64,000 bases of DNA from Clostridia bacterium (GCA_030527235.1 JAUNBL010000001.1:76911-140910); one strand, 5' to 3'; shown: positions 1 through 64,000, counted from the stretch's first letter. Notes: generated by a model from the letters alone, not told the origin. Numbers and translations: made by a program.

Positions 1-1365
1 ACAGTTACCCGTGATGTTTTCCCAGCTATCCTTGAATAATGCTTTTAACTGTGCCATATTCTGAATAATAATTGATACCGAAATACGCCGTGACCGCATT
101 GTTGCAAGTATGCGTTCAAAGTTATCGGGCAGAGCGACATTGGCAAACTCGTCCATCACGATATGCACTGGGATAGGCAGCTCGCCGCCGTGATTATTGT
201 CCGCATTGAAATACAACGCTTGAAAGGCTTGTGTATATAACATTCCGACAAGGTAATTAAAGGAATTGTCATTGTCGGGAATAACGCAAAATATGGCGCG
301 CTTGCGTTCGCCGAGAGTGCCTATATCAAGATTATCGTATGAAGTCATTTTCGCTATCTCCGGCAAGTTAAATGCCGCAAGCCGCACCGCCGCTGAAATC
401 AATATACTTTTCGCCGTTTTGCCGCTTGCCTGTTTGAAAATTTTATATTGCCGTACCGCAATATGCTCCGGCTTTTCGTCCTCCAAGCCTTGAAAAAGAA
501 TATCCACAGGGCTTTGATAGCCGCTTTCGTCCTCATCTTCAACGGTTGCTGCGTTTTCGATTAAAAACATCAGCATTTCAAAGGTCTGTTCTTCGGGCGG
601 AGCTTCGTGCAGAAGATAGAGCATCAAGGCACTATCAAGAGCAATTTCGGATTTTTCCCAAAACGGGTCGTTCTGCGATGCGTTTTTCGGTGTTGTATTC
701 TGAATAAGGTTTGAAATCAGCTTTATAACATCTTCATCTTTGCGGATATACACAAACGGATTATATCCGTCCGAGTTTTCCGGCTCGATTAGGTTGAACA
801 CCTTAATATCATAGCCGTTTTCGATGAGTAACGGTGCAATGCTTCGGAGCATTTCGCCCTTTGGGTCTGCGACTATGAAAGAAGTGTTGCACTGCATTAA
901 ATTCGGTTTTGCGTAAAACCGGGTTTTTCCGGCGCCGCTGCCGCCGACCACAAGCACATTGAGGTTTCGTCTGTGCTTTTTTGCGTTTAAGCCAAGCCGC
1001 ATATTTTGAGATAGAATGATGTTTTTATAGCTGTCCTTATCCATATACCGCTTGACAACGCTTTTGACATTGCCCCAGCGAGCCGAGCCGTGTTCCTCGC
1101 CCGGTCGGCGGTTTTCTCTTGACGAAAAATACACGCCGATACCCATTGCATACAAAAACAAGAAAATGAGTACGGCTTTTAAGCTATACTCATTCAATGT
1201 GATGTGCGTAGGGTTATTCATAGCGGCTGTCAAACGGTCAAGCAATTCAAACAGCTTTATATTCTCCTCATAGCACCCGGCAACCATTAAGGCAAGCCAT
1301 ATAACGAATACCGAGAGTATTCCGAGTAGGATATATATTGTCTTTTGATTTTCCTGCCTGTTCAC
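1..1365 (-). CDS. virD4: VirD4/TraG-family type IV coupling protein (5' part; runs off window; absent from ORF track)
   Basis: Manual translation from GTG 1365: two N-terminal hydrophobic segments, RRPGEEHGSARWG, Walker A VVGGSGAGKT, Walker B MDEFANV. Reading at the window edge is in the same frame (..DSWENITGNC). Confidence 0.92.
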   Translation of the reverse strand, partial: MNRQENQKTIYILLGILSVFVIWLALMVAGCYEENIKLFELLDRLTAAMNNPTHITLNEYSLKAVLIFLFLYAMGIGVYFSSRENRRPGEEHGSARWGNVKSVVKRYMDKDSYKNIILSQNMRLGLNAKKHRRNLNVLVVGGSGAGKTRFYAKPNLMQCNTSFIVADPKGEMLRSIAPLLIENGYDIKVFNLIEPENSDGYNPFVYIRKDEDVIKLISNLIQNTTPKNASQNDPFWEKSEIALDSALMLYLLHEAPPEEQTFEMLMFLIENAATVEDEDESGYQSPVDILFQGLEDEKPEHIAVRQYKIFKQASGKTAKSILISAAVRLAAFNLPEIAKMTSYDNLDIGTLGERKRAIFCVIPDNDNSFNYLVGMLYTQAFQALYFNADNNHGGELPIPVHIVMDEFANVALPDNFERILATMRSRRISVSIIIQNMAQLKALFKDSWENITGNC

Positions 1366-1400
1366 GAGGTATCCCTTACTATCATTAAAATTTGAAGCAT
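1362..1400 (-). CDS. Putative 12-aa leader peptide (MLQILMIVRDTS) overlapping the virD4 start
   Basis: AAAGGA RBS 9 nt upstream of ATG 1400; its TGA overlaps the virD4 GTG as GTGA. Confidence 0.35.
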   Translation of the reverse strand: MLQILMIVRDTS

Positions 1401-1423
1401 TGTTATCAGTCCTTTCCGAAAAT

Positions 1424-1474
1424 AAATAAAAGGGGCAGCCCCTGCATAAGTTTCCTTATACAAAAGCTGCCCCC
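1424..1474 (-). terminator. Intrinsic terminator upstream of virD4
   Basis: Minus strand GGGGCAGCTTTTGTATAAG-GAAA-CTTATGCAGGGGCTGCCCC (19-bp stem with G-U pairs) followed by TTTTATTTATTTT. Confidence 0.75.
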
Positions 1475-1489
1475 AAATGTGTGATAGGC

Positions 1490-2266
1490 TTACTTACAGA
1501 ATTTTTCGTTGTAAATTTCCATAAGTTCATTTAATCTTTTATTCTGTTCTACCCATTGTGCCGTGACGGGTACCCCCGTCTTTTCGTCAATGTAATTGCC
1601 AAAGGCGAGGATTTCATCATTACTTGCATAAACTCTCTGCACCGCCGGAGCGTTATACATCACCGTTCCGTTTGGAATCCATTTTGCGTAAACGGTATCG
1701 CTTTCATTGAAAGTAAACTCCGCTACCCGATTTTCCTTTGTTTGCGGGTCTGAATACCAACCGTCAAAGTCATAGCCGTATCTTGTCGGAATAAACTCCG
1801 TAAGCGATATTGTTGTTCCAAGCGGTTTTACAACAGACTCAATGTATGAGCCGTCCTCTGCGGCAAAGGTGAGAGTGCGTGTTCCTGTCAAGCTCCAATG
1901 TGCATAGAGCGTTGTATCGGAATAATACTCGGTGTCGGACGATACCTTTTCGCCGTTTTCGGTAAACCAACCCTCAAACTGATAGTCGCTGTTACGATAC
2001 GGCAGTGGAAGTTTGATTTTATTCTGCTCCGTAACGGCTTCTGTGATGTCGGTTTTGTAAATTCCGCCGTATAATGAGCCGCCGTTACAATTAAGCGTTA
2101 TAACTCTTTCGCCTTTTAAGGAATATAGTGTTTTTTCCTTTCCGCACTCACATACATAAACCTTTGAATCCTGTTTTGTATATTCGTGCGTGTGTGCCGC
2201 CTGTGCGGCAAATGAGGTTGATAAAATGAGCATTGCCGCAAAGCTCGCAAATACTGTTCGTTTCAT
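1490..2266 (-). CDS. Secreted protein with two InlB B-repeat-like domains
   Basis: Signal peptide (MKRTVF...AQA); two repeats of P.R..Y.F.GW(F/Y)...T(L/V)YA.W; GGAGG RBS. Confidence 0.8.
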   Translation of the reverse strand: MKRTVFASFAAMLILSTSFAAQAAHTHEYTKQDSKVYVCECGKEKTLYSLKGERVITLNCNGGSLYGGIYKTDITEAVTEQNKIKLPLPYRNSDYQFEGWFTENGEKVSSDTEYYSDTTLYAHWSLTGTRTLTFAAEDGSYIESVVKPLGTTISLTEFIPTRYGYDFDGWYSDPQTKENRVAEFTFNESDTVYAKWIPNGTVMYNAPAVQRVYASNDEILAFGNYIDEKTGVPVTAQWVEQNKRLNELMEIYNEKFCK

Positions 2267-2307
2267 TTGAAATTCCTCCGTTTCAATAGTTTATTTTCGG
2301 TATCTTT

Positions 2308-2336
2308 ATTGTATCACCATATAAAAAGACCGTCAA
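2308..2336 (-). promoter_or_regulatory. Sigma-A promoter for the 258-aa gene
   Basis: TTGACG-17 nt-TACAAT with TGn extended -10. Confidence 0.65.
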
Positions 2337-2378
2337 AAAATTTTCTGAAACGAAAAAAGACGAACATTGTGGTTCGCC

Positions 2379-2579
2379 TTATTTATATCGTATGACAGGC
2401 ACATTTTTCATCTTGCCGCCTATTTTCTGCCGTTGCAGAGCAAACACCATATCGGGAGTTCTTTCAAAAAATCCAATATCTTTTTCCCAACTCATACCGC
2501 ATTTACAATGTTGTAATCCGATAAATTGCTGTTTCATTTTATGTCCGCAATTCGGGCATATTTTATTACTTGCACCCAT
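2379..2579 (-). CDS. Small Cys-rich (CxxC...CxC) hypothetical protein, 66 aa
   Basis: GGAG RBS, CPNC and CKC motifs, own promoter candidate. Confidence 0.7.
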   Translation of the reverse strand: MGASNKICPNCGHKMKQQFIGLQHCKCGMSWEKDIGFFERTPDMVFALQRQKIGGKMKNVPVIRYK

Positions 2580-2608
2580 TTTTATGCTCCGTTCCTAATA
2601 TATGTTTT

Positions 2609-2637
2609 ATCATATCACAAGAATGCAGAGAAAGCAA
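2609..2637 (-). promoter_or_regulatory. Sigma-A promoter for the 66-aa gene; -35 overlaps hairpin 2628-2657
   Basis: TTGCTT-17 nt-TATGAT with TGn extended -10; GAGAAAGCA...TGCTTTCTC inverted repeat just after the SLH gene stop. Confidence 0.55.
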
Positions 2638-2672
2638 CCATTTGCGGCTGCTTTCTCCCATTTGCACAAAGG

Positions 2673-4969
2673 TTATTTCACCCAAGTTTCGGAATTATCG
2701 TGTGTGTTTGCAAGGTGTGTGTTGCTTGCCTCTGCTATCGCATAAAACGCCCAATGCAAATTGTTTTTAAGGTCGGTAAACTTATTGAGCAACGAAAGAT
2801 TTTTATTGATATATCCCTCGTCAGCAATTCTGCCGGTTGCTTTGTTTACAACAGTTACAACTTCTGCTCTTGTAATAGCGTTATCGCCTTTGAATGAGCC
2901 GTCAGCGTAGCCGTTAAGCCAGCCTGCGTGTTTTGCATAGGCAATATCGGAATATGCCCAATAATTTGTTGCAACATCGGTATATTTTACTGTGTATCCG
3001 TCCTTTTTAACATCGCTGAACAATGCATCAAAGCGCACCGTCATTGCTACAAATTCCGCACGGGATATGTTTTCGTCCGGCTTAAAGGTGTTGTTGTCAT
3101 AGCCCTTGATAATGCCGTATTTTTCGATATATCCGATAAACTTTGAATACCATTCACTTGACTTGACATCTGCAAAGTCGGATTTGCCGCTTATCTTTTC
3201 GCCTTTCTTTTCGGAAATAAGCCTTGCAAAGATAGCAGCAGCTTCAGCACGGCTCATATTATTGTCCGGTCTGAAAGTGCCGTCACCATACCCGAAAATA
3301 TATGCCTTATGCTCTGATGCCGGAAGTATCAGCGTACCGTTTTTATCCGTTGTGCCGTTTGCTGAATTGTTCTTTTTATCCTTTAAGGTAATGGTAACAT
3401 CAGCTTTGGAGTTACCTTTGCTGTCGGTTGCCTTAATGGTGTAGTAGTTATCATTTGTCAAATCTGCACCATTCGGAAGTGTCAATGTAATATTTCCATC
3501 TTTATCGGTTGATTTTGAAACAGATACAGTTTTGCCGTTTTTGTCAGTTACTGTAATATTTGTGATATTGGAACTGATGTAGCTGCCACCGCTGCTGCCG
3601 CCACGACCACCACCACCCGAAGATGAACCACCGCCGGACGATTTCACCGGAAGTGTAACCTTACCGTTTGCATCGGTTGTGCCTGTCTTTTCGGTTGCCT
3701 TGTCCTTAATGGTAACCGACACACCTTTAACAGCTTTATTTTCTTTGTCGGTAACTGTTACGGTTGTCTGATTTGAGGTAGTCAAAGTCTTATCATCGGG
3801 AAGTGTAACGGTAATTTTGCCGTCTTTAATCTCGATAAAGGCATTTTCGATTTTGCCCTTTGTGTCTTCAACCGTGATGTTGTATTCGGTTTTGGTTTCC
3901 TCGGTATCGGTCTTGCCATCACCGTCCGTATCTTTGCCGGGGATAGTTTCGGAAATATCCGTTTTTCCGTCCTTATCCGTTACACCCTCATTTGACGGTG
4001 GAAGAATAATAACTCCGTCTTTATCGGTAACACCTGTCAAAGACTTTGTTTCCGTACCCTCAAAAGCTTTTTCGGAAACAATAACACTCATATCCTTTAC
4101 AGCCGTATTATCTGCCTTATTTGATACGGTTACGATAATTCTGTTCGCATAATCAAACTTTACACCTTCGGGTAATTCAACAGAAATGTTTTCTGCCGAT
4201 TTAACGCTGTCGTCCTCATTTTTGATTTCCGCATTATGTTTGATATGTGCCTTTTCAATAGCTCCGACAGCATTTTTCACTGTTACAATATATCCGTCAA
4301 CTTCGCCGTAGCCGTTGAAATCGGTAACATCAATGTTTGTCGGCGGCACGGTTGCTTTTCCGTTTTCGTCCGTAACATTGCTTTCCGTTCTGTCGGATTT
4401 GTCTGTGAAAATAACGGTCATATCCTTAACAGGCTTATCCTCACTATCGGTAATTGTTGCGGTAATGCGGTTGCTTATGTCGATTAGGCTGCCTTCGGGA
4501 AGCATAACATTTATCTGTCCCTCACCGATAGTAACAAAAGCATTTTCGATAGGCTTTGTTTCGTCTGTAATTAAAACATTGTAGCCGTTGACTTTTGCTT
4601 TTCCCTCGCTGTCGGTAATATCCTCCGAAAGCGGCGGAACAACCATTTTTCCGTTTTCATCAGTTTTGTCTGTCAAGCTCTTTTCAGCCTTATCCGAAAC
4701 GGTAACGGAAATGTCTTTCAAAGGATTTCCGTCTTTGTCGGTTACGGTTACTGTAATACGGTTTGAGTAGTCAATACTTGTTCCGTCCGGCAATGCTACA
4801 GAAATTGTGCTGTCATCATTCAGCTTTACAAAAGCGTTTTCGATAGCTCCGCTCTCGTCATTGACAAACACATACATTCCGTCAATGCGTACTTTACCCG
4901 TATCGTCCGTAAAACCATCTTTGGCGGTCGGCAATGTGATTTTTCCGAACATATCGGTTACGCCTTTTT
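2673..4969 (-). CDS. Exon 2 of large surface protein: repeated beta-rich domains, Gly/Ser linker, C-terminal SLH domains
   Basis: SLH motifs GYGDGTFRPDNNMSRAE, GYDNNTFKPDENISRAE, GYADGSFKGDNAITRAE. No signal peptide. Joins exon 1 in frame after intron removal (DYI-E-KGVTDMFGK). Confidence 0.9.
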
Positions 4970-7717
4970 GTTGCGATAGGTAAGCTATTGATATTATCTC
5001 TTGCTTTTCCCCCGCCTAACACTGTACGTGCGACTTTCACCGCATACAGCGTCCCATCATTTTACTTTAACTAATTGTCCTATGTATTTGCGTTTTAATC
5101 ATATTTATTCGTGTCATTTGATTTCTTCTAATCCTGCTAACACTCGCAGCTTGTTGAGTTTTTTCATTCCATTTTCGGATATTTTCAGACCTTTTACATA
5201 TTTTGAGATGACATCTGGACTTTTTGCGTGAATTAAAATGTGAATATCTTTTGTAACAAATATAAGATTTTTATATGTATCATCTCCGCCAAGCTCTCTC
5301 GGCATTTTATGATGACATTCCATATTTCCTATTGTTAGTTTCTGACCTGTTATTGCACATTTTCCGCACTGTCCCGTGTATAGTGAAATTCTATTATCAT
5401 TGTATTCTATTGACATATTTCTTGCTGGATTTTCAAGCATATATCTCATAATATCAATGTCAATATCAAAAGATTTATATATTTCATTTCTACCTTCAGG
5501 AGTGTATGAGCTAATGCTTGCCTTAATTCCTCTGGGCGTTCTGTATTTGCAGTATCCAATAGGAATGATTGGCTTGTCCATTAACCACCTTACTTGTTTT
5601 GATTTGCCATATCTATGTAAAAGAAATTTACTGTCAAATTTACCCTCTTTACTTGTATTGAGCCTATTTTGCATTGTATTTCTGACTTCAAATTGTATCT
5701 CTCTAAAATCTTCAAAAATATGCGTTGCTATACAGTAATAATTTTGAATACCTATTACTGTTGAGTTGTATTTACAAATTCTTGTGAATAACTGCATATC
5801 ATTTTCGGGCTTTTGAATTGCTTTGATTTGTTCTTTTAGCTTTTCTTTTGCCCTTAGACGAGCCTTATCACACATCTTTGTTTTTGCCACGTTCTTATTC
5901 GATTTTTCCCTAAGTTTCAATTTGAAGCCAAGAAATTCACTGTATTTTCTTTTGAGATTCGTTATACCTGTTTTATTTTCTGACACTTCTAATTTCAATC
6001 TGTGATTTAACCATTGGGTTGTTGCGAATTTAATTTTGTTCGCATCACTTCTTGTTTTACAGAATATCTTGAAGTCGTCAGCATATCTAACAATATACAT
6101 TTCTTTAAGGTTTGTAGTTCTTAAATCTCTGTATTCGTGCGCCAAATCTCTAACTCCTGATTTTCTTATTTGCATTTGCGGTGGTTTTTTCATTACTTTC
6201 CACTGCAAGTGCCATTGTGAAGCAATCCACCAATCCAATTCGTTTAATACAACATTTGCCAATAAAGGTGATAATATACCACCTTGCGGTGTTCCTTTTT
6301 GTGGGTATTCAACCGTTCCGTCAGGTAATAAAACTGGTGCTTTTAGCATTTGTTTTATTACTTGTATCAACTTTGTGTCGGTAATGCCTAAAGTCCATAG
6401 TTGCCTTAATAGTTTTCTGTGATTGACATTATCAAAGAAGCCTTTTATATCAACATCTACCACATATTGCATATGCGACCGTTGCATTAGTCTAACACTT
6501 TCGGCTATTGCATTTTCAGCACTTCGGTTAGGTCTAAATCCATAAGATTTTTCATAGAACTTTGCCTCACAAATTGGTTCAAGGATTTGCAAAATACATT
6601 GTTGTATTATCCTATCTTCAATACAAGGTATTCCAAGAGGTCTTTTCTTTCCGTTTGGTTTTGGAATTTCAACTCTTTTTACCATTTTGGGATGGTAGTT
6701 TTGCAACTTTCGCTGTATGTATGCCAAGAACATTTCTTCACTCATATTTTTAAAATATTCAATGTTTTTCTTGTCCGTTCCGGCAGTGTGACTACCCTTG
6801 TTTGCTTTTATAGACCTATATGCAAGTTTTATGTTGTTAGGTGATGTTATTAACTCCATTAAGTTATTGAAGTTATTTCCCTTTGAACTTTTTGCATACA
6901 ATTCATCTTGCAAAATCTGCATATCATAATAATTTGCGATTGTTGCCTTATGATTTTTCACATTCACATATACATCATCTCCTTACGGAGTATGACAATT
7001 TCTATTGTCCTACTCGACTTTGTGAATTAGTACATAGAATTTAGTCTTTGTAAAATGACTTGTGGCTATCCCTCCACTATGTTATCCATAGTTTCAACGG
7101 TACTGTGCCACTACCTTCAATTAGATAAAATTGAGTTCCCTCGACTTCCTTTGTTCAATTAGAGTCGTTTCCTCAATAACACTCCCTTGTAATAGGTTTG
7201 TTGATGAGTGTTCTAACCTTACCACGTTCCAATAATTCTATCATTAGTCATACTTAGGTGCTTCCTATGAGCCTGATTGCTTGATTGTGCCTCTAACACA
7301 ATAAGGATTTTCATAACATCGAGTTTTACTCACCCTCACAATCACTGCATTTAGCAGTATGCACATTTCTATACATTCGACTTATAGACCCGTACATTCA
7401 GAAGTTCGTCAGATATTCCTATCATTCTCACCATATATGACCGACACCCGACCTATCATACCCTCGACCACCTCTGGTTCGCATTTCCTCAGCATTTTCT
7501 GTTAGGGGGTACTCTCAGCCTTACTTCACCGAGCTTCGCACCTTAGTTGTATTACACCAACTAACGCACGTCGGAGTATCAGTGCAGGCGTTTCAAGGCG
7601 TTACTCTCTCATTCCACCTGTCAAATTATTAGTTCTCCTAATTTTCCTCATATTAAATTGTATATATAACTGAGGTTCGATTAGTGCGTAAGCTTTTCAC
7701 TTACGAACGTGTCGCAC
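4970..7717 (-). mobile_element. Group II intron (2,748 nt), probably bacterial class B, with intact intron-encoded protein
   Basis: 5' end GTGCGACACGTT at 7717; domain V GACGCTGTATGCGGTGAAAGTCGCACGTACAGTGT (~5019-5053); 3' end CCTATCGCAAC at 4970. Removal restores the host reading frame. Candidate EBS1 CGATGT (7316-7321) is complementary to the last 6 nt of exon 1 (ACATCG). Confidence 0.93.
5114..6967 (-). CDS. ltrA: Group II intron reverse transcriptase/maturase with HNH endonuclease
   Basis: RPLGIP, GTPQGGILSPLLAN, RYADDF; C-terminal CAITG...ECHHK...NL HNH domain. Confidence 0.96.
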   Translation of the reverse strand: MNVKNHKATIANYYDMQILQDELYAKSSKGNNFNNLMELITSPNNIKLAYRSIKANKGSHTAGTDKKNIEYFKNMSEEMFLAYIQRKLQNYHPKMVKRVEIPKPNGKKRPLGIPCIEDRIIQQCILQILEPICEAKFYEKSYGFRPNRSAENAIAESVRLMQRSHMQYVVDVDIKGFFDNVNHRKLLRQLWTLGITDTKLIQVIKQMLKAPVLLPDGTVEYPQKGTPQGGILSPLLANVVLNELDWWIASQWHLQWKVMKKPPQMQIRKSGVRDLAHEYRDLRTTNLKEMYIVRYADDFKIFCKTRSDANKIKFATTQWLNHRLKLEVSENKTGITNLKRKYSEFLGFKLKLREKSNKNVAKTKMCDKARLRAKEKLKEQIKAIQKPENDMQLFTRICKYNSTVIGIQNYYCIATHIFEDFREIQFEVRNTMQNRLNTSKEGKFDSKFLLHRYGKSKQVRWLMDKPIIPIGYCKYRTPRGIKASISSYTPEGRNEIYKSFDIDIDIMRYMLENPARNMSIEYNDNRISLYTGQCGKCAITGQKLTIGNMECHHKMPRELGGDDTYKNLIFVTKDIHILIHAKSPDVISKYVKGLKISENGMKKLNKLRVLAGLEEIK

Positions 7718-10700
7718 CGATGTAGTCCGCATCTCCGAGCGTTATAACCGTAACGCCCTGCTGCGGCTGTCCGTGCTGGTCGGTAACAGTTATAATAACG
7801 GGATATTCACTTGTCGGCTTAATGCCGTCCGGCAAATCAACAACAATATTGTTGCTCTCGCCGATGTAAACCTCGCAATTCGGAATAACGACATTCATTT
7901 TGTCGGTAGCCTTTACGACAAATGTGTTTTTCTTATCCTCGTCATCTTTGCCGACCGTGCCGCTGTTATCACCGGTAGAGGTTTTGTTGTTCGGAACTTT
8001 AAGCTGACCGTTTTCATCTGTTTTACCTGTTGCTGCGTTATTGTTTACATCATAGATAAAAATCTGCAACTCCGATTTCGGCTGCTGTGAATCCGTGTTA
8101 ATTGCAGTTATAATGGTTTGGTCTGCATAATCAAGCAGTCTGCCGCTTGGCAATTTGATAGTTACATTATCATTGATGTCAATGCTGATTTCACTATCAA
8201 AAATCGGTTTCCCGTTTGCGTTGGTTACAAGAATAGAAAAATCTCCGACTTTGGAATTACCGTCCTCGTCCGTGCGATCTTTCTCTACAAGCTGCGGAAT
8301 TGATGCTCTTGAAAGCACCTCACCGCAAGTCAAGCACTCAATATGTTTTTCTCCGGCGTGTTCGATAGTAGCAGGCTCGTCAATTATCCAATCGGACGGA
8401 TTATGTCCCGTCATATCCTTGTAATCTGCCGTATATGTTTTACCGCAGTTTTCGCAAGTGTAGACGGTATATCCGGAAGCCGTACAAGTCGGCTCGGTTA
8501 CATCAGCAATATAACTGTGATTGATTTTATCGGTGTAATCGCTGATATATTTATAATCACAGTTTTTACACTCATACACCGTATATCCGAGAGCCGTGCA
8601 AGTCGGAGCAGTAACGGTCTTTTTATAATCGTGCGCCGCCTTATCTACATAATCAGCCTTATAGCTATCTCCGCAGCTTTCACAGGTGTAAATTGTATAT
8701 CCCATTTCTGTGCAAGTGGGTGGAACTACGGTTTTATTGTAGGTGTGCTTTTCACAGTCGGTTAAATCGCCGATATACTCCTTGCCGCAGTCGGGGCAAG
8801 TATAAACGGTATAACCGTGTTCGGTGCAAGTTGGCGGAATAACCTTTTTGTCATAATTATGTTCTGTCTTATCAGTATAATCCGCAACATAGGTATCACC
8901 GCAGTCGGCACAAGTGTAGGTTGTAAATCCAAATTCCGTACAAGTCGGGTTTGTAATTTCTGCTTTGTAATTATGAGAGAGCTTGTCTGTATAATCTGAA
9001 ATAAATTCATCATCACAGTTTTTACAAGTGTATGTTGTGTATCCCATAGCCGTACAGCTCGGAGCAGATACGGTCTTTTTGTAATCGTGTTCTGCCTTAT
9101 CGGTGTAATCGCCAACATAGCTGTCATCACAGTTATCGCATTTGTATTCTGTATAGCCCATAGCTGTGCAAGTCGGAGCAACTATCTTTTCGGAATAGCT
9201 GTGTCCTTTCGGAAGTGCTAATACCGTACCACACTTTTCACAGGTTTGCGGCTCTGTGCAAGTAGCAGCCTCGCCGGGTGTGTGTCCCGTTGCAGATTCC
9301 GCTTTAATCATCTTTTCTTTACAGCCTGCATTGGTGCAGTGATACTCAATTACACCGTCTGACGTACAGGTAGATGAAGTTACAGAATGACCTCCATCCC
9401 AATTATGACCTGTCGGCTCTGTGTAATCCGATACAAATGTCTGTCCGCACATAGTACAAGTTGAGGTCGTATAGCCTTTATCGGTACAGGTCGGCTCTTT
9501 GGTGATACGCTCATAGGCGTGTGAAATAATCGGTGTCATATCGGTTATATATGAGTTGCCGCAGATTTCACAAGTATGATTTGTATAACCTGTCATTCTG
9601 CAAGTAGGCTGTACTTTTTCTGTCTTGTATTTATGCTCGCCGACGGGAGTGGTTTCCTCATAAAAGCTGCCGCACTTGTCGCAAAGGTTTAATTTCAAAC
9701 CACCCTGTTTACAAGTAGCTTCTCTTATGGTGATTGCCTTGTAATTATGCCCGGTTGCCTTTGTGTAATTTCTCTTATCGAGATTTCCGCAGCCATCGCA
9801 CTGCCAGCGTTCATAACCGAGGTTATCGCAAGAGGGAGCAACGGTTTCAAGGTAGCGGTAATCGTGTTCGTGCTTTTCGGGAAGTACGATTATTGTACTG
9901 TCATCGTCTTTCTTATCCTCCAAAAGCCACACATACGATACACCGTTTTCAACCATTGTTTCACCGTCGTATTTATAACTGATTTCATAGTACACGGGGT
10001 AATATCCGGCTTTGGTGTAATTCGGTGCGGAGGTCATATAACAGTCGGAGGCGGTTTTGCCGTAACGGATTTTTGTATGCACACCGCTGTCGGATAAATC
10101 GGATACGCTTACCGTATGTGCGTCACCGTCCGCCGTTCCGTAATAAGAAGATACAACCGACTTTGCCGCAACATATTCGCTTGTGGTATAGCCGCAGTCA
10201 TCGCACTTTTCCGTGAGATAAAAGCGGTTGTTGCCGATCTGTCCGTCAATCGTGCTTGTAAGGTCGTGCGACTCTTTCTTGATATTAGCCTTTGCATAAG
10301 TTCCTTTGCAGAATTGGCAGTATTCGCCCTTCTTTAATACGGTTGTGTGCTGATGTTCGTCATACAACTCGTAAGTCGTATTATCAAAGTCGATAAAAAA
10401 GTTGTGGTCGCAGGAGTTCAAGCCATAAACATTGTTGTTGAAGTTATATGCTCCCGAACCGTCAACGGAGTTAATTGTGCCGCAAGTCTGACACACAGAC
10501 TTTGTGTAATGATACCCCGTATAGCTTGCATCCACGCCGGGAGTGCCGCTGTCCGTGTTACCTTTTTTCTTGCCCTCAAGGTCATAACCGTCTGACCACT
10601 TAACACCGTGATTCATAGCCGTCTGTCCCGATTTGGTGTATTCGGGTACACGGTAGGTTAAAACAGTTGTGTGCTTATTGCATACCGGACACCACTGTGT

Positions 10701-10889
10701 TTCATAGGTTACGGTTGCGTTCATATCAAGTTCATTGGTTCTGTTATTTGTTTTCAGCCAATTATCCGCAGGATCTACATATGTGTTGCTTTGTGCCGCA
10801 AAGACCGACACGGGGAGTGTGCCTGCAACAAGAATAACTGCAAGCAGCATTGAAATAACCGATTTCATAGAAAAATGTTTGGTTTTCAT
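7718..10889 (-). CDS. Exon 1 of large surface protein: signal peptide, Cys-rich N-domain, 14 His/Cys repeats (spliced product ~1,822 aa)
   Basis: Signal peptide MKTKHF...VFA; tandem ~38-aa H.Y...PTC...GYT...CxxC repeats. The ORF-track end GATRS* is read-through into the intron. Confidence 0.9.
8290..9875 (-). repeat. Fourteen tandem ~38-aa His/Cys repeats (putative Zn-binding stalk)
   Basis: Example unit HDYKKTVTAPTCTALGYTVYECKNCDYKYISDYTDKIN; 14 units counted in translation; boundaries approximate. Confidence 0.85.
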
Positions 10890-10935
10890 AGAATAAAATT
10901 CTCCTTTACAAATTTATAGTTTGGTTTATACATTA

Positions 10936-10966
10936 CGAAAAGCCGCCATATTTACGGCGGCTCTCG
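10936..10966 (-). terminator. Terminator-like hairpin between pcfB-like and surface protein genes
   Basis: Minus strand AGCCGCC-GTAAATAT-GGCGGCT then TTT. Confidence 0.55.
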
Positions 10967-10990
10967 GTAGCGTGGTTGTGTAATGTTCAT

Positions 10991-11677
10991 TTACTCTCTG
11001 CCTTTCCGGTTTTTCTTTTTGCGTTTTTTCTGCTGCGGCTGCTTGTGTTGTATAGCCTTTTCCTTTTCGGGAGCAGGCTTTTTCTTTTCTTCCAAATCAG
11101 CCTTTATGTCCTCAATCTTCTTTCTGACCGAGGGTTTAGTACCGTTGCCCGTTTTTGCCGTATCCTCGAATGAGATAGATTTGCTCCCGTGCGGATTTTC
11201 GTTTGTTTTCTCCGCACGGGACGGACGGTTTTTTGAGTTTTCGTCCTTTGTATTATCCGATGTAACCTCCGTCTGTTCGGGTGCCTCCGGCTCAATTTCG
11301 TGTTCCGTTGCGGAATACCCGAGCTTTTCCATAATGTAATTAAGCCGGGGTATATCGTCTTGAAATGCGATAACATCGCATAAGCCGTTATCATTTGTCT
11401 TGTCTGCAACAGGACGGTACATTATCCCGTAATTTTTTGCTTCGGCATTGAATTTTTTGAGGTCAGCTTCTTTTATCTGCATAATACAAAGCTGTTTGCC
11501 CGTTTTAAGCATTTGCTTTAATTTTGCGACGCCCTCCGTCTTGCCGTCGTCATTTGCAAGTGCCATAACGATTGCTGCAAGGTTTTTTACACCGAGGGCG
11601 GTTAGCTTGACCGCCGATTCGGTCATTTGGATAGCTTCTTTCGCCATTAAATCAGCGACTTCTCCGCTTGTGTTCAT
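10991..11677 (-). CDS. PcfB/DUF3801-like conjugation-associated protein
   Basis: Directly downstream of relaxase; resembles PcfB family (KKFNAEAKNYGI); C-terminal KPSVRKKIE segment and basic tail. Confidence 0.7.
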   Translation of the reverse strand: MNTSGEVADLMAKEAIQMTESAVKLTALGVKNLAAIVMALANDDGKTEGVAKLKQMLKTGKQLCIMQIKEADLKKFNAEAKNYGIMYRPVADKTNDNGLCDVIAFQDDIPRLNYIMEKLGYSATEHEIEPEAPEQTEVTSDNTKDENSKNRPSRAEKTNENPHGSKSISFEDTAKTGNGTKPSVRKKIEDIKADLEEKKKPAPEKEKAIQHKQPQQKKRKKKNRKGRE

Positions 11678-13016
11678 TTTCTCTCAACTCCTTGTCTGCC
11701 TGTTTCTGCAAAGCGAGCGCCTGCCGTTTTTTCTCGGCAATTTTATACGAATCCTTAAATATTGCTTTGCACAGTCTGATTTCTTTTCGGAGTTCGTTAA
11801 GCTCCGTATTGATTTCTTTCGCTTGGTCTTTGACCTCATCACAACTTTCATCAGTCCTTTCTTCATATAATTTTTTACGCCGTGTAATTAAAATCTCAAC
11901 TTCGGCTTCTTTGTCCTTTTGGTATTTCTGCAAATCTTCGCCCGTTTCGATGCCGTGAGAAAACAAAAACTTGAATTGCTTTTGATAGCGGTCAAACTTA
12001 ATCATTTCATCACGCATAAAAAACGACACCCTTTGAGGTGTCTGCTTACGCTGAATTTTTTTGAATAAATAGAGGTAGTGAAAGTAGAGGGCAACAAAGC
12101 CTTTTAACTTCTTGCCCTTTACATTTTTAATGTTACCTCTGAATTTGTATTGTTTTTTCGGCATCTCGGACGGTGCAGCCGTGATAATTCCGTTTCGGGT
12201 TGCGATTATCCTTTCCAAAATCTCCACTTCACTGTAACCATTACCGAGATTATCAAGCCTCATCGGGCGTTTTGCGTTCGGTGCAATTATTGAGGTGTAC
12301 TTTATATTCGTACCTTTGCGGTGAATGACAAAACCACGCTTTTTTAAGTTCTGCCAAAACTGTTCCATTGTGTATGAGCATTTTATGATTTCGTCAATAT
12401 CACGACGAATACTTCCACGAATGGTTGGTCTGCCTTCTTTTAATGCAAGCCATTCCGCATAGTGCATACCTCGCCTTTGCGGATTTTTAATTACCGAAAG
12501 ACAGTTTTCAATACAAATAGCGTCCGATATTCCTCGAATGTCTATGAAATAGTCCTTGAAATTATTTCGATATTTGTAGCCGTCCACATAGGATACGGAG
12601 TTTATAATCAGATGATTATGCAAATGGGCGTGGTCAAGATGTGTTGCAACAACCACTTCGTATTTATCCGCAAACAAACGCTCCGCAAGTTCAAGTCCGC
12701 ATTTATGGGCAACCTCCGGCATTGTTTCAAAATCCTTAAAAGACTGCACCAAATGATATGCAAGCACGGCGTTTTTATGTCCTGCCTTTCCGAAAAACTC
12801 CTGTGTGTCTATCATATCTGCGTATGGGTTATCTGTCGTGCAGTTATATGCTTTGACATAAAGGCAATTTTCGGTCTTGTCCTCATTTTTGATATATTTG
12901 ATTACACCCTCTACCGCATCAATGTCGGGTTTTATACTTGTCTTGTCGGGATTGGCGATATAGTTAAGACTTGAATCGAGCCTTGATTTAACCGTCCATA
13001 TTTTCGTAATTGCCAT
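11652..13016 (-). CDS. Relaxase/mobilisation nuclease (MOBP-type)
   Basis: MAITKI...LNYIAN motif I, AYHLVQSF motif II, THLDHAHLHNHLIINSV HUH motif III. Confidence 0.93.
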   Translation of the reverse strand: MAITKIWTVKSRLDSSLNYIANPDKTSIKPDIDAVEGVIKYIKNEDKTENCLYVKAYNCTTDNPYADMIDTQEFFGKAGHKNAVLAYHLVQSFKDFETMPEVAHKCGLELAERLFADKYEVVVATHLDHAHLHNHLIINSVSYVDGYKYRNNFKDYFIDIRGISDAICIENCLSVIKNPQRRGMHYAEWLALKEGRPTIRGSIRRDIDEIIKCSYTMEQFWQNLKKRGFVIHRKGTNIKYTSIIAPNAKRPMRLDNLGNGYSEVEILERIIATRNGIITAAPSEMPKKQYKFRGNIKNVKGKKLKGFVALYFHYLYLFKKIQRKQTPQRVSFFMRDEMIKFDRYQKQFKFLFSHGIETGEDLQKYQKDKEAEVEILITRRKKLYEERTDESCDEVKDQAKEINTELNELRKEIRLCKAIFKDSYKIAEKKRQALALQKQADKELRENEHKRRSR

Positions 13017-13318
13017 TATCGGACGCTCCTCACAAGACGCATAATATCGTTTTGCATTTGCAGCACGGTTTCAATTTTATCTTCCGAAATATACTGCTGT
13101 GCATTTGCGATATGTGCTATCTGATTTATGTTGTTTCCGATAGCGTTTATCTCACGAAGCAGTCTTACATATTCATCGGGTGGACGGGGGCGAATAATAT
13201 TGCCCATAATCAGCTTGCGAATATATGGCTCCATTTTTAAGGCACAAGCGGCGGCATTTGTTTTCAGCCTCTTGTGTTCCTGTTCGGTGAGCCGTACCGA
13301 TATTTTGATTTTATCCAT
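13016..13318 (-). CDS. mobC: MobC relaxosome accessory protein (start revised to ATG 13318)
   Basis: ISVRLTEQEH ribbon-helix-helix start; EINAIGNNINQIAH MobC signature; GAGGTG RBS; stop overlaps relaxase start. Confidence 0.9.
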   Translation of the reverse strand: MDKIKISVRLTEQEHKRLKTNAAACALKMEPYIRKLIMGNIIRPRPPDEYVRLLREINAIGNNINQIAHIANAQQYISEDKIETVLQMQNDIMRLVRSVR

Positions 13319-13344
13319 TGTTAAAATCACCTCATTTCTTTTAG

Positions 13345-13440
13345 CCGTGCGGCGGGGTATTAGGGGCATTGCCACTAACAAGCGGGCGTTTTGCCGTCAA
13401 AATGCCGTGCTTGCTAATACAAATGCTCACGCATTTGTTT
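13345..13440. other. Candidate origin of transfer (oriT)
   Basis: Immediately upstream of mobC; inverted repeats GCGTTTTG-CCGT-CAAAATGC and ACAAATGC-TCAC-GCATTTGT flank GTGCTTGC, which resembles MOBP nick regions. Confidence 0.6.
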
Positions 13441-13570
13441 CCTTATCCCCGTCCGCCGTCGGCGTTATACTTTCCGCCGGGAAAGCCTCCTTTACATTCC
13501 GCATTCGTCCTTGCAGGGACAGTTTTTCAAGCGAGCGCACAAACGCTTCTCTGTTGTAATTGGTGTTCAT
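13427..13570 (-). CDS. Small hypothetical protein, 47 aa (MNTNYNREAF...KETNA)
   Basis: GAGGT RBS before ATG 13570; TGA at 13427 lies inside the oriT hairpin; below ORF-track cutoff. Confidence 0.45.
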   Translation of the reverse strand: MNTNYNREAFVRSLEKLSLQGRMRNVKEAFPAESITPTADGDKETNA

Positions 13571-13605
13571 TTTTGATTACCTCATCTTTCATAAATTTTT
13601 GTATC

Positions 13606-13631
13606 AAAAAAGCCTGCCATATGGGCAGACT
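13606..13631 (-). terminator. Intrinsic terminator after XRE regulator
   Basis: Minus strand AGTCTGCC-CATAT-GGCAGGCT then TTTTT. Confidence 0.65.
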
Positions 13632-13644
13632 GCTTTGCGTGTGT

Positions 13645-14106
13645 TTATTTGCGTTTTTTGTATGTTCCGCAGGCATTCTTTATGTGGTTGTAATCATCAT
13701 AGGTGATTTCTCCACGCATTAACGCCTGCCGAGCTTCATACACCTTTTTCAAGTGTCGGTTTACGGTCTTGCAGTTATCGGGGAACGACAGCGATACGAC
13801 ATCTCCGTTTTTGCTCCAATTAAGTCCGTAAAGCATATCAATCTTAAAAATTGTGTGGAGCGTTTCAAGCTCGGAATTGACAGACAGCCTTGATATTGCA
13901 AACCTGTGTATGCCGAGCAACCTTGCCAGCTTTGCGGTAATCTGCGGTTTTGCGTAAATTCGCTCTCCTTCGTATTGTCCTATGCGTGTCCCTGCGGTCT
14001 TTTTCGCAAAGCCGACCTTTTCGCCGAGTTCCGACTGCGACAAGCCGTTATATTGTCTGCACAGCTTTATCGTTCTTCCTATGGGTTTTGGTTTTTTGTT
14101 ATTCAT
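13645..14106 (-). CDS. XRE-family HTH transcriptional regulator
   Basis: IGRTIKLCRQYNGLSQSELGEKVG...RIGQYE...KLARLLG HTH pattern; AAAGGA RBS. Confidence 0.85.
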   Translation of the reverse strand: MNNKKPKPIGRTIKLCRQYNGLSQSELGEKVGFAKKTAGTRIGQYEGERIYAKPQITAKLARLLGIHRFAISRLSVNSELETLHTIFKIDMLYGLNWSKNGDVVSLSFPDNCKTVNRHLKKVYEARQALMRGEITYDDYNHIKNACGTYKKRK

Positions 14107-14137
14107 TTATCATCATTCCTTTCATATTTTCGGGCAT

Positions 14138-14168
14138 AAAAAAACCGACAAGATTTCTCCTGCCGGTT
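14138..14168 (-). terminator. Intrinsic terminator after kinase gene
   Basis: Minus strand AACCGGCAGGA-GAAA-TCTTGTCGGTT then TTTTTATGC. Confidence 0.7.
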
Positions 14169-14186
14169 ATGCCTTATTTGATTTTA

Positions 14187-15095
14187 TTATCTTTGCATAT
14201 CATCGTGCTTTTTTGACTTTTCTTTTAATTTATTTAAGGAAAAATCAATGATACGCTCTTTTCTTGCCGTGAGCATTGTTTTGTAAAACTCCTTTTGAAG
14301 CTCTGTTACGGTAGGCGTATTGTCTATAATTTCATAGATTTTCTTCATATCAATACGGCTTGCTATCCGTTTGAGAGCCTTGTTGCAGTCCGGAAATTTA
14401 CCCTCCGACAAAAATTTGAAGTAATTTATCTTTTTGCCGTTATAGGTTATAGCAGATAACGGTATATCGAAAATCCTGTGATTAAGCTCATTTTTGTCAC
14501 TTAATATCTTCTTCATTAAGTCCTCGTCCGCCTGTGGGTACAGACTGCTGCCGCAATCAAATACCGGGGCGAGCGTTACTTCATCGGTAGCGTTGTTATA
14601 TAAAAATCCCCAATTTCCGTTGTGTCTGTCCCAATTTCCTATCAGAGCGTCCACGATAAACATATCCCAAAACCTTGTTTTAAGTGTTTCGGAATCCATC
14701 GCTGTCTGTTCGTCAATGGTGGACAAAATATCTGCAAGCTCCGTACCGTAACCGTTTCTTTCGGAGTCAATAATGCGGTTTTTGAGTGATGCAAAATCTT
14801 GAAGCGTTATCCCTTGCGAGGTAAAATCCTTGCAGGCAACAACAACTTTTTCCTTGCCCTTGCTTGTGTAGGTTCCGATAACCGTTTCCTGTACGGGTAT
14901 TCCCACAGACTCAAAAACCTTGCAGCCGATGTATTCGCTGATACAGCTGTTTGTATAGCTCATTTCCTTATTTATTGTAGGGAACGGCGGAAATTTCAGC
15001 ATATATTGCTCGCCGTTATACAAAACCGAAATTTTACCGCCGTTGGCTCCGGCATAAGTTTTGTTTTTTTGCACCGCATTTGTAAAGTCTATCAT
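14187..15095 (-). CDS. CtkA/HipA-like Ser/Thr kinase (putative toxin)
   Basis: Gly-rich YAGANGGK loop, YMLKFP, SEYIG, DALIGNWDRHNGNWG catalytic loop, APVFDCGSSL. Confidence 0.85.
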   Translation of the reverse strand: MIDFTNAVQKNKTYAGANGGKISVLYNGEQYMLKFPPFPTINKEMSYTNSCISEYIGCKVFESVGIPVQETVIGTYTSKGKEKVVVACKDFTSQGITLQDFASLKNRIIDSERNGYGTELADILSTIDEQTAMDSETLKTRFWDMFIVDALIGNWDRHNGNWGFLYNNATDEVTLAPVFDCGSSLYPQADEDLMKKILSDKNELNHRIFDIPLSAITYNGKKINYFKFLSEGKFPDCNKALKRIASRIDMKKIYEIIDNTPTVTELQKEFYKTMLTARKERIIDFSLNKLKEKSKKHDDMQR

Positions 15096-15553
15096 ATATC
15101 ATCCTGCCTTTCCATTCTTAAATATTTATGCCGTAAGTACCACGCTTGCTCACTTGAAATGAGGTTTTCAACCTCTGCGGAATTTATATCGGCATTTAGC
15201 TCGCACCAGCATATATCCCAATGATAATCCTTTTCGCCGCTGTCTACAATTTTCCACGATTTTTTCATTCGTTCAAGCGATTCTGCAAGGTTCTTCGGCA
15301 GTCCGCACTCAAAGTGCGTTTCGTCCGTCGGCATACCTGTTTCAGAGCTGTATTCGCCGTTTTCAAGCTCCATTATATCCTCCATAGAGCAGTTCAAAGC
15401 TTTTGCTATCTGCTGTACGGTTTTTGCATTGCACTTTTGAATTGAGGTTTTCCCCGAACATATATCTATAACGGTTGTTTTCGGTACGCCGCTTATCTTT
15501 GAAAGCTGATACTTCGTAATATTTTCGCTGTTGAGTAAATTCTGTAATGTCAT
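15092..15553 (-). CDS. XRE/HipB-like HTH protein, putative antitoxin (start revised to ATG 15553)
   Basis: N-terminal HTH (ITKYQLSKISGVPKTTV...IAKALNCSMEDI); AAAGGA RBS; ATGA overlap with the kinase gene. Confidence 0.8.
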   Translation of the reverse strand: MTLQNLLNSENITKYQLSKISGVPKTTVIDICSGKTSIQKCNAKTVQQIAKALNCSMEDIMELENGEYSSETGMPTDETHFECGLPKNLAESLERMKKSWKIVDSGEKDYHWDICWCELNADINSAEVENLISSEQAWYLRHKYLRMERQDDI

Positions 15554-15588
15554 TTTCAGCACCGTCCTTTCAACATTATTATACATAT

Positions 15589-15617
15589 AGTATATCGGAA
15601 TACCGACCTTTTGTCAA
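15589..15617 (-). promoter_or_regulatory. Near-consensus sigma-A promoter of the HTH-kinase operon with palindrome in the spacer
   Basis: TTGACA-17 nt-TATACT; TCGG-TATT-CCGA inverted repeat at 15595-15606. Confidence 0.75.
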
Positions 15618-15656
15618 TATGCACGGAGCTTTTTCATCAATATGCACTATGATTTT

Positions 15657-18600
15657 TTACCTTGCCATAGCGTATTCACGCTTTTGCTGCGGCGCTTGTG
15701 CATCGGAAACATCGGTGTCGATAACATTATCGTCCTTTTTATCCATTTTGAGCAGCGCTTCAACTGCGGCAAGGCGTTTTGTTTTTTCCTGCAATTCCGC
15801 CTCCTGCGGAAACGCCCGTTTTGCTTCAACCTTTGCGGTTTCGTACTGTGTATTCGTGTTTGCAAGCTCCTCTTTGGATATTTCAAGCCGTTTTTCAAAA
15901 CCGTCCAAAGCATTGTCGATACGCTGAATATTACCGAACACATCTGTTCCGAGTTCAACCTTGTGCGACAAGCTCCCGACAAGGGTTACATAGAACAATT
16001 TTTGAAAGCTGTCAAAGGAAAGCTCCATAGAAAAACCTCGGTAATCACCGATGTTCACCGGCTCCTCCGAGGTCATTTTCTTGCAGCGTTCAATAAGAGC
16101 ATTACCCGCTTTTTCCTTTTCAAAATATCCAAACCCGTCAATCGTCATTGTGTTGAATTTATCCTCAGCCTTCGGATACTGATTGACAGTTTCAATATCC
16201 TTTTCAAGACCTTTAATTCTTGCTGCGATTTCCGCAATTTGTTTGGGGTAGAATTTCACAACCTTATCTTCGAGGTCGTAAATCTGCGACATAAAGGACG
16301 ATTTTATCAGCTTCAGCTTGGACACTTCCATATCAAGCTCCATTTTCTCCTTGATGTGCGGATTACCTGTCGAGAGCGCCTTTATCTCCGCAAAGGACAG
16401 GGCGGTTGGGTCAATATCGTCCGCAACTCTGACGGGAGATTTTGAAGTAAATATCTGCGATATAAACTTCTGTTTCTGCTCGACGGTCTGCCACATATAA
16501 GTGTCAAAGGTTCCTTTGGTTACATAGCGGTAAATATGCACTTTCTCGTTTGTGTTGCCTTGTCTGATGATACGCCCGGCTCTCTGTTCGAGGTCTGCCG
16601 GACGCCACGGGCAGTCAAGGTCGTGCGAGGCATAGAGCAGTTTTTGCACATTTGTCCCTGCACCCATTTTTGAGGTAGAGCCGAGAAGCACACGAACATC
16701 ACCGCTTCGCACTTTCTTGAATAATTCATCTTTTTTAACCTCTGTGTTTGCATCGTGAATAAAAGCAACCTCATTTTCGGGTATGCCTTTTTGGAGCAGT
16801 TTTTCCCGTATGCTGTTATATACCGAGAATGTACCGTCCGATTTCGGTGTAGATAAATCACAGAACAAAAGCTGTGTAGCTTTTCTATCTGCTGTGTCTT
16901 TCCATATATCATACACACGGTTTGCACATACCGATACCTTTGAGGTTTCATCATCGGGGAGCATAGGATTTATCATTCTTTGGTCGAGTGCCAATTTTCT
17001 GCCGTCGTTTGTTATTTTCAGCATATTGTCAACACTCGGATCAACAGTCCTTTTACGCACTTCCTCAGCTCGTTCTCCGAGGTCTGCCACCATATCCTTT
17101 TGGAATTGGGTCGGCTCTGCAACCTCGTTGTGATATTCAACCTCCGGCACGGGCAAATTCAACATATCCGCCGTCTGAATATCGGCAACCTCTTTGAACA
17201 TCGCAATGAGTTCGGGCAAGTTAAAGAATTTTGCAAACCTCGTTTTCATACGATAACCACTGCCTTCGGGTGCAAGCTCCATTGCCGATACGGTTTCACC
17301 AAAGGTAGACGCCCAGCTATCGAAGTGCTGCAAACCTCTGTCTTGGAGCGATTTATACTGCAAATACCTCTGCATAGTATATAACTCAACCATACTGTTT
17401 GATACAGGAGTTCCCGTTGCAAATATAACACCCTTGCCGCCCGTAAGCTCGTCAAGATACTGCGTTTTCATAAACAGGTCGCTTGATTTTTGTGCTTCGG
17501 TTTGGGCAATACCGCCGACATTCCGCATTTTTGTGTAAAGGAAAAGGTTTTTGTAAAAGTGTGCTTCGTCCACAAACACTCTGTCAACACCGATTTCTTC
17601 AAAGGTAACAACATCGTCCTTGCGTTCTTGGTCATTGAGCTTTTTTATCTTTGCTTCAAGCCCACGCTTTGTCTTTTCCATCTGCTTTACGGTGTAACGC
17701 TCCGCATTTTCGGCCTTGGCTTCGGCTATGCCGTTCAAAATTTCATCAAGCTGGTTTTGAAGTATGGCTTTCTGCCGCTCTGCCGACATCGGTATTTTCT
17801 CAAACTGACTATGCCCGATAATGACCGCATCATAATCGCCCGTTGCGATACGACCGCAGAATTTTTTGCGGTTTTTCATCTCAAAGTCCTTTTTTGTTGC
17901 AACAAGAATATTTGCCGCCGGATATAACTGCAAAAATTCGCTTGCCCATTGCTCGGTCAAGTGGTTGGGTACTACAAACAGCGATTTATTGCAAAGTCCG
18001 AGCCGCCGTGATTCCATTGCTGCCGCAACCATAGTCCAAGTCTTGCCGGCGCCGACTACATGACCGAGTAAAGAATTGCCGCCGTACATAATTCGTGCAA
18101 CAGCGTCCTTTTGGTGTTTCCTCAGAGCTATTTCGGGGTTTATTCCGTTGAAGGTTATATGGCTGCCGTCATACTCACGGGGACGGATAGAGTTAAACCG
18201 AACATTGTAGATTTTACATAAGTCATCACGCCTGTCGGGGTCTTTCCATATCCAATCCTCAAAGGCTTGCTTGATTGACGCCTGCTTTTGCTGGGCGATG
18301 GTGGTTTCCTTGATATTCAGCTTTGCAACCTTGTTACCGTTTTCGTCGTAAATATAATCAAAGATACGCACATCACGCAGATTAAGCGAATCCTCAATAA
18401 TTTTGTAAGCGCTGATACGGCTTGTACCATAGGTGTTGGTAGCCTTAACGCCCTTATCGGCGCTCTTGCCTTGAATATTCCACTCACCCGTAAGATTTGA
18501 ATATTTGACCTCGATTTTGCTTTGCGCATAATAATTCGGCGAAAGAAGCTCAAACACAAACTCCTCGATATACTTTTCGGGTATCCAAGTCGTGCCGAGC

Positions 18601-21600
18601 TTTACGGAAATTTCACCCGGCGTTAAGTCTTTCGGCTGTACCTTTTCAAGATATTCCGCATTGACACGGTATTCGGAGCTGTCTTTTGAAAACTGCTCCG
18701 CTTGACTTAATTTTGCACGAACATTGCCGGATAAATATTCATCGGAGGTTAGGTATTTCGGCTCGCTTTCGGAGAATGTTTCGTGTTCGGGGTTTAAGAA
18801 GATTACACCCTTTAAGTCCGCATAAAGCTCCTGTTCGGTCTTGCCCGACAGTGTTTCCATAAAGGGTATGTCAATTTTCGCCTTTTCCGCCAATGACACC
18901 GCCAACGCTTCATCTGCCGTATCAACCTTTGTTACCTCGTGTTTGGCTCGGATAGTTCTTTTGGTGAACATATCCGCCTTGCGTTCAAGGTTTCCGTTCT
19001 CATCAAGAATTTCCAGAGAACATAAAAGGAAGTAACTGCTGTCCTCCGAAAAGGCAAGAGCATTGCCACGGGAATTGATAAGACCGTATTTTTTTGTATA
19101 GTCATCATAGAGCGTGTTCAGCTTTGCCTGTTGTGCCTTAATTTCATTATCGGAATAGTTTTCCGTCTGATATTCGATTAAAGTCCTCACGCAGTCCCGA
19201 AGCTCTATCATACCTTTTACTCGGTTTTCAGCCGTTGCGTTCAGCTCAATCTTACGCATAAGGCTGTTTTCTCTGAAATACACCTCTCCGTCAACAACCG
19301 TAAAGCTGAAATTGCGAACATTCGGGTCTGCCGGGATTGTTATTTCCTCGTCATTTGAAACATCGTCAAATTCGTATTCCGTTATGCTTGCGTGAATATT
19401 TTGAATCGCACCGTCAAGCTGCTCGGCAAGTGAAATATCCTCATTCGGCTCACAGGTAAGGGCAGGACCGAAAGGACCGCTGACCTCTTTGAGTTCGCCC
19501 ATAACCATATCGGGGTTGTCAAGAAAATACTGATTTATTGGCTGTCCTGTTTCGTGTTGACCGACATTTACCCATTCCGGCATAATATCCGTCATACGCT
19601 CTCTTTTCTGCAAAAACAAAATATCCGCCGTAACCTCTGTCCCGGCATTTTTCTTAAAGGTGTTATTCGGCAAGCGTATTGCACCGATTAAATCGGCTCT
19701 TTGAGCTATATATCGACGCACCTTTGAATTACGCTTATCCATAGTGCCGGAGGAGGTGATAAAAGCGATAACGCCGCCCGGTCGCACCTTATCCAAAGTT
19801 TTCGCAAAAAAGTAGTCGTGAATGAGGAAATTATGCTTGTTGTACTTTCTGTCAAGCAGCTTAAAATCTCCGAAAGGCACATTGCCGATTGCCACATCAA
19901 AGAAGCTGTCGGGAAGCTCGGAGTTTTCATAGCCTTGTATCGCAACGGAATTTTTCTGATAAAGTTGTCCGGCAATTCTTCCCGTAATACTGTCAATTTC
20001 CACGCCATACATTTTACTGCCGCTCATACTCTCCGGCATAAGTCCCATAAAATTACCTATCCCACACGACGGCTCCAAGATGTTACCCTGCGTAAATCCC
20101 ATATTGGAAAGCGCCTTATACATTGCCTTGATTACAACAGGCGGAGTGAAGTGTGCGGTAAGTGTTGACGCTCTCGCTTGCTCATACTCATCGGGGGAAA
20201 GAGTGGCGTATAGCTCCTTAAATTCCTCCGACCAATTTTCTTTGGATTCATCAAAAGCGTCCGCAAGACCGCCCCAGCCGACATACTGTGATAATATCTC
20301 CTGTTCTTCGGGAGTAGCAAGACGGTGTTCAAATTCGAGATTATGAAGTAAATTTACGGCTTCAACATTCCTCTTAAATTTCTCTTTCGGTGTACCGTAA
20401 CCGAGTTCATCATTTGTAATTTGAAAATTGCGTCTGTCCGACAACGGTATTTCGGGATATACAACCGTGTTTTGCACTCTCTGCGGCTTTGCTTTTTGAA
20501 ATTCTGCCGTAAGCTGCGGTTTTGCCTGCTCTGCAATTATACTCTTGACAAAATCTATGCTCTCACTGCGGAATATGGGAAAACCCGTACTGTTTTGAAA
20601 GGTTATATCCTTTAATGACACCTTGTTAAAATCAGTATTTACGCTGTCTACAACAAATTTGCGGTCATCAATGGTGAGTTCCGTTCCGATAAGGTTTTCG
20701 GCGGTTTCGGTTACATTATCAATTTGCGATGTTTCCGTCTGTTGTGCTTGTGCAGGCACAACCTTATCCGCTGACAAAAGCCGTTTATAGTTTCTATCCT
20801 CATCAGCAATGACAACATCATATCCGGCATAGAGCAGCTTGTTGACATATTCGTCCGTAATGTGTTTCGGAAAGCCACACATCGGGTAGCGTGTTCCGTC
20901 GATTTCCTTTGAGATTACAGTTATATCAAGCACATCTGCCGCCTTTTGTGCGTCATCTCCGTAGACTTCATAAAAATCACCGAGTGGAATAAGGGCAACG
21001 GTTTTTGAGCCGTTATCGTCTTTGTGAAGCTCTGCAAGATATTCGGAGAACGGCTGCTGCGGTTGATTTTCTTTTTCAAACCGTTCTTCGATTAAAGCTC
21101 TATATAAAGCCATATCATCATCTGTCAACAGGTCGTTTCGACTGTAATCAAGGTTAATTTCAACATAACCGATATGTGACTCCTTTTCATCATCGGACAT
21201 TTTTGAAATTCGTGTTTGTATATTTTCATTAACCGAGGTTATTTCCACACCGTAACGAGCTGCATATTTTTTCAGATTTTCAACCGTTTCCGCATCATAT
21301 GCAAGTCCTGTTGAAAGACCGCCGTTTTCGTCAAAGGAAAGTATATCGTTCAGTATATGGCGGTATATTTCATCACCGCTGTATATCTCTCTGCCGATTT
21401 CCGCTTTCAAAGTGTTTCCTTCAAAAAATGCTTTATTATCATCGGACACAGACTTCAAGAATTTATCAACCGTATTTTCTTCGTCGGCATCGTGTATAGC
21501 GTAAATATATCCGTTATCCGAAAGTATCTCTGCATATTCCTCCAAATCGTATGCCGGAAAGCTGATTGCTCCATCCGACACGGAAAGTCCGAGAATTTCA

Positions 21601-24284
21601 GACACGGCGGTTGCTTCATCTTCGTGCAATTCATAGGTATCTCCGTGTTTTTCAAAGGATACGCATTTTATATCGGATATTTCCTCCTCAAAATGATAAC
21701 TGCCGTTTCTGTCATAAACGCTCACTGCCGCACCGCTGACTTTTTTCATTGCATTTGCAATAACATATCTGTCGTATTCATCACGGAGCATATCATAAAC
21801 TTCAAATTCATTGGCATCAAGCAGCATTGAAGCACCGTTATTCGCAAATATATCTTTCTCATATTTGTCAATGGTGTTTACAAAATAAACAATGCGTTTC
21901 GGCAAAGTAGCCGCCTTTTCTTTATCAGACATATCCTTAACACTTTCAACAAACGCTATTTGTTCACTGCGTATACGCTGTTGTTCCCGTTCTTTCAAAA
22001 TGTCGGGAATATTTTTCTCTTTATCCTCTGCGGTGAAATATTTATCCTCGTCAATAAGACGGGTGATACGCTTTTCAAGGTCATTCCATTTGACAAGTGT
22101 TTTCCCGTAAGGCTTTGAATAATCGCCAAGACTGAATTCAATACCTTTTCTGCTGTTTTGAAAGTGAATATAATTATGAGAACCACCATAGGTAGTACCG
22201 TGCAGCTTTTTCAAGTAGTCAACCCGTTCCTTGCGGTCGGTATGCTCTCTGAAAAACTCCGCCGTATCATACTTTCTGTAAATACCCTCGTCAATAAAGT
22301 ATTTATCGATAAAGTCCTCTGTGATAAATCTGTCAGCAGCCGTATCGGTAAGCCTTTGCGAAGTATATGTTTTACGCTCAAGCTGTAAATCGGAAAGCTG
22401 TTTATACACACGCTCCGGTCGATACATACGAAAACGCATTATATCCTCATTTTTGTTTCGCTCGACAAGAGCCGCCGTTATTTCCGTAAGCTCCGATAAT
22501 TGCTCCGGATTATTAAGCATTTCCGTGATACGCTTTGTGCTGTCGGGAAAACCGCCCTTAAACCATTCCTCATTGAACATATCTTTTAGGTCGGGAAATT
22601 CGTCATAATCAAGGTCTTTCTCCATATACCAAAATGCGTCTGCTGCCTTTTTCAGTTCATAACTCCGCATTTGTAAAAGCACACTTGACGGTGCATATCT
22701 ACCCAAATCCAAAAGCTCGTCAATGCGTTTTGCCGCATCCTCCCAAGAAATGAGCTGAGCAGTGTTTATATTTGCCGTATTACCGTATGAAATACGAATA
22801 CCTTGCTCACTCCACCAAGCAGACACATTCCGTCCGTCAACAACAAAGCCTTTACCGGAAGTACCGTAAAGGCTTTTAAGAAATTCTGATTTATCCGCAA
22901 GAGATTTATTCTTTGAAAATTCTATGCAAATATCTAAACGGCTTTGAGGGTTTAATGAGCCATCGCATAAAACTTCGTCAATAATCTGCCCCGGCATAGA
23001 AAAAGCAGCACCGAAAATTTCGTGTGCTGCTCTCTGTACGGCTTCTCTCTGTTGTTCTTCTGTCGGAATGAGGTCGAACAGACTTAACTGTAAACCACCT
23101 CCGGCAGTACGATTTCTTCCGCTGAATGGAGTAGGTTGTTCATCAGTCCCGTCCACATCATCGGGTCTTTTGCTTTCAGTTCCTCGTTCACGCCCTCTGT
23201 CTGTGCCAATTCCCGGACTATCATCTGTATCTGTTCTGTCGCTGTCCTCTGTACTTCCAACAGATGCTCCGTTATTTTGCCTGTTATCATCAAGCTCGTG
23301 TATAGGCTCGGTCTGTGATTTTTGAGGAATTTCCTCCGCATCTGTCCGTATTTGCCTATCTGTGCTTCGGTCTGCGGTGCTGTCAAGTTCGGTATCAGAT
23401 ACCCGTTTACTTCCGTGTATGTTATCTCTGTCATAATTATCCGTCCTTTCATTATTTATTGTTGGTGCGTCTTTTTCTTTGACTTCATTATACACCGCAT
23501 TTTCCTTTTCCGCAAAATTTTTTCGGGCATTTATTTCTTCACGGACCTCCGCACGGATGGTTTCGGAGATATTCCGCAGCGTTTCCTCCGATATGCTTGA
23601 TACCGCATTACCCAAAACCGAAAGTGCCGGAATTGTGTTGAAGTTCATAATATGCGGAAAGTCCTCACGCTCAAACACTTCATCAGCGTTGATTCCGAGC
23701 CTTCGCAATACCGTATATGCAATACTTGTTTCCGCCGTCTGCTGAAATTCAACATCAATATTTAATTCGTCCAAGCCGTCCAAAAAGCTGTTTTCTTTTG
23801 CGTATTTGAGTTCCGAAAGGTAGTCGGCTTTGCTGTCCTCTACCGCATTTTGTGCTGCACTGATAACGGCATCCGTAATACTGCTTTTGGATTTCAGTTC
23901 ACCGAAAGAATTTTCAAGAGTTTCGATAATAGCTTCGTCAAACCGACTGTTGTATTGCCATAACCGCACTCTTGTATTGTCAAGGCTGTGCGTGTCGGAA
24001 ATATCGAAAACATAGTCAAGATATTGTCCTCTGTCGCCCTCACGGAGCAGGGCAATACCTTTAGCGCCACGGTTTATCCAAGACTTTAACCGTTTATTCC
24101 AAATATCAATGCTTGCACACGCCGTTGCGTCCGGGCGTTGAGCATAAATAAATAGCTGGTCTTGAAAGGAATATTTATATTGCCACGCCGCACTTTTCAA
24201 AAAAGCCGTCCAATTCTCATAATCGGCAAGGCATTTGCCGATTTCGTTCGACAATGCAGATATATTTTGCAGCTTGCTTGCCAT
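15657..24284 (-). CDS. Giant polyvalent protein (2,875 aa): ArdC-like N-domain, two MutS-I-like domains, adenine methyltransferase, SNF2-like helicase (DarB-like)
   Basis: YKYSFQDQLFIYAQRPDATACA (ArdC-N-like); LGDFYEVYGDDA (MutS-I-like); ILEPSCGIGNF and IGNVPF (MTase motifs I and IV); HVVGAGKT, VDEAH, ATGTP, QRAGRIIRQGN (helicase motifs). Confidence 0.92.
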   Translation of the reverse strand: MASKLQNISALSNEIGKCLADYENWTAFLKSAAWQYKYSFQDQLFIYAQRPDATACASIDIWNKRLKSWINRGAKGIALLREGDRGQYLDYVFDISDTHSLDNTRVRLWQYNSRFDEAIIETLENSFGELKSKSSITDAVISAAQNAVEDSKADYLSELKYAKENSFLDGLDELNIDVEFQQTAETSIAYTVLRRLGINADEVFEREDFPHIMNFNTIPALSVLGNAVSSISEETLRNISETIRAEVREEINARKNFAEKENAVYNEVKEKDAPTINNERTDNYDRDNIHGSKRVSDTELDSTADRSTDRQIRTDAEEIPQKSQTEPIHELDDNRQNNGASVGSTEDSDRTDTDDSPGIGTDRGRERGTESKRPDDVDGTDEQPTPFSGRNRTAGGGLQLSLFDLIPTEEQQREAVQRAAHEIFGAAFSMPGQIIDEVLCDGSLNPQSRLDICIEFSKNKSLADKSEFLKSLYGTSGKGFVVDGRNVSAWWSEQGIRISYGNTANINTAQLISWEDAAKRIDELLDLGRYAPSSVLLQMRSYELKKAADAFWYMEKDLDYDEFPDLKDMFNEEWFKGGFPDSTKRITEMLNNPEQLSELTEITAALVERNKNEDIMRFRMYRPERVYKQLSDLQLERKTYTSQRLTDTAADRFITEDFIDKYFIDEGIYRKYDTAEFFREHTDRKERVDYLKKLHGTTYGGSHNYIHFQNSRKGIEFSLGDYSKPYGKTLVKWNDLEKRITRLIDEDKYFTAEDKEKNIPDILKEREQQRIRSEQIAFVESVKDMSDKEKAATLPKRIVYFVNTIDKYEKDIFANNGASMLLDANEFEVYDMLRDEYDRYVIANAMKKVSGAAVSVYDRNGSYHFEEEISDIKCVSFEKHGDTYELHEDEATAVSEILGLSVSDGAISFPAYDLEEYAEILSDNGYIYAIHDADEENTVDKFLKSVSDDNKAFFEGNTLKAEIGREIYSGDEIYRHILNDILSFDENGGLSTGLAYDAETVENLKKYAARYGVEITSVNENIQTRISKMSDDEKESHIGYVEINLDYSRNDLLTDDDMALYRALIEERFEKENQPQQPFSEYLAELHKDDNGSKTVALIPLGDFYEVYGDDAQKAADVLDITVISKEIDGTRYPMCGFPKHITDEYVNKLLYAGYDVVIADEDRNYKRLLSADKVVPAQAQQTETSQIDNVTETAENLIGTELTIDDRKFVVDSVNTDFNKVSLKDITFQNSTGFPIFRSESIDFVKSIIAEQAKPQLTAEFQKAKPQRVQNTVVYPEIPLSDRRNFQITNDELGYGTPKEKFKRNVEAVNLLHNLEFEHRLATPEEQEILSQYVGWGGLADAFDESKENWSEEFKELYATLSPDEYEQARASTLTAHFTPPVVIKAMYKALSNMGFTQGNILEPSCGIGNFMGLMPESMSGSKMYGVEIDSITGRIAGQLYQKNSVAIQGYENSELPDSFFDVAIGNVPFGDFKLLDRKYNKHNFLIHDYFFAKTLDKVRPGGVIAFITSSGTMDKRNSKVRRYIAQRADLIGAIRLPNNTFKKNAGTEVTADILFLQKRERMTDIMPEWVNVGQHETGQPINQYFLDNPDMVMGELKEVSGPFGPALTCEPNEDISLAEQLDGAIQNIHASITEYEFDDVSNDEEITIPADPNVRNFSFTVVDGEVYFRENSLMRKIELNATAENRVKGMIELRDCVRTLIEYQTENYSDNEIKAQQAKLNTLYDDYTKKYGLINSRGNALAFSEDSSYFLLCSLEILDENGNLERKADMFTKRTIRAKHEVTKVDTADEALAVSLAEKAKIDIPFMETLSGKTEQELYADLKGVIFLNPEHETFSESEPKYLTSDEYLSGNVRAKLSQAEQFSKDSSEYRVNAEYLEKVQPKDLTPGEISVKLGTTWIPEKYIEEFVFELLSPNYYAQSKIEVKYSNLTGEWNIQGKSADKGVKATNTYGTSRISAYKIIEDSLNLRDVRIFDYIYDENGNKVAKLNIKETTIAQQKQASIKQAFEDWIWKDPDRRDDLCKIYNVRFNSIRPREYDGSHITFNGINPEIALRKHQKDAVARIMYGGNSLLGHVVGAGKTWTMVAAAMESRRLGLCNKSLFVVPNHLTEQWASEFLQLYPAANILVATKKDFEMKNRKKFCGRIATGDYDAVIIGHSQFEKIPMSAERQKAILQNQLDEILNGIAEAKAENAERYTVKQMEKTKRGLEAKIKKLNDQERKDDVVTFEEIGVDRVFVDEAHFYKNLFLYTKMRNVGGIAQTEAQKSSDLFMKTQYLDELTGGKGVIFATGTPVSNSMVELYTMQRYLQYKSLQDRGLQHFDSWASTFGETVSAMELAPEGSGYRMKTRFAKFFNLPELIAMFKEVADIQTADMLNLPVPEVEYHNEVAEPTQFQKDMVADLGERAEEVRKRTVDPSVDNMLKITNDGRKLALDQRMINPMLPDDETSKVSVCANRVYDIWKDTADRKATQLLFCDLSTPKSDGTFSVYNSIREKLLQKGIPENEVAFIHDANTEVKKDELFKKVRSGDVRVLLGSTSKMGAGTNVQKLLYASHDLDCPWRPADLEQRAGRIIRQGNTNEKVHIYRYVTKGTFDTYMWQTVEQKQKFISQIFTSKSPVRVADDIDPTALSFAEIKALSTGNPHIKEKMELDMEVSKLKLIKSSFMSQIYDLEDKVVKFYPKQIAEIAARIKGLEKDIETVNQYPKAEDKFNTMTIDGFGYFEKEKAGNALIERCKKMTSEEPVNIGDYRGFSMELSFDSFQKLFYVTLVGSLSHKVELGTDVFGNIQRIDNALDGFEKRLEISKEELANTNTQYETAKVEAKRAFPQEAELQEKTKRLAAVEALLKMDKKDDNVIDTDVSDAQAPQQKREYAMAR
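23084..23434 (-). CDS. tnpV: TnpV-family protein, 116 aa, nested in the +1 frame of the giant helicase-methylase gene
   Basis: ITYTEVNGYLIPNL...IGKYGQMRRKFLK.HRP..Y...EGVNEELKAKDPMMWTGLMNN...AEEIV matches the TnpV pattern over its full length; AAAGGA RBS upstream of ATG 23434. Confidence 0.8.
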   Translation of the reverse strand: MTEITYTEVNGYLIPNLTAPQTEAQIGKYGQMRRKFLKNHRPSLYTSLMITGKITEHLLEVQRTATEQIQMIVRELAQTEGVNEELKAKDPMMWTGLMNNLLHSAEEIVLPEVVYS

Positions 24285-24318
24285 TTGATTTCACCTCCAA
24301 TAATTTATTTTGCAAATA

Positions 24319-24471
24319 TTATTTATCCTCTTTTTCGATAGGCACATATTTTGTGCAAGTTTGTCCGTTATGAAATTCCATATACGGACACATAGGTTCG
24401 TGTGGGTCAAGTTTCAATGCGTCCGCACCTGTCTTGCAGTTCGGGCATAATTGTTTTTTATCATCATTCAT
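24319..24471 (-). CDS. Small Cys-rich protein, 50 aa (MNDDKKQLCPNCKTG...CPY...CTKY)
   Basis: AAGGAG RBS, four Cys, fills the gap upstream of the helicase gene; below ORF-track cutoff. Confidence 0.65.
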   Translation of the reverse strand: MNDDKKQLCPNCKTGADALKLDPHEPMCPYMEFHNGQTCTKYVPIEKEDK

Positions 24472-24501
24472 TTTTTATCGCTCCTTTGTTTTTTTGCATA
24501 G

Positions 24502-24537
24502 AAAAAGAGCATTGAAATTTGCGCTTTCAATGCTCTT
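24502..24537 (-). terminator. Intrinsic terminator
   Basis: Perfect 13-bp stem AAGAGCATTGAAA/TTTCAATGCTCTT, then T-run on minus strand. Confidence 0.75.
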
Positions 24538-24557
24538 ATCGTGTTTGCTATTAAATT

Positions 24558-24932
24558 TTATCTGCACATCTGCATCGGCTCACGAAGCCGCTTTGCCATT
24601 TCAATGCCCTCGGCTGCTGTTGTGATTTCGCCGTTTTCTATCATTTCGAGCAGCTCCGCACGGTGTTTTGCATTTAAGCAATACACGCTCCGGCACAGCC
24701 TTTGAACAGTTCCGAGAGTATCACGCTCGGTATTGATAAGCGTTTTCACGATTTCGCCGACTTCATCATTTGCGTTAAGCTGAATTTGAAGTGTACGGCG
24801 GTTATCGAGGTATATCATACTCGGCACTATCAGTATGCCGATGTTCTGCAAGCTGTCACGGAGTTCGGTTTCTCTGCAAGTCATATCTACAAGTAAGTTG
24901 TTTGTTATAAAGTTTATTTTAGCTGTCATCAT
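24558..24932 (-). CDS. Hypothetical protein (~124 aa) with own promoter and terminator
   Basis: AAGGAG RBS; ORF flanked by a promoter and a terminator. Confidence 0.7.
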   Translation of the reverse strand: MMTAKINFITNNLLVDMTCRETELRDSLQNIGILIVPSMIYLDNRRTLQIQLNANDEVGEIVKTLINTERDTLGTVQRLCRSVYCLNAKHRAELLEMIENGEITTAAEGIEMAKRLREPMQMCR

Positions 24933-24961
24933 AAAAATCACGCTCCTTTTTCTGTACTTTT

Positions 24962-24990
24962 ATTATACAATAATTTCGGTTATCTTTCAA
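24962..24990 (-). promoter_or_regulatory. Sigma-A promoter
   Basis: TTGAAA-17 nt-TATAAT. Confidence 0.7.
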
Positions 24991-25525
24991 AAATTTCTTG
25001 CTTTTGTTTTTTCGGAAATTCCCAGCCGTACACCTTGCCGATTTCATCACCGAGCCTGTGCGTCAGCCTTGTAATATCAGCTCTTGTTGCCGTTCTGTTA
25101 TACAGTTTTTCTTTGAAATTTTCTATCTGATAATCCGAAACGCCGTTTTTGAAGGTGCGGTACAGATAATGATTTGTTCCGTCGTGATGAATTGCTCTGC
25201 ACCGAAAATCGCCTTTTTTATCAACATACCATTCGTTGTAATCACATTCCGGACATAAGCAATCACGGATATTTCCGCTTTTTATTGTTTTATATCCGGA
25301 AAATCTGCCGTTCCATAAGCCGAGGTCTGCTATAACGATAATTTCTCTCGGAAGCTGTATGTTAAGATTTGCACGCTCATCATAAAAGTTCATTTCATTG
25401 CTTTCGCACATCTTTTCATATAGGAAATCTTCGCTCGCATCGCCATATATTTCGGTTAAGCTGTCCCGCCAATCCTCAAGGTCAAGATTTATATCGGACC
25501 ATACTATATGTTTTTCTTCAGCCAT
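24980..25525 (-). CDS. ICE hypothetical protein (start revised to ATG 25525)
   Basis: In operon, 4 nt after the upstream stop, GGAG RBS; IIVIADLGLWNGR and HHDGTN motifs. Confidence 0.75.
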   Translation of the reverse strand: MAEEKHIVWSDINLDLEDWRDSLTEIYGDASEDFLYEKMCESNEMNFYDERANLNIQLPREIIVIADLGLWNGRFSGYKTIKSGNIRDCLCPECDYNEWYVDKKGDFRCRAIHHDGTNHYLYRTFKNGVSDYQIENFKEKLYNRTATRADITRLTHRLGDEIGKVYGWEFPKKQKQEIFER

Positions 25526-25529
25526 AATA

Positions 25530-26573
25530 TCATCTCTCCGTTTCACGCTCTGTTTTGCTCTTTTCGGGTGCGGCATATTTTTTAAGTGCGTTCATTGTTT
25601 TAAGCGTGCAGCCCTCAAAATCCGCCTTGCTTTCCATAAAGTGTTCCGCCGTTTCTCTGAAATTCTTTGTCCCGACATCACATAATGTGCCTTTGGAAAT
25701 TCCCTCAATGTGAGAGAAGAAGTCCTGCGGTTTCTTATATAGCTTTGCAGCTTCCAAAATATCATCTTTGGATATTGTAAGCTCAACAAACTGACCTCCG
25801 GCATTTGCATCGGGGTTATAATAAATCTCCGTAACACCGTTTGTGGTTTTGTAAAACTTGTCCTCGTCGATAGCGTCGTAGTGTTTCTCAACAAATTTCA
25901 AATCCTTGTAGGTCTGCAATGCCTGTTTATCATAACAATAGATGTATGCGTTATATGTATTTTTGCGTGGATCACACCGTATATAAAATACATTTTTATC
26001 TGTTGTTACCTTGTAGCCGCAGACATCTTTGTCGCTTGCAAGCCTTTCAGCTTTTAAGTCGTATGCTGCATTGTGCATTGCAACCCTGCTTTTGAGAATA
26101 GGCGTGTCTGCTTGGAATCTGAGGTAGTTTACAACATTATCACATTCAAGAGCAAAATCGGGAGTATGATATTTTTCATAATTCTCTTTGTTTTCAAGTA
26201 GGGAATCAGTCTGCAAACGCTCGTCAACGGAATTATCAAAATAACAGCGGATATAGCAGACGCAGCCACGATTTAATTCTTCATTTTTGCTCGGTGCAAA
26301 GGTGTATTCAAATTCCGACTGCTCAATTTTTTCAAGCGTATATCCCGGTGTGTCTTTCGGGCGGTATGTACTTTTGCCACGCTCCATAAGCTCGGCAAAT
26401 TCACAGATGTGAAAAACATTATATCCGATTTTTGTATGATAATCGTCAATATATGTGCATTTCCTGTCTGACATAGAGCCGTCCGAAAATTTAACCGTAA
26501 TGCTTTCGCCGTCTTTTATTCGGAAAAGCTCGTTATAACGGCTGTCTATGAAGCGTATTTCTTTCTGTTCCAT
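25530..26573 (-). CDS. ICE multidomain hypothetical protein, 347 aa
   Basis: Long ORF, TGATG coupling with upstream gene; IRFIDSRYNELFRI...HICEFAE N-domain. Confidence 0.8.
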   Translation of the reverse strand: MEQKEIRFIDSRYNELFRIKDGESITVKFSDGSMSDRKCTYIDDYHTKIGYNVFHICEFAELMERGKSTYRPKDTPGYTLEKIEQSEFEYTFAPSKNEELNRGCVCYIRCYFDNSVDERLQTDSLLENKENYEKYHTPDFALECDNVVNYLRFQADTPILKSRVAMHNAAYDLKAERLASDKDVCGYKVTTDKNVFYIRCDPRKNTYNAYIYCYDKQALQTYKDLKFVEKHYDAIDEDKFYKTTNGVTEIYYNPDANAGGQFVELTISKDDILEAAKLYKKPQDFFSHIEGISKGTLCDVGTKNFRETAEHFMESKADFEGCTLKTMNALKKYAAPEKSKTERETER

Positions 26574-27160
26574 CAGCGTTCAACCTCCTTGTGCGATTTT
26601 TTCTTAACCTTTTCGACTTCAAGCCTTTTATTAAGCCATTCGGGGTAATGCTCCGGTTTCAATATTCCGAGAACATCATATCTTTCAAAGCGAGTGCTTT
26701 TGTTCGTAAAACAGTTTTTACAAAATACTGCGTGTCCTCTTGCTTCATACCTTGCACCGTTGCCACCCGTACACCGCATAATCTGATGTGCCTGCGTCTG
26801 ACATTCGGGGCGAAGCACCTCTGCCTTAATAACAATTATTTTGCCTTCATAATTTTGGCTTGATGAAGTATCGCACATATCGGCTGTGATAAAGCCTTTT
26901 GGCATATCTTTTTCAGCAATTTTAACTTTTTCAATCTGCTCATTTAATCTGCACAAAAAACTCTTTGCAAGCTCAATAAAGCTATTGCTTACAACAGAAT
27001 TTGTATATCTTTCAAAAAGGTCATTGCGTTCACAGTCGGTCAGCATATAATAATGACCATCCCGGTCGTTCAGATTCATACCAAGTACAATTTCTTTATC
27101 ACCGATATGTATTGAATTTATGACTTCATATCCGGCAATATATCTTTTTTTATCACTCAT
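26573..27160 (-). CDS. ICE hypothetical protein (start revised to ATG 27160)
   Basis: GAAGGTG RBS; overlaps upstream stop; CTGGNGA motif. Confidence 0.75.
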   Translation of the reverse strand: MSDKKRYIAGYEVINSIHIGDKEIVLGMNLNDRDGHYYMLTDCERNDLFERYTNSVVSNSFIELAKSFLCRLNEQIEKVKIAEKDMPKGFITADMCDTSSSQNYEGKIIVIKAEVLRPECQTQAHQIMRCTGGNGARYEARGHAVFCKNCFTNKSTRFERYDVLGILKPEHYPEWLNKRLEVEKVKKKSHKEVER

Positions 27161-27350
27161 TTCTATGTTCACCTTCCATATCTTTAAGGCGTATCGTACT
27201 GACAATTCTGTATCCGTGCTTATTTGCAAGAGTCTTTAACTCGGCTATGAGATTTCGCCGTTCCTCTCGCCGCACGGCTTTCATTGCTTCATAGGCGGTA
27301 ATGTCAGTACAACCGCTGCCGTTAAGTCTGTCGTTTATCTTTTCGCACAA
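27153..27350 (-). CDS. Small hypothetical protein, 65 aa
   Basis: GAGGTG RBS; tight packing in operon; NGSGCTDITAYEA motif. Confidence 0.6.
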   Translation of the reverse strand: MCEKINDRLNGSGCTDITAYEAMKAVRREERRNLIAELKTLANKHGYRIVSTIRLKDMEGEHRNE

Positions 27351-27360
27351 TCACTTCACC

Positions 27361-27621
27361 TCACCGTTCATTCGTTTTAGGCGGCTTCTTCATAACCTCA
27401 ATAGCCTTGATTTCATCAAGCGCCCGCTTGCAAAAATCTTTTTGTGCCGCAAGCAGATTTGTAAAATAATGTCCCCAAAAATAATCATCTTTGCCTTTGC
27501 ATTGCCAAGTTACAAAGCTATTCGGATTCTTTTCGTGAACGCCAAGCACAAATTCAGCGCTGCCGACCGTTATTTGATTTACAATAATAAAGCCTTGATT
27601 TTTTCGCCATTCCATAATCAA
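27361..27621 (-). CDS. Small ICE hypothetical protein, ~86 aa
   Basis: FVTW...YFWGHY motif; tight operon packing. Confidence 0.7.
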   Translation of the reverse strand: MIMEWRKNQGFIIVNQITVGSAEFVLGVHEKNPNSFVTWQCKGKDDYFWGHYFTNLLAAQKDFCKRALDEIKAIEVMKKPPKTNER

Positions 27622-27738
27622 TCACTCCGTTTCTTTTTTGTCAGCTTGCCCGGCAGAGATAAAGCAACACATAAATACAATGCCAAGAAAGCCGCCGACT
27701 GCAACACCGGATAGGAATATAAGTATAAGTTTTAACAT
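27622..27738 (-). CDS. Small membrane peptide, 38 aa (DUF3789-like)
   Basis: MLKLILIFLSGVAVGGFLGIVFMCCFISAGQADKKETE; fills the gap after parB exactly; GGAG RBS. Confidence 0.7.
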   Translation of the reverse strand: MLKLILIFLSGVAVGGFLGIVFMCCFISAGQADKKETE

Positions 27739-27740
27739 AT

Positions 27741-28664
27741 TCATCGCTCCATTTCATTTTCCCGTTGCCTGCGCCATTTATCAAGCAGCTTCAAGATAAT
27801 TTCCTCCATCTTTGCTTTTGAATAGCTTTTCGGGAAGTATTTTTTTAATTTTTCCTCGCCAAGCGTAATTTTAACCGTTTCGGGTTTCTGTTCCATCATA
27901 ATACTGTCAATTACAGCATTGCTTAAATTTCCCTCCTGATGAAATTTTCGCATTTTTCGTGCCTGTGCGATAGAAGGAGAGGTTTCCTCTTTTTCAATGG
28001 ACTGCATAACCGCCGCTTGCTCCTTTGAGCCGAGATAAGATATTTCAACGGCAGCGTTCATTGCAATTTGGTTATTATCCACCATATCCAAAATAGGATC
28101 TATGAGGTTTGTTAAGCGGATGTATCGCCGTATTTGGTCTTTGCTTTCACCGACTTGCTCGCCCAAAATCTCACTTGATTTTTTTCCGTCAAAATTGTGC
28201 GCAATTTGCTCACAATTTTCTTTTGTCGGTCTGCCCGCTTTTCTTTTCATAGCTTCTAACTTCATTTGATAGGCAAACGCTTTCTCGCTTGGCAAGATGT
28301 GTTCTCGTTGCAAATTACTGTCTACAAGCAAAATTGTAGCAGTATCATCATCAAGGTTTTTTATCACAACAGGAATATCGGTTATCCCGGCAAGCTCACA
28401 CGCTTTCACTCTGCGATGTCCCGAAAGTATTTCATAGCCGCCGTCCTTGTGTGGTCTTGCAATTACGGGTGTGAGTACGCCGCATTGCTTGATACTCTCG
28501 ACAAGTGCGTCCATATCTTCATCAAGTTTCACCTTGAACGGTTGCTCCGTAAACGGTTTTAACTCAGATATGGGAACAGGCTTTATTTCTTCGGTGTTCC
28601 GCTGTTCCTCGCTCTGAAAAATACTATCGTATGATTTCAGACTTATGTTTAGTCCGTTGCTCAT
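27741..28664 (-). CDS. parB: ParB/Spo0J-family partition protein
   Basis: LVESIKQCGVLTPVIAR...YEILSGHRR ParB motif; SNLQRE; central HTH. Confidence 0.92.
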   Translation of the reverse strand: MSNGLNISLKSYDSIFQSEEQRNTEEIKPVPISELKPFTEQPFKVKLDEDMDALVESIKQCGVLTPVIARPHKDGGYEILSGHRRVKACELAGITDIPVVIKNLDDDTATILLVDSNLQREHILPSEKAFAYQMKLEAMKRKAGRPTKENCEQIAHNFDGKKSSEILGEQVGESKDQIRRYIRLTNLIDPILDMVDNNQIAMNAAVEISYLGSKEQAAVMQSIEKEETSPSIAQARKMRKFHQEGNLSNAVIDSIMMEQKPETVKITLGEEKLKKYFPKSYSKAKMEEIILKLLDKWRRQRENEMER

Positions 28665-37857: not shown

Positions 37858-40176
37858 ATGAAAAGAATACGCGAAAGCTTTGACTTCAACTGGATGTTTT
37901 ACAAGGGAGATTTGGAAATAGGGTACGCCATAAAAGCAGGGTGTACAGGTTCTTTTACGGCCTTAGATAAAAACAAGGACGGAGAATGGACACAGATTGC
38001 TTACAGCGACAAAGAGGCTGTGATAGATATTGACGAAAAGCGTTGGACAAAGGTGAGCATACCACACGACTTTATCGTGGGGGGAGATTTTTCACGCGGC
38101 GAGTGGGATGCGCAGGGGTTTTTGCCGACCGGCGTGGGATGCTACCGCAAGGTGTTCCGCGTTGAAGAAGACCTTTTCGGAAAGAAGATTTCACTGGAGT
38201 TTGAGGGAGTGTCACGCAACTGTACTATATGGTTAAACGGGCATCTTGTATTGAATCATTTTTCCGGATATACGGGCTTTTGGCTTGATATGACGGATTT
38301 CTTGAACTACGGCGGCGAGAACGTTATCTTTATCAAAGTGGATGCGCGCGAGTTTGAGGGCTGGTGGTACGAAGGCGCGGGCATATACCGCCACGTTTGG
38401 TATACTGTCACCGACAGAGTTCATGTGGGCAGGTGGGGAACGTATGTCACTACACCGCAGATAAGCGAGACACATGCCGATGTCAGGATTGAAGCACAGA
38501 TTGAAAACGAGACGGCGCACGAAGAGGCAAGCGTTCTGGAAACTGTTATTTATGACGAAAACGGAGGCATTGTGGCTTCCGGTGAAACGAGCGTTGTAAT
38601 TGCGCCTCAAGGCAAGACTGTAACTGTGCAGAATCTTCGCGTGCCAAAACCCATGCTTTGGGATATTGACAGCCCATGCCTTTATATCGCAAAGAGTACG
38701 ATAAAAGGACATGATACATACGAGACGGCGTTTGGGATTCGCAAGATAGAATTTACAAAAGAAGGCTTTTTCTTAAACGGGCGCCATGTACTCATAAAAG
38801 GGACGTGCAATCATCAGGATTTTGCCGGCGTCGGCTCAGCTCTGCCCGACAGCATAAATGAATATAAGATTAAAAAGCTTTTGGAAATGGGCTCCAACGC
38901 ATACCGCTCATCGCATCATCCGGCAACACCGGCGCTTTTGGACGCTTGTGACAGGCTGGGAATGCTTGTTATGGACGAGAACCGTAAACTGGACTCGTCT
39001 GAGCGCGGGCTTGCGGACATAGACTCGCTGATTCTGCGGGACCGCAACCATCCGAGCATTATCATGTGGTGTTTGGATAACGAGGAGTCAATCCTGGGGA
39101 CAAAGGTAGGTAAGCAAATTGAAACCACGCTTCGCGACCGCGTACACAGCTTGGACTCTACGCGTCCTACCACAGTGGCGATGAACCACGGCTGGAACGA
39201 AAACGGATATGAGGAATGTATGGATATAATGGGATACAATTACGGACAGAGGGGCGAGCAGTATATTAAGGATATGGCCGAATACCCCGACCGTATGATG
39301 ATATGTACAGAGAGTACAAGCTCCACCACAACGCGCGGGATTTATAAGGACGACACTGAGCGTGGCTACTGCACGAGCTATGAGACGAATCTTGCAAGCT
39401 GGTGCTGCACGCACGAAAAATCGTGGCTTGATTTGATTAAGCATCCGAGGCTTACGGGCATATTTGTCTGGACCGGGTTTGACTATCGCGGCGAGCCTAC
39501 GCCATATTCGTGGCCGTGCGTTAATTCTCACTTCGGAATTATGGACACCTGTGGTCTTCCCAAGGATGCGTACTACTATTACAAATCAGTATGGACCGAT
39601 AAGCCGATGGTGCATTTTATGCCGCACTGGGATTTGAAGAGAAATGGCGAAAAAGTCAATGTGAGGATATTTTCCAACAGTGAGACAATAGAGCTGAAGC
39701 TGAACGGAAAATCACTCGGTGAAAGAGCTATGGTGAAGAATGCGCACCTGGACTGGGAGGTTGAATATGAAGAGGGCGAGATAGAGGCGATAGGCAAAAA
39801 CGGAGGCGTGCAGGTGTGTGCCTTTTCACGTATGACGTCCGGCGCTCCGTACAAGGTGGAGCTCTGCTGCGAGAGAGAAGATATAAGCTTTGACGGCAGA
39901 GACACAGTTGTCGTGCGTGCGTGCGTTACGGACGTGCGCGGAAACGTGGTACCGTTCGCATCGAATGAGATTGAATTTTCCGCGAGCGGCGGGCGCATAA
40001 TAGGCGTTGGAAACGGAGACCCTGCCGACCATTCGAGCGACAAGTCGCGTTTTCGCCGAGCCTTTAACGGATATTGCGTCGCGCTTGTTCAGGCGACGGG
40101 CGAAACGGATAGTTTGACTATATGCGCCGCTTCAAAGGGGCTTGAGGACGCAAGCATATGTTTGAAGAAAAAATAA
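37858..40176 (+). CDS. Glycoside hydrolase family 2 (beta-galactosidase-like); start revised to ATG 37858
   Basis: GIYRHVW, KGTCNHQD, NAYRSSH, RDRNHPSIIMW...NEE, WTGFDYRGEP; GGAGG RBS. Confidence 0.92.
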   Translation: MKRIRESFDFNWMFYKGDLEIGYAIKAGCTGSFTALDKNKDGEWTQIAYSDKEAVIDIDEKRWTKVSIPHDFIVGGDFSRGEWDAQGFLPTGVGCYRKVFRVEEDLFGKKISLEFEGVSRNCTIWLNGHLVLNHFSGYTGFWLDMTDFLNYGGENVIFIKVDAREFEGWWYEGAGIYRHVWYTVTDRVHVGRWGTYVTTPQISETHADVRIEAQIENETAHEEASVLETVIYDENGGIVASGETSVVIAPQGKTVTVQNLRVPKPMLWDIDSPCLYIAKSTIKGHDTYETAFGIRKIEFTKEGFFLNGRHVLIKGTCNHQDFAGVGSALPDSINEYKIKKLLEMGSNAYRSSHHPATPALLDACDRLGMLVMDENRKLDSSERGLADIDSLILRDRNHPSIIMWCLDNEESILGTKVGKQIETTLRDRVHSLDSTRPTTVAMNHGWNENGYEECMDIMGYNYGQRGEQYIKDMAEYPDRMMICTESTSSTTTRGIYKDDTERGYCTSYETNLASWCCTHEKSWLDLIKHPRLTGIFVWTGFDYRGEPTPYSWPCVNSHFGIMDTCGLPKDAYYYYKSVWTDKPMVHFMPHWDLKRNGEKVNVRIFSNSETIELKLNGKSLGERAMVKNAHLDWEVEYEEGEIEAIGKNGGVQVCAFSRMTSGAPYKVELCCEREDISFDGRDTVVVRACVTDVRGNVVPFASNEIEFSASGGRIIGVGNGDPADHSSDKSRFRRAFNGYCVALVQATGETDSLTICAASKGLEDASICLKKK

Positions 40177-41972
40177 AAAAGCTGCCTATGCTCCCCGGAG
40201 TATATATAATGAAGGATAAAAACGGTAACGTTATATATGTAGGGAAGGCAAAAAAATTAAAGAACAGAGTAAAGCAGTATTTTGCGAAAACTTCTACACA
40301 CACGCCCAAGGTGGCGGCTATGGTGGAGAAGGTGGCGGATTTTGAGTACGTGATATGCGACAGTGAGATTGAGGCGCTGGTTTTAGAGTGCAATCTGATT
40401 AAGGAAAACCGGCCCCGCTATAATTCATTGCTCAAGGATGACAAGCATTATCCTTATTTGAAAATTACAAATGAGGATTTTCCGCGTCTGCTCTATGTTC
40501 GCCGCATAGAGAAAGACGGCGCGCGTTACTTCGGACCGTATCCGAGCGGGTTTTCAATACGTGAGACATACGACCTTATCCGCCGCGTGTTCGCGATAGC
40601 GCATTGCAAGAAACGTTTTCCGGAGTCAATAGGAAAAGATCGCCCCTGTCTATATCATGCTATGGGGCGCTGCTGCGCCCCATGTGCGGGAAATGTTTCT
40701 TCGGAGGAGTATAAAAAAATATTTGACGATATCACCAAGCTGCTAGAGGGCAGGGAGAAAGAACTTATCTCAAGCCTCGACGCGAAAATGAGGCTTGCGT
40801 CTGACAGTCTGGAATTTGAAAAGGCGGCGTCTTTGCGCGACGCGATTGCATCAATAAAACATTTGAGCGACAGTCAAAAAGTTATATACGCAAAAAGCGC
40901 CGATACCGATGTATTTGCTGCCGCTGCGCTTGACACGATGGCGTATGCAGAGGCTTTTTACATCAGAAACGGCAAAATGGTGGGCAGGGGCGAGTTTGAC
41001 CTTTCCGGCAGTGAAGCGGTTGATGAGGCCGCTGCATTATCCGATTTTTTGTTGCAGTACTATTCGGGAGAGGCCGCAGTTCCCAAACGAGTCATACTCT
41101 CGCACAAAATAGAGGATGCCGACACTCTTGCGCAGTTCCTTTCGCAAAAGAGAGGAAACAAGGTCACGGTGAAGACGCCTGAGCGAGGCGAACATAAAAA
41201 GCTTGCGGAAATGGCATATAAAAACGCGCAGAAGGCGATTGAAAATGCCCGGACACAAGCGCAGGAGGAGAAGCTGAAGGCGCGGGCTGTGGTAATGCTT
41301 GCCAAGGCGCTGCACCTTGATGTCATTCCTGACAAGATAGAGGCATATGACATTTCGCACACTTCAGGAACGCAGACAGTAGGCTCTATGGTTGTGTTCA
41401 AGGCGGGCAAAAGCCGCCGCAGCGAATATAAGAGGTTCAAAATAAAAACCGTTGTCGGAGCAAATGACGTAGCGTGTATTCAAGAGGTACTCACCAGGAG
41501 GTTTACCCACAAAGGGGACGGTTTTGACGAGCTTCCGGATTTGCTGCTCGTAGACGGCGGGCTTCCGCAGCTTAACGCGGCCTTAGAGGCGCTTGAGGAG
41601 CTGAATTTAGACATTCCCGTTTTCGGCATGGTCAAAGACGACAGACACAAGACACGAGATGTATTGGCGCGCGAGGGAGAGGTGCATTTGAAGCCGACAA
41701 GCGCGGAGTTCAGGCTGGTAAGCGCTATTCAAGACGAGGTACACCGCTTTGCAATAGAGTATCATCGCCAGTTGCGTTCAAAGCGCATGGCAGAATCAGA
41801 GCTTGACGCAATCTCCGGCGTGGGAAAGGTGAGAAAAAAAGCGCTTTTGAACCGCTTCAAAAGCGTGCGCGCAATCAGAGATGCGACAGAGGAGGAGCTT
41901 GCCGAGGTAAAGGGCATAGATAAGCGAACCGCGAAGGCAATCAAAGATGCACTTCGCGGTGAGAAAGATTAG
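40158..41972 (+). CDS. uvrC: Excinuclease ABC subunit C
   Basis: GIY-YIG (PGVY...YVGKAK), FEKAASLRD, EAYDISH, LVDGG, C-terminal HhH. Confidence 0.97.
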   Translation: MFEEKIKKLPMLPGVYIMKDKNGNVIYVGKAKKLKNRVKQYFAKTSTHTPKVAAMVEKVADFEYVICDSEIEALVLECNLIKENRPRYNSLLKDDKHYPYLKITNEDFPRLLYVRRIEKDGARYFGPYPSGFSIRETYDLIRRVFAIAHCKKRFPESIGKDRPCLYHAMGRCCAPCAGNVSSEEYKKIFDDITKLLEGREKELISSLDAKMRLASDSLEFEKAASLRDAIASIKHLSDSQKVIYAKSADTDVFAAAALDTMAYAEAFYIRNGKMVGRGEFDLSGSEAVDEAAALSDFLLQYYSGEAAVPKRVILSHKIEDADTLAQFLSQKRGNKVTVKTPERGEHKKLAEMAYKNAQKAIENARTQAQEEKLKARAVVMLAKALHLDVIPDKIEAYDISHTSGTQTVGSMVVFKAGKSRRSEYKRFKIKTVVGANDVACIQEVLTRRFTHKGDGFDELPDLLLVDGGLPQLNAALEALEELNLDIPVFGMVKDDRHKTRDVLAREGEVHLKPTSAEFRLVSAIQDEVHRFAIEYHRQLRSKRMAESELDAISGVGKVRKKALLNRFKSVRAIRDATEEELAEVKGIDKRTAKAIKDALRGEKD

Positions 41973-42810
41973 CTAAAATACCGGTATCTTCAAAGTCGAA
42001 AATTATTTTATATGCGGTAAGCGCCTGACCGCCGCCGCTTTTTGCTCCGTATTTCGTATCGCCGACTATCGGGCAGCCCAGATACGAGCAAAGCGCACGG
42101 ATTTGGTGGCTTCGCCCGGTGTGAAGCTCAACCTCGAGGACGCTGACGGCGCCTCGCGAAAGAACACGGTACGATGTTTTTGTGTATTTGCCGCCGTCTT
42201 TAACGACGGCGCTTTTGTTGCGGAAAGCGTCTTTTTCAATATACCCTTCCACAGTGTCAAAATCCTTGGAGGGGGCGCCTTCTGTTTGGCAAATATAAAA
42301 CTTACGCACCCGGCGCGCTCTTATATATGAGTTCATCGCGCGCAGTGCGGCGGCGTTTTTTGCGCCGATAACAAGTCCGGAGGTGTTGACGTCAAGACGG
42401 TTGCAAAGCGCGGGAGAGAAGCTTTGCTCATTTTCGGGCGAGTAGACGCCCTGATTAAGCAGATATGTTTTGAACATATCGACAAGCGTTTCGTTTTTTT
42501 TCACCCCGCCGCTTTGACAGGGGACTCCGCATGGCTTGTTTATCACGGCTATGTTTTCGTCCTCGTAAATAATTTCAATAGCGCGCTTCGCCTTTGTAAA
42601 CCCTTTTTCGGCAAAACAGTCGTCAGGAAGATAAACGCGCACAATATCTCCTTCCTCTAAAATTCGCGCCGCCTCAGCGCGTGCAGAGTTGATTTTTATG
42701 TCTTTCCTGCGTATGGCCTTGTAAATTAAGGCGCGCGGTACGCCCAGCTTTTCCAAAAATTTGTCGCACCGCTGCGCGGCATCGTTTTTATTGATGAAAA
42801 ATTCACGCAT
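41941..42810 (-). CDS. RluA/RluC-family pseudouridine synthase
   Basis: S4-like N-terminus, INKPCG, NRLDVNTSG, TGRSHQIR, PIVGDTKYG. Confidence 0.93.
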   Translation of the reverse strand: MREFFINKNDAAQRCDKFLEKLGVPRALIYKAIRRKDIKINSARAEAARILEEGDIVRVYLPDDCFAEKGFTKAKRAIEIIYEDENIAVINKPCGVPCQSGGVKKNETLVDMFKTYLLNQGVYSPENEQSFSPALCNRLDVNTSGLVIGAKNAAALRAMNSYIRARRVRKFYICQTEGAPSKDFDTVEGYIEKDAFRNKSAVVKDGGKYTKTSYRVLSRGAVSVLEVELHTGRSHQIRALCSYLGCPIVGDTKYGAKSGGGQALTAYKIIFDFEDTGILANLSHREVHL

Positions 42811-42960
42811 ATTCTCACCTCGGATACATTATATATTGTGTTTAATGGCACGTCAACACAATTATGTTGTCAAATTGCACAACACATTGCGCAAAAAGGC
42901 GCTGCGATGTTTGCAAAGGTGCCGAAATTTAGCATTTTACAAAAAAATAAATAAAAATGC

Positions 42961-42989
42961 TTGCAATTTTTTTTTAGTTGAGGTATAGT
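42961..42989 (+). promoter_or_regulatory. Sigma-A promoter of the S10 operon
   Basis: TTGCAA-17 nt-TATAGT upstream of the rpsJ leader. Confidence 0.7.
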
Positions 42990-42994
42990 AAAAC

Positions 42995-43225
42995 GGCTGT
43001 GACATGACAGACGATGAAGCGGGAGGTTGCTGCCCTTAGGGACAGGTTTTTCCGTGGAGAATGTCCGGTTCGCGAAATCGGGCGGCAGTCACTGTACAAC
43101 ATGATATTTGCGCCGTATACAGCGCAATAACACCATGTGGTACCCGGAACAGTATTCCGGGTTTTGGTTTGACCGGGAATGAAACACCCGGCAAGGTGTA
43201 CAGTTGTCATATACGTCACAAGAAA
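42995..43225 (+). ncRNA. Structured rpsJ 5' leader (putative ribosomal leader RNA)
   Basis: Closing stem GTGAC-ATGACA...TGTCAT-ATAC-GTCAC; GATGAAGCGGGAGGTTGC motif resembling Bacillota rpsJ leaders; internal hairpins such as CCCGGAA/TTCCGGG. Confidence 0.65.
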
Positions 43226-43245
43226 AACTTTTAGGAGGCATATGT

Positions 43246-43626
43246 ATGGCAGCGAAACAGAAAGTAAGAATCAGATTGAAGGCGTATGATCACGTGCTTC
43301 TTGACCAGTCCGCAGAAAAAATTGCGGAAACCGCCAAGAGAACGGACGCCAAGGTATCGGGTCCGATACCGCTTCCCACAGAGAAAGAGATTATTACAAT
43401 CCTCAGAGCGGTGCACAAGTACAAGGACAGCCGTGAGCAGTTTGAGCAGAGAACTCACAAAAGGCTTATAGACATCCTTGACCCCACGCCCAAGACGATG
43501 GATGCACTCGGAAAACTTGACGTGCCGGCAGGTGTGAGCATCGACATAAAAATTATCGACGCGGCGGCCAAGAAAAAAAGCTCAAAGAGCGCGGCGTCTC
43601 CCGCTAAAAAGAAGACGGGCAAATAA
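43246..43626 (+). CDS. rpsJ: 30S ribosomal protein S10 with basic C-terminal extension
   Basis: [27 protein letters not shown]; AGGAGG RBS before ATG 43246. Confidence 0.97.
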
Positions 43627-43693
43627 TTGCGCACAGAGGTCAATGTTGGCGCGCAGCGCCAACCAATAACCATTTATAAGGAGGATATACAAT

Positions 43694-44317
43694 ATGCAAA
43701 AGGCAATTATCGGAAAGAAGATAGGCATGACTCAAATCTTCACACCAGAAGGAAAAGTAGTTCCGGTTACGGTAATTGAAGCGGGTCCCTGTTCGGTCGT
43801 GCAGAAAAAGACCGTTGAAAAGGACGGATATGAAGCGCTTCAGCTCGGATACGGAGCAGTTTCGGAAAAGCATGTTTCCAAGCCCCTGCGCGGGCATTTC
43901 GCAAAGGCAGGAGTTACGCTTAAAAAGGTTCTGCGTGAGTTTGCGCTTGAAGGCGAATACAACGTGGGCGATGAAATTAAGTGCGACTTGTTTGCGGATG
44001 GGGATAAAGTTGACGTAACGGGTATAAGCAAAGGTAAGGGATACGCCGGTACGGTAAAAAGGTGGGGCACGCACCGCGGACCTATGACGCACGGCAGCGG
44101 CTATCACAGAGGCCCCGGCTCCATGGGCGCTTGCTCGACGCCTTCGCGCGTTATGAAAGGAAAGAAGCTTGCGGGACACATGGGCGTTGAAAAGGTTACA
44201 ATTTTGAACCTTGATGTTGTAAGAGTAGATGCGGAGAGAAATCTTCTGCTTGTGCGCGGCGCCATTCCGGGTCCCAAGGGCGGAATTGTTACCGTAAGAA
44301 ACGCAGTTAAGGCGTAA
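43694..44317 (+). CDS. rplC: 50S ribosomal protein L3
   Basis: [18 protein letters not shown]; operon order. Confidence 0.98.
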
Positions 44318-44346
44318 AGCCGTAAGACGGAAAGGAGATGTAAACT

Positions 44347-44970
44347 ATGCCTAAGGCAGCATTATATAATATGCAGGGCAGTCAGATTGGCGAGGTTGAC
44401 CTTCCGGAAACTTGCTTCGGAGTGCAGGTTAACGAGAGCGCGATTCACGCGACGGTTGTAAACTACCTTGCAAATCAGAGACAGGGTACACAGAGCACAA
44501 AAACCCGCACGGAAGTTGCGGGCGGCGGCAAGAAACCTTTCAGACAGAAGGGAACAGGCCGCGCAAGGCAGGGCAGCACACGCGCTCCGCAGTGGTACAA
44601 GGGCGGCGTTGCGCTCGGACCTAAGCCGAGAGACTATTCGTATTCCATAAACAAGAAAGTTAAGAGGCTCGCGCTTATCAGCGCACTCAGTGCAAAAGCG
44701 GCGGAAAATGAGGTTAAGGTAATAGACGATATTAAGCTGGACGAAATTAAGACGGCGAATATAGTGAAGCTATTAAAGGAAATTGGCGTTGCGGGCAAAG
44801 CTCTCATCGTTACAAAAGATAAAAATGAGAACGTGTATCTTTCCGCGAGAAACATAAAAGGTGTTAAGGCAAGCTTCATAGGTATGCTTAATGTTTATGA
44901 TATTCTCAACCACACTGACTTCATTGTTTCACAGGACGCTGTTGACAGACTTGAGGAGGTGTATGCGTAA
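44347..44970 (+). CDS. rplD: 50S ribosomal protein L4
   Basis: [20 protein letters not shown]. Confidence 0.98.
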
Positions 44971-45260
44971 TGGAAGCTTATGATATCATCAGAAAGCCTA
45001 TCATTACCGAACATTCAATGGAGCAAATGGCGGAACGCAAGTACACGTTTGAGGTTGACAAAAGAGCCGGCAAAATTGAAATCAGGAAAGCGATAGAGGA
45101 AATCTTTGGCGTCAAGGTTGAAAAGGTCACAACAATGAATGTTCTCGGTAAGGAAAAGAGAATGGGTGCGAACAGTGGGATGCGTCCCGATTGGAAAAAA
45201 GCCATAGTTAAACTGACCGAGGATAGCAAGTCGATAGAGTTCTTCGAAGGACTAATCTAA
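44970..45260 (+). CDS. rplW: 50S ribosomal protein L23
   Basis: [19 protein letters not shown]. Confidence 0.97.
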
Positions 45261-45276
45261 GAGGAGAGTGAACTGA

Positions 45277-46110
45277 ATGCCTATAAAGAAATATAAGCCG
45301 ACTTCTCCGGCGCGCAGACAGATGACGGTTTCCACGTTTGAGGAAATCACAAAAACTACTCCGGAGAGATCGTTGGTAGAGCCGCTTAATAAAAGTGCCG
45401 GCAGAAATTCATACGGCAGAATCACCGTTCGTCACCGTGGCGGCGGCAACAAGAGGAAGTACAGGATAATAGATTTCAAACGCGACAAGGTTGACATGAT
45501 GGCGACCGTGACGGCGATTGAATACGACCCCAACCGCAGCGCTAACATCGCGCTCGTACAGTACGAGGATGGAGAAAAACGCTACATTATTGCTCCGCAC
45601 GGCATCCGTGTGGGTGACAAGATAGAGTCCTCCGTTCACGCCGATATTCGCCCAGGAAACACTCTCCCGATATCGGCAATCCCGGTAGGCAGCATTATTC
45701 ACAATATAGAGCTTTCGCCTGGCAAAGGCGGCCAGCTTGTCCGTTCGGCAGGCAACAGCGCGCAGCTTATGGCGAAGGAAAACGGTTATGCTCAGGTGAG
45801 ACTTCCTTCTGGCGAGGTCAGGATGATAAGACTTGACTGCAAAGCTACTATAGGTCAGGTTGGAAATCTCGACCACGAGAACATTTCTATCGGCAAAGCG
45901 GGAAGAAAAAGACATATGGGCTGGCGTCCCACTGTGCGCGGTGTTGTTATGAATCCCAATGACCACCCGCACGGAGGCGGCGAGGGCAAGTCGCCCATAG
46001 GAATGCCCAGTCCCGTTACGCCGTGGGGCAAGCCCGCTCTCGGATACAAGACGCGTAAGCATAAGAACCCCACAAACAAGTTCATTGTGAAGCGCCGTAA
46101 CGAGAAGTAG
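45277..46110 (+). CDS. rplB: 50S ribosomal protein L2
   Basis: [25 protein letters not shown]. Confidence 0.98.
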
Positions 46111-46126
46111 TAAGGAGGATTGAATA

Positions 46127-46405
46127 ATGAGCAGATCGGTAAAAAAAGGGCCTTTTGCGGAGCCAAAGCTGTTGGCGAGAATTGAGGCCATGAATCAGAC
46201 GGGCGAGAAGCGCGTTCTTAAAACCTGGTCGCGCAGCTCCACGATTTTTCCCGAAATGGTTAGCCACACAATAGCCGTTCATGACGGGAGAAAGCACGTT
46301 CCCGTGTATATAACGGAGGATATGGTAGGTCATAAGCTGGGTGAGTTTGCGCCCACAAGGACCTTCCGCGGTCACGCCGGCGCAAAGAGCGCGGCAACGA
46401 AATAG
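46127..46405 (+). CDS. rpsS: 30S ribosomal protein S19
   Basis: [18 protein letters not shown]. Confidence 0.98.
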
Positions 46406-46437
46406 CGCTCTACTAACAAAGTAAGGAGGAAACGACT

Positions 46438-46785
46438 ATGGAGGCTAAGACAGAAGCCAGAGCGGTGCTGCGCTATGCGCGCATATCGCCGCGAAAAGTC
46501 AACATTGTAAATAACCTTATCAGAAACAAATCCGTCGGCGAAGCTATGGATATCCTGAAAAACACACCCAAAGCCGCCTCGGAACTGCTTATAAAGCTTC
46601 TCGGAAGTGCGGTTGCAAACGCCGAGAACAATTTCGGAATGTCAGCGGATACGCTCTATATTTCAGAGCTTTACGCCAATGCGGGTCCTACGCTTAAGCG
46701 TGTACGCCCGAGAGCGCAGGGCAGAGCGTTTAGGATAAGAAAGAGAACAAGCCACATCACACTCGTTGTGAAGGAAAAAGAGTAG
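46438..46785 (+). CDS. rplV: 50S ribosomal protein L22
   Basis: [23 protein letters not shown]. Confidence 0.98.
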
Positions 46786-46799
46786 AGGAGGCGAACTTA

Positions 46800-47516
46800 A
46801 TGGGTCAGAAAGTTAATCCCCACGGCTTAAGGGTGGGTATAATCAAGGATTGGGACTCCAGATGGTACGCCGATGACAAGACTTTCGGCGACAACCTTGT
46901 AGAGGACCAGAAAATTCGCACATATCTTAAAAAGAAGCTTTACGCGGCCGGAGTTCCAAGAATTGAAATCGAAAAGGCCGCCAACACGATAAAGCTGTTC
47001 ATTCACTGCGCAAAGCCCGGTATTGTAATCGGCAAGCAGGGCGCAGACATTGAAAAGCTTAAGGCAGCGCTTTCCGCGATGACCGGAAAAAAAGTGTTTA
47101 TCAATATCGTGGAAATCAGAGTGCCTGATTTGAACGCACAGCTTGTGGCTGAGTCCATTGCGGCGCAGCTTGAAAAGAGGACATCGTTCCGCCGCGCCAT
47201 GAAGGGCGCCATGAGCCGTAGTATGAAAATGGGCGCGAAGGGTATCAAAACCTGCTGCAGCGGACGTCTCGGCGGCGCAGAAATAGCCCGCAGCGAGCAT
47301 TACCATGAGGGGACAATTCCCCTGCAAACGCTTCGTGCGGACATTGATTACGGTTTCTGCGAAGCGAACACCACTTACGGTAAAATAGGCTGCAAAGTCT
47401 GGATTTATAAAGGCGAAGTTCTTGAAGGAAAGGCGACGGCGCCCGAAGAGACTATGCCGCGTCCCCCTCAGGAAAGACGCGCACCCAGGCCTAAAAGGGA
47501 AGGGGGCCGCAGATAA
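46800..47516 (+). CDS. rpsC: 30S ribosomal protein S3
   Basis: [32 protein letters not shown]. Confidence 0.98.
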
Positions 47517-47956
47517 TGTTAATGCCCAAGAGAGTAAAATACAGAAAGCAGTTCCGCGGCAGAATGACAGGAAAGGCGACGCGCGGAACAAAAGTTAACT
47601 ACGGAGATTTCGGCCTTGTAGCGATTGAACCGGCATGGATAACGAGTAACCAGATAGAGGCGGCTCGTATTGCCATGACCCGTTACGTGAAGCGCGGAGG
47701 TCAGGTTTGGATTAAGATATTTCCCGACAAACCCATTACCGAAAAACCGGCTGAGACCCGTATGGGAAGCGGTAAAGGTTCTCCGGAATACTGGGTTGCC
47801 GTTGTAAAGCCGGGCAGAGTTATGTTTGAAATAGGCGGCGTTGAAGAAACGTCGGCGCGCGAGGCGCTTCGTCTCGCTATGCATAAGCTGCCAATCAAAT
47901 GCAAGATTGTTTCCCGCAAGGAACAGGAAACGGAGGCGCAGGCAAATGAAAGTTAA
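47516..47956 (+). CDS. rplP: 50S ribosomal protein L16
   Basis: QIEAAR, RMGSGKG. Confidence 0.98.
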
Positions 47957-48146
47957 AGAAATACGCGATATGACGACAGAGGAATTGCAGATGAGTCTGT
48001 ACGACCTCAAAAAGGAATTATTCAACCTTAGATTTCAGCATGCGACAAACCAGCTTGACAATCCTATGCAGATAGGCGACGTTAAGAAAACTATCGCAAG
48101 AACATTGACGGTTTTGCGTGAGCGCGAAATTAAGGGAACGGATTGA
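47946..48146 (+). CDS. rpmC: 50S ribosomal protein L29
   Basis: MKVKEIR...[14 protein letters not shown]; start revised to ATG 47946. Confidence 0.96.
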
Positions 48147-48164
48147 GGAAGGAGGAGCATCTAA

Positions 48165-48422
48165 ATGACCGAAAGAAATCACCGCAAGGTAAGAATCGGC
48201 AGAGTTGTAAGCGATAAGATGGATAAGACTATTGTGGTCGCCATTGAGGACAACGTAAAGCATCCTCTGTACGGAAAAATTGTAAGAAGAACACAAAAAA
48301 TCAAAGCGCACGACGAGGCGAATGAGTGCGGCATAGGCGATCGCGTTAAGGTTATGGAAACGCGTCCGCTCAGCCATGATAAGAGATGGCGTCTTGTACA
48401 GATTATGGAGAAGGCGCGCTAA
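48165..48422 (+). CDS. rpsQ: 30S ribosomal protein S17
   Basis: [18 protein letters not shown]. Confidence 0.98.
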
Positions 48423-48446
48423 ACTAACCAGAAGGAGTGAAACGAC

Positions 48447-48815
48447 GTGATACAGCAACAAACTCTGTTAAAGGTTGCCGATAACACCGGCGCGAAAGAG
48501 CTTATGTGCATACGCGTCCTCGGCGGTTCTTTACGAAGATACGGAAACATCGGAGATGTTATTGTTGCTTCCGTTAAGAAAGCGGCACCGGGCGGCGTAG
48601 TTAAAAAGGGCGAGGTTGTCAGAGCTGTTATAGTCCGTTCCGTTACGGGCGTTAAGCGTTCGGACGGCAGCTATATCAAGTTTGACGAGAACGCCGCCGT
48701 TATTATAAAAGATGATAAGAGCCCCAGGGGTACACGTATTTTCGGACCGATTGCCAGAGAACTTCGTGATAACGATTACATGAAAATTCTCTCGCTCGCT
48801 CCGGAAGTGCTGTAA
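48447..48815 (+). CDS. rplN: 50S ribosomal protein L14
   Basis: VADNTGA, FDENAAV, GTRIFGP. Confidence 0.98.
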
Positions 48816-48829
48816 GGGAGGTAGCGGCA

Positions 48830-49156
48830 ATGAGTAAAAGAATTCATATTAAAAAAGGCGATCAGGTTCTTGTAATATCAGGTGACGACAAGGGCAAGAA
48901 AGGTAAAGTGTTGAGTGTTATTCCCTCCAAAGGCCGAGTAGTTGTCGAGGGCATCAATATGGTCACCAAACATAAAAAACCCCGCAGTCAGACGGACGTA
49001 GGCGGCATAATCCACCAAGAGGCGCCTATTTCCGCGACAAAGGTAATGCATATATGCGACAAGTGCAAAAAAGCCACACCAATTGGGTATATGATTCTTG
49101 AGGATGGCTCTAAGGTGCGCAAGTGCAGAAAATGCAACGAAACTTTTGGTGACTGA
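48830..49156 (+). CDS. rplX: 50S ribosomal protein L24
   Basis: KKGDQVLVISGDDKGK KOW motif. Confidence 0.97.
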   Translation: MSKRIHIKKGDQVLVISGDDKGKKGKVLSVIPSKGRVVVEGINMVTKHKKPRSQTDVGGIIHQEAPISATKVMHICDKCKKATPIGYMILEDGSKVRKCRKCNETFGD

Positions 49157-49179
49157 TTATTGAAAGGAGGTAAAGACCA

Positions 49180-49722
49180 ATGTCAACAGTAGCAACGCTT
49201 TACAAAGAAGAGATAGCTCCTGCTCTTATGAAAAAGTTCGGATACAAGAGCACAATGCAGATACCTAAGCTTGATAAAGTGGTTATTAACATTGGTGTGG
49301 GCGAGGCCAAGGATAATCCCAAGGCGCTTGAAGCCGCAGCAGGCGACGTTGCCATGATTACCGGCCAGAAGCCTGTTATAACTAAGGCTAAAAAGTCTGT
49401 TGCGAATTTCAAACTCAGAGCAGGCATGAATATCGGTGTGAAGGTAACGCTTCGCGGCGAGAAAATGTACGAATTTGTAGACAGGCTCTTTAACATTGCT
49501 CTTCCGAGAGTTAGAGATTTCCGCGGTATTAACCCCAACGCGTTTGACGGCCGCGGCAACTATTCCCTCGGTATAAAGGAGCAGCTCATATTCCCTGAAA
49601 TTGATTATGATAAGATTGACAAAATCAGGGGCATGGATATCATATTTGTTACCACAGCTAAAACAGACGTAGAGGCGCGTGAGTTGTTAATGCTCATGGG
49701 TGCGCCCTTTACCAGAAGCTGA
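49180..49722 (+). CDS. rplE: 50S ribosomal protein L5
   Basis: [22 protein letters not shown]. Confidence 0.98.
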
Positions 49723-49738
49723 GGGGAGGTTTTATACA

Positions 49739-49924
49739 GTGGCAAAAAAATCAATGATTTTGAAGCAGCAAAAGCCCGCCAAATTTTCAACGCGTGCGTA
49801 TACGCGCTGCAAAATTTGCGGCAGACCCCATGCGTATCTGCGCAAGTACGGAATTTGCCGTATTTGCTTCAGAGAACTTGCGTATAAAGGTCAAATCCCC
49901 GGAGTCAGGAAGGCCAGTTGGTAA
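49739..49924 (+). CDS. rpsN: 30S ribosomal protein S14 (Zn-binding type Z)
   Basis: GTG start; RCKICGR...CRICFRE. Confidence 0.97.
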
Positions 49925-49951
49925 TAAGCTTTTGGAAAAGGAGGTTTACTC

Positions 49952-50350
49952 ATGCAGATAACAGATCCTATCGCGGATATGCTTACCCGCATACGGAATG
50001 CTAACAGTGCTAAGCATGCGACGGTTGACGTACCCGCTTCCAATATGAAAAAGTCCATAGCTCAAATCCTCAAGGATGAAGGCTATATAAAGGACTTTGT
50101 TGTGACGGAGGACGGTCGTCAGGGCATGATTACAATAACGCTTAAATACGGAGCTAACAAAGAGAAGGTTATTTCGGGTCTTGAGAGAGTTTCCAAGCCC
50201 GGACTGCGCGTGTATGCCGGCAGGGAAGAACTTCCCAGAGTTTTGAAGGGGCTTGGCATAGCAATTATCTCAACTTCAAAAGGCGTTATGACGGATAAGG
50301 CGGCGCGAGCCGAAGGGATGGGCGGAGAAGTTCTCGCGTTCATCTGGTAA
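49952..50350 (+). CDS. rpsH: 30S ribosomal protein S8
   Basis: [21 protein letters not shown]. Confidence 0.98.
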
Positions 50351-50380
50351 TCAATTATTTAGTTAGGTGGTGAAGTCAAA

Positions 50381-50929
50381 ATGTCGAGAATAGGTAAAAT
50401 GCCTATCACCGTACCTGCCGGTGTGGATGTAAAAATCGCAGACGGCAATGTTGTGACGGTAAAGGGACCCAAGGGTACGCTTTGCCAGGCGCTTCACGGT
50501 GACATGCTCATAAAGCAGGAAGGCGACGTTCTCACGGTAGAGCGTCCGAACGATGAAAAGAAAAACAAATCTCTTCACGGACTTACAAGAAGTCTTCTCG
50601 CAAATATGGTACACGGCGTAACAGAGGGCTTTTCAAAACAGCTTGAGATAAACGGCGTGGGCTACAGAGCGCAGAAGCAGGGCAATAAACTCGTTCTCAA
50701 TCTTGGCTACTCACATCCCGTTGAAATGGATGCTGTCGATGGAATCACCGTTGACGTGCCGGCTCCCAATACGATTATTGTGTCGGGTGCGGATAAGCAG
50801 GTTGTGGGCGAAGTAGCCGCAAAGATAAGAGAGAAGCGTCCGCCGGAGCCTTATAAGGGTAAGGGAATTAAGTATTCCGATGAGCGCATAATCCGTAAGG
50901 AAGGCAAGGCCGGTAAGGCTAAGAAATAA
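50381..50929 (+). CDS. rplF: 50S ribosomal protein L6
   Basis: [15 protein letters not shown]. Confidence 0.98.
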
Positions 50930-50944
50930 GAGAGGAGATTTAAG

Positions 50945-51301
50945 ATGGTCAGTAAGCCGAGCAGCAATAAGGCGAGACTTAAAAGACACGGCAGAATCCG
51001 CCAACATATCAGCGGCACTCAGCAGCGCCCGCGTCTTTGCGTCTTTCGCAGTCTTAAAAATATCTATGTTCAGGTCATTGACGATGTTAAAGGCGTAACT
51101 CTCGTGTCCGCCTCCAGCCTTGAATTGAAGGATACTTACGGCGGAAACAAGAGCGCAGCTAAAGAAGTTGGAAAGCTGATTGCACAAAAGGCGACCGAGA
51201 AAGGCATCAGCGAGGTTATATTTGACCGCGGCGGCTATATTTATCATGGCAGAGTGGCAGAGCTCGCGGCAGGCGCCCGAGAGGGCGGTCTGAAATTCTA
51301 A
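50945..51301 (+). CDS. rplR: 50S ribosomal protein L18
   Basis: [21 protein letters not shown]. Confidence 0.98.
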
Positions 51302-51317
51302 CAGAAGGAGGGAGATT

Positions 51318-51815
51318 ATGTCAGAGCGTATTGACGCATCAGCAATCGAAATTAAGGAAAAACTCGTTCATATAAACCGCGTTGCAAAAGTTGTAAAGGG
51401 CGGAAGAACCTTCCGTTTCAGCGCGCTGATTGTCGTTGGAGACGAAAATGGCCACGTTGGTTGCGGGTTAGGCAAGGCGGCCGAAATTCCCGATGCTATT
51501 CGCAAGGGTATTGAGGACGCAAAGAAGAACATGGTTTCTGTTCCTCTGTTGGGTTCTACCATTCCGCACGAAACTATCGGAGAATTCGGCGCGGGCAAAG
51601 TTTTGCTTAAGCCTGCCAAGGAAGGTACCGGAGTTATTGCCGGCGGCGCTGTAAGAGCGGTTGTGGAGCTTTGCGGAATTAAAGACATCAGGACAAAGTG
51701 CCTCCGTTCAAACAATCCGAGAAATGTTGTTAAAGCTACAATCGAGGGCCTTTCCTCGCTCAAGTGTGCGGAAGAAGTTTCGCGTTTGCGCGGTAAAGCC
51801 ATCGAGGAACTATAA
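51318..51815 (+). CDS. rpsE: 30S ribosomal protein S5
   Basis: [19 protein letters not shown]. Confidence 0.98.
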
Positions 51816-51828
51816 GGAGGAGTAACAA

Positions 51829-52008
51829 ATGGCAAAGCTTAAAATTACTCTGAAAAAGAGCGTAATCGGCTGCAAGGACGACCAGATAGCTACCGTGAAA
51901 GCTCTCGGACTCAAAAAAATACGCAATACGGTGGAACTTAACGACACTCCGCAAATTCGCGGCATGGTTAAGAAGGTCATCCACCTGATTGATTGTGAAG
52001 AAATCTAA
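51829..52008 (+). CDS. rpmD: 50S ribosomal protein L30 (59 aa, not in ORF track)
   Basis: [14 protein letters not shown]...[10 protein letters not shown]...[11 protein letters not shown]. Confidence 0.95.
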
Positions 52009-52029
52009 CTTTAGGGAGGAGGAGCAGCG

Positions 52030-52470
52030 ATGAAACTCTATGAGCTGAAAGCCGCGCCCGGCAGTACTTCCAAGCCCAAACGCAAGGGCAGAGGTCCCGG
52101 CAGCGGCAACGGCAAGACGGCGGGACGCGGTCATAAGGGTCAGAACGCAAGGTCCGGCGGCGGAGTAAGGCCGGGGTTTGAAGGCGGACAGATGCCTTTG
52201 TACAGGCGCTTGCCTAAGCGTGGTTTCACAAATATTTTTGCTAAAAAATATGTTGAAATCAATGTTTCGGAGCTCGATAAATTTGAAGACGGCCAGACGA
52301 TTGACGCAGATGTACTCAAGGAAGCTGGCGTCATAAAGAAAATATGCGACGGCGTTGTTGTAATGGGCAGAGGCGAGATTACTAAGAAGCTTACCGTACA
52401 GGCCGCAAGATTTACAAAAGGCGCTCAAGCGAAGATTGAGGCCGCCGGCGGGAAGGCGGAGGTGATCTAA
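52030..52470 (+). CDS. rplO: 50S ribosomal protein L15
   Basis: [19 protein letters not shown]. Confidence 0.98.
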
Positions 52471-53754
52471 GTGTTTCAAACACTCAGAAACGCGTGGAAG
52501 ATTCCCGACCTCAGGAAAAAAATCCTCTACACGGTATTTTTGCTTGTAGTATTCCGTTTTGGAAGCCATATTCCCGTGCCGTGGATTGACTCGGCCGCGA
52601 TTTCTACGTGGCTTGATTCTGCGGATGGCAACTCGCTTTTCAATCTGCTTGATATGTTTTCGGGCGGTGCGTTCTCAAACGCAACGATTTTTGCGATGTC
52701 CATCTCGCCGTATATCAACAGCTCCATTATTATGCAGCTGTTAACCGTTGCCATTCCCGCTCTTGAGAGAATGTCAAAGGAAGGCGAAGAAGGCAGAAAG
52801 AAAATCACCCAGATTACACGTTGGCTTACGGTTGTTCTCGCGGCGCTTCAGGCATTCGGTCTGTATGTTACGCTGCACAACCAAAGCGCGATTAACGTAC
52901 CTGCGGGACTCCCCGGCTGGCTTGTTGCGCTGACGATTGTCCTTGCTTTTACGGCCGGTACAGCGTTCCTCATGTGGCTGGGCGAGGAAATCACGGGTAA
53001 GGGTATAGGAAACGGCATTTCAATGCTTATCTTTGCCGGTATTGTTGCGAGAATACCGACGATGGCGTATTCCGCGTATAACAATTTCAGCGAGTGGTAC
53101 TGGCTTGTTCTGCTTTTAGTTTACGCACTTGTCTCCATCATGTTTGTGGTGCTTGTGAACAGTGCGGAGCGCCGCCTTCCGGTGCAGTACGCGAAGCGTG
53201 TTGTGGGACGTAAGATGTATGGCGGTCAGTCAAGCTATATTCCGATTAAAGTCGCAATGGCGGGTGTTATTCCGATTATATTTGCAATGTCTATCATGAG
53301 CTTCCCCGGCACGCTTGCAATGCTTTTTGGGCAGAGCAACGGCGGTGTGCTTATGGACATTTCCAACTTTATAACGGGCGGCGCGCTGTATCCGCTGCTG
53401 TACTTCCTTTTGATTGTCGGATTCACATATTTCTACACGTCAATCACGTTTAACCCCGTAGAGGTTTCCAATAATATCAAAAAGAACAACGGCGCTATTC
53501 CGGGACTTCGCCCGGGCAAGCCCACAAGCGATTACATTGCCAAGGTGCTCTCACGTATTACTTTGGCGGGCGCAATATTCCTTGCAATCGTTGCGGTGCT
53601 TCCGATTATTATTTCGCTCTTCACAGGAAAGGCTCTGGCAGAGCTTACACTTTCGGGAACCTCACTGCTCATCGTTGTAGGCGTTGCGCTTGAAACAGTT
53701 AAGCAGATAGAGTCGCAGATGCTTATGCGCCACTACAAAGGCTTCTTGGAATAG
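52471..53754 (+). CDS. secY: Preprotein translocase subunit SecY
   Basis: GIGNGIS, GVIPIIFA, IPGLRPG, GTSLLIVVGV. Confidence 0.98.
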   Translation: MFQTLRNAWKIPDLRKKILYTVFLLVVFRFGSHIPVPWIDSAAISTWLDSADGNSLFNLLDMFSGGAFSNATIFAMSISPYINSSIIMQLLTVAIPALERMSKEGEEGRKKITQITRWLTVVLAALQAFGLYVTLHNQSAINVPAGLPGWLVALTIVLAFTAGTAFLMWLGEEITGKGIGNGISMLIFAGIVARIPTMAYSAYNNFSEWYWLVLLLVYALVSIMFVVLVNSAERRLPVQYAKRVVGRKMYGGQSSYIPIKVAMAGVIPIIFAMSIMSFPGTLAMLFGQSNGGVLMDISNFITGGALYPLLYFLLIVGFTYFYTSITFNPVEVSNNIKKNNGAIPGLRPGKPTSDYIAKVLSRITLAGAIFLAIVAVLPIIISLFTGKALAELTLSGTSLLIVVGVALETVKQIESQMLMRHYKGFLE

Positions 53755-53766
53755 GATTGGTTTAAG

Positions 53767-54399
53767 ATGAAACTCATTATTTTGGGCGCGCCGGGTTCCG
53801 GCAAGGGAACACAAGCTGAAAAGATTTCTCAAAAGCTTGGTATTCCCGCAATCTCCACCGGCGCCATAATACGCGAGACCGTTGCCGAGGGAACGCCTGC
53901 CGGAAAGGCGGCGCAAAAGTATATAGAGAGCGGTAACCTTCTGCCGGACGATGTCATAATCGCCATGATAGAAGAAAGGCTTGCTCAGCCAGATTGTTCA
54001 AACGGCTATATTCTTGATGGCTTCCCTCGCACGCTGCCCCAGGCAGAGGCTGCAGAGAAGATGGGTATTGAGGTTGACAAGGTACTCAGCATGGAGGTTG
54101 CTGACAGCGCTATTGTAGAGCGATTGTCGGGCCGACGTGAATGTGAAGCTTGCCACACCCCGTACCATGTCCTGTTTAACGCACCGGCAAAGGAAAATGT
54201 GTGCGACAAGTGCGCGGGCAGGCTCATCTGCCGAAAGGATGACGAGCCGGAAACGATTCAAAAAAGACTTAATGTATATCATACTCAGACAGAACCGCTT
54301 AAGGAGTTTTACGAGAAGAAGGGTTTGCTCGTAACGGCGCGCGGACACGAGGAAATATCCGATACCACGAAGGAAGTTTTCTCCGTACTGGGTATATGA
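53767..54399 (+). CDS. adk: Adenylate kinase
   Basis: GAPGSGKGTQ, LDGFPR, Cys-containing lid. Confidence 0.97.
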   Translation: MKLIILGAPGSGKGTQAEKISQKLGIPAISTGAIIRETVAEGTPAGKAAQKYIESGNLLPDDVIIAMIEERLAQPDCSNGYILDGFPRTLPQAEAAEKMGIEVDKVLSMEVADSAIVERLSGRRECEACHTPYHVLFNAPAKENVCDKCAGRLICRKDDEPETIQKRLNVYHTQTEPLKEFYEKKGLLVTARGHEEISDTTKEVFSVLGI

Positions 54400-54412
54400 T
54401 TGAAGGCGCAGT

Positions 54413-55168
54413 ATGATTAAACTCAAAACGGCAAGCGATATACGGAAGATGGAAAAGAGCGGGCAAATAGTGGCGATGGCTCTTGAAGCGGCGAAAAACA
54501 CTATAGCGGTCGGGATGACGACGCAGCATTTGTGCTCCGAGGTGGAAAACGCCATTCGTTCGCAAGGCGCGGTACCGTCGTTTCTTGGGTATCACGGATA
54601 CCCCGCTGCATGTTGTATTTCTATTAACGATGAGGTTGTGCATGGTATCCCTTCCAAGTCGCGGATTATCTGTGACGGCGACATTGTGAGTGTTGACGTG
54701 GGCGCCCTTTACGATGGATTTCATGGCGATGCCGCGAGGACTTTTGCAGTCGGCAGCGTTTCCGATGAAGCGAGACGCCTTATAGAAGTTACGGAAAAAT
54801 GCTTTTTTGCCGGCGCGCAGATGGCGCGCCCCGGAAACCACATCTCAGATATCTCACTCGCCGTACAGACACTTGCCGAGAGCGAGGGCTACGGCGTGGT
54901 GCGTGAGCTGGTGGGACACGGTATCGGTCAAGACATGCATGAGGACCCGGAGGTTCCGAACTTCAAAGGTGTTGGACGCGGAGTGCGATTGGTGAAGGGA
55001 ATGACGATAGCTGTTGAGCCCATGATAAATATGGGCGGCAAAGAAGTCGTATTCTCCCAGACCGATGGCTGGACCGTTACTACCAAGGACGGGTCGCTTT
55101 CGGCTCATTACGAAAACACCATGGCAATTACGTCGGAAGGGCCTCTGATATTAACGGTTTTGAGGTGA
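54413..55168 (+). CDS. map: Methionine aminopeptidase type I
   Basis: VVHGIP, GHGIG..MHEDP, AVEPM, SAHYENT. Confidence 0.97.
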   Translation: MIKLKTASDIRKMEKSGQIVAMALEAAKNTIAVGMTTQHLCSEVENAIRSQGAVPSFLGYHGYPAACCISINDEVVHGIPSKSRIICDGDIVSVDVGALYDGFHGDAARTFAVGSVSDEARRLIEVTEKCFFAGAQMARPGNHISDISLAVQTLAESEGYGVVRELVGHGIGQDMHEDPEVPNFKGVGRGVRLVKGMTIAVEPMINMGGKEVVFSQTDGWTVTTKDGSLSAHYENTMAITSEGPLILTVLR

Positions 55169-55172
55169 AACG

Positions 55173-55454
55173 ATGCTTGAATGCGGATGTGTTGTTCGTT
55201 CGCTTTCGGGACATGACGCAGGCGGGTGCTTCGTGGTGCTGCGATGCGGAAACGGTTTCGCATATGTGTGCGACGGAGCGCGAAGGCGGTTTGAGTGCCC
55301 TAAGCGTAAGAATGCAAAGCATCTTAAGCTTCTTGATGTGCAAAAGGTGCAGAGCGCCCAGTGCGACGCGCATGTGAGGCGCGCCTTAAAGAGCATCGGA
55401 GCGGTACGCACAAGAGGATATTTCAGATTAAAGGAGGAAGGCTGCTTTGTCTAA
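55173..55454 (+). CDS. KOW-domain RNA-binding protein (L14e-like)
   Basis: VVRSLSGHD...DG..R...PKRKNAKHL; typical position between map and infA. Confidence 0.8.
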
Positions 55455-55665
55455 GGAAGATGTAATTGAAATGGAAGGCACAGTTCTTGAATCGCTGCCC
55501 AACGCAATGTTTCAGGTAGAGCTTCTGAACGGGCACAGGATTTTAGCTCATATTTCAGGCAAGCTGAGGATGAATTATATTCGTATCCTGCCCGGCGACA
55601 AGGTTACGGTAGAGCTTTCTCCCTATGACCTTAAGCGCGGCAGAATAACTTGGCGTGCAAAATAA
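55447..55665 (+). CDS. infA: Translation initiation factor IF-1
   Basis: [24 protein letters not shown]. Confidence 0.98.
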
Positions 55666-55683
55666 AGCAAGGAGGTAATTTTG

Positions 55684-55797
55684 ATGAAGGTAAGGCCTTC
55701 GGTAAAACCCATTTGCGAAAAATGCAAAATCATCAAAAGAAAAGGCAAAATTATGATAATCTGCGAGAACCCCAAGCATAAGCAAAAACAAGGCTAA
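55684..55797 (+). CDS. rpmJ: 50S ribosomal protein L36 (37 aa, not in ORF track)
   Basis: [37 protein letters not shown]. Confidence 0.97.
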
Positions 55798-55948
55798 GCC
55801 AAACGCAGACGCGGCTGAAACGCTTATAGGGCGTTTGTTTGCAAGAGGCTGATTAATTGTAAGCAAAAAAGCGGTGTACGGCTTGAAAGAGAGCGCAGTG
55901 AGTGCTTTGTTTCAAGTTGGGAGTCTAAAGAAAGGATTGATTTATTGT

Positions 55949-56317
55949 ATGGCAAGAATCGCCGGTGTTGATTTGCCCAGAGAAAAGCGTGTTGAGATTG
56001 GTCTCACATACGTTTACGGCATAGGCAGAAGCAGCGCTAATAAAATCCTTGCGGAGACGGGCGTTAATCCCGATACCCGAGTAAAGGATTTAACCGAAGA
56101 AGAATTGGCAAAGCTGCGCGACGCTATTGACAAAGAGTATACGGTTGAGGGTGACCTCCGCCGTGAGCGTGCTCTTGATATTAAGCGTCTTATCGAGATA
56201 GGCTGCTATCGCGGTATCCGTCACAGAAAGGGACTTCCCGTTCGTGGACAGAGAACTAAGACAAATGCCCGTACGAGAAAAGGTCCCAAGCGCACAATAG
56301 CTAACAAGAAGAAGTAA
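55949..56317 (+). CDS. rpsM: 30S ribosomal protein S13
   Basis: [27 protein letters not shown]; start revised to ATG 55949. Confidence 0.98.
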
Positions 56318-56330
56318 GGAGGAACGCGAT

Positions 56331-56726
56331 ATGGCTAAAACAGTAAAGCGTACTGTGCGCAAGCGCAAGGAGCGCAAGAATATTGAGCGCGGCGCAGCGC
56401 ATATTCGCAGTACATTCAACAATACTATTGTCACAATGACAGATGTTAATGGCAACGCGCTTTCGTGGGCTTCTGCGGGTGGTTTGGGATTCCGCGGCTC
56501 AAGGAAGAGCACGCCCTTTGCTGCTCAGATGGCGGCGGAAACTGCGGCAAAGGCTGCTATGGAGCACGGCCTGAAAGCAGTTGAGGTTTATGTAAAAGGG
56601 CCGGGAGCCGGTCGTGAAGCCGCTATTCGCGCGCTTCAGGCGGCAGGACTTGAAGTTAGCATGATAAAGGACGTTACGCCAATTCCGCATAACGGCTGCC
56701 GTCCGCCGAAGAGAAGAAGAGTTTGA
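56331..56726 (+). CDS. rpsK: 30S ribosomal protein S11
   Basis: [18 protein letters not shown]. Confidence 0.98.
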
Positions 56727-56741
56727 TGGAGGTGTACTAAT

Positions 56742-57368
56742 ATGGCTAGATATACTGGTGCGGTGTGCAAGCTTTGCCGCCGCGAAGGTCAGAAGCTTTT
56801 CCTCAAGGGCGACCGCTGCTATACAGATAAATGCGCTTTTGTCAAGAGGAGCTTTGCGCCCGGTCAGCACGGACAGGGCAGAAAAAAAGTTTCCGAGTAC
56901 GGACTTCAGCTTCGTGAAAAGCAGAAGGTTAAGAGGTATTACGGAGTTTTAGAGAGCCAGTTTGCCAACTATTTTGAGATGGCGAACGCGCAAAAGGGAA
57001 TTACGGGCGAGAACTTGCTCACAATTCTTGAGAGCCGGTTGGACAATGTCGTTTACAAGGCAGGCTTCGCTTTTTCTCACGCAGAGGCGAGGCAGCTTGT
57101 CCGTCACGGGCATTTCACCGTTAACGGAAGCCGTGTAAACATTCCGTCTTATCTGGTAAAAGAGGGCGATGTTATTGCTATTGCCAACAAGAGCAAGTCT
57201 TCCGAGAAGATAAAGACCGTGCTTGAGAGTGCGGGCGGCAAGGTAGTGCCTGCATGGCTTGATGTAGATGCCGAGGCGGGTACCGTAAAAATCCTCAATC
57301 TTGCAAAGCGCGAGGACATTGACCTGCCCGTCAACGAAACTCTTATCGTCGAGTTGTACTCCAAGTAA
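56742..57368 (+). CDS. rpsD: 30S ribosomal protein S4
   Basis: [25 protein letters not shown]. Confidence 0.98.
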
Positions 57369-57418
57369 TACCCTATTCACTGTTTAATTAAATAAATAAG
57401 TAGGAGGGCTTATCTTTA

Positions 57419-58375
57419 ATGAATGATTTGAGATTTGAAAAGCCTCATCTTGAGAAAGTTGAGCTTTCGGAAGACGGTTCCTACGGAAAGTACACGGTAG
57501 CGCCGCTTCAGCGCGGCTACGGTACTACGCTTGGAAACTCGCTGCGCCGCATGATGCTCTCGTCGCTTGAGGGCGCGGCAGTAACCTCCATTAAGATTGA
57601 CGGTGTTCTGCACGAGTTCTCCATAGTTCCCGGTGTTACGGAGGACATTTCGGAGATCGTACTCAACATTAAACAACTTATTATAAAGCTCCATTGCGAC
57701 GGCCCCAAAACGGTATACATCGAAGCCGAAGGCGCCGGCGAGATTTGTGCTCGCGATATAAAGGCAGATGCTGATGTGGAAATAATCAATCAGGATCTTC
57801 ACATTGCGACACTTAATGAAGATGCGAAACTTTATATGGAGATTACCATAGGAAAAGGCAGAGGCTACGTTTCTGCCGAGAGGAACAAGGCGATGGGTCA
57901 GCCCTTTATCGGCCTTATTCCGGTTGATTCCATTTACACCCCCGTACCCAAGGTGAATTACTATGTGGAGAACACCAGAGTGGGGCAAAATACGGATTAT
58001 GACAAGCTTACAATTGAAGTCTGGACCAACGGTACAAAGACTGCGGACGAGGCGATAAGCCTTGCCGCGAAAATCATCAACGACCACCTTATGCTCTTTA
58101 TTCAACTCACCGATGAGGCGATAAATATTGAAACTATGGTGGAGAAGGAAGAGACCAAGAAAGCCAAGGTTCTCGAGATGACCATTGAAGAGCTCGACCT
58201 TTCGGTTCGTTCTTACAACTGCCTCAAGCGCGCCGGTATAAACACCGTTGAGGATTTGACACAGCGCAAGGAAGAAGAGATGATGAAAGTCAGAAACCTC
58301 GGACGCAAGTCCCTTGACGAGGTTTGCAACAAACTGCAGGCGCTGGGTTTGTCCTTCGCGCCCGACGAAGACTAA
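57419..58375 (+). CDS. rpoA: RNA polymerase alpha subunit
   Basis: [34 protein letters not shown]. Confidence 0.98.
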
Positions 58376-58391
58376 AGAAGGAGGTAATCAC

Positions 58392-58736
58392 ATGCCCGGC
58401 ACAAGAAAACTCGGACGCCCCACAGACCATAGAATGAGTATGCTTCGTGGTCAAGTCACGGCGCTCCTTGAGCATGGAAAAATTGAAACAACACTTACGC
58501 GTGCCAAAGAGGTTCGCTCCATAACCGAGAGAATGATTACGCTCGGTAAGAAGAACACTTTGCACACGAGAAGGCAGGCGCTTTCGTTCATCACAAAGGA
58601 GGATGTCGTCAAAAAGCTTTTTGACGAAATTTCTCCCAAGTATGCCCAACGCGCCGGCGGGTACACAAGGATATTAAAGACAGGCGTTCGTCGCGGAGAT
58701 GCTGCGCCGACGGCTATAATAGCCTTAGTAGATTAA
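58392..58736 (+). CDS. rplQ: 50S ribosomal protein L17
   Basis: [29 protein letters not shown]; start revised to ATG 58392. Confidence 0.97.
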
Positions 58737-58739
58737 AAC

Positions 58740-58767
58740 AAACGGCCGGCAGGTAAGCCGGCCGTTT
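58740..58767 (+). terminator. Intrinsic terminator of the ribosomal superoperon
   Basis: AAACGGCCGGC-AGGTAA-GCCGGCCGTTT then CAATTTT. Confidence 0.8.
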
Positions 58768-58785
58768 CAATTTTGTGGAGTAGAT

Positions 58786-59598
58786 ATGAAAAAGCTGCTT
58801 ATAACAGACCTTGATGGAACTCTTTATGACTGGCTGAACTTCTTTGTACCTTCATTTTACGCAATGGCAGACAGTGTTGCCAAAAAAACGCTTACTCCGA
58901 TTGAAGAGGTACTTCGGGAATATAGGGAACTACATGTGAAATACAAAAATGTGGAACACCCATATACCACATTGGAGCTGCCTTGTGTGAGGGAGCGTTT
59001 TGGAAATCTTTCGCGAGATGAGCTCAAAGAGCGCCTCAATGATGCGTTTCATGCGTTCAATTCCATGCGAAAAAAAAAGCTTCGCCTGTTTGACGGGGCG
59101 GCGGAGACGCTGGAACGCTTAAAAGACGCATCTGTAACTATTGTAGGGTTTACTGAGTCTGGTGAAGAGAACGGTTACTACAGACTGCGAAAGCTCGGAA
59201 TAGACCAATGCTTTGCAAAGGTTTATGTGTGGGACAGTTACTATACAGCGCATCCTAAATCTCAAAAAACTGTGCGTTTGAATGTGAAAAAACCTTGCCC
59301 GGAAGTTTTGCACAGAATCTGCGAGAGCGAAGGCGTTGGTGTAAAGGATGCAATTTACTGCGGCGATAGTATGACAAAAGATATATACATGGCGCACTAT
59401 GCCGACATGGAATGCATCAGAGTATGCTGCGCTAAAGAGAATGAGGACAGCTACGAGAAATTAAAGGCAATTTCACACTGGACGCGCCGCGACTACGAGG
59501 AGGAGGCAGAGCGGCGAATCTGCATTGAAAAAGAGCATATCGAACCCGATTATGTGGTATACGATTTTGGACAGATAGAAAAAATAATTATTAAATAA
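58786..59598 (+). CDS. HAD-superfamily hydrolase
   Basis: TDLDGTL motif I, KKP motif III, YCGDS..KD motif IV. Confidence 0.88.
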   Translation: MKKLLITDLDGTLYDWLNFFVPSFYAMADSVAKKTLTPIEEVLREYRELHVKYKNVEHPYTTLELPCVRERFGNLSRDELKERLNDAFHAFNSMRKKKLRLFDGAAETLERLKDASVTIVGFTESGEENGYYRLRKLGIDQCFAKVYVWDSYYTAHPKSQKTVRLNVKKPCPEVLHRICESEGVGVKDAIYCGDSMTKDIYMAHYADMECIRVCCAKENEDSYEKLKAISHWTRRDYEEEAERRICIEKEHIEPDYVVYDFGQIEKIIIK

Positions 59599-59630
59599 AA
59601 GAACCAGCCGACCATTTTTCGGCTGGTTCT
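59599..59630. terminator. Bidirectional terminator between convergent HAD and GGDEF genes
   Basis: AAGAACCAGCCGA-CCATTTT-TCGGCTGGTTCTT. Confidence 0.8.
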
Positions 59631-59638
59631 TGCTATTG

Positions 59639-64000: not shown

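Follow-up and report, generated by a model that had tools for sequence, protein, structure and literature searches.

Phage lambda has, in its Rz/Rz1 spanin pair, a complete gene embedded entirely in a second one: both are read from one strand, the inner one in the +1 frame and from start signals of its own, and their products associate in a complex. A related arrangement is found in Bacillus subtilis, where comS is a small out-of-frame gene within the giant multi-domain gene srfAB that is missed by gene callers and is expressed from the host mRNA. ComS, with 46 aa, is limited to a narrow group; it overlaps a folded domain of an enzyme, and the pathway it acts on is an unrelated one. We know of no small partner of the anti-restriction protein ArdC. 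The available part of the ArdC study on R388 proposes the groove between the protein's two domains as an ssDNA site (PMC7213743). In the available part of Iyer et al. 2017 (PMC5512222), polyvalent proteins are described with an N-terminal ArdC-N-type header, with MutS-I and with a methylase-helicase dyad, and the words 'TnpV', 'overlapping' and 'frameshift' do not occur. A search of the literature found no paper describing the nesting of tnpV.

Here, we describe a tnpV gene lying wholly within the ORF of a 2875-aa protein in a window of Clostridia DNA (the whole stretch analysed, 64,000 nucleotides; Table 1). Both ORFs are on the minus strand, and the offset of 850 nt between their starts (24284-23434) places the inner one in the +1 frame, in agreement with the preliminary description. 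Like the inner gene of Rz/Rz1, tnpV here is entirely embedded, shares the strand of its host, uses the +1 frame and has start signals of its own. In contrast to that lysis gene, the host encodes a multi-enzyme protein of a conjugative or mobilizable element, and it is the embedded gene that belongs to an old family of folded proteins with a wide distribution; the host frame appears passive and disordered, and the interaction of the products is a prediction. The gene resembles comS in being small, out of frame and inside a giant multi-domain gene of a member of the Bacillota, whereas its product has 116 aa and is one of a Pfam family that occurs in 151 of 400 Clostridia genomes. The sequence it overlaps codes for a linker, and its predicted binding partner is the host protein. 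Stand-alone TnpV proteins of Tn4451-type transposons and integrative mobilizable elements are of the same family (PF14198), with the same hairpin motif and invariant Trp as the nested ones. Their genes differ in having stops in the host-equivalent frame and, at 110 of 112 loci, in lacking an adjoining ArdC-like domain.

The host combines several unrelated functional domains in a single large polypeptide, which consists of an ArdC-like N-domain, a linker, MutS_I, an Eco57I-type N6-adenine methylase and a ResIII/SNF2/Helicase_C helicase. The methylase match is narrow (25.6 bits against a cut-off of 25.3), and partial NCBIfam matches occur at residues 2492-2614. Residues 1-700 are matched at E <= 1e-3 by 4849 of the 7989 candidate proteins scored. 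The layout shares the ArdC-N-type header, MutS-I, the methylase-helicase dyad and the setting in a mobile element with the polyvalent proteins as presented in the accessible portion of PMC5512222, and differs in that the N-domain lacks the metallopeptidase motif often present behind ArdC-N. Around tnpV, the window contains genes for a relaxase, DUF3801, RepA_N, ParA and ParB, and guaA adjoins. The element may be integrated, and conjugative or mobilizable. No type IV secretion genes were identified among the 26 ORFs scanned between 1490 and 41972, so it may be mobilizable rather than self-transmissible.

Table 1. Coordinates in the window of the host gene, its domains and the nested gene.
Feature	Coordinates	Strand	Basis or remarks
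Host gene, polyvalent protein, 2875 aa	15657..24284	-	ORF, translation, Pfam domains
ArdC-like N-domain, host residues 1-283 (folded to about 260)	23436..24284	-	AF2, Foldseek, VIA
Shine-Dalgarno GAAAGGA of tnpV	23444..23450	-	9 nt 5' of ATG 23434
Nested tnpV	23084..23434	-	116 codons + stop TAA (23084-23086), +1 frame of host
Host linker, residues 284-398	23091..23435	-	same bases as tnpV; polar, predicted disordered
QLSLF motif, host residues 399-403	23076..23090	-	regex match at residue 399
MutS domain I, host residues 1092-1165	20790..21011	-	PF01624, E 1.4e-21
Eco57I-type N6-adenine methylase motif region, residues 1459-1536	19677..19910	-	PF07669, E 1.5e-5
SNF2/ResIII helicase core + Helicase_C, residues about 2052-2614	16443..18131	-	PF04851, PF00176, PF00271

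The N-domain was modelled with AF2 at a pLDDT of 87.6, with values below 50 at residues 260-283. Among PDB structures, ArdC of R388 matches best (6i89; Foldseek E 8.4e-3), and the structural alignment spans 212 residues (VIA Z 10.9, rmsd 4.9), the next unrelated chain having a Z of 5.7. The two proteins share a two-domain fold and a protruding beta-hairpin in the N-terminal half, and the helical half of the N-domain superposes on the ArdC C-terminal domain despite the absent HExxH. Sequence comparison is silent: identity to ArdC is 9%, no Pfam ArdC match was obtained at E <= 10 (two noise rows only) and the best PDB sequence match was no better than E 0.33. HExxH is absent from the entire host protein and is present in one of the 36 rows of the N-domain alignment (A2), and unlike ArdC the N-domain is fused to about 2600 further residues. 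The models thus show an ArdC-like domain, a likeness of fold and not of sequence. Across the tnpV interval the host frame reads ERTDNYDRDNIHGSKRVSDTELDSTADRSTDRQ... and the 60 distinct nested linkers consist to 78.7% of D/E/R/K/S/T/N/Q/G/P, against 55.6% in the N-domain. These data bear out the earlier account of a polar linker behind an ArdC-like domain, and the host frame across tnpV is a nearly passive linker, predicted to be disordered.

The ORF as listed (23084..23452, minus strand) has 122 aa from an ATG at 23452, which is replaced by ACG in loci L011-L015. The conserved start is the second ATG, which yields the 116-aa protein (MTEITY...). A start at this ATG and a ribosome-binding site of its own had both been claimed, and the ATG and its Shine-Dalgarno element are indeed conserved among nested relatives. 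With a Shine-Dalgarno element defined as at least 4 nt matching AAGGAGGTG at -20..-4, the combination occurs at 53 of 54 distinct nested starts; of 3907 other ATGs within these host ORFs, 22.5% have it. A Met codon is present at the homologous position in every nested locus shown, and the spacing is typical of initiation wherever an ATG near the expected start was sought. Read in the host frame, the element encodes the conserved Glu-Arg of 'NERT'. In the window, an in-frame TAA lies 24 nt 5' of the ATG in the TnpV frame.

That the gene is a complete member of its family is confirmed by a full-length match to Pfam TnpV (PF14198; profile positions 1-111 of 111, E 6.4e-38, 129.6 bits, cut-off 27). 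In an alignment of 124 TnpV sequences (A1), W94 is invariant and conservation is at least 90% at Y6, P15, G27, Y45, L58, E84, K87, M98 and E107; the window's protein has every one of these residues. Its AF2 model (pLDDT 92) has a beta-hairpin at residues 6-15 and five helices, a fold for which structure searches returned no informative relative (best Foldseek E 3.8; best VIA Z 6.2, which is within noise for helical models).

The host frame over tnpV contains no stops in all 66 nested copies, whereas the equivalent frame contains 1-19 stops in each of 113 stand-alone genes. If the TnpV protein and the local codon usage are taken as fixed, a stop-free host frame has a probability of 3.0e-4 in the window; for the 24 nested loci examined, the value per locus lies between 5.8e-6 and 1.2e-3. 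The open host frame therefore exceeds chance. The TnpV frame is equally open, as had been stated, with no +1-frame stops in any of the 66 nested homologs, and it is intact over its full length in 65 copies of 28-100% pairwise identity. Differences between nested copies fall in the order position 3 > position 1 > position 2 of the tnpV codons in every divergence bin. When protein identity is equal, nested copies differ less at position 3 than stand-alone copies do (0.237 vs 0.289, 0.332 vs 0.422 and 0.492 vs 0.575). From these comparisons, both frames are shown to be conserved and under selection, and we consider it very probable that the dual coding is real.

Full-length TnpV copies (145, drawn from the best-scoring 150 of 324 PF14198 matches in 400 Clostridia genomes) include 41 nested ones, and the remaining 104 stand alone. 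Among close loci, 24 of 31 have the nesting; the surveyed loci are related mobile elements and not independent samples. A plasmid of Clostridium perfringens also carries it, with the nested gene left unannotated. For nine divergent nested ORFs, TnpV is the top Pfam match in all nine and is above the cut-off in six. Where enough sequence is available, the host ORF extends over 2000-3000 codons at most loci, and the same long ORF recurs in independent assemblies, which speaks against the assembly artefact that had been named as a possible refutation. In contigs of four further DNA runs, indels inside tnpV were always paired and frame-restoring. Judged from these genomes, the nesting is widespread and is kept in many gut bacteria.

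The N-domain HMM matches at 66 of 66 nested loci and at 2 of 112 stand-alone loci. Conversely, 35 of 40 loci picked by the N-domain profile alone have a +1-frame TnpV match directly behind the N-domain, and one more has the same ORF below threshold. The nested gene always lies directly behind the same N-domain, whereas the downstream host sequence varies between clades. No gene is nested in two intact hosts (L201 and L205), which combine the N-domain with a short linker. A linkage of tnpV to the N-domain is shown by these co-occurrences and supports the proposal that TnpV is locked to the host enzyme. A part as regulator, inhibitor or chaperone had been suggested tentatively along with it. TnpV cannot need the N-domain everywhere, since 78 of the 151 TnpV-positive genomes have no N-domain match and the 104 stand-alone copies have none adjoining.

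Co-folding of the N-domain with TnpV gave ipSAE values of 0.89, 0.88 and 0.90, against 0.00 for the best of three controls. These values are model confidences. The mark used is reached by 116 of 157 solved complexes and by 2 of 215 mismatched pairs, a calibration that is only rough here, since our own alignments A1 and A2 were used unpaired. The runs share at least 94% of contacts, and partner pLDDT is at least 89. The predicted interface takes in conserved residues of TnpV (Y6, P15, G27) and of the N-domain (Q49, G76, I77, G225), although among nested copies the TnpV interface positions are conserved no more strongly than its other positions (a mean of 0.53 vs 0.63 for the frequency of the top residue). 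On this modelling, binding of TnpV to the N-domain is somewhat favoured, and the N-domain, rather than the methylase or helicase part, is most likely the partner.

We propose, with a probability of roughly 60%, that tnpV is dual-coded in the linker and that its product binds the ArdC-like N-domain. The product of the 8.6-kb gene would be a polyvalent protein serving establishment and anti-restriction in an integrated element, conjugative or mobilizable, and the DNA of its disordered linker would also encode complete TnpV in the +1 frame. TnpV would be made from the same mRNA by internal initiation at its own Shine-Dalgarno element and ATG (23450-23432). The TnpV frame is probably the older, constrained one, and the host frame there would be a spacer constrained mainly to remain stop-free. 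In the predicted complex, the N-terminal beta-hairpin and first helices of TnpV pack against the beta-hairpin of the N-domain and touch both halves, which may place TnpV in the N-domain groove. Since the corresponding groove of R388 ArdC has been proposed as an ssDNA site, TnpV may gate or complete that site; we regard gating as a tentative idea, on balance doubtful. Through nesting, the N-domain and its small partner would be co-inherited, co-transcribed and made side by side, perhaps assembling in cis. A broader and decidedly speculative reading, which we think improbable, is that TnpV is a dedicated small subunit of ArdC-like 'header' domains, nested copies serving assembly in cis and stand-alone copies using the same hairpin to capture a helper's header in trans. 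If true, trans capture would be the task of the stand-alone tnpV genes that mobilizable transposons and integrative mobilizable elements carry in their hundreds, and hitch-hiking DNA would borrow the anti-restriction cargo of a helper element's polyvalent protein.

The nested gene could also be real and its product act in another transfer or integration step, for example with a relaxase or, as proposed for Tn4451, a serine recombinase, with the linker site providing compact, co-regulated expression. This is a possible explanation, although we lean against it. The abundance of stand-alone copies speaks for it; a scan of 104 neighbour ORFs repeatedly met Mob_Pre relaxases, large serine recombinases and restriction or defence cargo of various kinds, and no ArdC-like domain was noted among them. 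In addition, according to the accessible portions of the respective papers, a PF14198 protein is found in 16 of 24 MOBQ2 mobilizable elements of Faecalibacterium (PMC12084326) and an Xis-like role has been postulated for TnpV of Tn4451 (PMC3158075). It does not account for the constant position behind one N-domain while the downstream sequence differs by clade, and the co-folding scores (0.89 against 0.00 for controls) likewise favour binding to the N-domain, as predicted.

The remaining alternatives concern expression and the reality of the overlap. The ArdC-like and methylase-helicase parts may be made separately, with the continuity across tnpV unused, and a few loci fit such a split: in L154, one stop interrupts the host frame 41 nt into tnpV, the hosts of L148, L176 and L117 end 329-1304 nt past the tnpV start, and in a Monoglobus record the host region is divided into two ORFs and absent from the gene table. 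We consider this very unlikely, because an unused frame would not remain stop-free as the host frame does in all nested copies (chance 6e-6 to 1e-3) while stand-alone genes acquire stops, and most hosts continue for thousands of codons. Arrival at TnpV by programmed +1 frameshifting, which would give an ArdC-like-TnpV fusion with no initiation of its own, would suit the +1 relation of the frames and the Shine-Dalgarno-like element right ahead of the frame change, which we take to recall the prfB frameshift site. The upstream TAA in the TnpV frame, the variable open stretch ahead of the start (total ORF length 115 to 211 aa among relatives) and the conserved Met codon with initiation-type spacing make it scarcely credible. 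Least credible is a tnpV frame left over from a captured gene and now in decay, or an overlap produced as an artefact of assembly; all that speaks for either is that long same-strand overlaps are generally rare in bacteria. A relic is contradicted by the intact, diverged nested copies with their coding substitution pattern, and an artefact by the same layout in dozens of independent assemblies and by the frame-restoring indels in the four further runs.

At the end of the linker, the first codons of the QLSLF motif overlap the last codons and the stop of tnpV. This motif presumably resembles a beta-clamp-binding motif. Among 60 distinct nested hosts, 39 have a motif of the form Q[LIVM][STDN][LIMF]F within -4..+45 residues of the tnpV stop.

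On comparative sequence evidence, tnpV and the giant polyvalent-protein gene that surrounds it (the host) form a genuine and conserved pair of fully nested genes. The inner ORF (MKGRIIMTEITYTEVNGYLIPNL...) matches the Pfam TnpV profile (PF14198) over positions 1-111 of 111, scoring 129.6 bits (cut-off 27) with an E value of 6.4e-38; NCBIfam includes no TnpV family. The first ATG (23452) is not kept among relatives, being ACG in loci L011-L015, whereas the second ATG (23434, MTEITY) is kept in every relative compared, and the gene is therefore taken to be 23434..23084, 116 codons. It starts 850 nt from the host start, in the +1 frame, and overlaps the host by 351 bases. A TAA lies in the tnpV frame 24 nt upstream of this ATG in the window. 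A match of at least 4 nt to the Shine-Dalgarno core was found 4-20 nt before 53 of 54 distinct nested starts, i.e., starts of TnpV ORFs lying wholly inside an open host ORF, as compared to 22.5% of 3907 control ATG triplets within those host ORFs. Internal promoters were not enriched, with three sigma-70-like sites in 22900-24700 versus 3.8 +/- 2.0 in shuffles, and no RNA run covering 22800-24400 was found. The extent, the end-to-end likeness to TnpV and the separate ribosome-binding site proposed in the preliminary description were all borne out.

Features of the nested gene pair and its surroundings, in window coordinates
Feature	Position	Strand	Host residues	Remarks
tnpV ORF as listed in the ORF list	23084..23452	-		122 aa; inside the host ORF
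Host ORF	15657..24284	-		2875 aa
Shine-Dalgarno GAAAGGA	23450-23444	-		9 nt ahead of the ATG
QLSLF motif	23076-23090	-	399-403	directly after the linker, overlapping the tnpV stop
MutS_I			1092-1165	Pfam
Eco57I-type methylase region			1459-1536	Pfam
ResIII/SNF2/Helicase_C			2052-2576	Pfam
HTH protein	15092-15586	-		directly downstream of the giant gene
HipA_C-like kinase	14187-15095	-		beside the HTH protein, downstream of the giant gene
Group II intron-type reverse transcriptase ORF	5114-6967	-		617 aa; within the element
1062-aa ORF	7701-10889	-		beside DUF3801 and relaxase; no Pfam match at E <= 0.001
13-bp-stem hairpin and T-run	24505-24537			between the upstream ORF (24558-24941) and the giant-gene start

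A total of 178 full-length TnpV copies were recovered from all sources. Among nested copies, differences were highest at codon position 3, followed by positions 1 and 2, in every divergence bin (0.129/0.094/0.237 for positions 1/2/3 at 80-90% protein identity), which is the signature of a translated gene in the TnpV frame. The probability of a stop-free host frame was calculated by exact dynamic programming, given each TnpV protein and host-ORF codon usage, and came to 3.0e-4 in the window and 5.8e-6 to 1.2e-3 across the 24 nested loci found among close relatives. Seven stand-alone genes from those relatives, which lie outside any such host, carry 6-11 stops in the corresponding frame. Over all loci fetched, no host-frame stop was found in any of the 66 nested copies, as had been proposed for the window, while all 113 stand-alone copies contain 1-19. 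The third frame is never open (probability 0), since stops in it are imposed by the amino acid sequence of TnpV. At equal protein identity, position-3 differences were lower in nested than in stand-alone copies (0.237/0.289, 0.332/0.422 and 0.492/0.575), which fits a second, weaker constraint. An assembly artefact, raised in the preliminary description as a possible explanation of the long ORF, is excluded, since dozens of independent assemblies have the same layout and the sole tnpV indels in contigs of four further DNA runs, which are fragmented and none of which covers the whole stretch, are two pairs, 3-5 nt apart, with both frames restored. These one-base indel pairs occur in contigs of one run (X5) at window 23231-23234 and 23394-23399.

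The nesting is widespread. Close relatives were represented by 31 loci matched by TnpV protein, one genome per species; in 24, with identities as low as 42%, a long ORF in the same relative frame encloses the whole match, and in the other seven tnpV is stand-alone. The TnpV of locus L001, which comes from an isolate, is 94% identical. Across a sample of 400 Clostridia genomes, 151 contain PF14198 matches (324 in total), and the DNA of 147 places among the best-scoring 150 of these was retrieved. L094, L115 and L163 were left out (match broken by stops or too short) and L117 supplied two copies. Of the 145 full-length copies from these best-scoring places, 41 are nested and 104 stand-alone, a fraction that is rough, as only the best-scoring half was sampled and the elements are kin. 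As a second means of ascertainment, a profile built from 36 sequences of the ArdC-like first 283 residues of the host (the N-domain) was run over the same genomes. It matches 84 of 399, of which 73 also have a TnpV match; the remaining 11, apart from genomes G391 and G262, give only short matches, confined to the first 85-105 positions. Forty long N-domain places outside the TnpV-based loci were taken from the matches listed, with short and three intermediate matches (G171:C20, G242:C1 and G262:C61, given as genome:contig) set aside. Directly behind the N-domain, 35 of these 40 have a TnpV HMM match in the +1 frame; 34 of the matches are enclosed by an open host ORF, and the remaining one is interrupted by the end of its contig. 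Of the other five places, L209 carries the same 138-aa +1 ORF as L210, below the HMM threshold, the host is truncated in L186, the sequence of L204 stops before the point in question, and L201 and L205 are intact hosts with no nested ORF. When nine divergent nested ORFs were searched, TnpV was the first Pfam match in all, over the cut-off in six. Nested TnpV-like ORFs of 93-94 aa that start at a GKYG motif were observed at L206:774-1055 and L211:835-1113.

Annotation handles the nested pair badly in both public records checked. On a 62-kb Clostridium perfringens plasmid, a 'helicase-related protein' is annotated, and the 119-aa TnpV ORF in its +1 frame (Pfam E 4.7e-24) is not. In a Monoglobus record, TnpV is annotated and the surrounding giant gene, there two ORFs, is absent from the gene table. 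The two records, loci L183 (NZ_OY725736.1) and L184 (NZ_CP102305.1), are annotated in opposite ways, one with TnpV only and the other with the giant gene only. A phage collection yielded 49 records with TnpV-like sequence; the 15 of these that were listed are all fragments lacking annotation.

Across the tnpV interval, the host frame (...NERTDNYDRDNIHGSKRVSDTELDSTADRSTDRQ...) encodes the polar linker proposed earlier. In 60 distinct nested linkers, D/E/R/K/S/T/N/Q/G/P make up 78.7% of residues and hydrophobic residues 13.0%, as compared to 55.6% and 34.3% in the N-domain. The conserved Glu-Arg just ahead of the overlap simply results from translating the tnpV Shine-Dalgarno in the host frame. 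In 39 of 60 distinct nested hosts, a QLSLF-like motif occurs no more than 45 residues from the tnpV stop; we take it to resemble the bacterial beta-clamp-binding consensus, and as a clamp-binding motif it would link the polyvalent protein with the replisome. Within the overlap, a TnpV identity of 0.84 goes with a host-frame amino acid identity of 0.69, and one of 0.55 with 0.34; the same untranslated frame of stand-alone genes gives 0.665 and 0.293. As these values are barely below those of the nested hosts, TnpV is the constrained frame. Judged from these alignments, the host linker follows TnpV passively, with 'no stop' as its main rule. Stand-alone TnpV genes also outnumber nested ones and are more diverse. 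Taken together, this points to a linker that was overprinted on a pre-existing tnpV, probably by gene fusion. Overprinting would then have run in an unusual direction, with a giant fusion protein gaining a new, disordered linker templated by an old, folded gene.

On a quick maximum likelihood tree (171 rows, 116 columns, careful search unfinished, not rooted), nested copies fall into a clade of 45 rows with 43 nested, clades with 10 and 3 nested, and two singles. This tree implies at least seven changes between the nested and stand-alone states, where 500 shuffles averaged 48.7 and none was as low, and its well-supported branches force only two at minimum. The presumed ancestral order, in which the ArdC-like gene, tnpV and the large gene are separate, was not found among the loci fetched; nearest to it are L154, with one stop, and L116, with an N-domain fragment ahead of a stand-alone tnpV. 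The L154 stop (G112:C52) lies 41 nt into tnpV in the host frame, such that the ArdC-like protein would end inside the overlap. Shortened hosts, ending 329-1304 nt past the tnpV start, were seen at L148, L176 and L117. At L201:54-1899 and L205:86-1949, intact hosts have the N-domain followed by a linker of about 40 residues to QISLF or QLSIF, with no nested ORF; they may represent either the state before tnpV capture or clean losses.

The N-domain is present in all 66 nested loci, and tnpV starts approximately 275-340 codons into the host frame in every one; the sequence downstream of the overlap differs by clade (...LQL|SLFD..., ...RL|EYYDR...SLPFFG... and others). Searches of the N-domain sequence returned two noise rows from Pfam at E <= 10 and nothing better than E 0.33 among PDB sequences. 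The best PDB match of its AlphaFold model (pLDDT 87.6) is ArdC of plasmid R388 (Foldseek E 8.4e-3; next unrelated entry 0.39), which VIA aligned with a Z of 10.9 and an rmsd of 4.9 A over 212 of 274 residues (next unrelated chain, Z 5.7). An HExxH motif was found nowhere in the host and in one of 36 N-domain homologs. The TnpV model (pLDDT 92) has a beta-hairpin at residues 6-15 followed by five helices. It had no Foldseek match to the PDB at E <= 0.001 (best 3.8), and the best of 48,161 chains in VIA-align scored Z 6.2, within the noise range of helical models, so that function is not readable from the fold.

Because the nesting is tied to the N-domain and not to the downstream enzymes, TnpV and the N-domain were co-folded. 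The ipSAE was 0.89, 0.88 and 0.90 in three runs, with at least 94% contact agreement and partner pLDDT of at least 89, and the best of three controls scored 0.00. Of 157 solved complexes, 116 attain this ipSAE mark, as do 2 of the 215 mismatched pairs; the counts hold only roughly here, since our own alignments were used. The predicted interface involves TnpV residues 2-27 and 41-55 and N-domain residues 4-16, 39-49, 70-93 (a beta-hairpin), 155-162 and 218-226, thereby contacting both halves of the ArdC-like fold in the model. The short ORFs of L206 and L211 lack the N-terminal hairpin that the co-fold places at the interface. In the R388 ArdC paper, a protruding beta-hairpin is described, and the likely ssDNA site is assigned to a positively charged groove between the two domains (PMC7213743). 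TnpV is most likely a small partner of the ArdC-like header domain, as predicted by the models, encoded directly behind it; from the predicted interface and the R388 groove, it might gate or complete the ssDNA site. The ArdC-like domain of anti-restriction polyvalent proteins would be the first concrete, testable TnpV partner, with bearing on how conjugative DNA passes restriction in gut bacteria.

Against this partnership, the hairpin motif (Y6, D11, Y12, P15, L17, G27) is equally conserved in stand-alone TnpVs, 78 of the 151 TnpV-positive genomes have no N-domain match, and the 104 neighbour ORFs of stand-alone copies that were scanned repeatedly include Mob_Pre relaxases and serine recombinases, along with many restriction or defence genes. 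These points imply that stand-alone TnpV either has another partner or meets the ArdC-like header of another element. The neighbours of stand-alone loci L036-L111 include XhoI, ScaI and BglII endonucleases, D12 and C5 methylases and type I R subunits, as well as Shedu SduA, Kiwa KwaB, Abi_2, TIR and pPIWI_RE. It seems that tnpV marks small mobilizable elements ferrying defence cargo.

We know of very few long, fully nested same-strand genes in bacteria with proven selection on both frames, and gene callers forbid such genes. The nearest known parallels to the tnpV case are found in phage lambda, where Rz1 lies inside Rz, and in Bacillus subtilis, where comS lies inside srfAB. The tnpV overlap, at 351 bases, is conserved across a bacterial class and concerns roughly a quarter of the TnpV copies sampled. 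To our knowledge, TnpV has been a protein of no assigned function since the description of Tn4451. No paper on tnpV nesting was found in a literature search that most subscription journals lie outside, which is not proof of absence. The polyvalent-protein paper contains no mention of 'TnpV', 'overlapping' or 'frameshift' (PMC5512222). PF14198 proteins are reported in 16 of 24 MOBQ2 mobilizable elements in a paper on the Faecalibacterium mobilome, from which the word 'overlap' is absent (PMC12084326), and an Xis-like role for the TnpV of Tn4451 reappears as a postulate in work on C. difficile (PMC3158075).

In the window, the host gene is surrounded by genes for RepA_N, ParA, ParB, a MobA/VirD2-type relaxase and DUF3801, and guaA adjoins; no secretion genes were identified among 26 ORFs scanned between 1490 and 41972. 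The HTH protein and HipA_C-like kinase are probably a toxin-antitoxin pair of the element. The hairpin ahead of the giant gene looks like a terminator on both strands.
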